In this document: positions 1 through 64,000 of the stretch, piece after piece | How positions within the stretch are numbered: the stretch's first letter is position 1 | Layout of the letters: each line of letters starts with the position of its first letter | Assembly: GCA_964584475.1 (NCBI GenBank) | Contig: CAZPAF010000001.1 | Coordinates: 22,094-86,093 of the forward strand | Direction of reading: 5' to 3' | DNA length: 64,000 nucleotides | Source of the DNA: an uncultured Lachnospiraceae bacterium | GTDB lineage: Bacteria > Bacillota > Clostridia > TANB77 > CAG-508 | Position numbers and translations under genes: made by a program | Notes under the pieces: generated by a model | Seen by the model: only the letters and a program-made list of their open reading frames with translations | Told to the model about the DNA's origin: nothing | Databases searched by the model: none

Positions 1-252
1 TACTTCATTAGTATTATACATTGGAACAATAACACTAATCTTTGGAGAATATTCAAATTTATAATTTTCTTGTCTTTCAATTTCTTCTTGACTTAAATTG
101 TTTTTCTCCATCCAAATTTTATATTGTTCTTGGTTTGTTTTTCTATTTTCTTTTATGTGAAATGCTCTTTTAAAAATCTTTTTAGAAACCTCTAAAAAAC
201 CATATCTTCTAAAATAATATTTAACTTTATTTAAATTATTTTTTATATCCAT
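1..252 (-). CDS. Glycosyltransferase family 2, N-terminal fragment (gene runs off the left edge of the window)
   Basis: Not in the ORF track. My reverse-complement translation from the ATG at 250-252 gives MDIKNNLNKVKYYFRRYGF...YSPKISVIVPMYNTNEV. This is collinear with the N-terminus of the 646-aa GT2 at 693-2633. A 26-nt identical stretch occurs at 11-36 and 2374-2399. Confidence 0.75.
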   Translation of the reverse strand, partial: MDIKNNLNKVKYYFRRYGFLEVSKKIFKRAFHIKENRKTNQEQYKIWMEKNNLSQEEIERQENYKFEYSPKISVIVPMYNTNEV

Positions 253-275
253 ATTTTTTTACTCTTTTCAAAATA

Positions 276-671
276 TTACATATATCTTACTGCTGATAAT
301 GGAAGACCTATACAAATAGTACCCAGAATAATGATTATTGCAGATAAAAATCTTTTTCCTTTTGGAACATTTTTTGTAATTATTATTGGACTCAATATTA
401 TTTGTAACAACAAATATATTGACATTCCAGCATCATTTAAATCATTTGCATCAACTGGTGGCTTACTTTCACCATCAGCCACAAGTAAACAACCATTGCA
501 GTGAGGAACTGTATTAAAAAAGCAATTCATGTGCAAAATAAATAAACATACTGGTATTAATATCGTACAAATAACTAATCTTGTATATCTTTTTTCAGGT
601 TTTGCTGTATATATAATCAACATTGTTACTAAAAATACAACAATTTGAAAAGTAAACGTATATATATTCAT
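276..671 (-). CDS. Small polytopic membrane protein, unknown function
   Basis: 131-aa ORF with about 4 hydrophobic segments and a Cys-rich loop (HMNCFFNTVPHCNGC). It lies between two GT2 paralogs. No family recognised. Confidence 0.5.
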   Translation of the reverse strand: MNIYTFTFQIVVFLVTMLIIYTAKPEKRYTRLVICTILIPVCLFILHMNCFFNTVPHCNGCLLVADGESKPPVDANDLNDAGMSIYLLLQIILSPIIITKNVPKGKRFLSAIIIILGTICIGLPLSAVRYM

Positions 672-692
672 AATTTACTTAATTCCTTTTAT

Positions 693-2633
693 TTATTTTC
701 TTTTCTTTTTTATTATTTCTTCTTCACCATAATAATTAACTTTTATATTTTTCATATGATATACTTCTGTATCTAAACTTAAGTTTACATTATAGTAGGG
801 ATCTCCTGAATCTAAGATTTCTCCCCATTTTTGTTCAAATCTACAAATTTCACCTTGGAATCTTTTTATTTTTTCTGGTGAATCTTCTTGGCCTCTAGAT
901 TTAGATTCAAAGTGCCAGAATTCAACAAACGGATTAAATACAACTAAGTATCCTTTTTCTCTTATTTTTAAACAGAAATCAACATCATTAAATGCAACAG
1001 CTAACGTTTCGTCCATCCAATCAACTTCTTCATACAGTCTTGTTTTAGCCATTAAGCAAGCTCCTGTTACAGCACTTAAATTTTCTATCATTGATTCTTT
1101 TGCAAAATATCCATGTCCATCTTTTGGAATACTTTTAAATCTATTTCCAGCAATTCCACCAATACCAACTATTATACCAGCATGTTGAATTGTTTCATCT
1201 GGGAAATATAGTTTAACTCCAACTGCTCCCACATCATCTCTTTGACAGAAGCCAACCATTAATTCAAGCCAATTTGGTGTCATAAGTTCTGTGTCATTGT
1301 TTAATTGAATTGAATATTCTCCTTCAGCAAATCTAACACCAAAATTAATTATTGCAGAATAATTAAATCCTGGTTTTACTTCTCTTCTATTTTTATTTGT
1401 AAATTCTAAACTACATTCATTTTCGTCTTTAATTTCTTTTCCTGTGTTGTAGTTTACAACTCTTACTTTTTCGTTTTTAATTATTTCTTTATAGTATTCA
1501 TATATTTCTTCAGAAGTACTATTATTTTCAACTACTATAATTTCATAATTTGAATAAGTTGTTTTTTCTAAAACTGAATCCACACAAACTTTTAAGATAT
1601 CTTTTCCGTCTTTGTTTGGAATAACAATAGAAACTTTAGGATTTCCAATTACTTTGTAATCTACTCTGTAGATTCCTTCTATACATCCTTCTGAAACAGT
1701 ACCATCTAAACCAACTCTTTTTAAGTGATCTTCTATTGCTTTTTTACCAGCTTCAAATGCATAATTTTTAGCATTACTATTTAATTTAGCAGTTGACTCA
1801 CTATGTACTCTCCAGTGATAAAGAATCTTTGGAATATGAGTAATATTTTCTGGTTTTGCTACTTCTGACATTCTTAAGAAAATATCGTAATCTTGAGCCC
1901 CATCATAATCAGCTCTAAATCCTTCTAGTTTATCCATTAAGTCTTTTCTAAAAATACTAAAATGGCAAATATAATTTTGACATCTTAATGTGTCTGGTGC
2001 AAAATCTGGTTTGAAATACGCATCATATCTATTATCGTTTTCATCGATTTTATCTTCGTCTGAATATAAGAATTCTGAATTAGGGAACTTATTAATTGCA
2101 TATACAACTTCATATAAAGCATAATCAGCTAGAATATCATCATGGTCTAAAAGTGCAATATAATCACCTGTTGCCATTTCGATTGCTGCATTTGTATTTC
2201 CCGAAATTCCTTTATTTTCATTTAAAAATTTATATTTAATTCTTTCATCTTGTTCGATATATTTTTTAAAATTTTCATTTTGTTTTGGACTTCCGTCAGC
2301 TAAGCAAAGTTCCCAATTTGAATATGTTTGGTTTATCATACAATTAACCAAATCTTTAAAGAATTTTTCCTTTGTATTATACATTGGAACAATAACACTG
2401 ATTTTAGGTGCAATTTTAAATTCAACTTTCATTTGTTTTTTTAGATCTGCATCTTTTGGTTCATTATATTTTATCCATCCGCCATAATCACCATATTGCA
2501 AATCTTTTTCACCTTTTAATGTTCTAATTACTTTTCTTAAAACAGTTTTAATACATTTTTTTACTGTTTTAACAAATCCATATTTTTTAATATAAAATTT
2601 TATTTGATTAATTCTATGTTTAATTATATTCAT
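693..2633 (-). CDS. Two-domain glycosyltransferase family 2 (tandem GT-A modules)
   Basis: First module: ISVIVPMYNT...LADGS...LLDHDD. Second module: VSIVIPNKDG...VVENNS...LNNDTE. This is the architecture of polymerising GTs in ABC-transporter-dependent glycan pathways. Confidence 0.85.
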   Translation of the reverse strand: MNIIKHRINQIKFYIKKYGFVKTVKKCIKTVLRKVIRTLKGEKDLQYGDYGGWIKYNEPKDADLKKQMKVEFKIAPKISVIVPMYNTKEKFFKDLVNCMINQTYSNWELCLADGSPKQNENFKKYIEQDERIKYKFLNENKGISGNTNAAIEMATGDYIALLDHDDILADYALYEVVYAINKFPNSEFLYSDEDKIDENDNRYDAYFKPDFAPDTLRCQNYICHFSIFRKDLMDKLEGFRADYDGAQDYDIFLRMSEVAKPENITHIPKILYHWRVHSESTAKLNSNAKNYAFEAGKKAIEDHLKRVGLDGTVSEGCIEGIYRVDYKVIGNPKVSIVIPNKDGKDILKVCVDSVLEKTTYSNYEIIVVENNSTSEEIYEYYKEIIKNEKVRVVNYNTGKEIKDENECSLEFTNKNRREVKPGFNYSAIINFGVRFAEGEYSIQLNNDTELMTPNWLELMVGFCQRDDVGAVGVKLYFPDETIQHAGIIVGIGGIAGNRFKSIPKDGHGYFAKESMIENLSAVTGACLMAKTRLYEEVDWMDETLAVAFNDVDFCLKIREKGYLVVFNPFVEFWHFESKSRGQEDSPEKIKRFQGEICRFEQKWGEILDSGDPYYNVNLSLDTEVYHMKNIKVNYYGEEEIIKKKRK

Positions 2634-2642
2634 TTCTTTCTC

Positions 2643-4277
2643 CTATTTATTTTTTCTAAATGCACTTGATATTGTTCTTATTGGTTTAGTAATCTTCCAT
2701 GATAAAGAATTTGAAATTGCTCTTAATTGATTTGCATAATCTTCTAATCCTGCATCTTTTTCTTTTATTAATTTGTTTAAATCTTCAATTCCGTTTCTAT
2801 ATTCATTTACTAAAGCTTCTAAATTTTTAATGTGTTCATTTGCAGCATCTAATTTTGCTTCATAACTTTCAACAAAGTTTTTAGAACCGCCTAAGCTTTT
2901 TGTTGAATTTCTGTGTAGTTCCCACATTCCTTCGTCTACAATATTTCCTTGAAGTATTGTTTCTAATTTTTCAAAAACTTCAATATACTCTACCAAATTT
3001 AATTTTTTATAAATTTTATTTATATCTGTTTTTTTCTTTAATTCTGTAAAATAGAAAATTGCTCTATATAAAATAAATTCAACTGGTACATCCTCTTCAT
3101 ACCATTCTTGGTCATAGGCAAATATTTTGTTTCCTTTTACCAAACAATTTTGGAATATTAAATCTAGAATTCCGTTTTTAGTAAAATGTAATTTTTCTTT
3201 TAATTCATTTGATATTTCTACATTATATTTTTCAAAAACCGTGTTATTTATGTCAAAACTATTATTATCTTTTTTGTTTTCTAATAACTTATCTAACATC
3301 TCAGTTTTAAATTCTTTAATGTGTTTGATTACTTCTTCTAGTCCTTTTTTGTTATAAATTTCCATTAAAACTTCATCAAAAGATTTTGCATCAGGTAAGA
3401 ATTTACTGATAATCATATCTTTTTCGAATTTATCTAAACAATCAATTTTTGCGTCATCTAAAACTTTAATATTTCTTGAAATATTTTTTATATGATCTTT
3501 TGCAGATTCGTTATCTGCTGTTTTTTCTACTATATTTTTTCTTATAACAGTTTTAATTCTATGATGTTCTTTTCTTGTAATTCCATATCCAACATATCTG
3601 ATATCTTGAAATCTATCTTTTTCTGCGACTTCTATAAAAAACGAATTTGCAAAAAATGGGAATTGATTTTTATCTTCATTTAATAATTGTTTATATGCTT
3701 CTCTTTCAGAGAAAACTAAAAGTTCTCCATCTTTGCAATATGTTAAGTCTCTTGCATCTATACTATCATTTGTTGGTAGGTATTCATCTGAAAAAATAAC
3801 ATTTGCTGTTTTGTAATCTGGGAGTGGATAATAAAATTTATATTTTAATTTTAAATCATCTAAAATTGATTTTATTTTTGCTATCCCAAATACATTTTCT
3901 TTTTTACTTACAATGTTTCCAAATATTTCAGAATTTTCAGACTCTTTTTCTCCAGTCCAATACTTCATTCCAAATTTATTTTTCATTGCAATTAAAATTC
4001 TTCCATCTCTTGTTAAACAACTTTTTGCAAAAGCAATTAAATCAACAATTTCTTTTTCTGTTTGAAGTTTTTCAAAATTTCCAATTAATGTTACATAATC
4101 AAAATTTGCTTTCATTTCAAATTCATCAATCTTTTCAATTACTACTACTTTATTTGTTTTCTTTAAAAGTTCTTTATGTATTTCTTCATCTTCTCCAACT
4201 TGAAGAACGGTATCCTTCGCTTCTATTGGATACCAACTTATAATATTTTTTTTGAATTTTAATAAATCAACTTCCAT
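2643..4277 (-). CDS. Methyltransferase-fold protein with long C-terminal coiled coil (WbdD-like chain terminator/ruler candidate)
   Basis: The N-terminus has class I MTase-like blocks (DYVTLIGNFE; DGRILIAMKNKFGMKYWTG), but motif I reads VLQVGEDEE rather than GxGxG. The C-terminal ~70 aa is heptad-like (AKLDAANEHIKNLEALVNEYRNGIEDLNKLIKEKDAGLEDYANQL). Confidence 0.6.
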   Translation of the reverse strand: MEVDLLKFKKNIISWYPIEAKDTVLQVGEDEEIHKELLKKTNKVVVIEKIDEFEMKANFDYVTLIGNFEKLQTEKEIVDLIAFAKSCLTRDGRILIAMKNKFGMKYWTGEKESENSEIFGNIVSKKENVFGIAKIKSILDDLKLKYKFYYPLPDYKTANVIFSDEYLPTNDSIDARDLTYCKDGELLVFSEREAYKQLLNEDKNQFPFFANSFFIEVAEKDRFQDIRYVGYGITRKEHHRIKTVIRKNIVEKTADNESAKDHIKNISRNIKVLDDAKIDCLDKFEKDMIISKFLPDAKSFDEVLMEIYNKKGLEEVIKHIKEFKTEMLDKLLENKKDNNSFDINNTVFEKYNVEISNELKEKLHFTKNGILDLIFQNCLVKGNKIFAYDQEWYEEDVPVEFILYRAIFYFTELKKKTDINKIYKKLNLVEYIEVFEKLETILQGNIVDEGMWELHRNSTKSLGGSKNFVESYEAKLDAANEHIKNLEALVNEYRNGIEDLNKLIKEKDAGLEDYANQLRAISNSLSWKITKPIRTISSAFRKNK

Positions 4278-4351
4278 AATAAAATTCCTTTTATATTTTT
4301 TATTTATAAATATTTAATTTTAAACATTAATAAAATTCTTTTTATTTTATT

Positions 4352-5653
4352 CTATTGTTTTTCAACATTAATCTCTGAATCTAATCTTACTATTCCAACA
4401 GTATTTTTTGTTGTTATTATTTCAACTAAAATAGCATCATATTTTCTACTTAAAGCCTCTAATTCTCCTGACAGATTATATTTTGTACAACTAAAAGATA
4501 ATGTATATTTTCCTGGAGCCACTGGTACTTTTTGAACAAATTCTACGACTGCCACTTCATCTTTATCAAATGTTCCTGTTATAACTTTTTCAATATTTGT
4601 ATTAGTTCCAGCTATATCTTTTCCTGTAAAATCTTTTATTGTCATTGTAAAGATTGGATCTTTTACTTCAGTAAAAAATTTTACTTTTGATTTGAAAGTT
4701 ATAACATCACCATTATCAAAAGTTGTCACTAAGTTTCCTTCTGAATCAAATACACCGTAATCAAAAACTTCTGCTTCTTCTGTTCCATATTCAATCATGT
4801 TTGGATTTTGATTCATTTTATCTTTCCAAAGTTCTCCATCAACACTATCTGAAGATTTAGCTTTTGATGCTTTAATTTTTTCTTGTTTTTCTTTTTCTTT
4901 CTTTTCAGCTTCATCTGGATCAATTCCAACTATAATTTTTTTGTATCTATTCACTCCATCTTTAACTGTTCCATCAAATGTCTTTTTTCCATTTTCTAAA
5001 ATGATTGCTCTATTACAATTTGTTAAAACATCGTTTATATTGTGAGTTACAAATATAATTGTTTTTCCTTTATTTTTAAATTGTTCAAACTTTTTAAAAC
5101 ATTTTAATTGGAATGCCATATCTCCAACTGATAAAACTTCATCAACAATTAAAATATCTGGATCAACATTTATTGCACATGCAAAAGCTAAACGAGCAAA
5201 CATACCTGAAGAATAAGTTTTTACTGGTTGTGATAAATGTTCTCCTATATCTGCAAAATCAATTATTTCTTGTTCTTTTTCTTTTATTTCTTTATCAGAA
5301 AGCCCCATAACTTGTCCATGTTGATATATATTTTCATACCCTGTAAGTTCTGGATTAAATGCAGCTCCAAGTTCTAGAAGTGAACTTATTTTCCCATTTA
5401 CTTCTAAACTTCCTGAAGTAGGACTTACAACACCTGTTATCATTTTAAGTAGTGTTGATTTTCCTGCACCATTTTTTCCTAAAATTCCTAATACTTCACC
5501 TTTTCTAATTTCTAAATCTAGATTATCCATTGCTCTAAATGTAGAATGTTTTTTGTATCCTGGAAGCACTGCTTCTAATAATCTATCTTTTTTATTTGAA
5601 TACATTTTATATTCTTTTACTAAATTAGAAATTTTTATTACTGTATCGCTCAT
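4352..5653 (-). CDS. Polysaccharide/teichoic-acid export ABC transporter ATP-binding protein (Wzt/TagH-like) with C-terminal extra domain
   Basis: Walker A GKNGAGKST, signature YSSGM, Walker B ILIVDE. A ~190-aa beta-rich C-terminal extension follows a Lys/Glu linker (Wzt_C-like). I prefer the ATG at 5653 (GAAAGGAAAAG upstream) over the TTG at 5668 used by the ORF track. Confidence 0.9.
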   Translation of the reverse strand: MSDTVIKISNLVKEYKMYSNKKDRLLEAVLPGYKKHSTFRAMDNLDLEIRKGEVLGILGKNGAGKSTLLKMITGVVSPTSGSLEVNGKISSLLELGAAFNPELTGYENIYQHGQVMGLSDKEIKEKEQEIIDFADIGEHLSQPVKTYSSGMFARLAFACAINVDPDILIVDEVLSVGDMAFQLKCFKKFEQFKNKGKTIIFVTHNINDVLTNCNRAIILENGKKTFDGTVKDGVNRYKKIIVGIDPDEAEKKEKEKQEKIKASKAKSSDSVDGELWKDKMNQNPNMIEYGTEEAEVFDYGVFDSEGNLVTTFDNGDVITFKSKVKFFTEVKDPIFTMTIKDFTGKDIAGTNTNIEKVITGTFDKDEVAVVEFVQKVPVAPGKYTLSFSCTKYNLSGELEALSRKYDAILVEIITTKNTVGIVRLDSEINVEKQ

Positions 5654-5679
5654 CGCTTTTCCTTTCAAAATATCGATTT

Positions 5680-6639
5680 TTATTTTTTAAACTTATACAA
5701 AATTTTAGCAAATATTGGTAAATTAAGTATCGCAAAATTTTGTAAGTTATAGCTTAATCCTTCGTATTTATAAAGCTTTATAAATAGTCCCCATCCTTTA
5801 AAGTTTATGTTCTTTTTAGTTTCTAACATTTCATAATATTCTAAAGCTTTTTTATTTAATTTCTTAACTTCTTCAGATTTAAATTTATCTTCATTTTCTA
5901 TAAATACTTTAAAATGTTCTTTTTTTACTTGTATAAATAAACTTCTTATTTCATCTATTGATTTTAATTCATCTGATTTTTTCTTTGAACCAACTTTATT
6001 GTTTTTGTGTTGTCTATATTTAATTAGTGGCTCTTCAATATAAGCTATTTTTCCGTTTTGACTTATTATTAAAGAAATCCAATAATCGTGAAGTACAAAT
6101 TTACTTGTGTTTGGTAGTGGCATAAATGTATTTATTAATTCTTTTCTAGAAATTAATGTACATCCTGTTACGAAGTTATTTAAATACAAACTTTCAAAAT
6201 TATTGTATTTTTTTATCTTGTTATAAATTCCTTTTAGTTTCCAATAAGAACTATAAGTAACATTTAAGTTTTCATCAACTACTTCTAAATCTGAATATAC
6301 TAAATCAAATCCTTCTTCAATTTTATTTAAAGATTTTTCAATTTTTGTTTCTTTCCAAATATCATCTTGATCTGAAAACATGTAATATTTAGATTCTACT
6401 TTACCAAGTAAAAATTCAAAATTTTTAACAACACCAAGATTATTTTCTTGAAAAAATACTTCTATTCTACCGTCTTTTTCTTTATATTCATTTAAAACAT
6501 CTCTTGTTCCGTCTGTTGATCCATCATCAGAAATTAATAATCTAAATTCTGTATGAGTTTGATTTAAAATACTATCTATTTGTTCTCTTAAATACATTTC
6601 TCCGTTATATGTTGCAAGCAATATATCAACTTTTTCCAT
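5680..6639 (-). CDS. Glycosyltransferase family 2 (rhamnosyltransferase-like)
   Basis: VDILLATYNGEMYLREQIDSILNQT...LISDDGSTDGT...SDQDD motifs. Confidence 0.85.
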   Translation of the reverse strand: MEKVDILLATYNGEMYLREQIDSILNQTHTEFRLLISDDGSTDGTRDVLNEYKEKDGRIEVFFQENNLGVVKNFEFLLGKVESKYYMFSDQDDIWKETKIEKSLNKIEEGFDLVYSDLEVVDENLNVTYSSYWKLKGIYNKIKKYNNFESLYLNNFVTGCTLISRKELINTFMPLPNTSKFVLHDYWISLIISQNGKIAYIEEPLIKYRQHKNNKVGSKKKSDELKSIDEIRSLFIQVKKEHFKVFIENEDKFKSEEVKKLNKKALEYYEMLETKKNINFKGWGLFIKLYKYEGLSYNLQNFAILNLPIFAKILYKFKK

Positions 6640-6656
6640 TTTTTACCTCTACCATT

Positions 6657-7451
6657 TTATAATACATCTGCAAAATCTTTTTTAGTCTTTTTAAACACAT
6701 GATTTCCCCATGCAAATATTATTACTGTAATTATCCAGAACACTGCTGTAAATATTCCATTTTGCTCTGTTATAATAGTTGAATTTGCCATAAAGGCTTG
6801 TCTAAATCCTTCAACTAAATATGTGAATGGACTACATTTAAATACATTTGTAAGTATTGGGTGTCCAGCCATCATATCTAAATTCCAGATAATTGGTGTA
6901 AACCACATACATAATTGAATTAATATATTTAACAATTGTGCAAAGTCTGGAACTATTGTTGTTAGTGCAGATGTAAATCTTGTAAGCGCTATTATGAAAC
7001 ATATTGCACATAATAATATATAAAATACATTTAAAAAGTTTGGTACATATCCAAATATTGAAGATACAACAACTGCTATACACATTAAAAATATCCCTAT
7101 AAAGCTAGATGAGGTTAGTGATATTACTGGTATAATATCTACTGGAAATACAACTTTTTTTACTAAGTAACTATAATTTCTTATTGAGTTACTTGCTGTA
7201 AGTATTGCATCACTACAATACATCCACATTGACATTCCAGGTAAAAACCACACTACATAAGGATATTCTCCATTACTTCCTGTATTCATTATATATTGAA
7301 ATACTATTACGTAAGTTAGCATAAATACAAATGGTTGTGCAAACCCCCAAATTGTTCCTAAACTAGTACTTGCGAATCTATTTCTAAAATCATTTCTTCC
7401 AAGTTTCATTGCAATTTTTCTGTTTTTATAAAGTGTTTTAAAAAATTCCAT
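6657..7451 (-). CDS. ABC-2 type polysaccharide export permease (Wzm/TagG-like)
   Basis: 264 aa with 6 hydrophobic spans and an N-terminal LGRNDFRNRFASTSLGTIWGFAQP block typical of ABC-2 permeases. RBS AAGGAAG. Forms an operon with the Wzt-like ATPase. Confidence 0.85.
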   Translation of the reverse strand: MEFFKTLYKNRKIAMKLGRNDFRNRFASTSLGTIWGFAQPFVFMLTYVIVFQYIMNTGSNGEYPYVVWFLPGMSMWMYCSDAILTASNSIRNYSYLVKKVVFPVDIIPVISLTSSSFIGIFLMCIAVVVSSIFGYVPNFLNVFYILLCAICFIIALTRFTSALTTIVPDFAQLLNILIQLCMWFTPIIWNLDMMAGHPILTNVFKCSPFTYLVEGFRQAFMANSTIITEQNGIFTAVFWIITVIIFAWGNHVFKKTKKDFADVL

Positions 7452-7486
7452 AATTCTTCCTTTTTTACCAATTAAATTTCCAAGTA

Positions 7487-7515
7487 ATTATATCATTAAC
7501 GCCTATAAATATCAA
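7487..7515 (-). promoter_or_regulatory. Sigma-A-type promoter for the wzm-wzt transcription unit
   Basis: The minus strand reads TTGATA-17 nt-TATAAT. It lies between the galE terminator and the wzm start. Confidence 0.5.
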
Positions 7516-7551
7516 CTTTTTTATGTGTTCATTTTGTAAATTTTTAAGCAT

Positions 7552-7580
7552 AAAAAAATGGCTTTTTAAGCCATTTTTTA
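7552..7580 (-). terminator. Rho-independent terminator after galE
   Basis: Hairpin atggctt-ttt-aagccat, flanked by an A-run and a T-run. It overlaps the galE stop codon. Confidence 0.6.
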
Positions 7581-8573
7581 CATATTATTTTTTTCATATT
7601 CCCAAGAATCTTTGCAGATATCTTCTAATGTTTTTTCTGTTTTCCACTCAAGTTCATTTAGTGCTTTTGTAGGATCTGCATAATACTCTGCTAAATCTCC
7701 AGCTCTTCTTTCTACAATTTTATAATTAACATTTAAATTATTTACCTTTTCAAATGTAGTCACAAGTTCCATAACGCTAACGCCTTTTCCTGAACCTAGA
7801 TTGTAAATATTTAAACCTTTTTTCATTTTATCTAAAGCACATACGTGTCCTTTAGCTAAGTCTACAACATGTATATAATCTCTTACACCAGTACCATCAA
7901 CAGTTGGATAATCATTTCCAAAAATACTTAAAATTTCTAATTTTCCAGATGCAACTTTCATAACATAAGGCATTAAATTATTAGGTATTCCATTAGGCTC
8001 TTCTCCGATTAATCCACTTTCATGTGCACCTACTGGATTGAAATATCTTAAAATTGAAATATCCCAAGAATTATCTGATGCATATAAATCTTCTAATATT
8101 TTTTCTATCATCGCTTTTGTTGTTCCATAAGGATTTGTAGTCTCGCCTCTTCCCATTTCTTCAACATATTTAGGATTTCCTGGGTCTCCATATACAGTTG
8201 CAGATGAACTAAATACTAATTTTTTTACATTATGTTTTTGCATTACTTCTAAAAGATTTATTGTAGATTGTAAATTGTTAGAATAATACATTAACGGTTT
8301 TTTTACAGATTCGCCAACAGCTTTGTATCCTGCAAAATGAATAACTGCATCAATTTCATTTTCCTCAAAAATTTCTTCTAACTTTTCTTTTTCAAGCAAA
8401 TCATATTTATATAATTTAAATCTAATTCCTGTTATTTGTTCTAGTTTATCTATAACTTCTTCTTTGCTATTATATAAATTATCAACAATAATAACTTCAT
8501 GACCTTTTTTTGAAAGTTCAACACATGTATGTGAACCAATAAAACCAAGTCCACCTGTAACTAAAATTCTCAT
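7578..8573 (-). CDS. galE: UDP-glucose 4-epimerase
   Basis: MRILVTGGLGFIGSH Rossmann motif, S...YGTTK catalytic motif, 331 aa, full-length collinearity with GalE. Confidence 0.9.
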   Translation of the reverse strand: MRILVTGGLGFIGSHTCVELSKKGHEVIIVDNLYNSKEEVIDKLEQITGIRFKLYKYDLLEKEKLEEIFEENEIDAVIHFAGYKAVGESVKKPLMYYSNNLQSTINLLEVMQKHNVKKLVFSSSATVYGDPGNPKYVEEMGRGETTNPYGTTKAMIEKILEDLYASDNSWDISILRYFNPVGAHESGLIGEEPNGIPNNLMPYVMKVASGKLEILSIFGNDYPTVDGTGVRDYIHVVDLAKGHVCALDKMKKGLNIYNLGSGKGVSVMELVTTFEKVNNLNVNYKIVERRAGDLAEYYADPTKALNELEWKTEKTLEDICKDSWEYEKNNM

Positions 8574-8585
8574 AATACACCTCTT

Positions 8586-9362
8586 TTAATTTTCTAAACT
8601 TTTTGTCGCTTCATTTCCAACATATTTATATATAGACCAAAATGTTGTATCAGCCATTTTTTCAAACCCATAATCTTCCATTGGTTCTGATAAAACTACT
8701 GGTTTATAATACACAACATAATTTGATTTTGTGTTTATTGCATATGTTGCCACATATTTAACATTTCCAGAATTCATTGCTTGCAAAAGAGGATCATCAC
8801 CGTATCCTTCTGGTCTTCTTCTATATGTTAAATCTATATCTGATGTTATTTGTCTTATATATGGTGTTAAATTTTCTGTAACTAAAGCTTTCTTATTTTC
8901 CAAATTATCAGCTTCTATTAATTGTGCTACTAGAACTGCATCATCTGGTAATTTATAAAGGTTTCCTACTTTTTCAAAGTTATCTTCACTATATACATAT
9001 TCGCCACTTATAATAACTATTGTTAATAAGCAAATTGTTACCAATATTTTTTGAGTTGTTTCTTTTTGTTCTGCAACAAATTTAATAATTGCATATCCGA
9101 TTGTTATTCCTATTGGTAATAACCAATATACTCTCCAGTATACAGATTCTGTAAATATTTTTCCAACAACTTTATTAAATAAAGGATTTAATGTAACAAA
9201 CAAAACAATTAATGGAAAATATATAAATAAGCATTTTTTCTTTTTATTCTCTTCCTTAAAATAAATATATAACATTGCTATGAAAAAAAGTGCTAAATAC
9301 ATTCCTGTACCTTTAAATTCTGCAAATGTATTTTTAATTATTTGAATATTTTCTTGAAACAT
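8586..9362 (-). CDS. Membrane protein with C-terminal extracytoplasmic domain, unknown function
   Basis: About 4 N-terminal TM segments followed by a ~130-aa soluble part. The ATG at 9362 is preceded by GGAGG plus 5 nt (the ORF-track TTG at 9374 is less likely). Confidence 0.55.
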   Translation of the reverse strand: MFQENIQIIKNTFAEFKGTGMYLALFFIAMLYIYFKEENKKKKCLFIYFPLIVLFVTLNPLFNKVVGKIFTESVYWRVYWLLPIGITIGYAIIKFVAEQKETTQKILVTICLLTIVIISGEYVYSEDNFEKVGNLYKLPDDAVLVAQLIEADNLENKKALVTENLTPYIRQITSDIDLTYRRRPEGYGDDPLLQAMNSGNVKYVATYAINTKSNYVVYYKPVVLSEPMEDYGFEKMADTTFWSIYKYVGNEATKSLEN

Positions 9363-9378
9363 TTTTACCTCCAAAGCT

Positions 9379-10458
9379 TTAAATTATAAAATATGCTATT
9401 CCATATATAATACTAGGCACGCAACACATTAAGCACTTTGTTAAATTTATAATAGCTTTTCCAATTCCTGTTTTTTCTTCTTTTGTTTTTTTAAAATTTA
9501 TTTTTGAAATTTCATAAACTACAGCTAAAAGAATCAATTCCATTGGTGGAAGTGCTATTCCCATAGTTGTCGTTAAATTTCCTGCTAGAATTGCCATAAA
9601 TAATAATAAGCAATAATTAAATTTATAATCATTTTCTTCTGCTTTAATAAATAAAAGAATTATCAAAGGTAAAATCATACTTGCAAGAAGTGCTTTTCCT
9701 TGCCAAATTCTAATCATGAAAAATGAAAATGTGGTTCTTACAGAATAATTCCCCCATATATTTATAATGCTCATTATCATCAAAAAAGAATATACTTGTT
9801 TTTGATTTTTCTTAAATATTTCATTTCCAATTAATCCATAGATCATATAAACAAGCGGAACAAAAATTATTGGTAATATTGTGTGAGCTACTATTGCTGG
9901 ATGAGTATCAATAGCTTTTGATATTATAGCTAAATATATTGGAAATGGTCCTAATCTATATCTAGAAAGTTGATTTTCTACATTTTCCTCTCCAGTTGCT
10001 GCAGAATATTTAAACAAACTATCTGTTTGAACAGCTACAGTTGCTGTTCCTACATAAAAAGAATCGTCATCATCAATATGCATATATCCAACATATGAAT
10101 ATACTTGCAAACCTATTAAAACAGTTGTTAATATGGCTAATAATTTTGGAGTTTCTTTTATGTATTTGAAAATTGATATAAATATTTCTTTAATTTTTGT
10201 TAAATTTATAACAATAGATAATCCACATATAGCAGCAATTATCTTAGTTAAAACACGCATTAATTCAGTAAGAGTTTTTTCCATATAGATATATGGGACT
10301 GTAACAATTTGACAAATTGCAAATTCAAATACATATCCCATTATAAACGCTAAAAATAAATTAGTATTTTCTTTTTTTAAAAATCTTAGCAAAAATAATC
10401 CTAGTAATTCCGGTATTATAAAAAGTACTAATACTATTGTTAATCCTTTTTCTAACAT
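9379..10458 (-). CDS. Polytopic membrane protein with acidic loop (GT-C-like candidate), unknown family
   Basis: 359 aa with about 9-10 TM segments. The loop MHIDDDDSFYVG follows the early helices. Its start overlaps the upstream stop as TAATG. Confidence 0.5.
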   Translation of the reverse strand: MLEKGLTIVLVLFIIPELLGLFLLRFLKKENTNLFLAFIMGYVFEFAICQIVTVPYIYMEKTLTELMRVLTKIIAAICGLSIVINLTKIKEIFISIFKYIKETPKLLAILTTVLIGLQVYSYVGYMHIDDDDSFYVGTATVAVQTDSLFKYSAATGEENVENQLSRYRLGPFPIYLAIISKAIDTHPAIVAHTILPIIFVPLVYMIYGLIGNEIFKKNQKQVYSFLMIMSIINIWGNYSVRTTFSFFMIRIWQGKALLASMILPLIILLFIKAEENDYKFNYCLLLFMAILAGNLTTTMGIALPPMELILLAVVYEISKINFKKTKEEKTGIGKAIINLTKCLMCCVPSIIYGIAYFII

Positions 10459-11846
10459 TAAATTTCCTCAACTTTCTCTTGTTTTTCTTCTTTCAAAATT
10501 TCTCTTACGTCACTCTTGTACTTAGTTATATGTCTTCTTCCAATCCTTGCTTCTTTATGTTTTTCTTTTATATTATCGTCTTGTTCTACTTTACTGTTAG
10601 CATGTAATAATGGTATTGTTACAAAAAATATTAAACATAGTGTGTCTGAACATCCTATCGAAAATCTTCCGACACTTTCAAAATACATATAAATCGCATA
10701 TGAAACAAACATCGATAAATATATACTCTTATATTTCCATCCCATTTTACTTCTAAGCATTGTTATAATAATTATTAAATATAAAATAATAAAATATACA
10801 AGTTCTAATATACCACCAGAAACTAAAAATTCTACATATGTATTATGAAATTGTGTTACTCTATATTTTTCTATTAATCTTTCTGCTTTAAATCTTCCTA
10901 TTCCAAAATATGTATTTACATTTGAAAGCAATAATTCTTCTTCTGCTAAGTCCCAGAATTTTGTTCTTCCAGTAAATGTTTCAACTGTATCTAATCTCAA
11001 AATTCTATCCATTAATTCTGGATTATATTCATTTAATTTGTTTACTCCTGTAAATAAACAAACTGTTCCTAGTATACCTACTAGAATTTTAAAAATAAAT
11101 TTAATTTTGTTTGTTAGTAAAAACCACAAAGCAAAAAATATTAATGCAACTGCTGTTCCTGTTCTAGAAAATGTAAGAACCATATTAAACCAAAATAAAA
11201 TAAATGCTAGTCCTAAATATAATTTATACCAAATTTTATTTTTCTTTTGAAATAAAAATACTATAGCAATTATTGATGTTACTAAATACATAGCAAATTG
11301 ATTTTTATGAGCAAAAAAGCTTTTTACAGCCTTTGCTTTTTCTGTTGTTTCTACTAATTTTAAATGAATTAATATATCGTCATAAAATAGAATAATATTT
11401 TGCACACATGCTACAATTCCCATAAGCACAATCAAGTTCATAAAAACATTTAAAGATTTTTCTTCTATCTTTAATCCAAAAATTAAAACATATAATAATA
11501 ATAAATTTACAAATTTACATGCAATATTTGCAAAATCTAAAATTTCATAATCATTATTTCGATATGCGATATATTGAATTATAGTTGATACAGCTGTAAC
11601 TATTAATAATAGTACAAAATTTATAACAACTTCTTTAGTAAATTTTATTTTTTTAATATAATATAATGCTAAAATTACACATTCTATTGCCATCGCTATA
11701 ACCATTGGTTTTACCCCAACAGCAAAAGATTCTTTAGTTTCAATATTTAACTCTATCAATGGAATAAAATTTATTAATATTATTAAAAATAACAAAAATG
11801 GTAATAGATTTTGACTTGTTATTTTTTCTTTTATTTTTTCAAACAT
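10458..11846 (-). CDS. O-antigen ligase/polymerase-like (Wzy_C-type) membrane protein
   Basis: 462 aa and polytopic, with a FSRTGTAVA block plus a large loop with FHNTYVEFLVSGGILE, typical of the O-antigen ligase/polymerase family. Lys/Glu-rich cytoplasmic tail. Confidence 0.7.
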   Translation of the reverse strand: MFEKIKEKITSQNLLPFLLFLIILINFIPLIELNIETKESFAVGVKPMVIAMAIECVILALYYIKKIKFTKEVVINFVLLLIVTAVSTIIQYIAYRNNDYEILDFANIACKFVNLLLLYVLIFGLKIEEKSLNVFMNLIVLMGIVACVQNIILFYDDILIHLKLVETTEKAKAVKSFFAHKNQFAMYLVTSIIAIVFLFQKKNKIWYKLYLGLAFILFWFNMVLTFSRTGTAVALIFFALWFLLTNKIKFIFKILVGILGTVCLFTGVNKLNEYNPELMDRILRLDTVETFTGRTKFWDLAEEELLLSNVNTYFGIGRFKAERLIEKYRVTQFHNTYVEFLVSGGILELVYFIILYLIIIITMLRSKMGWKYKSIYLSMFVSYAIYMYFESVGRFSIGCSDTLCLIFFVTIPLLHANSKVEQDDNIKEKHKEARIGRRHITKYKSDVREILKEEKQEKVEEI

Positions 11847-11849
11847 TTT

Positions 11850-13130
11850 TTATATCTTGTCTCCTTCGTTTTTTAACTTTTCTTCTTTCTTACAACTATT
11901 AGCATGTAATAGTGGAATGGTCACAAAGAAAATTAAACACAATGTATCAGAACTTCCTATTGAAAATCTTCCAAAACTTTCAAAACATATATAAATTGCA
12001 AAAGTAATAAACATTGCTCTATATAGATTTTTATATTTCTTATCCATATCACTTTTAAATACTTTTCTAATTACACTCCAATAAATATATAGAACAAATA
12101 CAAGTTCCATTATTCCACCAGTTATTAAAGAATCTATATAAATATTATGGAACTGTGAAAACGATTTCTTTTCAAATTTTAAAAGTTCAGTTCCTTCAAA
12201 TCTTCCAACTCCAAAAAGTATATTTATTGGACTTTCCTTTAAAAGGTTAATTCCTCTAGCCCAGATATCTGTTCTTCCTGACAAATCTTTGATTCTTTCA
12301 AATCTAACTAATTTTTGGATTAAACTTGGATTAATTTCATTTATAACATACATTATACCAATTAAACAGATTATTCCAAGTACTAATAATATAAATTTTG
12401 TTTTTTTATTTAATTTGTCTGTTAATAAAAAATAAATAAATACAAAAATTCCTACTGCTAAAATTCCAGTTCTAGACATTGTAAAAAATAAATTTACAAA
12501 GAAAAGCGCTAAAAGCAATTTATGTATTAATTTATTTTCTTTTAATATCATAAATAGGTCTGCAATTATAGCAACGTACATAAAAAATGCAAATTGATTT
12601 CTATTTGCGAAAAAACTTTTTATATTAACCATAAATGCACCTTTTTGAAGTCCTAAAGTCTGAAGTATTTCATCAAAATATAAAATCATATTATTTAGAC
12701 AGCCTAAAATACCAAATATAACCATTGCATTCATAAAATATGCAATATATTTTTCTTCACTTTTAGTATTTAATACTGCAATAAATAGCAACAATATATT
12801 AATAAATTGACATGCAATATTTGCAACATCCATTATTTGGTATTCGCCAGTTATAAAGTTTTTAATTTGAATAATAAGTAAAACTAAAGAAACTAGAGAT
12901 AGTACAATTAAGTTTTTTTTCATTTCTTTTGTAAAATCTATTTTTTTAAAAAAATAAAACAAAAGTAAAGTACATTCAATCCCAAAGCAAAACACCATTG
13001 GAATAACTCCAACTCCATGAGATTCTTTACTTATCATATTAGGGATTATTAATGGTATATAATTTATTAATATTATAAAAAATAAAATAATTGGTAAATT
13101 AATTTTATCTTTTATTTTTTCAAAGTTCAT
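11850..13130 (-). CDS. O-antigen ligase/polymerase-like membrane protein (paralog of 10458-11846)
   Basis: Same topology and blocks (MSRTGILAVG; FHNIYIDSLITGGIMEL). The C-terminal GRFSIG(C/S)SDTLCLIFFVTIPLLHANS is nearly identical to the neighbour. Confidence 0.7.
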   Translation of the reverse strand: MNFEKIKDKINLPIILFFIILINYIPLIIPNMISKESHGVGVIPMVFCFGIECTLLLFYFFKKIDFTKEMKKNLIVLSLVSLVLLIIQIKNFITGEYQIMDVANIACQFINILLLFIAVLNTKSEEKYIAYFMNAMVIFGILGCLNNMILYFDEILQTLGLQKGAFMVNIKSFFANRNQFAFFMYVAIIADLFMILKENKLIHKLLLALFFVNLFFTMSRTGILAVGIFVFIYFLLTDKLNKKTKFILLVLGIICLIGIMYVINEINPSLIQKLVRFERIKDLSGRTDIWARGINLLKESPINILFGVGRFEGTELLKFEKKSFSQFHNIYIDSLITGGIMELVFVLYIYWSVIRKVFKSDMDKKYKNLYRAMFITFAIYICFESFGRFSIGSSDTLCLIFFVTIPLLHANSCKKEEKLKNEGDKI

Positions 13131-14341
13131 TAAACCTTTTCCTCCTCTTTAGTAGATGTCAGTAATATTATAAATGAAATCCAAAGTACAATTTTCGATA
13201 TTAAATTAGCAATAGCAAATCCCATTAATCCATAATTTTTGCTTAAAGTATATCCACATATCATAAATATTATTAGATATACGACATAAGAAATTACTAA
13301 TTTATTTGTATTACTAAATTTTAGTAACACTGATTTTATCAATGTCGCTGCTGTTCCAACACCACTTGCTATTGATATTGGAATTATTAAAATTAATGCT
13401 TCTGCTAAATATTGACTATACAAAATCTTTAGTGCAATGTAAGTTAGCGGAATAGTCAATATTGTAACTGCCAATATAACTGGGATATTAGCTAAAATTG
13501 TCATTTTAATAATTTTCTTTTTGCTAGATTCTCCTCTTGAATTTGAAACCCAAGATAAAATCACACTAGACATTGGATTTGTAATCAAACTTGTAATTTT
13601 AGTCATTGAATTTACTGCATAATATGCTGCAACAGACGCTGCACCAAACATTGGATATATCAAGAATTTATCAAAATAATTCATTAAGTTTGTTAATAAT
13701 GAAACTAAACCAAGTTTAAAGAATTTTTTTACTGTATTTAACATTTCTACAGTTTTTGAAAGTTTCATTTTTAATAAATCTGAATTTTTTAATGCATATA
13801 TCACAGATATTAATTCTGGAATTAATAAAAGTAAATATATATTTTTATAAAAGTAAAAAATTCCTAAACTAATTATTATTCCAACTAAATAGCAAACATT
13901 TTGCATAATAACTTTTGCATATTTTTGTTCTAATCTATAATAACATGTTGCATATAATCTTACATTTGCCATCAAGATAGTTAGTACAAGCAATAGACTT
14001 CCTAATACTGAATATTTCAAATATATTAAAATCGGAAATACTATAATTGCAATTATTGGAGAAATTATAGCTAAAATTCTAGTAAAATCTCCTATTATTT
14101 TTTTCTCTTTATATTCACTATCTCTTATTAATCTAACATTTCCAAGTTCTCCACCTGTAACATTACATACTACATTTAATATTGATATGTACAGTACAAT
14201 ACTTGAATATATATCATCATTTACAAGTTTTGCTAGAATTGGTAATAATAATATTTGCTGTGCAATAATATAAATACCAAATCCTATCATATTCAAAACC
14301 ATATCAGAAAAAAACACTTTGTATTTTTTGAAAAAGTTCAT
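13130..14341 (-). CDS. Wzx-type oligosaccharide flippase (MOP superfamily)
   Basis: About 12 TM segments with polysaccharide-biosynthesis-protein-like composition. The ATG at 14341 has GAAAGGAA upstream and avoids overlap with the GT4 stop at 14364. Confidence 0.7.
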   Translation of the reverse strand: MNFFKKYKVFFSDMVLNMIGFGIYIIAQQILLLPILAKLVNDDIYSSIVLYISILNVVCNVTGGELGNVRLIRDSEYKEKKIIGDFTRILAIISPIIAIIVFPILIYLKYSVLGSLLLVLTILMANVRLYATCYYRLEQKYAKVIMQNVCYLVGIIISLGIFYFYKNIYLLLLIPELISVIYALKNSDLLKMKLSKTVEMLNTVKKFFKLGLVSLLTNLMNYFDKFLIYPMFGAASVAAYYAVNSMTKITSLITNPMSSVILSWVSNSRGESSKKKIIKMTILANIPVILAVTILTIPLTYIALKILYSQYLAEALILIIPISIASGVGTAATLIKSVLLKFSNTNKLVISYVVYLIIFMICGYTLSKNYGLMGFAIANLISKIVLWISFIILLTSTKEEEKV

Positions 14342-14363
14342 TTTATTTCCTTTCAAAATCATT

Positions 14364-15563
14364 TTATACTTCAATTAATTCTTTTATTTCTCTATAAGTT
14401 CTTGCTCTATCAAATTTTTCTTCTGCTAATTTTCTATTATTTTTTCCAAGACGCTCTCTTAAATTTTCGTCTTTATATAATAGTTCTATTTTTTCTGCAA
14501 GTTCTACTGTATTACCGTTTTCAACATTATATCCTATTTGATAGTCCTCTACTAATTTTCTATACTCTTTAGATTCTTGAGTATTAACAACTGGAAGTCC
14601 TGCTGCTGCATAATCTCCAACTTTATTTATAATACTTCCAGCAGATCCTTTTCTTATTGGATTTACTGCAATTTGACAAGCACATAGTCTTCCTATCATT
14701 TCATCATATGCTAGTCTTCCTGTGAAGTCACAGTTTACTTTTTGTTCTTTTGCATATGCTTCAAAATCTTCTTGAAGTGGCCCATTTCCCATAAGAACAA
14801 ATAAAATATTTTTTATTCCTTTGTCATTTAGAATTTTAATACTATCTATCACACATTTTATATCATAACTACTTCCTAACGTTCCAACATATGCAATTCT
14901 TATTACATCATCATTATGAGTTATTTGATTTTTTTCTTTTGTTTCATCAAATTTTTCTAAATCAGTTCCTAAAAATACGCTTAATTTTTTCTCAAATTTC
15001 TTATTTACAATAGCTGCTCTATTTGCATAAGTTTTAGAAACAGCAACAATACAATTTGCTTTTGAATATATATAATCTGCTTTTTTTTTCATTGGGTAGA
15101 AAATGATATCACTAATTATTGGTATATTAAATACCATCTTAAATGCTTCTGGCCATAAATCTTGTATGTCTATTATAAATTTTATATCATTATTTTCAGC
15201 ATATTTGGCTGCAACTTTTGCAACATCCAAAGATGGCACAGCTGAGTATATTACATCTGGTTTTTCAATTTGTCCTAAATGTTTTTCAACATTTTTAGCA
15301 AATACATGATGTGAATAAAATCTTTTTAAAGAAACATTTTTCTTATATCCTGGTTCATCAATTAATGTTATTTGGTAATCTAATTTCATTTCTTCTGGCT
15401 GTTTTTCTCTTTGTCTTTTATCTCCATGAGAAAAACTAGAAGTCACAAGTTCAACATCATATTTTTCTTTATTAATTAAATCAATTATGTAAGGAAATCT
15501 ACTGTTTCCTTGTTCCCATGGTAATTTAGTAAAATTTGCAATTATTAAAATTTTCTTTTTCAA
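14364..15563 (-). CDS. Glycosyltransferase family 4
   Basis: 399 aa with a C-terminal GT-B block ...AVNPIRKGSAGSIINKVGDYAAAGLPVV... (EX7E-like region). TTG start with AAGGGTG upstream. Confidence 0.8.
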   Translation of the reverse strand: MKKKILIIANFTKLPWEQGNSRFPYIIDLINKEKYDVELVTSSFSHGDKRQREKQPEEMKLDYQITLIDEPGYKKNVSLKRFYSHHVFAKNVEKHLGQIEKPDVIYSAVPSLDVAKVAAKYAENNDIKFIIDIQDLWPEAFKMVFNIPIISDIIFYPMKKKADYIYSKANCIVAVSKTYANRAAIVNKKFEKKLSVFLGTDLEKFDETKEKNQITHNDDVIRIAYVGTLGSSYDIKCVIDSIKILNDKGIKNILFVLMGNGPLQEDFEAYAKEQKVNCDFTGRLAYDEMIGRLCACQIAVNPIRKGSAGSIINKVGDYAAAGLPVVNTQESKEYRKLVEDYQIGYNVENGNTVELAEKIELLYKDENLRERLGKNNRKLAEEKFDRARTYREIKELIEV

Positions 15564-15603
15564 TTTAAATCACACCCTTTTTATATTCTTTTGTTTTTAT
15601 ATA

Positions 15604-16587
15604 TTATTGTTTTCTATATACTGGAAAAAATTGTTCATCTTTATCTATGTTTTTCATTTCACACAATTTATTATATATTTCTTGGTTCCATATTTTTTTG
15701 CCAATATAAAATTCCACATCATAAACCCTAGCAAAATTTTTCTTAAACAAATATAAACTATCTTCTTCACTATTTGAACGCCCACCACCATGATGTATTA
15801 ATTTATATCCGTTTTTTATTCCCCATTCTGCAATAGCATATCTTAAAATATAAGCTGGAGATAAGAATAAATATTCATTTAAAGTTCCTGATAAGTGTAT
15901 GTGAATAATATCTTTATAAATAAAATATAATCCTGCTGCTATTGTTTTCCCTTCAAAATAGGCTTCTATTAAAACTAAATTTTCTTTATAATATTTTAAA
16001 ATATCATTAAAATATTCATCATCAAAATAATAATAATCTGTTGCATTATTTCTGTCCATTGTTGAATAATATATTTCTTTAAAAGAACCTATTGAATCAG
16101 GGCTCATTGTTACTTTGTAACTTACTCCTCTATTTAATGCTTGTCTTATATTTTTTCTTGCACTTTTTCCAAATTGATTTGTTATTGGATCGTCTTCATC
16201 AAGTTTTGTAATTAAAGTTTTTCTCATATACTGAGCATTATACATTTTTTCAAAATCTTCATAATTTTTTACAATTGGATGAAATCTTACAAATTCACTA
16301 ACAATATCATTTTCTATACAATATTTAGCAAATTCTTTTTCGAAATTTTCTAATAATTTTTCTTTATTATTTGCAAATTCAATTACTGGTCCACCATATC
16401 CATATGGAGTTACTAAATCATAGTACACTTTTCCATCAATTTTTTCTGGTATTTTTCTTTTTAAAAATTGATTTGTAATTTTTCCATTTTCGTCTTCATA
16501 CGTAAAAATTTGTGCAATTCCATTCTCTATTTTTTCATATAATTTTCCATAATTTTCATCAAAATATAAATCTATTGCTTCTTTCAA
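15604..16587 (-). CDS. FemAB-like (aminoacyl-tRNA-dependent peptidyl/aminoacyl transferase fold) protein
   Basis: 327 aa with two GNAT-like halves. The C-terminal block LIHHGGGRSNSEEDSLYLFKKNFA is typical of FemAB/BioF2-like acetyltransferase-fold proteins. TTG start with AAGGGGA upstream. Confidence 0.6.
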   Translation of the reverse strand: MKEAIDLYFDENYGKLYEKIENGIAQIFTYEDENGKITNQFLKRKIPEKIDGKVYYDLVTPYGYGGPVIEFANNKEKLLENFEKEFAKYCIENDIVSEFVRFHPIVKNYEDFEKMYNAQYMRKTLITKLDEDDPITNQFGKSARKNIRQALNRGVSYKVTMSPDSIGSFKEIYYSTMDRNNATDYYYFDDEYFNDILKYYKENLVLIEAYFEGKTIAAGLYFIYKDIIHIHLSGTLNEYLFLSPAYILRYAIAEWGIKNGYKLIHHGGGRSNSEEDSLYLFKKNFARVYDVEFYIGKKIWNQEIYNKLCEMKNIDKDEQFFPVYRKQ

Positions 16588-16599
16588 AATTATCCCCTT

Positions 16600-17643
16600 T
16601 TATTTATTAAAATAATTGATTATTAAATTTATATATTCTTCTGTTTGTTCTTTTCTATATCTTTGGTCGCATACTAAAGATAATTCTTTGTCAAAAATAT
16701 TATTTATTTTTTCATCTAGTGGCCAATGTATTGGTAAATATATATTTTTGCTAATCAAATAATTTCTTAGATCATTTCTTATTTCGTTTTTTACTAATAT
16801 TGGAACAAACAACAAACAATCATTTTCATCATAATTGTCCACTAAAAAGCGAATTTCTAAAATGTTTTTTAATTTTTCATATATTGTTTTTACATTTTCT
16901 TTTCTTTGATTTTTAATTTTTTCTAAATCAATTCCCATAATTATTTCAAAAGATTTTTCATCCATTAAATAATCTTTATAATCATTTTCTAAAATTTTAT
17001 TGCTTTCATTGTATTGATTTAAAAACTCTTCTTTTGAACCATCTTTATTTTCAATATATAATTTTTTATTTTGCATTGCTTTAGTTTTTGCATTTATTAA
17101 TTCTTCATTTTGTCTATCTTTAAGCTCAAGTTCAAATTTTGAATTCATTGCCACAGCTAAAGCACCACTACTTACTGGAAACCATTTTCTTAAACTTCCA
17201 ACTAAATAATCTGAATACTGGCTATATCTTTTTTCACTTAAAACAGAATGAGTAATATCTTCTATTACTATTTTTCCTTTTTCTTTAAATTTTTTAATAT
17301 ATTCTTCCATATTAGTCTCAGAATATCCAAAATAATTCATTGAAAAAAAGATGTCACATTCTTCTTCAAAATCTATATTGTATTTTAATCCTTCATTATA
17401 ATAAACATCATAATATTCTACTTCTATTCCTAAATCATCAAATGCTTGTACCATTGAAGCGCAAGAATAAGATGGCATATAAACTTTTTGAACATTTTGT
17501 TTTAATAATATATTTTTTAAAACATAATAAATAGAAGTTCTTCCTGATAAAGTAAATTTTACATCTTGTCCTATATTCCAAAATTCCCTATTATCACTAT
17601 TTAATTCTCCATCAAATTCCCAATATTCGCTTCCTATTTCCAT
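16600..17643 (-). CDS. PLP-dependent aminotransferase-fold protein (DegT/DnrJ/EryC1-like), tentative
   Basis: SGRTSIYYVLKNI...PSYSCASMVQAF...IEDITHS...GSLRKWFPVSSG (candidate Schiff-base Lys). The similarity is weak by eye. Confidence 0.45.
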   Translation of the reverse strand: MEIGSEYWEFDGELNSDNREFWNIGQDVKFTLSGRTSIYYVLKNILLKQNVQKVYMPSYSCASMVQAFDDLGIEVEYYDVYYNEGLKYNIDFEEECDIFFSMNYFGYSETNMEEYIKKFKEKGKIVIEDITHSVLSEKRYSQYSDYLVGSLRKWFPVSSGALAVAMNSKFELELKDRQNEELINAKTKAMQNKKLYIENKDGSKEEFLNQYNESNKILENDYKDYLMDEKSFEIIMGIDLEKIKNQRKENVKTIYEKLKNILEIRFLVDNYDENDCLLFVPILVKNEIRNDLRNYLISKNIYLPIHWPLDEKINNIFDKELSLVCDQRYRKEQTEEYINLIINYFNK

Positions 17644-17687
17644 TATTTTTCCTTATAACTTTTTTATTATTTATATTATATTATATT

Positions 17688-18446
17688 TTAATTTCTATTT
17701 ATTTTATAAATTCTATATTCTGAATCAACTTCATAACCTAATTTTTCTGCTAATCCTACTGAATCTAAATTTGCAGCATCCCAACTTGGGTACTTTTTTT
17801 GTTTTAAACACTCTAAAATCATGTTTGCTCCAAGCACTGTTCCTAAACCTTTATGTCTGTCTTGTTCTTCAATTTTTATATTAATTTCTAGACCATCATC
17901 ATATATTCCATTTGAAACAATAACTGCTATAATTTCATCATTTATATTTTTAGCACAAAATCCAATTCCATATTTTTCGAAGTTATCGCTCATTGTTATA
18001 TTGCAAGCAAAAGAATTTATTTCTTTAATTAGTTTATAATTATTTTCATCTATCTTTTCAATTTTATATCCATCACTTATTTTTAAAGAAAGTTCTTCTA
18101 ATTTTTCTTTATCAAATTTTGTATCCTTTTTTATAGAATATCTTTTATCTATTTCATATCTATCTTTATAGACCTCTTCTATAAGTTCATACCAATTTTC
18201 ATTTGCTATAATTGTTTTATAATAATCATCTAGTTCCATAAGATCTTGTTTTGCATTTTTACCATCTGGATTTCCATCTAAAAAACAAAATCTTCCAAGC
18301 AAAACAATAGCAAATTCAGGATTTTCTATATTATCAACAAAAACTTGTCCCATATATCCTTGAAGAGCAGACCTTGTCATATAAAACTTTATTTCTTTAA
18401 AAAACTTTTGACTTAAACTTAAGTTTCCATTTTCTAGTTTTATCAT
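17688..18446 (-). CDS. GNAT family N-acetyltransferase (ZmaR-like two-domain type)
   Basis: C-terminal HKGLGTVLGANMILECLKQKKYPSWDAANLDSVGLAEKLGYE is a typical GNAT acetyl-CoA / C-terminal block. Confidence 0.7.
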   Translation of the reverse strand: MIKLENGNLSLSQKFFKEIKFYMTRSALQGYMGQVFVDNIENPEFAIVLLGRFCFLDGNPDGKNAKQDLMELDDYYKTIIANENWYELIEEVYKDRYEIDKRYSIKKDTKFDKEKLEELSLKISDGYKIEKIDENNYKLIKEINSFACNITMSDNFEKYGIGFCAKNINDEIIAVIVSNGIYDDGLEINIKIEEQDRHKGLGTVLGANMILECLKQKKYPSWDAANLDSVGLAEKLGYEVDSEYRIYKINRN

Positions 18447-18469
18447 TTAAATTATATATTCCTTTCTAT

Positions 18470-19735
18470 TTAAGCTTTCCAATCTATCAATGCTTCAACA
18501 GAATTTGTAGAAAAACAATATATATTTTTATTTTTTCTTAGTTCATTTTTTAAAGTTTCATTATTTGATATAAATATTTCTTTTTTACTTACAACTTCTT
18601 TAAATTTTTCAAAATTTATCACTTTTGAAAAGATATTTTTATTTAATTTCTTTTCTTCTAATAATAAATCAATTTTTTCTTCATTTTTTGTAACTAATAT
18701 AATTTCTTTATTTTGGTTAATACATTGATATATGTACATCATTAAAAGTGTATTAATTATTTTTATATTTTCAAAGCAAGATTCAAAGTCTATATATACA
18801 GTATCATATTTTATATCCATTATAAATTTAGAGAAAAATTGTTTATCCACTTCAACATTTATATCATTAAAAATAATTTCTACATCTTGTCCATCAAAAT
18901 CTTTTAATGCCATAAGTGGTAGATTAACATCTAAACTTTTATTTAGAGCAAATGCTCCTGCAAGTCTTGTTGCAATTTCTAATAATTTATATTTTCCATT
19001 TTTATCTTTTTTTATTTGGAAAAACCAAAATCCTCTAAACTTAATTTCTTTATTTAAACTTTCCGCAATATATTTTATTTCTTCTGATAATTCTATTCTT
19101 CTTGCATGAACATCAATTCCTGCAAGCATTCTATCAGCGGCTCTTGGATTACAATATAATAATTTTCCTTCTTTATTTGTAAAACAATCTATTGTAACTT
19201 CTTCTCCCGGCAGATATTCACAAATTATCATATTTTCTATTAAAGAATATATTTCTAACTCTTCTTTATTTGTAACTTTATAAGCATTTCTTCCGCCTTG
19301 GTCTGTATCTTTTTTTATAAATACAGGAAACTCTTTTACTTCTTCTTTTTTGAAAATTTTAGGAATAAAATCATATTCTTTCATTTTTTCATAAGTCTTT
19401 GATTTATATCTACAAAGAAGTGCTGTTTCATATCCTGAACATACTATTGTTGCATTTATCTCATCTTTATGTTCTTGCATGAAAAGAGCTAAATCTTCAT
19501 GTGGAGCTAAAATAAATTTAAAATCATATTCTTCAATTTTTTGATTTAAAATTTCTATAAAATTTTCATCACTAATATTAGGAATATCTTCTATATAATT
19601 TTCATAGACATATATTCCATGATTTTTATTAGTAGATGCTCCCCATATTTCAAATTCATCATTGTATCTTAATGACATATTTATATCAGTTGATGCTAGT
19701 GTTCCACAATTTAATATTAATACTCTTTTTTTCAT
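18470..19735 (-). CDS. ATP-grasp domain ligase with extra C-terminal domain
   Basis: The N-terminal ~300 aa has ATP-grasp organisation (KKRVLILNCG...; FPVFIKKDTDQGGRNAYKV; ICEYLPGEEVTIDCF; LEIATRLAG). The last ~120 aa are unassigned. Confidence 0.65.
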   Translation of the reverse strand: MKKRVLILNCGTLASTDINMSLRYNDEFEIWGASTNKNHGIYVYENYIEDIPNISDENFIEILNQKIEEYDFKFILAPHEDLALFMQEHKDEINATIVCSGYETALLCRYKSKTYEKMKEYDFIPKIFKKEEVKEFPVFIKKDTDQGGRNAYKVTNKEELEIYSLIENMIICEYLPGEEVTIDCFTNKEGKLLYCNPRAADRMLAGIDVHARRIELSEEIKYIAESLNKEIKFRGFWFFQIKKDKNGKYKLLEIATRLAGAFALNKSLDVNLPLMALKDFDGQDVEIIFNDINVEVDKQFFSKFIMDIKYDTVYIDFESCFENIKIINTLLMMYIYQCINQNKEIILVTKNEEKIDLLLEEKKLNKNIFSKVINFEKFKEVVSKKEIFISNNETLKNELRKNKNIYCFSTNSVEALIDWKA

Positions 19736-20377
19736 TTAATTTTTCCCTTTATTTTCTTCTAATTGTTTTTTTCTATACTCATCAAAATCTATCGTTTTTC
19801 CTGTTCCTCTAGTTACAACTCCATCTCTTTTAAATACTTTATAAACTGTTTTAAATAAAATTTTCAAATCATTTATAAAAGTAATATTTTCAACATACTC
19901 AATGTCGTAGGCAAATCTTTCTTCCCAATTTAAAGCATTTCTACCATTAATTTGAGCAAGGCCAGTTAACCCTGGTCTTACTGAATGTCTTTTCTTTTCT
20001 TCTTCATTGTAATAAGGTAAATAACAAACAGCCAGTGGTCTTGGACCAATTAAACTCATTTCACCTTTTAAGATATTTACAAGTTCTGGAAGTTCATCTA
20101 AACTTGTCGCTCTTAAAATCTTACCAAACTTTGTTAGTCTTTCTGAATCTGGTAATAGTTTTCCATTTTCATCTTTTTTATCAGACATACTTCTAAATTT
20201 ATAAAGCTTAAATATTTTTTCATCTTTTCCTGGACGCTCTTGTTTGAATATTACTGGACTTCCAAATTTTATTCTAACTAATATTGCTACTATTAACATT
20301 ACTGGTGATAAAATGATTAAAGCTGTTGAACTTATCACAATATCTAATAATCTTTTAATATATTTTTTGTACATCAT
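19736..20377 (-). CDS. Initiating phosphoglycosyl transferase (bacterial sugar transferase, PglC/WbaP C-terminal type)
   Basis: One N-terminal TM, then PVIFKQERPGKDEKIFKLYKFRSM...DELPELVNILKGEMSLIGPRP. The start is ambiguous (TTG 20386, ATG 20377 or 20374). Confidence 0.9.
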   Translation of the reverse strand: MMYKKYIKRLLDIVISSTALIILSPVMLIVAILVRIKFGSPVIFKQERPGKDEKIFKLYKFRSMSDKKDENGKLLPDSERLTKFGKILRATSLDELPELVNILKGEMSLIGPRPLAVCYLPYYNEEEKKRHSVRPGLTGLAQINGRNALNWEERFAYDIEYVENITFINDLKILFKTVYKVFKRDGVVTRGTGKTIDFDEYRKKQLEENKGKN

Positions 20378-20410
20378 TTTCTCCAAAATAGGTATTTCTT
20401 ATATTATTTT

Positions 20411-21535
20411 CTAAAATAATTTTTTTATAATATTAATTACTCTCTCTAAATCTTCTTCAGTCATTTTTGTATCAGATGGAAGACAAACTCCTCTATTAAA
20501 TAGATCTTCTCCAACACTAATTCCAGATTCATTTTCATTTATAAAATCATATTTTTCAAATACTGGTTGCAAATGCATTGGTTTCCATACTGGTCTTGAT
20601 TCTATATTTTCTTTTTCTAAAGCAAGAATTATATCTAATGGTTTTACTTTAGAATTTTCTTTTAAAGTCATTGCAGATAGCCATTGGTTAGATCTTTCAT
20701 TTTCGTTTTCTGGCATCATTTCAATGTCTTCAATATCCTTAAAAGCTTCTTTATATTTTTCAAAAATTTCATTTTTCTTAGATATTCTGTCTTCTAGAAC
20801 TTTCATTTGCCCTCTACCAATTCCAGCTAAAACATTGCTCATTCTGTAATTATATCCTATTTCTGAATGTTGATAATGACGAGCTGGATCTTTACTTTGA
20901 GTTGACCAAAATCTTACTTTGTTTGCCATTTCTTCATCATTTGAAACAAACATTCCTCCACCTGTTGTTGTAATTATTTTATTTCCGTTAAATGAAAGTG
21001 CACTACATGTCCCATAAGTTCCAAGATATTTTCCTTCATAAATTGTTCCAAGTCCTTCTGCAGCATCTTCTAAAATTGGAACATTATGCTCTTCGCATAT
21101 TTTTACAATTTCTTTCATATTAGCAGCTCTACCATATAGATGAACAACCACAACTGCTTTTGGAGTATATTTTTCAAATGCCTTTCTTAAAGCTTTTGGA
21201 CTCATATTCCAAGTTCCATATTCTGAATCAATAAATACAGGTTTTGCACTTTCATAAACAATTGGATTTACACTCGCAGAAAATGTTAAATCTGATACAA
21301 AAACAATATCATCTTTTTGTACTCCAAGAGCTTTTAAACCAAGATGAATTGCTGATGTTCCACTTCCTAAAGCAACTACTGCTTTTACTCCTAAATAATC
21401 TTTTACAGCTTTTTCAAATTCATTTATATTTTCTCCAACTGTTGAAAGCCAATTAGTATCAAAAGCTTCTTTTACATATTTTTCTTCGAATTTTTCATCT
21501 GACATATGAGGTGATGCTAAATATATTTTTTTCAT
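20411..21535 (-). CDS. DegT/DnrJ/EryC1-family sugar aminotransferase (PglE-like)
   Basis: 374 aa with GSGTSAIHLGL, a DAAEGLG motif, and SFNGNKIITTTGGGM containing the PLP lysine. Confidence 0.9.
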   Translation of the reverse strand: MKKIYLASPHMSDEKFEEKYVKEAFDTNWLSTVGENINEFEKAVKDYLGVKAVVALGSGTSAIHLGLKALGVQKDDIVFVSDLTFSASVNPIVYESAKPVFIDSEYGTWNMSPKALRKAFEKYTPKAVVVVHLYGRAANMKEIVKICEEHNVPILEDAAEGLGTIYEGKYLGTYGTCSALSFNGNKIITTTGGGMFVSNDEEMANKVRFWSTQSKDPARHYQHSEIGYNYRMSNVLAGIGRGQMKVLEDRISKKNEIFEKYKEAFKDIEDIEMMPENENERSNQWLSAMTLKENSKVKPLDIILALEKENIESRPVWKPMHLQPVFEKYDFINENESGISVGEDLFNRGVCLPSDTKMTEEDLERVINIIKKLF

Positions 21536-21538
21536 AAA

Positions 21539-23449
21539 CTATTCCTCTTTTCTTTTATTCACTTCTTCTGGTTCTTTATATGTTGGAACTACATCTTTCA
21601 TAATTTGTTTTACATCTTTTAATTTTACTTTATCTTCTTCAAGATTTAATATTTCATTAAATTTTGAAAGTTTTGTTTCAACATCATTCATTGTTATATC
21701 TAAAGGCTCTGCTACAAATATTTTATTATGTGCAGTTTTCTCCAAGCCTTCTTCTCCCATTAGAAGTTCTTCGTAAAGTTTTTCTCCTGGTCTTAACCCT
21801 GTAACTTTTATTTCTATATCTTCATTTGGTACTAATCCAGAAAGTTTTATTAAGCTTTCTGCCAAATCATAAATCTTAACAGGCTCTCCCATATCTAAAA
21901 CAAATATTTCTCCACCTGCCGCATAAGTCATAGCTTGAAGTACAAGTTCTACAGCTTCAGGAATTGTCATAAAAAATCTTGTTATTTCTTTATGAGTTAC
22001 TGTAACTGGTCCACCATCCGCTATTTGTTTTTTAAATAGTGGTACAACAGAACCGTTGCTTCCTAAAACATTTCCAAAACGTACTGCTGCAAATTCTGTT
22101 TTTGATTCTTTATTTTTTGCTTGAACAATCATTTCACAAATACGTTTTGTTGCTCCCATTATATTTGTTGGGTTAACAGCTTTGTCTGTTGATATAAGGA
22201 TAAAACGTTTTACTTTATATTTATCACTTGCATTTACTACATTATAAGTTCCAAAAACATTATTTTTTATAGCTTCTAATGGACTTTTTTCCATTAATGG
22301 TACATGTTTGTGTGCAGCTGCATGAAATACTAAATAAGGATTATATTTTTCAAAAATACTTTCTAATCTTTTTTTATCTCTTACACTTGCTACAATGGCT
22401 TCAATTTTTAATTTTGGATATTTGGATTTTAATTCTTGCTCTATATCATACAAATTGTTTTCATAAATATCTAATATTACAAGTTTTTCTGGTTTATATT
22501 TTGCAATTTGACGACAAAGTTCAGAACCAATTGAACCACCGCCACCTGTAACTAAAATAACTTTATTTTTTATTAAACATTCAATGTTTTTATTATCTAA
22601 TTTTATAGGATTTCTTCCTAGTAAATCTTCGATTTCAACATCTCTTAAATTTTCAAATAATTGTTTATTTTTAACAATTTCTCTTAAACCTGGAAGAACT
22701 CTAACTTTTACTTTTGTCGACTGACAAATATTTAAAATTTGCTTTTTATTTTCATTATCTATATTTGCAATAGAAAAATAAATTAAATCCACATCATTAT
22801 TTTTGCAAATTTCTGGTATATCATTTCTTTTTCCAATAATTTTAACTCCAGAAACTGTAAATCCTTGTCTTTTTACATTGTCATCTATAATACCAACAAT
22901 ATTATATTTGTCTTGCATATTCATTTGAATTGTATTTATGATTTCATGAGAAGCATTTCCCGCACCTATAATTAATAGATTTTTTCTATTTTCTTTATTT
23001 ACTATAAGTCCTTTGTTTACTACATCAGCAATTAACATATATCTAGCAATTATTCTATAAGAAACCATCATAATTCCTATAAAAATACCAGCTAAAATAT
23101 TTAATTTTGCAGTTGCAATATGAAGATGGAATATTTCTCTTATTATTGAGACAATTATTGATGATATTATTGATAATGCTAAATAACTAACATAGTCTTT
23201 GGAATTTTCATATCTTATAATTTGTTTATATTTTTTTGTTAAATGAAATACAATTTGATAAACAATTATAGAAAGTCCTATTGTTCCTTTCAGTCTATTT
23301 GCATAATATGAAGAAATATCAAACAATGTGTCTTCTGATACTAATAAAACTCCTAAAAAATAAGCTATAGCAATACATAATATATCTGTTGCTATTAATA
23401 TAATATTTCTAAATTTACTTAATTTTTTTAAAAATTTAAATTTTTTCAC
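21539..23449 (-). CDS. Membrane-anchored UDP-HexNAc 4,6-dehydratase (CapD/PglF family)
   Basis: 636 aa with 4 N-terminal TM segments, two Rossmann motifs (LLIIGAGNAS; VTGGGGSIGSEL) and STDKAVNPTNIMGATKR. GTG start with AAGGAAA upstream. Confidence 0.9.
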   Translation of the reverse strand: MKKFKFLKKLSKFRNIILIATDILCIAIAYFLGVLLVSEDTLFDISSYYANRLKGTIGLSIIVYQIVFHLTKKYKQIIRYENSKDYVSYLALSIISSIIVSIIREIFHLHIATAKLNILAGIFIGIMMVSYRIIARYMLIADVVNKGLIVNKENRKNLLIIGAGNASHEIINTIQMNMQDKYNIVGIIDDNVKRQGFTVSGVKIIGKRNDIPEICKNNDVDLIYFSIANIDNENKKQILNICQSTKVKVRVLPGLREIVKNKQLFENLRDVEIEDLLGRNPIKLDNKNIECLIKNKVILVTGGGGSIGSELCRQIAKYKPEKLVILDIYENNLYDIEQELKSKYPKLKIEAIVASVRDKKRLESIFEKYNPYLVFHAAAHKHVPLMEKSPLEAIKNNVFGTYNVVNASDKYKVKRFILISTDKAVNPTNIMGATKRICEMIVQAKNKESKTEFAAVRFGNVLGSNGSVVPLFKKQIADGGPVTVTHKEITRFFMTIPEAVELVLQAMTYAAGGEIFVLDMGEPVKIYDLAESLIKLSGLVPNEDIEIKVTGLRPGEKLYEELLMGEEGLEKTAHNKIFVAEPLDITMNDVETKLSKFNEILNLEEDKVKLKDVKQIMKDVVPTYKEPEEVNKRKEE

Positions 23450-23571
23450 TTTTATTTTCCTTTTATTTTTTATATTTCAAAAATGTTATTTTCATCTTGT
23501 AATTTTATCATTATATGCTTTTTTTTTCAACCAAAAATCACCCCATTTTTGTGAATTTTTAGAGTTTTTTA

Positions 23572-23600
23572 AAGAAAAAAGCACTCTTTTTAGAGTGCTT
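23572..23600 (-). terminator. Rho-independent terminator after rfbB
   Basis: Hairpin aagcactc-ttttta-gagtgctt preceded by an A-run (a T-run on the minus strand). Confidence 0.6.
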
Positions 23601-23610
23601 TAAAAACAAA

Positions 23611-24582
23611 TTATTTCATTAAATATTCTGGATGTGCTAAATACCAATCTATAGTTTTAACAATACCATCTTTAAACATTGTTTTTGGTTCCCAACCAAA
23701 TTCTTCTTTTAATTTTGTAGGATCGATTGCATATCTGTAATCATGTCCTTTTCTGTCTTCAACATAAGAGATTAAAGATTCTGGTTTTCCTAATCTTTCT
23801 AATATTAATTTAACGATTTCTATATTTCTTTTTTCGTTGTGTCCACCAATATTGTATCTTTCACCTTTTCTTCCTTGGTGTAATACAATATCAATAGCTT
23901 CACAGTGATCTTCAACAAATAACCAATCTCTGATGTTTAATCCTTGTCCATAAACTGGTAATTGTTCATCTTTTAATGCTTTTGAAATCATATGTGGTAT
24001 TAATTTTTCATGATGTTGATATGGTCCGTAGTTATTTGAACAGTTTGTCACTGTTACATTCATTTTATATGTTTCGCAATAAGCTAAAGCTATTAAATCT
24101 GATCCAGCTTTTGATGATGAATATGGGCTGTTTGGTTGAATTGGAGATTTTTCTGTGAAATATCCTGTTTCTCCTAATGTTCCATAAACTTCATCTGTAG
24201 AAACGTGAACAAATTTATTTTCACTTCCTTCTCCCCAGAATAGTTTAGCAGCTTCTAATAAAGTATGTGTTCCAATTACATTTGTTTGTGTAAATACAAA
24301 TGGATTTTTGATACTGTTATCAACATGTGATTCAGCAGCAAAGTGAACAACTGCGTCTATATCATATTTTTTGTATGTTTCTTTTACAAATTCAAAATCA
24401 CAAATATCACCTTGTACAAATGTTATTTTGTCCTTTATATTATCTAAGTTATGTAGATTTCCTGCATAAGTTAATTTATCAAATACAATTATATTGTATT
24501 TTCCTTCATATTTTTTTACCATTAATTCAGCAAAATTTGCTCCTATAAATCCTGCTGCTCCTGTTACTAAAATGTTTTTCAT
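23611..24582 (-). CDS. rfbB: dTDP-glucose 4,6-dehydratase
   Basis: ILVTGAAGFIGANF, STDEVYG, YSSSKAGSD; 323 aa. Confidence 0.95.
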   Translation of the reverse strand: MKNILVTGAAGFIGANFAELMVKKYEGKYNIIVFDKLTYAGNLHNLDNIKDKITFVQGDICDFEFVKETYKKYDIDAVVHFAAESHVDNSIKNPFVFTQTNVIGTHTLLEAAKLFWGEGSENKFVHVSTDEVYGTLGETGYFTEKSPIQPNSPYSSSKAGSDLIALAYCETYKMNVTVTNCSNNYGPYQHHEKLIPHMISKALKDEQLPVYGQGLNIRDWLFVEDHCEAIDIVLHQGRKGERYNIGGHNEKRNIEIVKLILERLGKPESLISYVEDRKGHDYRYAIDPTKLKEEFGWEPKTMFKDGIVKTIDWYLAHPEYLMK

Positions 24583-24595
24583 TTTCTTTCCCCTT

Positions 24596-25180
24596 TTATT
24601 TTAAATTTTGAAATAAATCTGTGTTTTTTAATTCTGCTAAACTTGGCCATTTTCCATCTTTTTCAGATGTTAAATATTCTTCTGGGCTCATTCCAGGAAC
24701 TTCTGGCCATACAATTCCAACATCTGGATCATTCCATTTTAATCCACCTTCTCCAGCATGGTTATATACATCATCACATTTATAAGCGAATTCAGCTTCT
24801 TCTGATAATACTAAGAATCCATGAGCAAATCCTCTAGGAATCATAAACATTTTTTTGTTTTCTTCTGAAAGAATAACTCCTTCCCATTTTCCATAAGTTT
24901 CACTTCCTGGTCTTAAATCAACTGCAACATCAAAAACTTCACCTTTTATACATCTAACTAGTTTTGCTTGAGTATTTTCTTTTTGGAAATGTAATCCTCT
25001 TAAAACACCTTTTTTTGATTTAGATTGATTATCTTGAACAAATTCGTTTGTTATTCCTATTTCTTCAAAATCATTTTTGCTATATGTTTCCATAAAATAT
25101 CCTCTATTATCACCGAAAACAGTAGGTTCTATAACATATACACCTTTGATTGAAGTATCAATTCTTGTAAATTTACCCAT
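24596..25180 (-). CDS. rfbC: dTDP-4-dehydrorhamnose 3,5-epimerase
   Basis: GVYVIEPTVFGDNRGYF, GVLRGLHFQ. Start placed at the ATG at 25180 (MGKFTRI..., GAAAGGAAG upstream) rather than the extended ORF-track start at 25255. Confidence 0.9.
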   Translation of the reverse strand: MGKFTRIDTSIKGVYVIEPTVFGDNRGYFMETYSKNDFEEIGITNEFVQDNQSKSKKGVLRGLHFQKENTQAKLVRCIKGEVFDVAVDLRPGSETYGKWEGVILSEENKKMFMIPRGFAHGFLVLSEEAEFAYKCDDVYNHAGEGGLKWNDPDVGIVWPEVPGMSPEEYLTSEKDGKWPSLAELKNTDLFQNLK

Positions 25181-25332
25181 TTTATTCTTCCTTTCAAAAT
25201 TGATTTTATTTAATATTTTCTTCTTTTTTATATCAAAAAAATTAATATATTTCAAGTCCCATTTACAGCAATTAAGCTGTAAAATCTATTTTCATTTACA
25301 GCCTAATCACTTCTCTTTATTAATTTCTTCAA

Positions 25333-26250
25333 TTAATTTGCATTAAATAAATCACTTTCGTAAATATCTTTATATTGTTTAAAATCTTGTTCTGCAACTC
25401 TTTTTAAATATTTTCCGTATTCTGTTTTTTTGTATTTTTCGGCTTCTCCTAAAAGTTGTTCTTTAGTAATCCATTCATTTTTATAAGCAATTTCTTCTAA
25501 GCAAGCAATTTGAACACCTTGTCTTAATTCTATAGCTTTAACATAATCTGAAGCATCAGCAAGTCTATCTGCAGAACCTGTATCAAACCAAGCATATCCT
25601 TTTCCTAAAGGAATAACTTGTAGTTTTCCTTTTTCCATATATGTTTTATTAACATCTGTTATTTCTAGTTCTCCTCTTGGAGATGGTTTTATTGATTTTG
25701 CAATTTGTACAACTTCATTATCATAGAAATAAATTCCTGGTACAGCAAAATGAGATTTTGGATGTTCTGGTTTTTCTTCTATAGAAAGGGCTTTTCCTGT
25801 TGAATCAATTTCAACAACACCATAAGATGTTGGATCTGCTACTTGATATCCAAATATAATTCCACCTTCTTTTAATTTACTAGCTGCTTTTAAAACTCTT
25901 TCAACTCTTGATCCGTAAATCATATTGTCTCCTAAGATTAAAGCAACATTATCATCACCTATAAAATCTGCACCTAAAATAAATGCATCAGCTAGTCCAA
26001 CTGGTTTTTCTTGAACTTTATATTCAAATTTCATACCAAATCTTGAACCATCACCTAATAAACTTTCAAATGCTGGTAAGTGAACTGGTGTAGATATAAT
26101 TAATACTTCTTTTATACCAGCCATCATTAATGTTGATAATGGATAATAAATCATTGGTTTATCATATACTGGTAACATTTGTTTTGAAACTGCTAAAGTA
26201 ATTGGATAAAGTCTTGTAGCACTTCCTCCTGCTAAAATAATTCCTTTCAT
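25333..26250 (-). CDS. rfbA: Glucose-1-phosphate thymidylyltransferase
   Basis: [18 protein letters not shown]..., GLADAF, LGDN. The ATG at 26250 overlaps the rfbD stop as TAATG. The ORF-track extension to 26295 is rejected. Confidence 0.95.
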
Positions 26251-27110
26251 TATTTTAATTCCTCCTTTAAATATTCTTCTAAAGCTACTTCCCACGCTTC
26301 AGGTATTATTCCTACATTTTTTAATTTTTCTTTTGATAATTGGCTATTTGAAGGTCTATCACTTGATTGTGGATACATCTCTTTATATTCTTTCGAAGTT
26401 ATAGCTTTAACATTTGTAGATATATTTGCTAGTTCAAATATTTTTCTTGTAAATCTGCACCATGTTGTAAATCCTTCATTTGTTGAATGATATACTCCAT
26501 ATTCTGGTTCTTTTTCCATAATTGACTCGATTATTTTGCAAAGTGTAGTTGTAGATGTTGGACTTCCATGTTGATCATCAACTACAGTTAATTCATCTCT
26601 ATCTTGTGATAATCTAAGCATTGTTTTTACAAAGTTTTTTCCACCTAATCCATAAAGCCAAGCTGTTCTTAAAATATAATATTTTTCAGCTTTTGCTGCA
26701 TTTTCTTCACCAACAAGTTTTGTTCTTCCATAAGCACTTACAGGCTCAGGTTTCATATCCTCTGTATAAATTTGGTCTACTGGTAAATTTCCTGGAAATA
26801 CATAATCTGTACTAATATGTATAAATGTAGCATCTTGTGTTTTAGCAGCTTCTGCAATATTAGCTACCGCTGTTCCATTAACAGCCATTGCTAAATCTGT
26901 ATTTACTTCGCATCCATCAACATTTGTGTATGCTGCACAATTTATTATAAAATATGGTTTTACTTCTTCTGCTTTAGCTAAAACTGCATCTTTATCTGTT
27001 ATGTCTAATGTTTCTAAAGTTGTTCCTGTTACATCATAGATTTTTTCTAATCTTTCTTTTAATTCACCGCCAAGCATTCCATCTGCTCCGATTAATAAAA
27101 CTTTTTTCAT
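26250..27110 (-). CDS. rfbD: dTDP-4-dehydrorhamnose reductase
   Basis: [25 protein letters not shown]; 286 aa. Confidence 0.9.
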
Positions 27111-27145
27111 CTTTTTCCTTCCTCTATACTAAATTTGATATACGC

Positions 27146-27173
27146 ATTATATCACAGCGTTTTCTAATGTCAA
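27146..27173 (-). promoter_or_regulatory. Sigma-A-type promoter of the rml operon
   Basis: The minus strand reads TTGACA-16 nt-TATAAT, about 35 nt upstream of the rfbD ATG. Confidence 0.55.
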
Positions 27174-27260
27174 AGCTTTTTACAGCCATTTCACAAAATA
27201 CACAAAACTTTCACAAAACTCTGTAACATTAGAACAAAAAGCATTTACAAATTATACATA

Positions 27261-28325
27261 CTATATAAAAAGCAATGCAGGAATTCCGCTCAATGCAGAA
27301 AATATTGTCAATAAAATCAAGAATATTTTTTGATAATTTTTATCTAAATAATTTAAAAACAAAAATGTTAATAATGTAAGTTCAGCCGCAAATAAATATA
27401 AAAATTTAAGCCCTGAAAATTGTGTTGGATATTTTATGAAAGCTAAAATACAAATTGAAATTACTGTAAATCTCATTTGATGACTTAATCTAAATGAAAA
27501 GTCTTTTACATTTCCTAAAAAATAGAAAATCACAAATAGATTAGCAAGTTGTACCGCAGGAACTACTCTTACAGCACTAACTTCTGATAACATTGTAAAT
27601 TTATTTATTATCTCTGGAAATCCCGAAATACAATAAACTGTTTCAAAAACAGTTACTATTGTAATTGGTAATAAAAATTCAGAATGTTCTTCTTTTTTAT
27701 ACATATAATATAAAGCTATGCACATTGGAATTGGAAATATTGAAGCAATTCCAGCCCATATATCTGGATTGCTTACATCATTAAAGGCAAGCAGTGGTGT
27801 ATACAAGTATGTGAATATTCCTGATATTCCCGCTGTCATATTATATTCAATATAATCTTTATAAACATTTCCAAAAAATACTTCTGCACATATTGCTCCA
27901 ATAATACTTAAACCAATAGTTAAACAAATTATTATTGTTTTAGATTTATTCGCTTTTATTTCTTTTATATTTTTTACTATTAACCAAACTATTAATGACA
28001 AAAATACATATCCGAAACTTATTGCAAAAGGTCTAAATGTATACATATAAACAACGCTAGATGCAATTATTATTAACATCATAGGAATTATTTTTTTATA
28101 ACTTTTTTCTTCTATGATTTTATGAATCAAAACTGTTATTAAACTTCCTAATACAATCGAATCGATTTTATCTAAATTCCACATCACACAACCAGAAAAA
28201 GCCAGAACCAAAGTTCCAGCTATTGACATCTTTTTATTCTTATTTGTGATTATAGAAAAAAGTTCAAAACTTGTAAAAACTAACGCTATAAATTTTACAA
28301 CAAGCCATACTACTTCTAATTTCAT
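27261..28325 (-). CDS. Polytopic membrane protein, unknown function
   Basis: 354 aa with about 10 hydrophobic segments. No recognisable motif. Confidence 0.5.
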   Translation of the reverse strand: MKLEVVWLVVKFIALVFTSFELFSIITNKNKKMSIAGTLVLAFSGCVMWNLDKIDSIVLGSLITVLIHKIIEEKSYKKIIPMMLIIIASSVVYMYTFRPFAISFGYVFLSLIVWLIVKNIKEIKANKSKTIIICLTIGLSIIGAICAEVFFGNVYKDYIEYNMTAGISGIFTYLYTPLLAFNDVSNPDIWAGIASIFPIPMCIALYYMYKKEEHSEFLLPITIVTVFETVYCISGFPEIINKFTMLSEVSAVRVVPAVQLANLFVIFYFLGNVKDFSFRLSHQMRFTVISICILAFIKYPTQFSGLKFLYLFAAELTLLTFLFLNYLDKNYQKIFLILLTIFSALSGIPALLFI

Positions 28326-28347
28326 TAACTTTTGTATCTCCTTTTAT

Positions 28348-29616
28348 TTATTTTCTTTCTTTATTTGTTTGTCTTTCTCTAGCAATTCCCATATTATTTG
28401 ATGGAACATCTTCTGTAATTGTTGAACCAGCTGCAATTAAAACATCATCTCCAATAGTTACTGGTGCAACAAAATTTACATTAGATCCAATAAATGCTCT
28501 GTCTCCTATAACTGTTTTATTTTTGTTTACTCCATCATAATTACATGTTATAGTTCCACAGCCAATATTTCCATCTTCACCTACTTCTGCATCTCCTAAA
28601 TAAATAAAATGAGGAACTTTAGTTCTATCTCCTATTTTTACATTTTTAATTTCAACACAATTACCAATTTTTACTTCATTTCCAATTATAGAGTTTTCTC
28701 TGATATATGCATTAGGTCCAATTTCACAATTTTCACCAATTATAACTCCACTTTTGATAATTGTATTTGGATGAATTACAGTATCCATTCCAATTATTAC
28801 ATCATCATGAATATATGTTGAATTTTCATCTTCAATTGTAACACCATTTTTCATGTGATATGCATTATTTCTCATTCTTAAAACTCTTGTTAAAAGTTCA
28901 AGTTGAGCTCTATCATTAACTCCAAGAATTTCTGTATTATCTTCAACAATAACAGCTCCTGTTTTTAAACCTTTGTCATTCATAATTTTAATAACATCAG
29001 TTAAATAATATTCTCCTTGAGCATTATTGGGTTGAATATGTTCTAGCGCTGCTAATAATTCTTCAATATCAAAACAATAAATACCAGAGTTGATTTCTTT
29101 TATTTCTTTTTCAAACATATTAGCATCTTTTTCTTCTACAATAGCTTTTATATTTCCACCTTCGTCACGAATAATTCTTCCGTAACCTGTTGGATTTTCA
29201 TATATTGCAGTTAAAAGAGTAGCATATTCTTTATTTTTTATACTTTTTTCAACTAAAGTTTTTAATGTTGTTTCTCTAATAATAGGAACATCACCATAAA
29301 GAATTATAACTTTTCCTTTTTTTCCTTCTAAATATTTTGAAGCTTGCATAACAGCATGACCTGTTCCTAAAAGTTCATCTTGATATGCATATTTTACTGT
29401 ATCTTTAAGAACTGCTTCTACTTGTTCTCTTAAATGTCCAACAACAGCTATTACTTCATCAGAACCAATATTTGTAGCAAGCTCTGCAACTCTTTTTACT
29501 AATTCTTTTTCAAAAATTTTATGTACCAATTTTGATTTATTTGACTTCATTCTAGTACCTTTTCCAGCAGCCATAATCACAGTCATCACAAATTGTTCTT
29601 TCCCATCAATAATCAT
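28348..29616 (-). CDS. glmU: Bifunctional GlcNAc-1-phosphate uridyltransferase / GlcN-1-P acetyltransferase-like (GlmU-like)
   Basis: IMAAGKGTRMKS nucleotidyltransferase motif, followed by C-terminal hexapeptide (LbH) repeats. The start is uncertain: ATG 29616 (AAAGGTGA upstream), ATG 29586 or GTG 29625. Confidence 0.75.
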   Translation of the reverse strand: MIIDGKEQFVMTVIMAAGKGTRMKSNKSKLVHKIFEKELVKRVAELATNIGSDEVIAVVGHLREQVEAVLKDTVKYAYQDELLGTGHAVMQASKYLEGKKGKVIILYGDVPIIRETTLKTLVEKSIKNKEYATLLTAIYENPTGYGRIIRDEGGNIKAIVEEKDANMFEKEIKEINSGIYCFDIEELLAALEHIQPNNAQGEYYLTDVIKIMNDKGLKTGAVIVEDNTEILGVNDRAQLELLTRVLRMRNNAYHMKNGVTIEDENSTYIHDDVIIGMDTVIHPNTIIKSGVIIGENCEIGPNAYIRENSIIGNEVKIGNCVEIKNVKIGDRTKVPHFIYLGDAEVGEDGNIGCGTITCNYDGVNKNKTVIGDRAFIGSNVNFVAPVTIGDDVLIAAGSTITEDVPSNNMGIARERQTNKERK

Positions 29617-29713
29617 AAGTTTCACCTTTTAAAAATAAATTTGATTTATTTTACCTTTATTATCAATAATTTATTAATAATATACTCTATTTATATTATT
29701 AATTTCCAAAAGT

Positions 29714-38614: not shown

Positions 38615-39080
38615 TCAATCCCTCCTTTTTAATTTTTTAGTTAAATATTTTTTGCTGCTATAATTTTTATCTATAATTATTTTAGGGGCATAAAATAAAC
38701 TATTTTTTGAATTAAATTTTGATTTTTAAAGATTGCAATCTTTGAATTTGGATTTTGCCAGGGGTAGGCAAGTTCAAAGCATAGCAAAAAACTATAATAG
38801 GTTTAACTATTATAAATATTCCGAGTTTGGGGGCAATCAAACTTTGGGATTTTTAATTTTGTAAATTTGGGAAATTTAAGTATTAGAACAATACTTAATT
38901 TTAGAATTTTAAATCTTAAAAAATTTAACAGTCAAAAAATATTTAACTTGGGTGAGATTATACAACCAGTTTTTTTGTTTGTAAATACTTTTTCTATTTT
39001 TTTATTTTCCATTTTTCGACAAATAGTTGTTTCTTCTTTATTTTTCAATACTTTGAGCGTTTTTAATTTTTTTTAAAAAT

Positions 39081-39119
39081 AAAAAACGAGGTAGCAAAAT
39101 CGCTCCTTTTCGCTACCTC
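39081..39119 (-). terminator. Rho-independent terminator after glgP
   Basis: gaggtagc...gctacctc stem followed on the minus strand by GTTTTTTATTTTT. Confidence 0.7.
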
Positions 39120-39125
39120 TAATCA

Positions 39126-41687
39126 TTATTTAGTTATCCATTTTATCAAATCTAAGTTTTCAGAATCTACTAACATTTTATGTTTTGGCATAGCTCTGAA
39201 TGTATATCCAAAGTTTCCTCCAGATTTTAAATCTAATGTTGCTTCATAAGTATATTTATGTTCTTCTTTATTTTCTGCAATCTTATTCATTGTCATTGTA
39301 TAAACATTTCTTACAGTTCCATTATTTAAGAATTGTCCGAAATAAACTTGAATATCTGCATTTTCTTCTTCTATATTTGGAAGATATACTTCACAGTTTA
39401 CTGTTATTTGTGTTCCAGCAACTAATCTTGCATTATCAACGTTTCTATCTTGAACTAATTTAATTTTTGACCAATTGTTTCTTACTTTTTTCTTCCATTC
39501 TGTAAATTCTGCAACATTTTGTAATTCATCAAAATATTCTTTTTTCAAATTACAAAGTGGCATATATAAATCATTTACATAATCTGAAACCATTCTTGAA
39601 GTACTATATTTTCCACCAGTAGATTTGATAGAATTTTTCATATATGACATCCATTCTTTTGAAATTCCATCTTTATCTTGGTTATAGTAGGCAGGAATAA
39701 TTTTATTTTCTAATGTATGATATAAACTATTGCTATCTGCTTTGTCTTGTTCCTCATAAGAATCATATTGTGCATTAGTTCCTATTGTCCAACCATTTAC
39801 TCCGTTATATCCTTCGCACCACCAACCATCTAGAACACTAAAGTTTACTACACCATTTACTGATGCTTTCTCTCCTGATGTTCCTGAAGCTTCCATTGGT
39901 CTTCTTGGATTGTTTAGCCAAACATCAACACCACTAATTAAATATCTTGAAATTCCAATATTATAGTTTTCTAATATAAATATTTTTCCTTTAAATTGTG
40001 GCATTAAAGATATTTCATGAATTGTTTTAATTAATTCTTGACCATCTTTGTCTGCTGGGTGAGCTTTTCCTGCAAATACGATTTGAACAGGTCTTTTTTC
40101 ATCATTTAGAATTTGAGTTAATCTTGCAATATCTTTAAATAATAATGTTGCTCTTTTATATGTTGCAAATCTTCTTGCAAATCCTATTGTTAAGGCTCTT
40201 GGATTTAATTTATTTACTATTTCAGATATTTGATCGTATCCAATTCCACTATTTACATATCTGTTTGTAACATTTTGTTTTATTAATTTTATTAATTTTT
40301 CTTTTCTTTCAATATGTGCATTCCATAATTTTTGATCTGGAATATTATCAATTTTTTCCCAAGTAGAATCTACTTGAATATTATCTTGCCAGTATGGTGG
40401 CAAATATTCATTAAATAATTCTTTTAAATTTGGAGCAAGCCATGTGCATGTATGAATTCCGTTTGTTACATGAGTAATTGGAGATTCGTCTTCAGCTATA
40501 TTTGGCCATACTTCTGCAAATAATTCTCTTGAAACTTCACCATGTAATTTACTTACACCATTTTTCTTACCAGCAATTTTTAACGCAAGAATTCCCATAT
40601 TAAATCCTGGTTCTAATTCATTTCCTGGCATACCTAATTTTAAGAATTGTTCTTTTGAAATTCCTAATTTATCCCAATATCCATCAAAATATTTTTCAAC
40701 TAAAGATACATCAAATATATCATTTCCAGCTGGTACTGGTGTATGTGTTGTAAATACTGTTTGAACTGTTGCTATTTCTCTAGCCATTTCAAAAGATATT
40801 TGTTTTTCATCCATTATATTTTTAATTAATTCTAATGTTAAGAAAGATGAGTGTCCTTCATTCATATGGTATACTGTTGGATTATAATCTAAAGCTTTTA
40901 ATGCTTTAACTCCAGCCATACCTAAAACGATTTCTTGACGGATTCTCATTTCTTTATCTCCACCATATAGACGAAGAGTAATTCCTCTGAATTCTTCACA
41001 GTTTTGTTCAATATCAGAATCCATTAAGTATAGTTTTATTCTTCCAACATTAATTTGCCATAATTTTAAATATAATGTTTTATCTTCTAGTGGTATATCA
41101 ATTATTACATCATCACCTATTTTATCTTTTACTGGTAATATAGGTAAATTATATAAATCTATATTATAATACTCAGAACATTGTTCACCACGAGAATTAA
41201 TTCTTTGATGGAAATATCCATTTTTATATAATAAACCAACAGCAACAAATGGTAAGCCTAAATCACTTGCTGATTTTAAATGATCTCCAGATAATATTCC
41301 AAGTCCTCCAGAATATATTGGAACAATTTCATCTAATCCATATTCTGCTGAGAAATATGCTATTAAATCTTTTGAATTATTTGGATAATTTTTTGTAAAC
41401 CAAGTATTTTTGCTATTCATATAATTTTCGTAGTTTTCTACTACTCTATCATATTTTTTCAAAAATTCTTGATCATTAATGATTCTTTCAATTCTTTCTT
41501 GACTAATCATTTTCAAAAATTTTACTGGATTTTTTTCGCTAACTTCCCATAAATCTGGATCCATAACTTCAAATAATCTTAAGTATTCTGTATTCCAAGA
41601 CCACCATAAATTATTTGCAATTTCAGATAATTTGTTAATTCTTTGTGGTAATTGAGGTACTACTGTAACTCTATTGAATATATACAT
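39126..41687 (-). CDS. glgP: Alpha-glucan (glycogen/maltodextrin) phosphorylase, GT35
   Basis: 853 aa. EASGTSGEKA (PLP-lysine block), GGLGILSGDHLKSASD, FARRFATYKR. Confidence 0.9.
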   Translation of the reverse strand: MYIFNRVTVVPQLPQRINKLSEIANNLWWSWNTEYLRLFEVMDPDLWEVSEKNPVKFLKMISQERIERIINDQEFLKKYDRVVENYENYMNSKNTWFTKNYPNNSKDLIAYFSAEYGLDEIVPIYSGGLGILSGDHLKSASDLGLPFVAVGLLYKNGYFHQRINSRGEQCSEYYNIDLYNLPILPVKDKIGDDVIIDIPLEDKTLYLKLWQINVGRIKLYLMDSDIEQNCEEFRGITLRLYGGDKEMRIRQEIVLGMAGVKALKALDYNPTVYHMNEGHSSFLTLELIKNIMDEKQISFEMAREIATVQTVFTTHTPVPAGNDIFDVSLVEKYFDGYWDKLGISKEQFLKLGMPGNELEPGFNMGILALKIAGKKNGVSKLHGEVSRELFAEVWPNIAEDESPITHVTNGIHTCTWLAPNLKELFNEYLPPYWQDNIQVDSTWEKIDNIPDQKLWNAHIERKEKLIKLIKQNVTNRYVNSGIGYDQISEIVNKLNPRALTIGFARRFATYKRATLLFKDIARLTQILNDEKRPVQIVFAGKAHPADKDGQELIKTIHEISLMPQFKGKIFILENYNIGISRYLISGVDVWLNNPRRPMEASGTSGEKASVNGVVNFSVLDGWWCEGYNGVNGWTIGTNAQYDSYEEQDKADSNSLYHTLENKIIPAYYNQDKDGISKEWMSYMKNSIKSTGGKYSTSRMVSDYVNDLYMPLCNLKKEYFDELQNVAEFTEWKKKVRNNWSKIKLVQDRNVDNARLVAGTQITVNCEVYLPNIEEENADIQVYFGQFLNNGTVRNVYTMTMNKIAENKEEHKYTYEATLDLKSGGNFGYTFRAMPKHKMLVDSENLDLIKWITK

Positions 41688-41939
41688 TTATATATCCTCC
41701 TTTGTATTTTTTAATTTATTTCCTTAGTTTTCCATAGTAATAATTATCTATTAAAATATATTTTTTGTCAATTGTTTTAATGATTAAATTTAAGTAACAA
41801 ACATTGTTTTTTTCTTATATTTTTTATCGTCTTTCTATTATTACATTTTAATTACATTTTGATTATCTTTGAGTTACTTTTGCTACTTTAATTTTCCTAT
41901 ATATTATAATAAAAGTATATTATTGGAGGAATATATAAA

Positions 41940-43646
41940 ATGAAATTAGATAATGAACAAAAAGTATTGCTTTGCCAAAAAGCATTATATGCAAAACAAT
42001 TAGTTGCTTATGCAAATTTATGTCAAGTTTATAAAACACTTGCAGAAGAAATAAAACAAGACAATATGCAAAATGCATCTTCAGAAGTTTTAGCAGCTCA
42101 TGTACAAAAATACTATGGACCATTTCTTGCCCAAGCTGCGCAAGGTGATTTATCTTTTATAGAACAAGAAGATGGACCAATTTTTAATAAAGTAGAGCAA
42201 GATGCTTTCATTTCTTTTGCAAAACATTCAATGAGATTAGAATATTTTAGAGAAGCAGCTGAAGTATTATTTGGTGCAACACATATAAAAGGTAAAGATG
42301 GATCAGTGTCTTTTTCCATTAATGAAAAAAAGATGGATAAATTTGATGCATTTTTAAATCCACCAAAAGAATTATTTTCAGAAAAAGAAAATATTTTTTT
42401 TGATGAGACTGGTAGAACTTTTGGTAAAATGATTGCTGAAAATCCAAAAAGATGGATTGGACATAAGTATTATAAAGTAGCAACAAATGCTTTAAAGGTT
42501 ATTAATGAAGTTGATTCAAATCATATCTCATCTTTAAATACCAAAAACGTTTCTCTTTCTCCAAAATCTTTTGGTGCAACAATTACAGGAGCTAGAGGAA
42601 ATATTACTCCAATTAGAGAATTTACTTCTCCAAGACAAGAATTTAGAAATGAAATAAAGAATTCTTATACAGATAGTGAACATTCAAAATATAGCCAACC
42701 TGTTTCTCATTTAGAAGATTTTGGTGCTAGAATGTATGGCGTTGGTCATAATGTAAAAGAAAAAGCAAAAGCTACATATACTGCTCACAAAGGTACTTTG
42801 AAAAAAGCATTAAAACTAGCAGGAAAAATAACTGCTACACTTGGTGTGGTTGTTTTTTTATCTAAAGGCATTCAAGCGGGAATTGATGCACATACTCTTA
42901 ATCAATTATCAGCTGATACAAATGCAGAACAAGGTTATCACGTTGTTGTAACACAAGATACTTTAGATAGATTAAACAATATTGATTTAATGATTGATGA
43001 AGTTGAAAATTCAACTAGTATACCTTCTACTCAACAATTATATGGTATTAGAGATGAATTAGATGAAGCTATAGATTTAGTTGTTGAAGATTTAGTCAGA
43101 GAAAGTTTCGAAGAAAAATATCCAAACTTATCAGTTCAAGAAGTTGAAACTCACTATGATAAATCACATGCTGACGAGCGTGATGGTAGAGATGGAAATT
43201 ATATTTATATAACTTGCCAAGATAAATATGGAAAAGAATATAAATATACAGTAACTCATTTCACTTCTCAAGGTGAAAATAGAACAGATCAATCATTTGA
43301 TAATGAATATGATTTAGATCATGTAATTCCTGGAGAAATTGCTGATACAGCCAGTGGTCCATACAAAGAAAGAACAGAATCTGTTGGAGAGCTTATTACA
43401 AGATTTAAAGAAATATTACAAGACACAAAAGATTTTGCTGGAGTAGCAGGATCAATTGATATTCCTCAAGCAGAATATGATAACGCCAAAGTTGTTGACA
43501 AAGAAACTATTGTTCAACGTTTAAAAGTAATACTTTCTAAATATGATATTAAGCCAAGCGAGTTTAGATTAGTAGCTACAGAAAAAATCCAAAATGCAGA
43601 AACTAATACTCCTATAATTGATTCAGCAGAACATGATGATAGATAA
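41940..43646 (+). CDS. Hypothetical 568-aa protein with a single central TM segment
   Basis: GGAGG RBS. Balanced amino-acid composition. TM ITATLGVVVFLSKGIQAGI near residue 295. No recognisable motif. Confidence 0.6.
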   Translation: MKLDNEQKVLLCQKALYAKQLVAYANLCQVYKTLAEEIKQDNMQNASSEVLAAHVQKYYGPFLAQAAQGDLSFIEQEDGPIFNKVEQDAFISFAKHSMRLEYFREAAEVLFGATHIKGKDGSVSFSINEKKMDKFDAFLNPPKELFSEKENIFFDETGRTFGKMIAENPKRWIGHKYYKVATNALKVINEVDSNHISSLNTKNVSLSPKSFGATITGARGNITPIREFTSPRQEFRNEIKNSYTDSEHSKYSQPVSHLEDFGARMYGVGHNVKEKAKATYTAHKGTLKKALKLAGKITATLGVVVFLSKGIQAGIDAHTLNQLSADTNAEQGYHVVVTQDTLDRLNNIDLMIDEVENSTSIPSTQQLYGIRDELDEAIDLVVEDLVRESFEEKYPNLSVQEVETHYDKSHADERDGRDGNYIYITCQDKYGKEYKYTVTHFTSQGENRTDQSFDNEYDLDHVIPGEIADTASGPYKERTESVGELITRFKEILQDTKDFAGVAGSIDIPQAEYDNAKVVDKETIVQRLKVILSKYDIKPSEFRLVATEKIQNAETNTPIIDSAEHDDR

Positions 43647-43656
43647 TTAATATAAA

Positions 43657-43686
43657 ACAAAAAGAAGGCTACAAGCCTTCTTTTTG
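43657..43686. terminator. Bidirectional terminator between convergent genes
   Basis: gaaggct-aca-agccttc hairpin flanked by an A-run and a T-run. Confidence 0.65.
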
Positions 43687-43744
43687 TTCTTTTTTCCTTT
43701 TATTGTTTAATGTTTGTTTATATTTTCATTTTTTTATTTTTAAA

Positions 43745-44137
43745 TTAAAACTCAAACGCATAAGGTAATAATTCTTCCATTGTATACTCTTCCACCTTAT
43801 TTCCATACACTGTATATATTTTAAAATCTTTATCTACAAATTCACTCATAAATTGTCTACAATAACCACATGGCAAACATCTTTCAGCATCTTTATCTTT
43901 TGGACCACCAATAATTACAATTCTATCAAATTCATGCTCTCCTTCTGAAATCGCTTTTAAGAAAGCAACTCTTTCTGCACAATAACTTTGAATTCCATGA
44001 TTTTGAATATTACATCCGGTATATCTTTTTCCATTTTTTGCCATTAAAACGGCACCAACTGTAAATTCTGTATATGGAACATACGCTCTTTTTCTAGCAT
44101 TATTTGCTAATCTAATATCATCAGTTAAATCAATCAT
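43745..44137 (-). CDS. cdd: Cytidine deaminase
   Basis: CAERVA and CLPCGYCRQF zinc-binding motifs; 130 aa. Confidence 0.9.
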   Translation of the reverse strand: MIDLTDDIRLANNARKRAYVPYTEFTVGAVLMAKNGKRYTGCNIQNHGIQSYCAERVAFLKAISEGEHEFDRIVIIGGPKDKDAERCLPCGYCRQFMSEFVDKDFKIYTVYGNKVEEYTMEELLPYAFEF

Positions 44138-44151
44138 ATTATCCTCCCATT

Positions 44152-44946
44152 TTATTTATATTTTCTCATATTTAATAAATATCTACCACTTCTAGTTTCT
44201 TTTTCAATTCCGTCAAATATAAATTTTCCTTTTCCTCTAATTGTAATTATATCATTAATGTTTATTTTTTTTGAAGCTTTAAATTCATTTATTGAATTTA
44301 CAAATACTCTTCCTTCATTTATTATTTCTTCACTATTATTTCTAGAACAATTTGCAAGTTCTGCCACAAAATTATCTAGTCTTATTGAAGAAACAATAAT
44401 ATTAACATCTTCAAATTCATTTTCCATTTGAGATAATTCATTTATATTTTCAACAGTTATTTCTGATTTTCTAAATCTCGTTAAAGTCTTTAAGTCATTT
44501 GATAGAATATTTGAAATTTCAGATAAAACGATTATATCTGCTCCAAAATCAGTGACTATTATATCTCCAAATTTTTCTCTTACAATTCCAAGTTTCATTA
44601 TTCCACTTAAAAATTCTCTATGTTCATATTTTATATTATTCGGCAGTTTTATTCTTATTACTTTAAATATTTTTTCAAAGTTTTTCTCTACCATCTCTTT
44701 AGAAAATTTCTCTGGATAAAATATAACGAGACTTCTATCAGATTCTTCTTTCCCACCATAAATTATATAATTTTGAATCTTTTCTTCTTTTAAAACATTT
44801 TTTACAACAGAAATTTCTGAAATATTTAGAAAATCTGTATATGTAATTTTATTTTTTGTTTTAGAAAATTCATATTTATCAATTACTTTTGCTACTAACA
44901 ACTTGTACTGACTATTTTTATATTTTTCTCTTGAGAGTTCAAACAT
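44152..44946 (-). CDS. YlmH-like RNA-binding protein with C-terminal S4 domain
   Basis: 264 aa. The C-terminal RLDNFVAELANCSRNNSEEIINEGRVFVNS is S4-like. Overall YlmH-like layout. Confidence 0.65.
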   Translation of the reverse strand: MFELSREKYKNSQYKLLVAKVIDKYEFSKTKNKITYTDFLNISEISVVKNVLKEEKIQNYIIYGGKEESDRSLVIFYPEKFSKEMVEKNFEKIFKVIRIKLPNNIKYEHREFLSGIMKLGIVREKFGDIIVTDFGADIIVLSEISNILSNDLKTLTRFRKSEITVENINELSQMENEFEDVNIIVSSIRLDNFVAELANCSRNNSEEIINEGRVFVNSINEFKASKKININDIITIRGKGKFIFDGIEKETRSGRYLLNMRKYK

Positions 44947-46775
44947 TCTACTATGCTCCCTATATCTAATCCATATTTTTCTTCAATCTCATCTGTACTT
45001 CCGTGTTTTATAAATTCGTCAGGATATGCAAATTTTTCAAAATTAATATCTAATCTATTTTCAAAAATTAGTTCTTCTACTTTACTTCCCAAACCACCAA
45101 CAACAGTTCCATCTTCTATTGTAACAACTGTTTTTTTGTCTTTAATATTTTGCAAAATAGTCTCTTTATCAAATGGTTTTAAGAATCTAGCATTTATAAC
45201 TGTAACATCAGCACCAGATTTAGCCATTTCATCTGCAACATCTACTGCTCTTGCAACCATTTTTCCAATTGCAATTATTGCAATATCCTTTCCTTCTCTT
45301 AAAACTTCCGCTTTTCCTAAAACAATCTTTTCTGAAGATTCAAAAGATTTTTGTTCTCCACCACGAGGATATCTTATCATTACTGGTTTTTTCAAATCGA
45401 TTGCAAAACTTAGCATCTCTTCCAATTCATTAAAATCTTTAGGTGCCATAATATTGAAATTTGGAATTGTATTTGTAAAAGCTAAGTCTAAAAGTCCTTG
45501 ATGTGTTTCTCCATCATTTCCTACAATTCCAGCTCTATCTGCACAAATAACTACCGGCAAATTTTGTATTGCAACATCATGCACCAATTGATCATATGCT
45601 CTTTGAATAAAAGAAGAATATAGAGGTACCACCGGCACTAATCCAGCTTTTGCAAGTCCAGCAGCCATACCAACTGCATGTTGTTCTGCAATTCCTACAT
45701 CAAAAAACCTATCCGGATATTTTTTTGCAAATTCTGTAAGTCCTGTTCCGTCAGCCATTGCAGCTGTTATTGCTACTACTTTTTTATTTTCTTTTGCTAT
45801 TTCTACTAATTTATCTCCAAATACTTTTGAATAATCTTTTTTACCTTTTGATGCTTTTTCTCCAGTTTCTTTATTAAATTTAGAAGTACTATGGAACTTA
45901 TCTGGATTACTTTCTGCTGGCTTATATCCTTTTCCTTTTTTAGTTAAAACATGTATTAATATTGGTCCTTCTTGCTCTCTACAAATTTTGAATATATCTT
46001 CTAATTTTTCTAAATCATGACCATCAACAGGTCCTAAATATCTAAACCCAATATCTTCAAAATACATTTTTGGAATTACTAATTGTTTTATTCCTCTTTT
46101 AGTCCTTTGAACTAATTTTACAATTTTCTTTCCAACAACAGGAATTTTTCCTATAACTCTTTTTCCTTTAACACTTGTATTTACATACACACTTTTAGTT
46201 CTTAGTTTAGAAAGCATCATAGAAATTCCACCAACATTTTTAGAAATACTCATTTCATTATCATTAAGTATTACTATCATATTAGTATTACTACTTCCAA
46301 CATCATTTAAAGCCTCTAATGCCATCCCTCCAGTTAAAGCTCCATCGCCAATTACTGCTATCACTTTGTTATTTTCACCTTTTATGTCTCTGGCTCTTGC
46401 CATTCCAAGCCCAACTGATATTGAGGTACTACTATGACCAGTATTAAAATTATCATATACACTTTCGCAAGCCTTTGGAAATCCTGCAATTCCATCCATC
46501 TTTCTTAATGTTGATAATTTATTTTTTCTACCAGTTAAAATTTTATGTACATAACTTTGATGTCCAACATCCCAAATAATTTTATCTAGTGGTGTATTAA
46601 AAACAGAATGAAGAGCAATTGTAAGTTCAACAACACCTAAATTTGATGCAAGATGTCCTCCAGTTTCAGATACTGTATCTAAAATTTTTTCTCTTATTTC
46701 TTCTGCTAATATTTCTTTATCTTTTAAATTTAGAGGTTTTAAATCCTCAGGATAATTAATTTTTTCTAAAATCAT
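44895..46775 (-). CDS. dxs: 1-deoxy-D-xylulose-5-phosphate synthase
   Basis: GGHLASNLGVVELT, GDGALTGGMALEALN (ThDP motif), 626 aa. Confidence 0.95.
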   Translation of the reverse strand: MILEKINYPEDLKPLNLKDKEILAEEIREKILDTVSETGGHLASNLGVVELTIALHSVFNTPLDKIIWDVGHQSYVHKILTGRKNKLSTLRKMDGIAGFPKACESVYDNFNTGHSSTSISVGLGMARARDIKGENNKVIAVIGDGALTGGMALEALNDVGSSNTNMIVILNDNEMSISKNVGGISMMLSKLRTKSVYVNTSVKGKRVIGKIPVVGKKIVKLVQRTKRGIKQLVIPKMYFEDIGFRYLGPVDGHDLEKLEDIFKICREQEGPILIHVLTKKGKGYKPAESNPDKFHSTSKFNKETGEKASKGKKDYSKVFGDKLVEIAKENKKVVAITAAMADGTGLTEFAKKYPDRFFDVGIAEQHAVGMAAGLAKAGLVPVVPLYSSFIQRAYDQLVHDVAIQNLPVVICADRAGIVGNDGETHQGLLDLAFTNTIPNFNIMAPKDFNELEEMLSFAIDLKKPVMIRYPRGGEQKSFESSEKIVLGKAEVLREGKDIAIIAIGKMVARAVDVADEMAKSGADVTVINARFLKPFDKETILQNIKDKKTVVTIEDGTVVGGLGSKVEELIFENRLDINFEKFAYPDEFIKHGSTDEIEEKYGLDIGSIVECLNSQEKNIKIVSTSC

Positions 46776-46788
46776 TTTAAACTTCCTT

Positions 46789-47445
46789 TTAAACCATTAA
46801 TATAGCAAGTAATGAAGTTATTAATGGTACTGTTATATTATCTGTTCCTTTTATAGAATATGCTTCTATTATTGTCATTAATATTGCAACTAAAATTGAT
46901 TTTATAGCAATATATTCTGCATTGCTATATGTTAAAAATGCTAAAAATATTATTAAAGTAACACAAAACATTGCAAGAGAACCTGCAACTGTTTTTTTAT
47001 TTCCTTTTATAATAAATTCTTTACTTTTAACAGATTGTCCTATTACAGCTGCTAATCCATCTCCATATCCCATTACAAAAATACCACACAAACCTATTAT
47101 TGGATTATTTAAAGGACCAAAAGTTAAAATAGCCAAAATAAATAGTGATAGTGCATAATAAACAGTTCCTAAACTTTCCTTATTTTCGTCTTTATCATCT
47201 CTTTCCATTACTTTTATAATGCCTTTTTTATAAGACAAATAATTAACAACTACAAATAAAAGTGGTGTTGCAGCTGCCCAAAACATATTGTCAAAAAATA
47301 CCATAGCAATTATCCACCAATTTGATAACATTATATGTATATATTTTCTACTTGCTTCTTTTCCAGCCTTTTCAAAAACTTTTGCTGAGGCTATTATTAT
47401 TCCAACATATAAAATTGATACTATTATTCCAAATATATTATTCAT
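46789..47445 (-). CDS. Diacylglycerol/polyprenol kinase family (CTP-dependent, dolichol/phytol kinase-like) membrane protein
   Basis: Polytopic, with a MGYGDGLAAVIGQ block. The ATG at 47445 is preferred over the ORF-track TTG at 47475. Confidence 0.6.
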   Translation of the reverse strand: MNNIFGIIVSILYVGIIIASAKVFEKAGKEASRKYIHIMLSNWWIIAMVFFDNMFWAAATPLLFVVVNYLSYKKGIIKVMERDDKDENKESLGTVYYALSLFILAILTFGPLNNPIIGLCGIFVMGYGDGLAAVIGQSVKSKEFIIKGNKKTVAGSLAMFCVTLIIFLAFLTYSNAEYIAIKSILVAILMTIIEAYSIKGTDNITVPLITSLLAILMV

Positions 47446-47540
47446 TTTTTTCTCACATTTACTTTTTTTAGGCAAAATTATAATTATAATTTTTACTTTT
47501 GTTATTATATCAAAAAAAGTGCTTAATACAAAGCACTTTT

Positions 47541-48020
47541 TTATTTTTTCACATAATCTTCATAAACATTATTTTCTAACCATTTTTTGTTCTCTTCTAT
47601 ATTATCTCTTATAGTTGTCGCTCTTATTGGAACATTAATTCTTTCATTATCAACTCTTCTATCTACTAAGTTCATATATTTAGCAACACTTGCTCCATAT
47701 TTTTCACTACTATAAAAATGAGTTGGTTTTTCATTTTCCATAATTTTAGTTAAATATTCCATTTGGATTTTTACACTTTCCTCATCTAATCCATATTGTG
47801 ATGGCGGATTATGAGCAAATTTAATTTCTACATTTGGATATAACTCTTTTATCCATTTAGCTCTTTTTTCTATTTCTATATCAATTAAATCAGTATCATA
47901 TACAACAACAATCATTTTGTCCATCTCATTTAATGCTGTTTCAATTAAATATTGATGTCCTTTATGAAGTGGTGCAAATTTTCCGATTGTAAAACCAATT
48001 TTTTTATTTTCTTTTTCCAT
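47541..48020 (-). CDS. Nucleotidyltransferase of the NadR/NMNAT-like (H/T)xGH family
   Basis: GKFAPLHKGHQYLI (HxGH) and IRATTIRDN (ISxxxxR-like) motifs; 159 aa. Confidence 0.65.
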   Translation of the reverse strand: MEKENKKIGFTIGKFAPLHKGHQYLIETALNEMDKMIVVVYDTDLIDIEIEKRAKWIKELYPNVEIKFAHNPPSQYGLDEESVKIQMEYLTKIMENEKPTHFYSSEKYGASVAKYMNLVDRRVDNERINVPIRATTIRDNIEENKKWLENNVYEDYVKK

Positions 48021-48296
48021 TTTACCCTCTATTAATAAAATTCGTTAAAATTATACCATATTTTTAAGTTTTGTACCACAATAATTGATAAATAAATTAA
48101 TTAATTTAGTGATTGTATTTTTTTATATGTAATGATATAATTTTAAAATAAAATCAATGTAATATTTTTGTAATTTTATTTTAATATTTTGGTTATATTT
48201 TTACTAATTCTATATGTTATAATATATTTGTTAATTATATCTACAAAAGAAATATAAAATTACAATAGATAAAATGCTTTTAGGGGGCAAAATCAA

Positions 48297-49817
48297 ATGT
48301 TTGAGTTTCCAGACTTAAAATTTGAAAAAAGTTGTAATTACTTAGAAAACCAATTACAACTTCATAATAATAATAAAGAACGTATACTTGATATTATTAA
48401 TAATGCTAATTTAGATTCTAAAGAAGCAAAAAATATCAAGTCTTCATGTTATGCAAATTTTGTTGATGATGCCAATAAAGTTTTAGAAAAAATTTCAAAT
48501 AATATTTCTTCTATAGAATCCCTAAATTCTCAGCTTCAAAATCTAAATGTCGAATTAAATAGTATTGTAGCAGTTGAACCTCCAAAAACAAGAGGTAAAA
48601 AAATATATTTAAAAACTTGTACAGATTTAAAAGATAATTTAATAGCTTACTCAAAAAACTTTGAAGAAATAGAATCAAAATTAAATCTTGATAATATCTA
48701 TTTTACAGAATTTATAAATAAAGCAAATTATTCTTATGTAACACCAATTGAAAAAAAAGAAAATAAAATTGAAAAAAACTTAGAAGATGTAATAGAAAAT
48801 ATTGAATATTCTATTGGACAAGATTTTATAGAAATGATTCAAAATACAACCTCTTTTGAAGTTGAAGACCTTTCTTATAATGAGTCTGAACATAGCCTTA
48901 CTTCATCTCCTATTTTTACAGCAGAAGATTTATCTCCAAAAACTTCAGAAGCAACAATTAATCCTGAACTTGAAATTGATAAACTTTTAAATACAATTAA
49001 TGAATTAAATTCTGGAGATGTTTTAGTCCTATCTTTAGATATACCAGATACTTACTCTGTTTCAGAAAATACTTCGTCAAACAATAATATTGAAGTTAAA
49101 GAAAATATCGAAGTTATTGAATGTATTGAAATTCAAGAAGAATTTGCTGAAGAAATTAGAAGAATTGATAAACTTATAGATAAAGAACTAATTCCAGAAG
49201 TAAAAAATATTGAAGAATTAACTGTACAAAAAGTTCTTGAAGAGACTAAAGAAGAAATAAGTTCTTCTAATACTACAGCCCCTTCAGAAACAACTATAAT
49301 TAAAGAAAAAAGAAAATTAACATTCAAAAAATCTAAAAAGACAAATAATGAAAATTTAACAAAAGATGCTTTTATTGAAAAAGTAGAAAATATAAAAAAT
49401 GCAGTTTCTGATAATAAAACATTAATTATTTCTGAACGTTTAGGTGAAATATATTTACCTTATAAAAAATCAGAATTATTATCATACATTGAAAAAAATC
49501 CTAAAGCTTATAAATCTTTAGAAGATGTTGTAAAACAAGAATTTACTTTACCTTTCCAATTTTTCAGAAATCAATCTTCAAAATTAAGATTTTCAGAAAC
49601 ATACAAACTTCTAAAAAACAAAAATGGTCTAGGTTTTATAAAATCGGTTTCTTATTCATTCAAAATTGCTGCAAAAAGAAATTTAAATCCAGTAATTATA
49701 GCATCATGTAAAAGCAAATTTGAATTAGAAAGCTACATTTATTATCTGGATTCTAACAATTTAAATAACTTTAGATTTTTTGACATAATATATGAAGTAA
49801 ATCCATTAAAAAAATAA
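48297..49817 (+). CDS. Hypothetical 506-aa acidic protein with basic C-terminal domain
   Basis: Long ORF with a Ser/Glu/Asn-rich middle and a conserved-looking C-terminal ~150 aa. No recognisable motif. Confidence 0.55.
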   Translation: MFEFPDLKFEKSCNYLENQLQLHNNNKERILDIINNANLDSKEAKNIKSSCYANFVDDANKVLEKISNNISSIESLNSQLQNLNVELNSIVAVEPPKTRGKKIYLKTCTDLKDNLIAYSKNFEEIESKLNLDNIYFTEFINKANYSYVTPIEKKENKIEKNLEDVIENIEYSIGQDFIEMIQNTTSFEVEDLSYNESEHSLTSSPIFTAEDLSPKTSEATINPELEIDKLLNTINELNSGDVLVLSLDIPDTYSVSENTSSNNNIEVKENIEVIECIEIQEEFAEEIRRIDKLIDKELIPEVKNIEELTVQKVLEETKEEISSSNTTAPSETTIIKEKRKLTFKKSKKTNNENLTKDAFIEKVENIKNAVSDNKTLIISERLGEIYLPYKKSELLSYIEKNPKAYKSLEDVVKQEFTLPFQFFRNQSSKLRFSETYKLLKNKNGLGFIKSVSYSFKIAAKRNLNPVIIASCKSKFELESYIYYLDSNNLNNFRFFDIIYEVNPLKK

Positions 49818-49833
49818 CAATATAATAAAATTT

Positions 49834-49860
49834 AAAAACCTCCATTATTGGAGGTTTTAT
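49834..49860. terminator. Terminator between convergent genes (506-aa ORF and spoIVA)
   Basis: aacctcca-tta-tggaggtt hairpin followed by a T-run. Confidence 0.6.
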
Positions 49861-49875
49861 TCTATTTTTATTTCC

Positions 49876-51354
49876 TTATAATATAATACAAATCAATCCA
49901 CCACTACCCTCATTTACAATTCGTTGTAATGTTTCTTGTAGCTTCATTTGTGCCTCTTCTGGCATTTTTGCAAGTTTATTTTGTAAACCTTCATTTACTA
50001 GCTCATGCAAACTTTTCCCAAAAATATTTGATTTCCAAATTTTCTTAGGATCATTTTCAAATTCTGAAAGCAAATATTTTACAAGTTCTTCTGATTGCTT
50101 TTCACTTCCTACAATAGGAGACACTTCTGTTTCAGTATCTATTTTTATCATATGAATTGAAGGAGCTTTTGCTTTTAGTTTTACTCCATATCTAGAACCT
50201 TGTTTTACAATTTCTGGTTCGTCTAAAATTAAATCTTCAATACTTGGCGTTACAATTCCATATCCTTTTTGATTAACTTCATGAATTGCATAAGCCATTT
50301 TATCATAATCTTTTTTTGTTTTAGCAAATGAAGAAATACAACTAAACAACTCTCCTTCATTTTTTATATCAACTCCAGTTATTTCTGTCAAAATATTATA
50401 AAACAAATTATCATTTAACTCTGCCCTTACACTTACAATTCCTGTTCCTAAATTTATTTCTTCAACACTAGCTCTTTTTATTTCTTCACATTCTTCAAGT
50501 CTTAAATAATTATCTTCTACATCTCTTAGTTTAATTGAATTTGAAAAAGTTTTTTGTACACTTTCAAATAGTTTTAATTTTAAACTATTATTTGCCTCAA
50601 GTCCATCAAGCCATCTTGGAAATTTAACTTCTACTCTTTCTATCATAAATTCATATAATAATTTTGAAAAAATTACATTTATATCATTTATATTTAATTC
50701 TAAACAATTAATTGGAAGAACCGTAGCTCCATATTTTTCTGATAATCTTTTAGCCATTTCTTGTGTATATCCATCATTTGGATTTTGTGAATTCATTAAC
50801 ATTATGAATGGCTTATTAAGTTCTTTTAATTCTTTAACTACTCTTTCTTCTGCTAAAATATATTCTTCTCTTGGAATATCTGTAATTGTTCCATCTGTTG
50901 TTATTATAATTCCTACTGTAGAATGCTCTACAATAACTTTTCTGGTCCCTAGTTCAGCAGCAGTCTCAAATGGCATCTCATTTTCAGACCAAGGCGTCTT
51001 TACCATTCTTGGCATATCATCTTCTAAATAACCTATAGCATTATTTACAAGATATCCAACACAATCTACTAATCTAGTTTTTAATTTTACATTCCCATTT
51101 AAATTAATTTCTACAGCTTCATTTGGTATAAACTTTGGTTCTGTTGTCATAATTGTTCTTCCACTTGCACTTTGCGGAAGTTCATCTACAGCTCTTTCTT
51201 TTTTATATTCATTTTCAATATTAGGTAAAACCAATAATTCCATAAAACGTTTTATAAATGTTGACTTCCCTGTTCTAACTGGACCCACAACCCCTATGTA
51301 TATATCCCCTTCTGTTCTTTTGGCTATATCTTGATAAATTCCAAAACTTTCCAT
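49876..51354 (-). CDS. spoIVA: Stage IV sporulation protein A (spore coat morphogenetic ATPase)
   Basis: GVVGPVRTGKSTFIKRFME Walker A, 492 aa, C-terminal ...GSGGLICIIL typical of SpoIVA. Confidence 0.95.
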   Translation of the reverse strand: MESFGIYQDIAKRTEGDIYIGVVGPVRTGKSTFIKRFMELLVLPNIENEYKKERAVDELPQSASGRTIMTTEPKFIPNEAVEINLNGNVKLKTRLVDCVGYLVNNAIGYLEDDMPRMVKTPWSENEMPFETAAELGTRKVIVEHSTVGIIITTDGTITDIPREEYILAEERVVKELKELNKPFIMLMNSQNPNDGYTQEMAKRLSEKYGATVLPINCLELNINDINVIFSKLLYEFMIERVEVKFPRWLDGLEANNSLKLKLFESVQKTFSNSIKLRDVEDNYLRLEECEEIKRASVEEINLGTGIVSVRAELNDNLFYNILTEITGVDIKNEGELFSCISSFAKTKKDYDKMAYAIHEVNQKGYGIVTPSIEDLILDEPEIVKQGSRYGVKLKAKAPSIHMIKIDTETEVSPIVGSEKQSEELVKYLLSEFENDPKKIWKSNIFGKSLHELVNEGLQNKLAKMPEEAQMKLQETLQRIVNEGSGGLICIIL

Positions 51355-51426
51355 AAAAAAATACCCCCTATAAATTGTACAGCTTTACTAATTTATATTA
51401 GGGTATTTTTATTTTATGACATTTTT

Positions 51427-52164
51427 TTAAATACTATTTCCTATATTAACAAACAAATAATATTCTCCAGAAGTTTTATCTATATTTTGAATATTGTTTT
51501 TGAAAACATCGATTTGGTTTATTGAGTTTATATTATTAGAATTTTGAACTTTAGTATCGAAATTACTCAAGTTGCTTTCATCATCATTCCAAATCATCAT
51601 ATACTCATTATTTCCATTTAAATTAGATTCTCCTATAATAGAAAATTTATTTTGAGTATAAGTTTTATTTTTTACAATATCTTTATTTTCTTCTGAAAAT
51701 TTTTGATGTGCTAAACATTTCCAATAAGTATTGTCTTTGTAATAATATATCTGGTAATCCAAATTATCTATATAAAATGTAGACGAATATAATTTGTAAT
51801 CATTAAATCCAACTTTTTTATATTTTAAATCTTCATCAATATCTACAAGAATATCATTTTTAAAAACATAAGACATACCAATACCACATTGATATATTTT
51901 ATTGTTTATTTTTAAATAACTTCCAGTTCCAACAACATCAAATTGATTAATATTATAAATTGGTATTAATTCATTATTCTCTGCGAATTCTATATCTTTA
52001 GCTGTATCAATATTTTTCGAATATATCTCTTCCAATTCCAAATTCTTATATTCTTCTAATTGCATTTTATTTCTTATACCAATATATATACTTAAAACAA
52101 ACACTAATAAAAATAGCATTCCAAACAGTACATATAAAGATATTAGACCTTTTTCATTTTTCAT
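51427..52164 (-). CDS. Membrane-anchored hypothetical protein (pseudopilin-like N-terminus?)
   Basis: 245 aa. MKNEKG/LISLYVLFGMLFLLVFVLSIYIG, then a soluble Asn/Tyr-rich domain. Confidence 0.5.
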   Translation of the reverse strand: MKNEKGLISLYVLFGMLFLLVFVLSIYIGIRNKMQLEEYKNLELEEIYSKNIDTAKDIEFAENNELIPIYNINQFDVVGTGSYLKINNKIYQCGIGMSYVFKNDILVDIDEDLKYKKVGFNDYKLYSSTFYIDNLDYQIYYYKDNTYWKCLAHQKFSEENKDIVKNKTYTQNKFSIIGESNLNGNNEYMMIWNDDESNLSNFDTKVQNSNNINSINQIDVFKNNIQNIDKTSGEYYLFVNIGNSI

Positions 52165-52217
52165 AACAAATCCTTATTTTTAAAATTTTATTTATTATAT
52201 CACACTTAAATTTAATT

Positions 52218-52247
52218 GCATAATTTTTTTAAAATTTATTAATACTA
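52218..52247 (+). promoter_or_regulatory. Sigma-G-like forespore promoter upstream of the ger operon
   Basis: GCATA-18 nt-AATACTA compared with the consensus GHATR-N18-CATXHTA: one mismatch in the -10 element. Confidence 0.35.
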
Positions 52248-52280
52248 GTTTTAAACAAATTTATTAATAATGGAGATTTT

Positions 52281-53954
52281 ATGATAAAAGATCTTTACAA
52301 CAAACTTTTTAAATATGAACCAAAAGAGAATTATAATTTTATTCTTCCAAATAATTCCAACAATATTGATGAAAAAGAATTTGAAAATACAGATACAGAA
52401 ATTGTCGCTTCAAAATTAAATGAAAATCTAGAGTATTTAAAAGTCAAATATAATATGCTTATAAATAGTGATATTAAAATTAGAGATTTTTCTTTAAATA
52501 TTCAAGGAAAAAAACTTTCAGCTTTTATTTTATATATTGATGGAATGATAAGTTCTAAAGAAATTAATGATTATGTTCTTAAGCCACTACTTTTAAAAAA
52601 CTCTATAAAAATGAAAGAAGATCAAAAAGAATTATTAAACTCTCAAAAAACTAAATTTACAAAATTTAATTTAGAAAATTTCTTGTATTCTAGTCTAATA
52701 CCTCAAAATAGTGTTAACAAAGAAACAGAATTTAAAGAAATAATTTCTAATGTTAATTCTGGATTTTGTGCACTTTTTGTAGATTCACTCCCTTGCGCTT
52801 TATGTATAGAAGCAAAAGGATATCCAACAAGAAGCGTAAGTAAACCAATTACTGAAGAAGTTGTAAAAGGATCTCATGTTGGGTTTGTGGAAAATTTAAG
52901 AACAAATACTTCTATGATTAGAAAAATTGTTAATAACGAAAGACTTATTATAGAAGAACTAACAATAGGAGAACTCAACAAAACACAAATAGCAATTTGT
53001 TATTTAAATCATATAACAAATGATGATTTAGTATCTGAAATAAAGTATAGATTAAATAATTTAAAAATAGATTATTTATTATCTTCTGGTCAATTAGAAC
53101 AATTTATTAAAGATAATAGTACAACTGCATTTCCTCAAAGTATTTCAACTGAAAGACCAGATAAAGCTTGTAATTATCTAATGCTTGGTAGAGTTATTGT
53201 TTTAATAAATGGTTCACCATTTTCAATTATTTTACCTGCATCTTTAATTGATTTTTTAACTTCTCCTGAAGATTTTAATTTAAATTATCATTATGCAAAT
53301 TTTTTAAGAATTTTAAGAGCTATAGCTCTTGTATGTGCTCTTTTAGTTCCAGGAATGTATGTTGCAATTACAATGTTTCATTATGAACTTATTCCTTCTG
53401 AACTTTTATTTGCTATTGTTGCATCACGCGAGGCAATTCCATTTCCAATTATTTTTGAAATAATTATTATGGAAATTTGTTTTGAATTAATTCAAGAAGC
53501 AAGTATTCGTGTCCCCTCTTCTTTTAGTACAACTGTCGGTATAATTGGAGCTTTAATCTTGGGAGATGCAGCAATATCTGCAAATATTGTTAGTCCAATT
53601 TTAATAATAATAGTTGCGTTTTCGGGAATCTGCGCCTTTACAATACCAGACAATACTCTTAGATTTGCAATTAGAATGTTTAGATTTATGTATATTATTT
53701 TAGGATATATTTCTGGTTTTTTAGGAATAGCTTTAGGATTTTTTATACATTTTTTAATACTCGCAAATCAAAGTTCTTTTGGTGTGCCATTCTTTAATCC
53801 TTATATTCCTTATAATACAATTTCTGAAAATGATAATTTATTTATGAATCCGGTTTGGAAAAGAGAAAAAAGAAGTAAAATTTTAAACACCAAAAAGCCA
53901 AATCTTGAAGAACATATTAGTATGAAATGGAGGAAAAATGGAAAACAATTATAA
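52281..53954 (+). CDS. Spore germination receptor, GerA-family A subunit
   Basis: 557 aa. The soluble N-terminal half is followed by 5-6 TM segments. Layout and blocks (PTRSVSKPITEEVVKGSHVGFVENLRTN) are typical of GerAA/GerKA. Confidence 0.9.
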   Translation: MIKDLYNKLFKYEPKENYNFILPNNSNNIDEKEFENTDTEIVASKLNENLEYLKVKYNMLINSDIKIRDFSLNIQGKKLSAFILYIDGMISSKEINDYVLKPLLLKNSIKMKEDQKELLNSQKTKFTKFNLENFLYSSLIPQNSVNKETEFKEIISNVNSGFCALFVDSLPCALCIEAKGYPTRSVSKPITEEVVKGSHVGFVENLRTNTSMIRKIVNNERLIIEELTIGELNKTQIAICYLNHITNDDLVSEIKYRLNNLKIDYLLSSGQLEQFIKDNSTTAFPQSISTERPDKACNYLMLGRVIVLINGSPFSIILPASLIDFLTSPEDFNLNYHYANFLRILRAIALVCALLVPGMYVAITMFHYELIPSELLFAIVASREAIPFPIIFEIIIMEICFELIQEASIRVPSSFSTTVGIIGALILGDAAISANIVSPILIIIVAFSGICAFTIPDNTLRFAIRMFRFMYIILGYISGFLGIALGFFIHFLILANQSSFGVPFFNPYIPYNTISENDNLFMNPVWKREKRSKILNTKKPNLEEHISMKWRKNGKQL

Positions 53955-55029
53955 ACTTGAAAAAATCGAAGCAATTGCCATAATATTAATTGTTATGATA
54001 AATAAATTAATTTTAAATATTCCATATTATATAGTAAAACTTGTTGGTAGTGGAGCAATTATAAATTTATTATATATTGGTATAATTGATTTTTTAGTAC
54101 TTTTAATAGTTATTAGATTGTTTAAAAATTTTGAAACTGCTGATATATTAGATATCTCAGAATATCTTGGTGGAAAACCATTTAAGAACCTAATTGGATT
54201 TTTAAGTATAGGTCTTTTCTTTTTAGTTGCATTTATAACTTTAATTGATTTTTCAAATGTTCTGCACACTATATATTTTTCAAATTTTCCAATGGCATAT
54301 ATTTTATTTTTCTTTATTTTTGGAGTCTTAATAGCAAACCTTATTGGCTTAAAAGGAATTTCAAGAACAATTTGTTTTATTATTCCTTTTGCCATAATAA
54401 GTGTTATTATCACATTTTTTACTTCTTTTGAAAATTTAGATATAAAAGACTTAACTCCTTTTTTCGGAAAAAGTTATAATGCTACGTTTATTACTGGTTT
54501 AAGTAATTGCTTTGCCATGTATATTCTTGTCATATACTACTTTTTAAAACCTCTTTTAAAAGATGTTAGAGAATTTAAGAAAATATCCATAACTTCTTAT
54601 TTAATGTCTTTTATTTTACTTATATTAACAATAGTTCCAATGCTTACATTATTTAATACTAGTTCTAATAGTGAACCTATAAATTCTTTGTTCTTGTTAT
54701 CTAGACAAATAGAACTTGGTAGATTTTTGCAAAGAATAGATGCATTGTTTATATTTCTATGGATATTTGCTATATTTTCATATTTGAGCTTTATAATATT
54801 TATGATAAATAGAATTATAAAAAAAATAATACCAATTTCTAATGAAAAAATGCTATCTTATTCTACTTGTAGTCTATTACTTGGTTTTTCTTTAATACCA
54901 ATAAATATATCTCATATTCATTTTATAGAAGATACATTGTATAGATATCTAATTATAGGTTTTGCTTTTATCTTTGGAATTATAATCCTTATACTTGCGA
55001 ATCTAAAAAAAATTAAACAAAAAAATTAA
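53938..55029 (+). CDS. Spore germination receptor, B subunit (APC-type permease-like)
   Basis: 363 aa with about 10 TM segments. It overlaps the A subunit by 17 nt. GGAGG RBS. Confidence 0.85.
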   Translation: MENNYKLEKIEAIAIILIVMINKLILNIPYYIVKLVGSGAIINLLYIGIIDFLVLLIVIRLFKNFETADILDISEYLGGKPFKNLIGFLSIGLFFLVAFITLIDFSNVLHTIYFSNFPMAYILFFFIFGVLIANLIGLKGISRTICFIIPFAIISVIITFFTSFENLDIKDLTPFFGKSYNATFITGLSNCFAMYILVIYYFLKPLLKDVREFKKISITSYLMSFILLILTIVPMLTLFNTSSNSEPINSLFLLSRQIELGRFLQRIDALFIFLWIFAIFSYLSFIIFMINRIIKKIIPISNEKMLSYSTCSLLLGFSLIPINISHIHFIEDTLYRYLIIGFAFIFGIIILILANLKKIKQKN

Positions 55030-55055
55030 TCTATCAAATAAACGAAAGGTATTTT

Positions 55056-56198
55056 ATGTTTAGAAAAAAAATCATATTACTAATATTAATAATTATCATT
55101 CTATTTTCTTTCACAGGTTGTTATAATACAACAGGTATTGATAGACAATATTTTGTTGTATCTTTTGGAATTGATCTAATAGAAAATGATTTAATAAAAT
55201 TCACACTTCAAATTCCATCTTCAAATTCTGGAGGCTCTGAAAGTTCTGGTTCTGCTCAAGCTAGTAGTTATCAATTATATTCTGTTGAAGGAGAAACAAT
55301 TGATGAATGTATTTCTATCCTTAATAATTATTTAAATAAAAAAATCAATTTTTCACATTGTTCTGCGCTTATTTTATCTGAAGAAATAGCCAAAAAAGGA
55401 ATTGAACCATTTATAAATACACTTACTAATAATACAGAACTCAGACATAGTTGTGAAATTATAATAAGCAGTAGTACAGCATTAGAAGTTTTAGAAAAAG
55501 TTTCTAATTCTGGTGAAATTTTTTCTGCAAGACTTTTTGATTATTTATCAACTAGTTCTCAATATACAGGATATACTATTCAATCCACTTTTGGTGATTT
55601 CTTTCAAGCTTTAGATAATGATTATTATAATCCAAGTTGTATATATGTTTCTGTAAACAATGATACTGTTCAAACGAACGGAATTGCTCTTTTTAATAAA
55701 TCTATAATGATTGGACATATTGATGTTTCAAATTCAATCTCTCATTTAATCGTCACAAATGACTTAGACACTTGTACAATAACTATTGAAAATCCTTTCG
55801 AAGAAAACCAAAAGCTGGATTTAGATGTATCTTTATATAAAAATACAGAAATAGAAATTGATGTTATAAATGGCTCACCACTTATTTCTCTAACAGTTTA
55901 TCCAGAAGGAACTATTAGAAGTTCTGGTAGTATTTTTAATTACATTGATAACAACAATATTACCAGTGTAGAACATGCAACAACAAATTATCTTGAAAAA
56001 ATTCTTAAAGATTATTTGTATACCATTTCAAAAAAATATAATTCAGATATTGTGGGATTTAAAGGAATTTATCAATCTACTTTTCCAACAAAAGAAGAAT
56101 TTGATAAAGTTCATTGGGATGAAATTTTCCAAGACTCATATTTTAAAATTAATTTAAAAACAAAAATAAATTCAAGTAATTTATTTAATAAAGAATAA
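55056..56198 (+). CDS. Spore germination receptor, C subunit lipoprotein (Ger(x)C family)
   Basis: Lipobox LFSFTGC. 380 aa with Ger(x)C-like length and position. Confidence 0.85.
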   Translation: MFRKKIILLILIIIILFSFTGCYNTTGIDRQYFVVSFGIDLIENDLIKFTLQIPSSNSGGSESSGSAQASSYQLYSVEGETIDECISILNNYLNKKINFSHCSALILSEEIAKKGIEPFINTLTNNTELRHSCEIIISSSTALEVLEKVSNSGEIFSARLFDYLSTSSQYTGYTIQSTFGDFFQALDNDYYNPSCIYVSVNNDTVQTNGIALFNKSIMIGHIDVSNSISHLIVTNDLDTCTITIENPFEENQKLDLDVSLYKNTEIEIDVINGSPLISLTVYPEGTIRSSGSIFNYIDNNNITSVEHATTNYLEKILKDYLYTISKKYNSDIVGFKGIYQSTFPTKEEFDKVHWDEIFQDSYFKINLKTKINSSNLFNKE

Positions 56199-56227
56199 TA
56201 AAAATAAATATCTTTAAAAGGAGTTTT

Positions 56228-56542
56228 ATGAAATATTTTAGTATATTTTTTATAATTTATCTTTTCTTAAAAAGTTTTAATTATGCTATTTTTGAATTAA
56301 ATGAAAAAAGAAACATTCCTGGTCGGAATGTTTCTTATCTTACTTTCTTTAATAAGTTTAGTTTTTCCTTTAATATTATTGTTTACAATATATTAATTTT
56401 TAAATTTATATATTATCTATCAGTTGTTTCTGCTGTTTCGATATTATATAACTCTACTCTAAATTTATTTGTTTTTTCTTTTAAATCTGCTATTTGTTCA
56501 AATACCAAGTCAATGTTTTCTAATTCATCATATGTTATATAA
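56228..56542 (+). CDS. Possible small two-TM protein downstream of gerC (D-subunit-like?); 3' extent doubtful
   Basis: AAAGGAG RBS 6 nt before the ATG. Two hydrophobic segments lie in the first ~65 aa. The last 130 nt overlap the convergent ORF at 56413-56730 and look like AT-rich read-through. Confidence 0.3.
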   Translation: MKYFSIFFIIYLFLKSFNYAIFELNEKRNIPGRNVSYLTFFNKFSFSFNIIVYNILIFKFIYYLSVVSAVSILYNSTLNLFVFSFKSAICSNTKSMFSNSSYVI

Positions 56543-56730
56543 AATTCATCTTCTGTTTCTAAAAAAATTGCTATAGATTGAGTTCCTTCTCCAGTATATG
56601 CTTTTTGCACAAGCTTAATCAAATGAACAGGAATTTCTATCTCATTTTTCTTTAATTCAAAAGATAAAAACTTATTTCTATATTCTATTATTTTTATAAT
56701 TTCATCATTTACAATAATTTCTTTTTTCAT
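56413..56730 (-). CDS. Hypothetical 105-aa cytoplasmic protein
   Basis: AGGAGA RBS. Balanced, charged composition. No recognisable motif. Confidence 0.55.
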   Translation of the reverse strand: MKKEIIVNDEIIKIIEYRNKFLSFELKKNEIEIPVHLIKLVQKAYTGEGTQSIAIFLETEDEFYITYDELENIDLVFEQIADLKEKTNKFRVELYNIETAETTDR

Positions 56731-56822
56731 TTATTTTCTCCTATGTGTATTTTATTTAACAATTTCTTCTTAATTATTATATCTATAACAAAATAACTTT
56801 TCAATATTTTTTTAAATTACAC

Positions 56823-56851
56823 TTGAATTATAAATTATTATATGCTAAAAT
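56823..56851 (+). promoter_or_regulatory. Promoter of tRNA-Trp
   Basis: TTGAAT-17 nt-TAAAAT with an extended -10 TGc. It lies 20 nt upstream of the tRNA 5' end. Confidence 0.55.
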
Positions 56852-56870
56852 TACTATTGTCAATTTACTT

Positions 56871-56945
56871 AGGGGTATAGTGTTAATGGTAGCACATCGG
56901 TCTCCAAAACCGCTTGTGTGGGTTCGAATCCTACTACCCCTGCCA
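56871..56945 (+). tRNA. trnW: tRNA-Trp (anticodon CCA), CCA end encoded
   Basis: Acceptor stem AGGGGTA/TACCCCT. Anticodon loop CTCCAAA. T-loop GGTTCGAATCC. 3' GCCA. Closely resembles Firmicute tRNA-Trp. Confidence 0.9.
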
Positions 56946-56986
56946 AAAAAGCTGTACGTAACTTAAGTTAGATACAGCTTTTTTAT
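56945..56986. terminator. Long hairpin terminator shared by tRNA-Trp and the convergent 370-aa gene
   Basis: aaagctgta...tacagcttt stem with an internal palindrome taacttaagtta, followed by TTTTATT. Confidence 0.65.
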
Positions 56987-56988
56987 TA

Positions 56989-58101
56989 TTAAAAACATTC
57001 TTTTTCACTACTTATAGATAAAATTTTAAAATCAGCAGGAGCTCTATCTTCATTTTTTACTAATTCAATTGTTCTTTCATATACTGGTTTTTGACCATAT
57101 TCATCACAAAATTCTAATTCTGATTGTTCTCCTTGTAACCAATATGTATAAGTAATTTTATACTTACCATTTGAATATTCTATATTTTTTATATCTATTA
57201 CATCAACACCGGTATATCCACATCCAGCATCTATCAGTGCATAATATTTTTTTCCGTCTTTTTCTAAAATCTCATATGCATCACTTTTTTTATTTTCTAT
57301 ATAACATCCATTAAAAGATTCTATTACATTGTCGACAGAATCTACTAAATATCCTGTGTTATATCCTGCTGATATATCTTCTCCCCATAAGAATTCTTCT
57401 GTTTCTATAGAATTATACTTCCATTCTTCATAATTATAATCCAAAAGTAATGCTATATCTATTAAATCTTCTGTATCTGAAGTTGTTTTCATTCTTGAAA
57501 CATCATTCAAAAATCTTTTTAATTCTTTTTCTGATAAAACTTCAAATTCATCATCATAATCACATTCAAAATTATTATAAGTTGTATTAATATCTATACT
57601 CTCTAATAATTTGTTATTTTTATTATAAAGTTCAAATATTAAATTAGCATTATCTTTTTCATAATTTTCAAGTTCGAAAGATATTCCTGTTGTTAACTCA
57701 TAATATTTTTCTTCTTTATATTCTTCATATAATTTTCCAACATCTTCTGATTCATATATAATATTATTATTTACATCACGAATTTTACATTTTAAAGGAA
57801 ATTTTTCTTCAAAATGTTCAAAATCAATTTCCATTATCATAAATAATTCTGCGGAACTATCTTTTACCACCAAATCTGTTGGTTTTATATTAATTTGATC
57901 ATCTATTTTCACAGTTGGTTCTTTAAGTAAAAAATTTATATATCTATCACCTTCAAATATACTTACTTCATTTTTTGAAATATTATTACTAGTCTCAAAA
58001 CCTGTATATTTTACAATTTCTATTACTACCAACGACGTTATTGCTACAACTGCAAAAATAATTAATATAAATGATATTATATTAAATTTAATTTCTTTCA
58101 T
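56989..58101 (-). CDS. Membrane-anchored extracytoplasmic hypothetical protein
   Basis: 370 aa with one N-terminal TM (IISFILIIFAVVAITSLVVIEIV) and an acidic Asn/Glu/Tyr-rich ectodomain. GGAGA RBS. Confidence 0.55.
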   Translation of the reverse strand: MKEIKFNIISFILIIFAVVAITSLVVIEIVKYTGFETSNNISKNEVSIFEGDRYINFLLKEPTVKIDDQINIKPTDLVVKDSSAELFMIMEIDFEHFEEKFPLKCKIRDVNNNIIYESEDVGKLYEEYKEEKYYELTTGISFELENYEKDNANLIFELYNKNNKLLESIDINTTYNNFECDYDDEFEVLSEKELKRFLNDVSRMKTTSDTEDLIDIALLLDYNYEEWKYNSIETEEFLWGEDISAGYNTGYLVDSVDNVIESFNGCYIENKKSDAYEILEKDGKKYYALIDAGCGYTGVDVIDIKNIEYSNGKYKITYTYWLQGEQSELEFCDEYGQKPVYERTIELVKNEDRAPADFKILSISSEKECF

Positions 58102-58139
58102 TTTTATCTCCTTTGTATAAAATCCATTTTATTTCTTTG

Positions 58140-58832
58140 TTATTCTTGCTCTTCATGTTCTCCATGTTCATTTACAACTTCACTTTTTGAAGGACTTATA
58201 AGTTTTTCTGGATCAATAGAGTTAATTTTCTCTTTATCCTCTTCTTTCAAACTCCACCACTTTTTATCATCTTTTGTAGCAAGTTCATTACTTTCTGCAA
58301 GTCTTTTTTTATCTCCTCTTAAAAGATGCAATAATTTCTTTTTTAAATCAAATCCAAATGGTTTATAAGATGGACATATTCCTTCGTGATAATATATTGA
58401 TGGATTAGAACTATCATATAGTTCTGGATTTTCAAGGATTTTTGATGCGACATTTAACCACTCAGTTGAAATATTATTATTAATTCCTCTAAAATCTACA
58501 TATGTTCCTCTTATATGATCATCTGCAAACGTTGTTACAACATTACGATTTGATAAAACTTTTCCTAAATGTCTTATCATTTCTATGTTTTCATCTGTAA
58601 CTTTAAGATTAACATATGCAGGTCTACTACCGTGACCAGAACAACAAAATTGGCTTGGTGCTCCGTGTTTATATGCTGTTTTTAAAAACAGAGTTAAATT
58701 TTTATCACCTTCACCAAATTGATTAAATAATTTTTCTCTAGTCTCTTCGTCTAATAATTCTAAATCTATTCTACCAGCAGAAGGTTCAACATCTTTCTCT
58801 AGCATTTTAATTATTCTTTCTTTTAAACCCAT
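58140..58832 (-). CDS. Hypothetical 230-aa cytoplasmic protein
   Basis: GAGGGA RBS. Contains a CCSGHGSRPAYVNL block and an acidic tail. No family recognised. Confidence 0.55.
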   Translation of the reverse strand: MGLKERIIKMLEKDVEPSAGRIDLELLDEETREKLFNQFGEGDKNLTLFLKTAYKHGAPSQFCCSGHGSRPAYVNLKVTDENIEMIRHLGKVLSNRNVVTTFADDHIRGTYVDFRGINNNISTEWLNVASKILENPELYDSSNPSIYYHEGICPSYKPFGFDLKKKLLHLLRGDKKRLAESNELATKDDKKWWSLKEEDKEKINSIDPEKLISPSKSEVVNEHGEHEEQE

Positions 58833-58955
58833 AATTTCCCTCTATAAAAATAAATACTTTATTTAATTAAAACATATATTTTTTTTTATTACAATTACTA
58901 TTATGTAACAATTTAATAATGTAAAAAATTTCTAATTTTATCACAAGGAGGTTTT

Positions 58956-59534
58956 ATTATAAAAAAATTTCTTATTATATTTTTCACTTTATTTGTATTT
59001 ATTGTTATCTCTTCTATTGATTTATTTTTACTAAAAAATCAATTTTCAAATACACAAAACTCTATTACTTCTTTGTATTATTTTTCTAGCGATAACTTTT
59101 TTTGGCCTCTTCCTGGTTATCACCAAATAACTTCTTATTTTGGACCAAGAACTTCACCAACAAATGGAGCTTCTTCAAATCATTCTGGAATTGATATTGC
59201 AGCGCAAGAAGGAACTTCTATATATTCTGTTTGTAGTGGTTTTGTAACTCATACTGGTTTTAAAGGTGCTTATGGTCACACTATAATTATCGAAAAAAAT
59301 AATTTAGAATTTCTTTATGCTCATGTATCTCCCACATACATTGTACATATTGGTGATTATATATATGAAAATAATATAATTGGATACGTTGGTCCGAAAT
59401 ATTTAAATTCTGGAGTCTCTTCTTATACGGATTCATCAGGAAGATTCACAAATGGTGCAACTACAGGACCACATCTACATTTAAGCATAAAAAAAGACGG
59501 CATAGCCGTCAATCCTTTATTATATTTTAAATAA
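58956..59534 (+). CDS. M23 family metallopeptidase (LytM/lysostaphin-type), probably with non-canonical ATT/ATA start
   Basis: HSGIDIAA, YAHVS and GPHLHLS motifs. The ORF track starts at TTG 59073, which has no SD and no signal peptide. The frame is open from 58920. GGAGG at 58947-58951 precedes ATT (58956) and ATA (58959), followed by a KKFLIIFFTLFVFIVISSI anchor. Confidence 0.6.
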   Translation: MIKKFLIIFFTLFVFIVISSIDLFLLKNQFSNTQNSITSLYYFSSDNFFWPLPGYHQITSYFGPRTSPTNGASSNHSGIDIAAQEGTSIYSVCSGFVTHTGFKGAYGHTIIIEKNNLEFLYAHVSPTYIVHIGDYIYENNIIGYVGPKYLNSGVSSYTDSSGRFTNGATTGPHLHLSIKKDGIAVNPLLYFK

Positions 59535-59537
59535 AGA

Positions 59538-60104
59538 TTAAATTCTTTCCATATATAAACCTGTTCTTGTGTCTATTCTTACAACATCTCCGATTTCTAC
59601 AAATAGAGGTACAGATATTTCTAATCCGTTTTCTAATGTAGCTGGTTTTCCTGATGTTGTTGTTGTGTTTCCACTAAATCCTGGTTCTGTATATGTTACT
59701 TCTAATTCTACGAACATTGGTGGTTCTACGTTAAATACTTTTCCTTTAAAAGATAATACTGTTACATTCATATTTTCTTTTATGTATTTTAATGCATCTC
59801 CTAATTGTTCTTCATTTAATGGAATTTGTTCATATGTGTTGTTATCCATTAAATAATATAATCCACCATCATTATATAAGTATTGCATTTCTCTTTTTTC
59901 GATTTCTGCACCTTGTAATTTTTCTGATGGGTTAAATGTTCTTTCTATAACAGCTCCTGTTATAACATTTTTCATTTTAACTCTAACGAAAGCAGCTCCT
60001 TTACCAGGTTTTACGTGTTGGAATTCAACAACTTTAAAAACATTTCCATCTAATTCGAATGTATTGTTATTTCTTAAATCTCCTGCCATGTATACGTCAG
60101 CCAT
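59538..60104 (-). CDS. efp: Elongation factor P
   Basis: [16 protein letters not shown] with the conserved modified Lys loop; 188 aa. Confidence 0.95.
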
Positions 60105-60178
60105 TTTAATTCTCCCCTTTTCCTTTTATTTCAACTATTTTATATTATACAATAATTTTATTATTTAATCAAGTATTT

Positions 60179-61246
60179 TTAGGCTAATTTAATTATAGTA
60201 TAATTTCTTTTACTTTTTGTCATACTTTCAGAATCTAATTTTGTTACTCTACAAGTATCTTCTATTCTAACTCCAAATTTTCCTGGAATATAAACGCCTG
60301 GTTCTATTGCTATTATTGAGTTTTCTTTTAAGATATTATCTTGATTAGAACGCAACACTGGTAATTCGTGTATTTCTAAACCTACACCATGTCCAAAAGC
60401 ATGCATTATTTGATAATTTTTAAGTTTATATTCAGTTTCTCTATCTTTTATAACTGTTTTAATATTTGCTCCGTCTTTTAAGCATTCTTTTAATCTTTTT
60501 TGTTCATCTAAAACAAAATCATAAACTTCTTTATATTCTTCTTTCATTTCTTCAACAAAAACAACTCTTGAAAAATCGGAACAATAACCATTTACTTTAG
60601 CCCCAAAATCGAATTGAATTATATCACCTTTTTGTACTACTCTATCAGTTGGAACTGCATGTGGCATTGATGAATTTTCTCCAAAAGCAACTATTGTTTC
60701 AAAAGCTCTATCATCTGCTCCATTTGAAATCATAAATCTTTCAATTTCAAATGTAACTTCTTTTTCTGTCATACCTTTTTTTATGTTTCTAATAATATAT
60801 TCAAATGCTTTGTCTGTTATTTCACAGGCTTTTTTTATTGAATTATATTCTTCCTCATCTTTAACAATTCTTTGATTTTCTAAAAGATTTTCTGTTTCAA
60901 TTAAATTTACTTGATATGTATGCAAATATTTTTTGTATTTTTCATAAGTAAGATAACTTTCCTCAAATCCAACATTTTCATCAAGCATAAAAAATCCTTC
61001 ATAATCATATTTACTAAGATTTCTTGAATCATAAGCTATTATTTCATCATCTAATGTTAATTTGTGATTTACACTTTCAATATATCTACTGTCAGTAATA
61101 AATACATTTTCTCTTTGAGCTAAAATTAAAGATCCTTCTTCTGAAAGTCCTGTTAAATACCTTATGTTTATTGGATTTGAAACTATAATTCCATCTAATT
61201 TTAATGGAATTAATTGATTTCTAAGCCATTTAATTCTTGGGTTCAT
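60179..61246 (-). CDS. Xaa-Pro aminopeptidase/dipeptidase (M24B family)
   Basis: DFGAKVNGYCSD, HGVGLEIHE, EPGVY and IEDT metal-ligand blocks. The ATG at 61246 lies 6 nt after GGAGGG (the ORF-track ATG at 61252 abuts the SD). Confidence 0.85.
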   Translation of the reverse strand: MNPRIKWLRNQLIPLKLDGIIVSNPINIRYLTGLSEEGSLILAQRENVFITDSRYIESVNHKLTLDDEIIAYDSRNLSKYDYEGFFMLDENVGFEESYLTYEKYKKYLHTYQVNLIETENLLENQRIVKDEEEYNSIKKACEITDKAFEYIIRNIKKGMTEKEVTFEIERFMISNGADDRAFETIVAFGENSSMPHAVPTDRVVQKGDIIQFDFGAKVNGYCSDFSRVVFVEEMKEEYKEVYDFVLDEQKRLKECLKDGANIKTVIKDRETEYKLKNYQIMHAFGHGVGLEIHELPVLRSNQDNILKENSIIAIEPGVYIPGKFGVRIEDTCRVTKLDSESMTKSKRNYTIIKLA

Positions 61247-61257
61247 ATACATCCCTC

Positions 61258-62028
61258 CTATATTAATGGTATTTTCTCACTAATTATTTTACATATTAAT
61301 AAAAATTTATCAAAAACCATCCCAACTGGTATAAAAACACAAACCATAGCTGATATTGCTAAAAACGGTCCAAATGGTATGTATTCATCTTTATTTTTTG
61401 TTATTAATCTAAATGTTAATATTAAAATAGAAAACATTGCAGCAATTAAAAATGATAAAAGTGAAATTTCAGAAATTGAATATATTCCAAAATAAAGTCC
61501 TATAGCAGCTGTAAATTTTATATCACCCATTCCCATTGCTTCTTTTCCAAAGATAATACCTCCAAGTAAAGTAATTACGCCAAATATTACTCCACCTGCA
61601 AGCATTCCTAATATATAATCTTTAGCCATATTAACATTTGTTATTCCATAAATAAAACAAATTATAAGTCCTACTTCTAAAATAGTTAAATTTAATCTAT
61701 TTGGAATTATTCTATGTTTCATATCTATAGCTAGCGCTAAAACTAGCATTGGAGATAAAATTAAAAATTTAATTAACTCTAAATTTTTAATTATTCCCTC
61801 TTCGTTTAATCCAAATCTATATAATAATGCAATATAAATTGTTCCAGTAATTATCATAAAAATATAATTGGCTTTTATCCCCTTTTTATTTTCTTCAAAA
61901 AATTCTTTTGAAAAAATTTTCTTTTTTTCAGGAAGTCTTATATTACACCATGCAACAAATTTTCCAACAATTAAACCTACTATAAAAATTGCAACATAGA
62001 TTAATATATGTACATTGTTAAAATACAT
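61258..62028 (-). CDS. Type IV prepilin peptidase (A24 family)
   Basis: Polytopic, with the two catalytic Asp blocks DMKHRIIPN and GMGDIKF. The ATG at 62028 has AGGTGG upstream. Confidence 0.8.
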   Translation of the reverse strand: MYFNNVHILIYVAIFIVGLIVGKFVAWCNIRLPEKKKIFSKEFFEENKKGIKANYIFMIITGTIYIALLYRFGLNEEGIIKNLELIKFLILSPMLVLALAIDMKHRIIPNRLNLTILEVGLIICFIYGITNVNMAKDYILGMLAGGVIFGVITLLGGIIFGKEAMGMGDIKFTAAIGLYFGIYSISEISLLSFLIAAMFSILILTFRLITKNKDEYIPFGPFLAISAMVCVFIPVGMVFDKFLLICKIISEKIPLI

Positions 62029-62029
62029 T

Positions 62030-62527
62030 TTAACCACCTATTTTTTTCAAATAATTTTTAATAACTAATTCTTCTATTGGTCTTTTAAACCTTGTCATCC
62101 ACAAATCTTTTTCAGCTAATGGTTTTACTAAAATTGAAAACATTTTCATTCTATTAGCTCCAATAACATCTGTAAATATTTGATCTCCAATTGCAGCGAT
62201 ATTTTCATTTGGAATTTCTAATTTTTTTTGCGCCATTTTAAAACCTCTTTTTAAAGGTTTCATAGCAAATTTTATATATTCGATTCCAAGTAAATCTGCA
62301 ACCATTTTTACTTTTGTTTCTTTATTTGAATTAGATAAAATTATGCATTTTATCTTATTTTCTTTCATTACTTTTCCCCAGTTTTCTAAACCGTCAATAA
62401 TTTTTAAATCAAAATCTAAAAGTGTATTATCTACATCTAATATTAATGCTTTTATATTATTTTCTTTCAAAATTTCTGGTGTTACTTCTAATATATTTTT
62501 ACAATATAATCTAGGATAAATTTTCAT
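62030..62527 (-). CDS. yqeG: YqeG-family HAD-IIIA phosphatase
   Basis: LILDVDNTL (motif I), ILSNS, GDQIFTDV; 165 aa. Confidence 0.8.
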   Translation of the reverse strand: MKIYPRLYCKNILEVTPEILKENNIKALILDVDNTLLDFDLKIIDGLENWGKVMKENKIKCIILSNSNKETKVKMVADLLGIEYIKFAMKPLKRGFKMAQKKLEIPNENIAAIGDQIFTDVIGANRMKMFSILVKPLAEKDLWMTRFKRPIEELVIKNYLKKIGG

Positions 62528-62695
62528 TGATATTCCTCCATTTTATTCATATATATATTACCAATATGTTACGTTTTTGTCAATTTCATTTATAATTTAT
62601 TCTATCTGTATTACTTTTTATTTTACTCATTTACATTTTATTTTTTTAAATATATAATAATTTTGCCAATATTTAGATTATTTAGGAGTAAATTT

Positions 62696-63997
62696 ATGGA
62701 AAATATATCTGACTCTAATATAAAATTTTATAAAAAAAGAAATCGTAGGCTTTTTGTTTTATATAAATTTTTAGCCAACGATTTACTTTTTTATTATACA
62801 ATATCATTCTTGTTTTTATCAAACGTAAAAGGATTATCTACTGCACAAATTGTTTTTGCTGAATCATTTTATCCTATTTTTAAATTAATTTTTCAATTTC
62901 CATGTACAATTGGAATTCAAAAATTTGGTAAAAAAAGGTCTTTGCTATTTGCTAATTTATGTGTTAGTATTTATCTATTTTTAGTTCTTATATTAAATAC
63001 TACATTTGAATTGATTTTAGCCAATATCTTTTGTGCAATCGGTTTTGTTATAAAAGGAATTACTGAATCAAATTTCTTATTTGATTCTCTTGAAGATACA
63101 GAAAACAAAAAAGAAAATTTCTCAAAATTAGAAGGAAAAGCTTCTGCCGGATTCTTTTTTATAGATGCAATAACAGCTTTGGCTACAGGATTTTTATATT
63201 TAATAAATCCTTATATTCCTATGATATTATCTTGTATTTGTATGATTTTAGCAATTCTAATAGCTTGCTTCTTCCGTGAAATACCTACTTCTCAAAATCA
63301 AGAAAAAATAAAAACAAAATTCACAAAACAAATTAAAACTCAAATTTCAGATACTTTTACTGGATTCAAATATATTTTAAAATCAACAAGACTTAGAGCT
63401 TTAATTTTTTTCAATGCTTTACTTGTTAGTTTACTAATTTTAATGGTTACATTACATCGAAGTATTTTAGATTCTGTTGGAGTTACTTCTGAATATTTTG
63501 GAATTATATTTGCTATTATGGGAATTGTAATTAGTTTCTCTTCTAGTAGAAGTATACATATACATAAAAAATATCATAACAAAACACTATCTATTTTAGG
63601 AATTTTACTAACAATTTCAATTATTATAACTGGATTATGCACAATAATAAATTTACCAAAAGTATTAATGTATTTTGTTTTACTTTTAATGATTTCTATA
63701 TCTTATATGGTAAAAGGACCGCATTATGTTTTGATAAAACAATACTTAAATAGTTTTTGTGATAGCAATATGAGAATAAAAATATATTCTGCAAATCTTT
63801 TCTTTGAATATATTTGCACAGCAACAATCTCTATGATAACATCAGGACTGCTAAATTATTTCTCAAGTTCTTACGCTGCATTAATTGTTGGAATAATTTC
63901 ATTTGTATTAATGATTTTCTTAATAAAATATATGTCTACACGAGTTGGCCTAAAACCAGAAGAATATTCAGAAAAAGACGTTTGTTTAACAAAATAA
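62696..63997 (+). CDS. MFS-type transporter
   Basis: About 12 TM segments. The ATG at 62696 follows AGGAG plus 7 nt (the ORF-track TTG at 62663 is less likely). Confidence 0.65.
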   Translation: MENISDSNIKFYKKRNRRLFVLYKFLANDLLFYYTISFLFLSNVKGLSTAQIVFAESFYPIFKLIFQFPCTIGIQKFGKKRSLLFANLCVSIYLFLVLILNTTFELILANIFCAIGFVIKGITESNFLFDSLEDTENKKENFSKLEGKASAGFFFIDAITALATGFLYLINPYIPMILSCICMILAILIACFFREIPTSQNQEKIKTKFTKQIKTQISDTFTGFKYILKSTRLRALIFFNALLVSLLILMVTLHRSILDSVGVTSEYFGIIFAIMGIVISFSSSRSIHIHKKYHNKTLSILGILLTISIIITGLCTIINLPKVLMYFVLLLMISISYMVKGPHYVLIKQYLNSFCDSNMRIKIYSANLFFEYICTATISMITSGLLNYFSSSYAALIVGIISFVLMIFLIKYMSTRVGLKPEEYSEKDVCLTK

Positions 63998-64000
63998 TTA

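Follow-up and report, generated by a model that had tools for sequence, protein, structure and literature searches.

A bacillosamine-type primer operon with candidate amino-acid N-acylation enzymes in a clostridial cell-wall polysaccharide locus

How is the free amine of a bacillosamine-type sugar acylated in an operon that encodes no PglD-type acetyltransferase? The question is raised by seven co-directional minus-strand genes (23449-15604) in the window, the whole 64,000-nucleotide stretch of DNA that was analysed. All seven are real and lie where the sequence-only reading had placed them, but the full unit is larger than the interval flagged there (15604-23449). It is a 14-gene operon of ~16 kb (~23530-7570; Table 1), which continues past the gene for a FemX-like protein (Fem) with a GT4 glycosyltransferase, a Wzx-like protein, two Wzy_C proteins and an epimerase. 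The rmlB-like gene upstream is followed by a hairpin that resembles a terminator (23601-23578), and a sigma-70-like promoter match (TTGAAA-17-TAAAAT with TG) lies at 23530-23502, both calls being consensus matches only. The operon sits within a rhamnan-type cell-wall polysaccharide locus, and no study of its core was found in the literature. The host genome belongs to a spore-forming gut member of the Clostridia.

Table 1. Operon features and their positions in the window
Feature	Position	Strand	Evidence
Likely operon start	23502..23601	-	hairpin + promoter match
PglF-like membrane-anchored UDP-HexNAc 4,6-dehydratase, 636 aa	21539..23449	-	Polysacc_synt_2 + CoA_binding_3
PglE/LegC-like sugar 4-aminotransferase, 374 aa	20411..21535	-	DegT_DnrJ_EryC1
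PglC-like small monotopic phosphoglycosyl transferase (PGT)	19736..20386	-	Bac_transf
ATP-grasp ligase (residues 1-~300) + Rossmann-like C-terminal domain (~300-421)	18470..19735	-	ATPgrasp_Ter
ZmaR-type GNAT N-acyltransferase, 252 aa	17688..18446	-	PF12746
PLPx, divergent DegT-lineage fold-type-I PLP enzyme, 347 aa	16600..17643	-	AF2/Foldseek, hhalign
Fem, FemX-like double-GNAT aminoacyl-tRNA-dependent transferase (predicted), 327 aa	15604..16587	-	FemAB + Acetyltransf_6
GT4 glycosyltransferase	14364..15563	-	Glycos_transf_1 1.3e-20
Polytopic membrane protein, 414 aa	13130..14374	-	no Pfam match; hydrophobicity
Wzy_C membrane protein (polymerase or ligase-like)	11850-13130	-	part of 10458..13130 pair
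Wzy_C membrane protein (polymerase or ligase-like)	10458-11846	-	part of 10458..13130 pair
DUF6077 membrane protein	9379-10458	-	
262-aa membrane protein	8586-9374	-	
GalE-like epimerase	7578-8573	-	

Pfam and NCBIfam families agree with the PglF-, PglE- and PglC-like trio that had been proposed from the sequence. The first protein has PglF architecture, with TM segments at its N-terminus and matches to Polysacc_synt_2 (6.4e-129) and CoA_binding_3 (1.2e-12). The second matches DegT_DnrJ_EryC1 (6.2e-102), and its best NCBIfam match is the LegC family (5e-115), at 384 bits below the cut-off of 420. The third matches Bac_transf (2e-65) and has one TM or re-entrant segment; the ATG at 20377, which was the earlier choice, is a likelier start than 20386. 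This layout resembles the Campylobacter jejuni Pgl system, in which a PglF-type dehydratase, a DegT aminotransferase and a small monotopic PGT also share one operon and are followed by a GT4. However, an ATP-grasp protein, a GNAT, PLPx and Fem here take the place of the left-handed beta-helix PglD, and the product would go into a Wzx/Wzy polymer, encoded in a Gram-positive wall-polysaccharide locus, rather than into an N-glycan.

As previously claimed, no left-handed beta-helix PglD-type protein is found in the operon or among the ORFs scanned (276 to 33689), where the sole Hexapep protein is a GlmU-like NTP-transferase (28348-29625). That this absence is an anomaly does not hold, as GNATs are able to do PglD's job. 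The operon's own GNAT is ZmaR-like, as had been suggested (GNAT_acetyltran PF12746, 4.6e-61; PDB 3g3s, 3e-33), and is an accessory gene carried by only some close relatives: it is found in L012, L017, L022, L040 and L046, is fused to PglC in L018, and is absent from L006-L011 and L014-L015. The commonest relatives have a small GNAT that resembles PseH (72.9 bits, short of the 93.1 cut-off), and PglC fusions exist with both the ZmaR-type and the small GNAT. Because of this PseH likeness, and because PglC-GNAT fusions mimic Neisseria PglB, N4 may be simply acetylated while PLPx and Fem act on another amine; the GNAT as a PglD substitute is a serious rival. Close relatives lacking any GNAT or PglD nevertheless keep the ATP-grasp protein, PLPx and Fem, and this dispensability fits a role for the GNAT as a terminal cap.

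Profile searches place the 421-aa and 327-aa proteins where the sequence-only reading had put them. The gene for the former begins directly after the pglC stop with zero gap, and its product matches ATPgrasp_Ter (1.7e-18) and PRK12767 (1e-22). In Foldseek searches its AF2 model (pLDDT 91) matches 2pn1, GAR synthetase, PylC and L-amino-acid ligases at ~1e-16 to 1e-15. This subfamily retains just one of the three canonical metal ligands (Q240 replaces D/E; A/S255 replaces N), leaving an atypical site (Q240/E253/A255), so catalytic competence is not certain. The C-terminal domain remains unassigned, with no Pfam or PDB sequence match. Relatives carry L-amino-acid-ligase-type ATP-grasps with BacD, DdaF, PylC and Ddl matches, and also an opine-dehydrogenase-like gene.

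Fem matches FemAB (2.3e-13) and Acetyltransf_6 (2.1e-10) in Pfam, and it aligns with Weissella viridescens FemX (PDB 1xf8) at 2.6e-7, including the F-K motif. The FemX catalytic lysine is retained ('SLYLFKKNF' against 'SLYVFKHVF' in FemX) and is at least 90% conserved among 49 orthologues. No dedicated tRNA or other clue to the identity of the amino acid was found.

PLPx has no match in Pfam or NCBIfam, and RefSeq labels members of its unnamed family 'hypothetical protein'. Structure prediction and profile alignment nonetheless bear out the aminotransferase fold claimed for it. Its AlphaFold2 model (pLDDT 92) matches WecE (8e-13), PseC, DesV and other sugar aminotransferases at E ~1e-12 in Foldseek searches, and hhalign aligns it colinearly with the PglE profile, K153 falling on the Schiff-base lysine. 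Invariant features are K153, D129 and the motif ELSLxCDQRY. PLPx shares the fold, Schiff-base lysine and cofactor aspartate of WecE, PseC and PglE, but it is shorter, falls below Pfam and NCBIfam thresholds, and carries invariant YxxYxxD and CDQRY motifs of its own where DegT/DnrJ/EryC1 aminotransferases have NYR and 'CLPS'. PLPx does not replace PglE, both being present in 51 of the 53 loci with a visible PglF. In the L043 operon, which has PglF, PLPx, Fem and PglC, no PglE occurs within 21 kb; this suggests that PLPx can serve as the sugar aminotransferase itself.

PLPx, whose role the sequence-only reading left unexplained, is the most tightly linked component: in 64 of 70 related loci its neighbour is Fem or an ATP-grasp ligase, and PglC lies at most four genes away in 63 of the 70. 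Since this synteny is conserved in dozens of genomes, the gene arrangement is not due to chance. The best 150 PLPx representatives include four two-domain proteins, all of them PglC::PLPx fusions whose contexts again contain Fem and ATP-grasp genes; the partners seen fused to PglC are PLPx, ATP-grasp and both GNAT types. The core is represented by 1078 clusters of 50% identity at E <= 1e-30 and spans Clostridia, Bacilli, Erysipelotrichales, Saccharibacteria, Bacteroidales and Synergistaceae, so the view that the cassette is unusual for a clostridial-type organism does not stand.

Given the PLPx-Fem/ATP-grasp-PglC linkage and the PglC fusions, amino-acid N-acylation of a bacillosamine-type primer is the best reading, held with evenly balanced confidence. 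The comparative data strengthen the earlier proposal that amide-forming enzymes act on the amino sugar. The substrate of the ATP-grasp protein may be a non-amino acid. The cell-wall polysaccharide would carry a Wzx/Wzy-type side polymer, whose lipid-linked primer the operon would build. From family knowledge, the PglF- and PglE-like enzymes would convert UDP-HexNAc to UDP-2-acetamido-4-amino-2,4,6-trideoxyhexose. Domain content, synteny and fusions suggest that two mechanistically different ligases would then give the free amine an amide-linked amino-acid or short-peptide substituent, not plain PglD acetylation: Fem would draw on aminoacyl-tRNA, and the ATP-grasp protein would couple a free carboxylic acid at the expense of ATP, the acid being an amino acid or, like that of PglB2, a hydroxy acid. 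The strain-variable GNAT may acetylate the remaining terminal amine. In the least certain step, the DegT-derived PLPx would work on the same sugar as its ligase partner; the favoured guess is an editing role at the amine-bearing centre used or made by the ligase, where either the sugar-linked aminoacyl group or C4 itself could be epimerised or transaminated. Editing of an aminoacyl group is not known from any DegT-family enzyme. PglC would finally move the finished sugar-phosphate onto undecaprenyl phosphate, after which GT4 would add a second sugar and the unit would be flipped and polymerised or ligated.

Two known systems come closest, Neisseria PglB2 and the Fem-like protein Orf11. In N. 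meningitidis PglB2, a PGT is fused to an ATP-grasp domain, leading to the N4-glyceroyl bacillosamine-type sugar glyceramido-acetamido-trideoxyhexose (GATDH) (PMC11130364). Here too an ATP-grasp protein replaces the acetyltransferase beside a bacillosamine-type PGT, and one relative (P0201) has the PglB2 architecture, with the ATP-grasp fused to PglC. However, PGT and ligase are separate genes in this operon, which also encodes Fem, PLPx and a GNAT, and the ligase is of the Ter/PRK12767 type, bearing an additional C-terminal domain and the atypical metal site. Orf11 of the BD-12 (streptothricin-type) pathway aminoacylates an amino-sugar amine from Gly-tRNA (PMC12945691). Fem shares the double-GNAT fold and conserved F-K catalytic motif of FemX, whose acceptor is UDP-linked, and of Orf11, with low sequence identity to FemX (E ~1e-7); their substrates are peptidoglycan precursors or an antibiotic, whereas Fem is predicted to modify a surface-glycan sugar linked to a nucleotide or a lipid.

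A possible though doubtful alternative invokes two amines on two sugars. PglF, PglE and an acyl-transfer enzyme in 'slot A' (a PseH-like GNAT, PglD or ATP-grasp in relatives; the ATP-grasp protein with or without the GNAT here) would make a classical N4-acylated primer for PglC, and PLPx would be a second sugar aminotransferase acting on the same 4-keto intermediate, perhaps yielding the C4 epimer. Fem, or a 370-aa ATP-grasp (AG370) in relatives, would aminoacylate the second amine, and GT4 would transfer this second sugar. The modular gene order, PglF-PglE-PglC-slot A followed by PLPx-Fem/AG370-GT4, favours this scheme, as do the PseH-like small GNAT, the lysine and aspartate retained by PLPx with nucleotide-sugar aminotransferases as its nearest structures, and its position as sole aminotransferase in L043; simpler gnat-, Bacilli- and ATP-grasp-type layouts have one amide-forming enzyme per aminotransferase. 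Yet PglC is the partner in each of the four PLPx fusions, and GT4 or Fem in none, most loci lack a second dehydratase (53 of 74 have no rml-like gene), the conserved GalE-like epimerase points to GT4 using ordinary UDP-Gal(NAc) as its donor, and a repeat unit solely of 2,4-diamino-trideoxyhexoses would be unusual. It is unlikely that the sugar bears no amino acid, being either ordinary diNAc-bacillosamine, with the GNAT as a non-orthologous PglD replacement, or a PglB2-like glyceramido sugar to which the ATP-grasp protein adds a hydroxy acid such as glycerate, while PLPx and Fem serve another substrate. PglC::GNAT fusions do mirror Neisseria PglB (PMC11130364), PglB2 is already a case in which the substrate is not an amino acid, and a PglD_N protein occupies the same slot in L001. 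However, the retention of ATP-grasp, PLPx and Fem in relatives without a GNAT or PglD argues against it, as do the co-transcription of Fem and PLPx between pglC and the GT4 gene, their ties to PglC by adjacency or fusion across phyla, and the lack of an alternative acceptor pathway in the operon.

Quite improbable is an amide decoration like that of the C. jejuni HS:2 capsule, where the characterised Cj1435-Cj1438 system comprises a PLP transaminase, a PLP decarboxylase, an ATP-dependent amidoligase and an HAD phosphatase (PMC11800397). The PLP enzyme would make a small amine (serinol phosphate or ethanolamine phosphate), the ATP-grasp protein would couple it to a sugar carboxylate, and the C-terminal domain would be the phosphatase. 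The same enzyme set, PLP enzymes and an ATP-dependent amidoligase for an amide-linked sugar substituent, lies in a polysaccharide locus in both cases, and the C-terminal domain has Rossmann/HAD-like beta-alpha-beta topology with an invariant Asp ending its first strand. That domain, however, lacks a DxD motif (the D+2 position is variable) and any meaningful HAD match (one member matches Hydrolase_6 at E 0.24). In the HS:2 system GlcA provides the carboxylate and PLP enzymes make the amine, whereas the sugar is predicted to supply the amine here. The window ORFs scanned contained neither a UDP-sugar 6-dehydrogenase nor any other gene for uronic acids, and Fem, the PLPx partner in most relatives, needs an amine acceptor rather than a carboxylate. 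Free 4-amine sugars occur in pneumococcal teichoic acid and B. fragilis PSA, and a dehydratase, an aminotransferase and a PGT without PglD are a known gene set for them. A zwitterionic glycan of this kind (AATGal or bacillosamine-4N), its N4 left unacylated, is still more improbable, with three acyl-transfer enzymes and a PLP enzyme conserved between pglC and the next glycosyltransferase.

GT4 is conserved directly after Fem or ATP-grasp in most loci and probably adds the second sugar to the Und-PP-linked primer. The 414-aa membrane protein, conserved after GT4, has nine hydrophobic stretches, several able to hold two TM helices, and is probably a Wzx-like flippase. The two following proteins match Wzy_C at 7e-17 and 8e-11. 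The distal genes (7578..10458) are kept as a block in close relatives, and a hairpin (7553-7579) follows the distal operon end.

The flagged genes lie mid-way along an envelope-polysaccharide locus in a very AT-rich window (GC ~25%), and a genome scan placed the closest relatives of the window's genes in gut Clostridia MAGs. SpoIVA and GerAC are encoded in the same window, which marks the host as a spore-former. A hairpin resembling a terminator (23601-23578) lies upstream of pglF, as does a promoter-like site (23530-23502); a further hairpin (7553-7579) lies downstream of the last gene, and intergenic gaps are 0–44 nt. Together these features delimit a 14-gene operon. Its order is PglF, PglE, PglC, ATP-grasp, GNAT, PLPx (the 347-aa protein), Fem (FemX-like), GT4, a polytopic Wzx-like protein, two Wzy_C proteins, a DUF6077 protein, a small membrane protein and a GalE-like epimerase. 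The operon is a Wzx/Wzy module with one glycosyltransferase past the primer, set inside an ABC-transporter rhamnan locus. The whole is a dual-pathway wall-polysaccharide locus, and we take it to resemble the rhamnan-plus-side-polymer loci of lactic acid bacteria.

Features of the polysaccharide locus, of the rest of the window and of related loci (L handles)
Feature	Position	Strand	Match or remark
Envelope-polysaccharide locus	~693-29625	minus	single large block
PglF-like	21539-23449	minus	Polysacc_synt_2 6e-129
PglE-like	20411-21535	minus	DegT 6e-102, LegC family closest
PglC-like	19736-20386	minus	Bac_transf 2e-65
ATP-grasp	18470-19735	minus	Pfam ATPgrasp_Ter 1.7e-18
GNAT, ZmaR-type	17688-18446	minus	PF12746 4.6e-61; PDB 3g3s 3e-33
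PLPx	16600-17643	minus	no Pfam or NCBIfam match
Fem	15604-16587	minus	FemAB PF02388 2.3e-13, PF13480 2.1e-10, NCBIfam FemX 9e-13
GT4	14364-15563	minus	
Polytopic protein, 414 aa	13130-14374		conserved membrane protein, no Pfam match
Second membrane protein	8586-9374		conserved, no Pfam match
rmlA-D	23611-27110		within locus, just upstream of operon
Wzm/Wzt ABC exporter	4352-7451		Wzt_C domain present
Large GT2 proteins	693-2633; 5680-6639		within locus
DUF7657 protein	27261-28325		within locus
GlmU-like protein	28348-29625		NTP_transferase + hexapeptide beta-helix
SpoIVA	49876-51354		spore-former marker
GerAC	55056-56198		spore-former marker
ORF without Pfam match	2643-4277		E <= 0.001
ORFs without Pfam match	35385-36554; 41940-43646; 48297-49817; 56989-58101		E <= 1e-5
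PglC::ZmaR-type GNAT fusion	L018 7378-8763		
PglC::PseH-like GNAT fusion	L020 8769-10004		
Radical-SAM/SPASM, 211-aa unknown and PglD_N proteins	L001 4498-6215; 8075-8722		first two between PglF and PglE, PglD_N between PglC and ATP-grasp
HpcH/HpaI aldolase, Ldh_2 dehydrogenase	L043 14810-17343		beside PLPx
TIM-barrel C-C bond lyase	L059 14309-15448		PF15617, beside PLPx
Opine-dehydrogenase-like protein	L050 8570-9652		beside PLPx
Big_14 (bacterial Ig-like) protein, small	L005 6049-6573; L007 7250-7780; L008 7254-7796		between pglE and pglC

The polytopic protein is found after GT4 in many phyla and probably represents a divergent Wzx flippase. Five sizeable window ORFs (370–568 aa) had no Pfam match at the thresholds tabulated.

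All gene calls of the sequence-only reading stand, on Pfam and NCBIfam matches and, for the 347-aa protein, on a fold model. A Pgl-type core is present in one cluster, comprising a PglF-type 4,6-dehydratase, a DegT 4-aminotransferase and a small Bac_transf phosphoglycosyl transferase (PGT). That reading had also pointed to the lack of a PglD-type N4-acetyltransferase, and a Pfam scan of ORFs 276-33689 confirmed that no protein there combines PglD_N with a hexapeptide beta-helix; the sole domain of the hexapeptide acyltransferase type in the locus belongs to the GlmU-like protein. Profile searches with the next four proteins returned the anticipated ATP-grasp, GNAT and FemAB domains, but the DegT profile missed the 347-aa protein, whose fold assignment stands by its model.

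The ATP-grasp gene begins at 19735, right after the pglC stop at 19736, a PglB2-like placement in which the ligase replaces the acetyltransferase. Its AlphaFold2 model (pLDDT 91) predicts a three-domain ATP-grasp fold with a phosphate-binding lysine and a hinge glutamate. In Foldseek searches, residues 1 to ~300 matched 2pn1 (1.6e-16), GAR synthetases, PylC and L-amino-acid ligases. Residues K141, E173 and E253 are invariant in this Ter-type subfamily. Two of the three canonical Mg2+ ligands (D/E ... E-x-N) are replaced subfamily-wide, with Q240 in place of the first D/E and A/S255 in place of the asparagine of E-x-N, according to a moderately secure mapping from the 2pn1 alignment and predicted strands. 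The 120-residue C-terminal beta-alpha-beta domain had no sequence match in the PDB or Pfam. It was considered as a HAD phosphatase and rejected, as no profile matched and the DxD motif is missing: D316 is invariant, but the +2 position varies, so that DxDx(T/V) motif I is not formed.

The profile matches of Fem all fall under equivalog cut-offs; it also matches FemX in the PDB (2.6e-7) and carries the FemAB double-GNAT domain. Its 'LFKKNF' motif is in register with 'VFKHVF' of FemX, placing the catalytic lysine (FemX K305) after an aromatic residue, and this lysine is at least 90% conserved among 49 orthologues. Dedicated tRNA genes, which might have pointed to the amino acid that Fem uses, were sought at the locus; none was found, and this line was dropped. 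An exact copy of the Fem protein was found only on a 3.6-kb Logan contig.

PLPx belongs to an uncharacterised, DegT-derived PLP family whose RefSeq members are labelled 'hypothetical protein'. It does not reach the PF01041 threshold, and a sequence-only PDB search returned nothing useful; an alignment profile (27 homologues) and a structure model were required. The profile matched WecE and HCAN_0200, and the AlphaFold2 model (pLDDT 92) matched WecE, PseC, DesV, QdtB and NtdA in Foldseek (~1e-12). Alignment with hhalign to a profile of the locus-type PglE was colinear over 280 columns and paired K153 with the Schiff-base lysine and D129 with the cofactor aspartate. The predicted structure is correspondingly of fold type I, with the Schiff-base lysine and the pyridine-nitrogen aspartate in register.

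Running the PLPx profile against 185,579 species genomes identified 80 loci. BLAST comparison with the window proteins and with Pfam-typed neighbours served to label their ORFs. Their recurring gene order runs PglF-PglE-PglC-[slot A]-PLPx-[Fem or a ~370-aa PRK12767-type ATP-grasp]-GT4-Wzx-Wzy, slot A being a variable position. It may hold a small PseH-like GNAT (TIGR03585 3e-20, below cut-off), a ZmaR-type GNAT, a PglD_N protein (in L001, between PglC and ATP-grasp), a Ter-type ATP-grasp, or an ATP-grasp_4 ligase with an SDR or opine-dehydrogenase-like protein, or it may be empty. The Ter-type enzyme is nearly confined to the closest Clostridia; L075 has one copy of it, 39% identical. In Bacilli an L-amino-acid-ligase-like ATP-grasp comes after Fem. 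Among 70 evaluable loci, the immediate neighbour of PLPx is Fem or an ATP-grasp in 64; one of these lies within four genes in 68, and PglC in 63. Fem and ATP-grasp are both present in 27 of the 70, and an acetyltransferase in 30. PLPx is linked in this way to an amide-forming enzyme and a priming PGT across phyla. Gut Clostridia commonly carry the core cassette, and it is present as well in Thomasclavelia ramosa, Longibaculum and Bacteroidales; its cultured carriers include T. ramosa, Longibaculum muris, Gracilibacillus alcaliphilus and Terribacillus saccharophilus.

The cassette flagged by the sequence-only reading is real, and wider in scope than was thought. An exhaustive profile search yielded 1078 PLPx clusters (50% identity, E <= 1e-30). 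Among the best 150 of these clusters there are four two-domain proteins, all PglC::PLPx fusions (P0396, P0408, P0414 and P0488), and their readable contexts again contain Fem and ATP-grasp. PglC is also fused to a Ter-type ATP-grasp (P0201), a ZmaR-type GNAT and a small PseH-like GNAT. These natural fusions of the small PGT to four partner types provide plentiful 'Rosetta stone' links, from which it is argued that all four act on the PglC substrate.

The cassette fits best among bacillosamine-type priming pathways, as a variant in which the N-acylation would be of an alternative, amino-acid type. PglF and PglE would make a 4-amino sugar, which Fem (tRNA-dependent) and ATP-grasp (ATP-dependent) may convert into an N-aminoacyl or short-peptidyl derivative; the dispensable GNAT might cap the last amine before PglC moves the finished sugar to the lipid carrier. 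Acylation of the primer sugar with amino acids followed by PglC transfer is given an even chance of being the general pathway. Precedents exist for both amide-forming steps. The PGT/ATP-grasp protein PglB2 stands in for the PGT/acetyltransferase PglB and gives an N4-glyceroyl sugar (PMC11130364); the likeness is one of arrangement, the ATP-grasp being adjacent to the PGT here and fused to it in P0201. The Fem-like enzyme Orf11 uses Gly-tRNA to aminoacylate an amino sugar (PMC12945691).

The constant pairing of PLPx with a ligase points to one of two roles for PLPx, providing the amine for the ligase to acylate or editing the product of the ligase. A plain substitute for PglE was rejected, as both proteins occur in 51 of 53 loci with a visible PglF, the exceptions being L043 and the incomplete L064. 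It is tentatively proposed that the PLPx-Fem/ATP-grasp pair, tied to the priming PGT, is a widespread, unrecognised route for placing aminoacyl-tRNA-derived amino acids on surface glycans in Firmicutes, Bacteroidales, Saccharibacteria and others. PLPx would then be a new DegT-derived editing enzyme that epimerises or transaminates the amine or aminoacyl group carried by the sugar, and not a plain keto-sugar aminotransferase. Alternatively, PLPx could re-transaminate the same 4-keto intermediate to make a second sugar, whose Fem-acylated form GT4 transfers. This two-sugar reading, considered rather improbable overall, is favoured by a modular view of how the genes are ordered, by the PseH-like GNAT and by the operon L043, which lacks PglE; the exclusive fusion of PLPx to PglC, the near-universal presence of PglE and the GalE-like gene, which would supply the donor, favour PLPx editing a single sugar.

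The rmlA-D genes lie close upstream in the window, yet rml-like genes are missing from 53 of 74 related loci, so a second, dTDP-4-keto-6-deoxyhexose feed to PLPx was rejected as a general explanation. A uronamide scheme like that of Campylobacter HS:2 (PMC11800397) is unlikely, and uronic-acid amidation was rejected, because no UDP-sugar 6-dehydrogenase or other uronic-acid supply gene was found in the scanned window ORFs.

N-Aminoacyl and N-peptidyl amino sugars are chemically known in bacterial surface polysaccharides, but to our knowledge most of the enzymes responsible for attaching the amino acids have yet to be assigned. A literature search for the combination of FemAB, ATP-grasp and bacillosamine found no paper describing the cassette. 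Its sequences offer concrete candidates: a putative tRNA-dependent Fem-type transferase with a glycan precursor as its acceptor, ATP-grasp ligases that adjoin the priming transferase or are fused to it, and a PLP family that has no name as yet. Charged or peptide-bearing glycans of this kind could have a bearing on host immune recognition and on phage receptors. If Fem truly uses aminoacyl-tRNA, it would join peptidoglycan bridges and lipid aminoacylation as a further point at which envelope biogenesis is tied to translation.

Further genes accompany the cassette in some relatives. The keto- and hydroxy-acid enzymes beside PLPx in L043, L059 and L050 hint at non-proteinogenic acyl groups. In L001, a 57%-related cassette, radical-SAM/SPASM and 211-aa proteins intervene between PglF and PglE, and the radical-SAM gene recurs in L006. 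Small Big_14 proteins separate pglE from pglC in several close relatives, and L009 and L011 carry Acyl_transf_3 fragments between pglC and the ATP-grasp gene.
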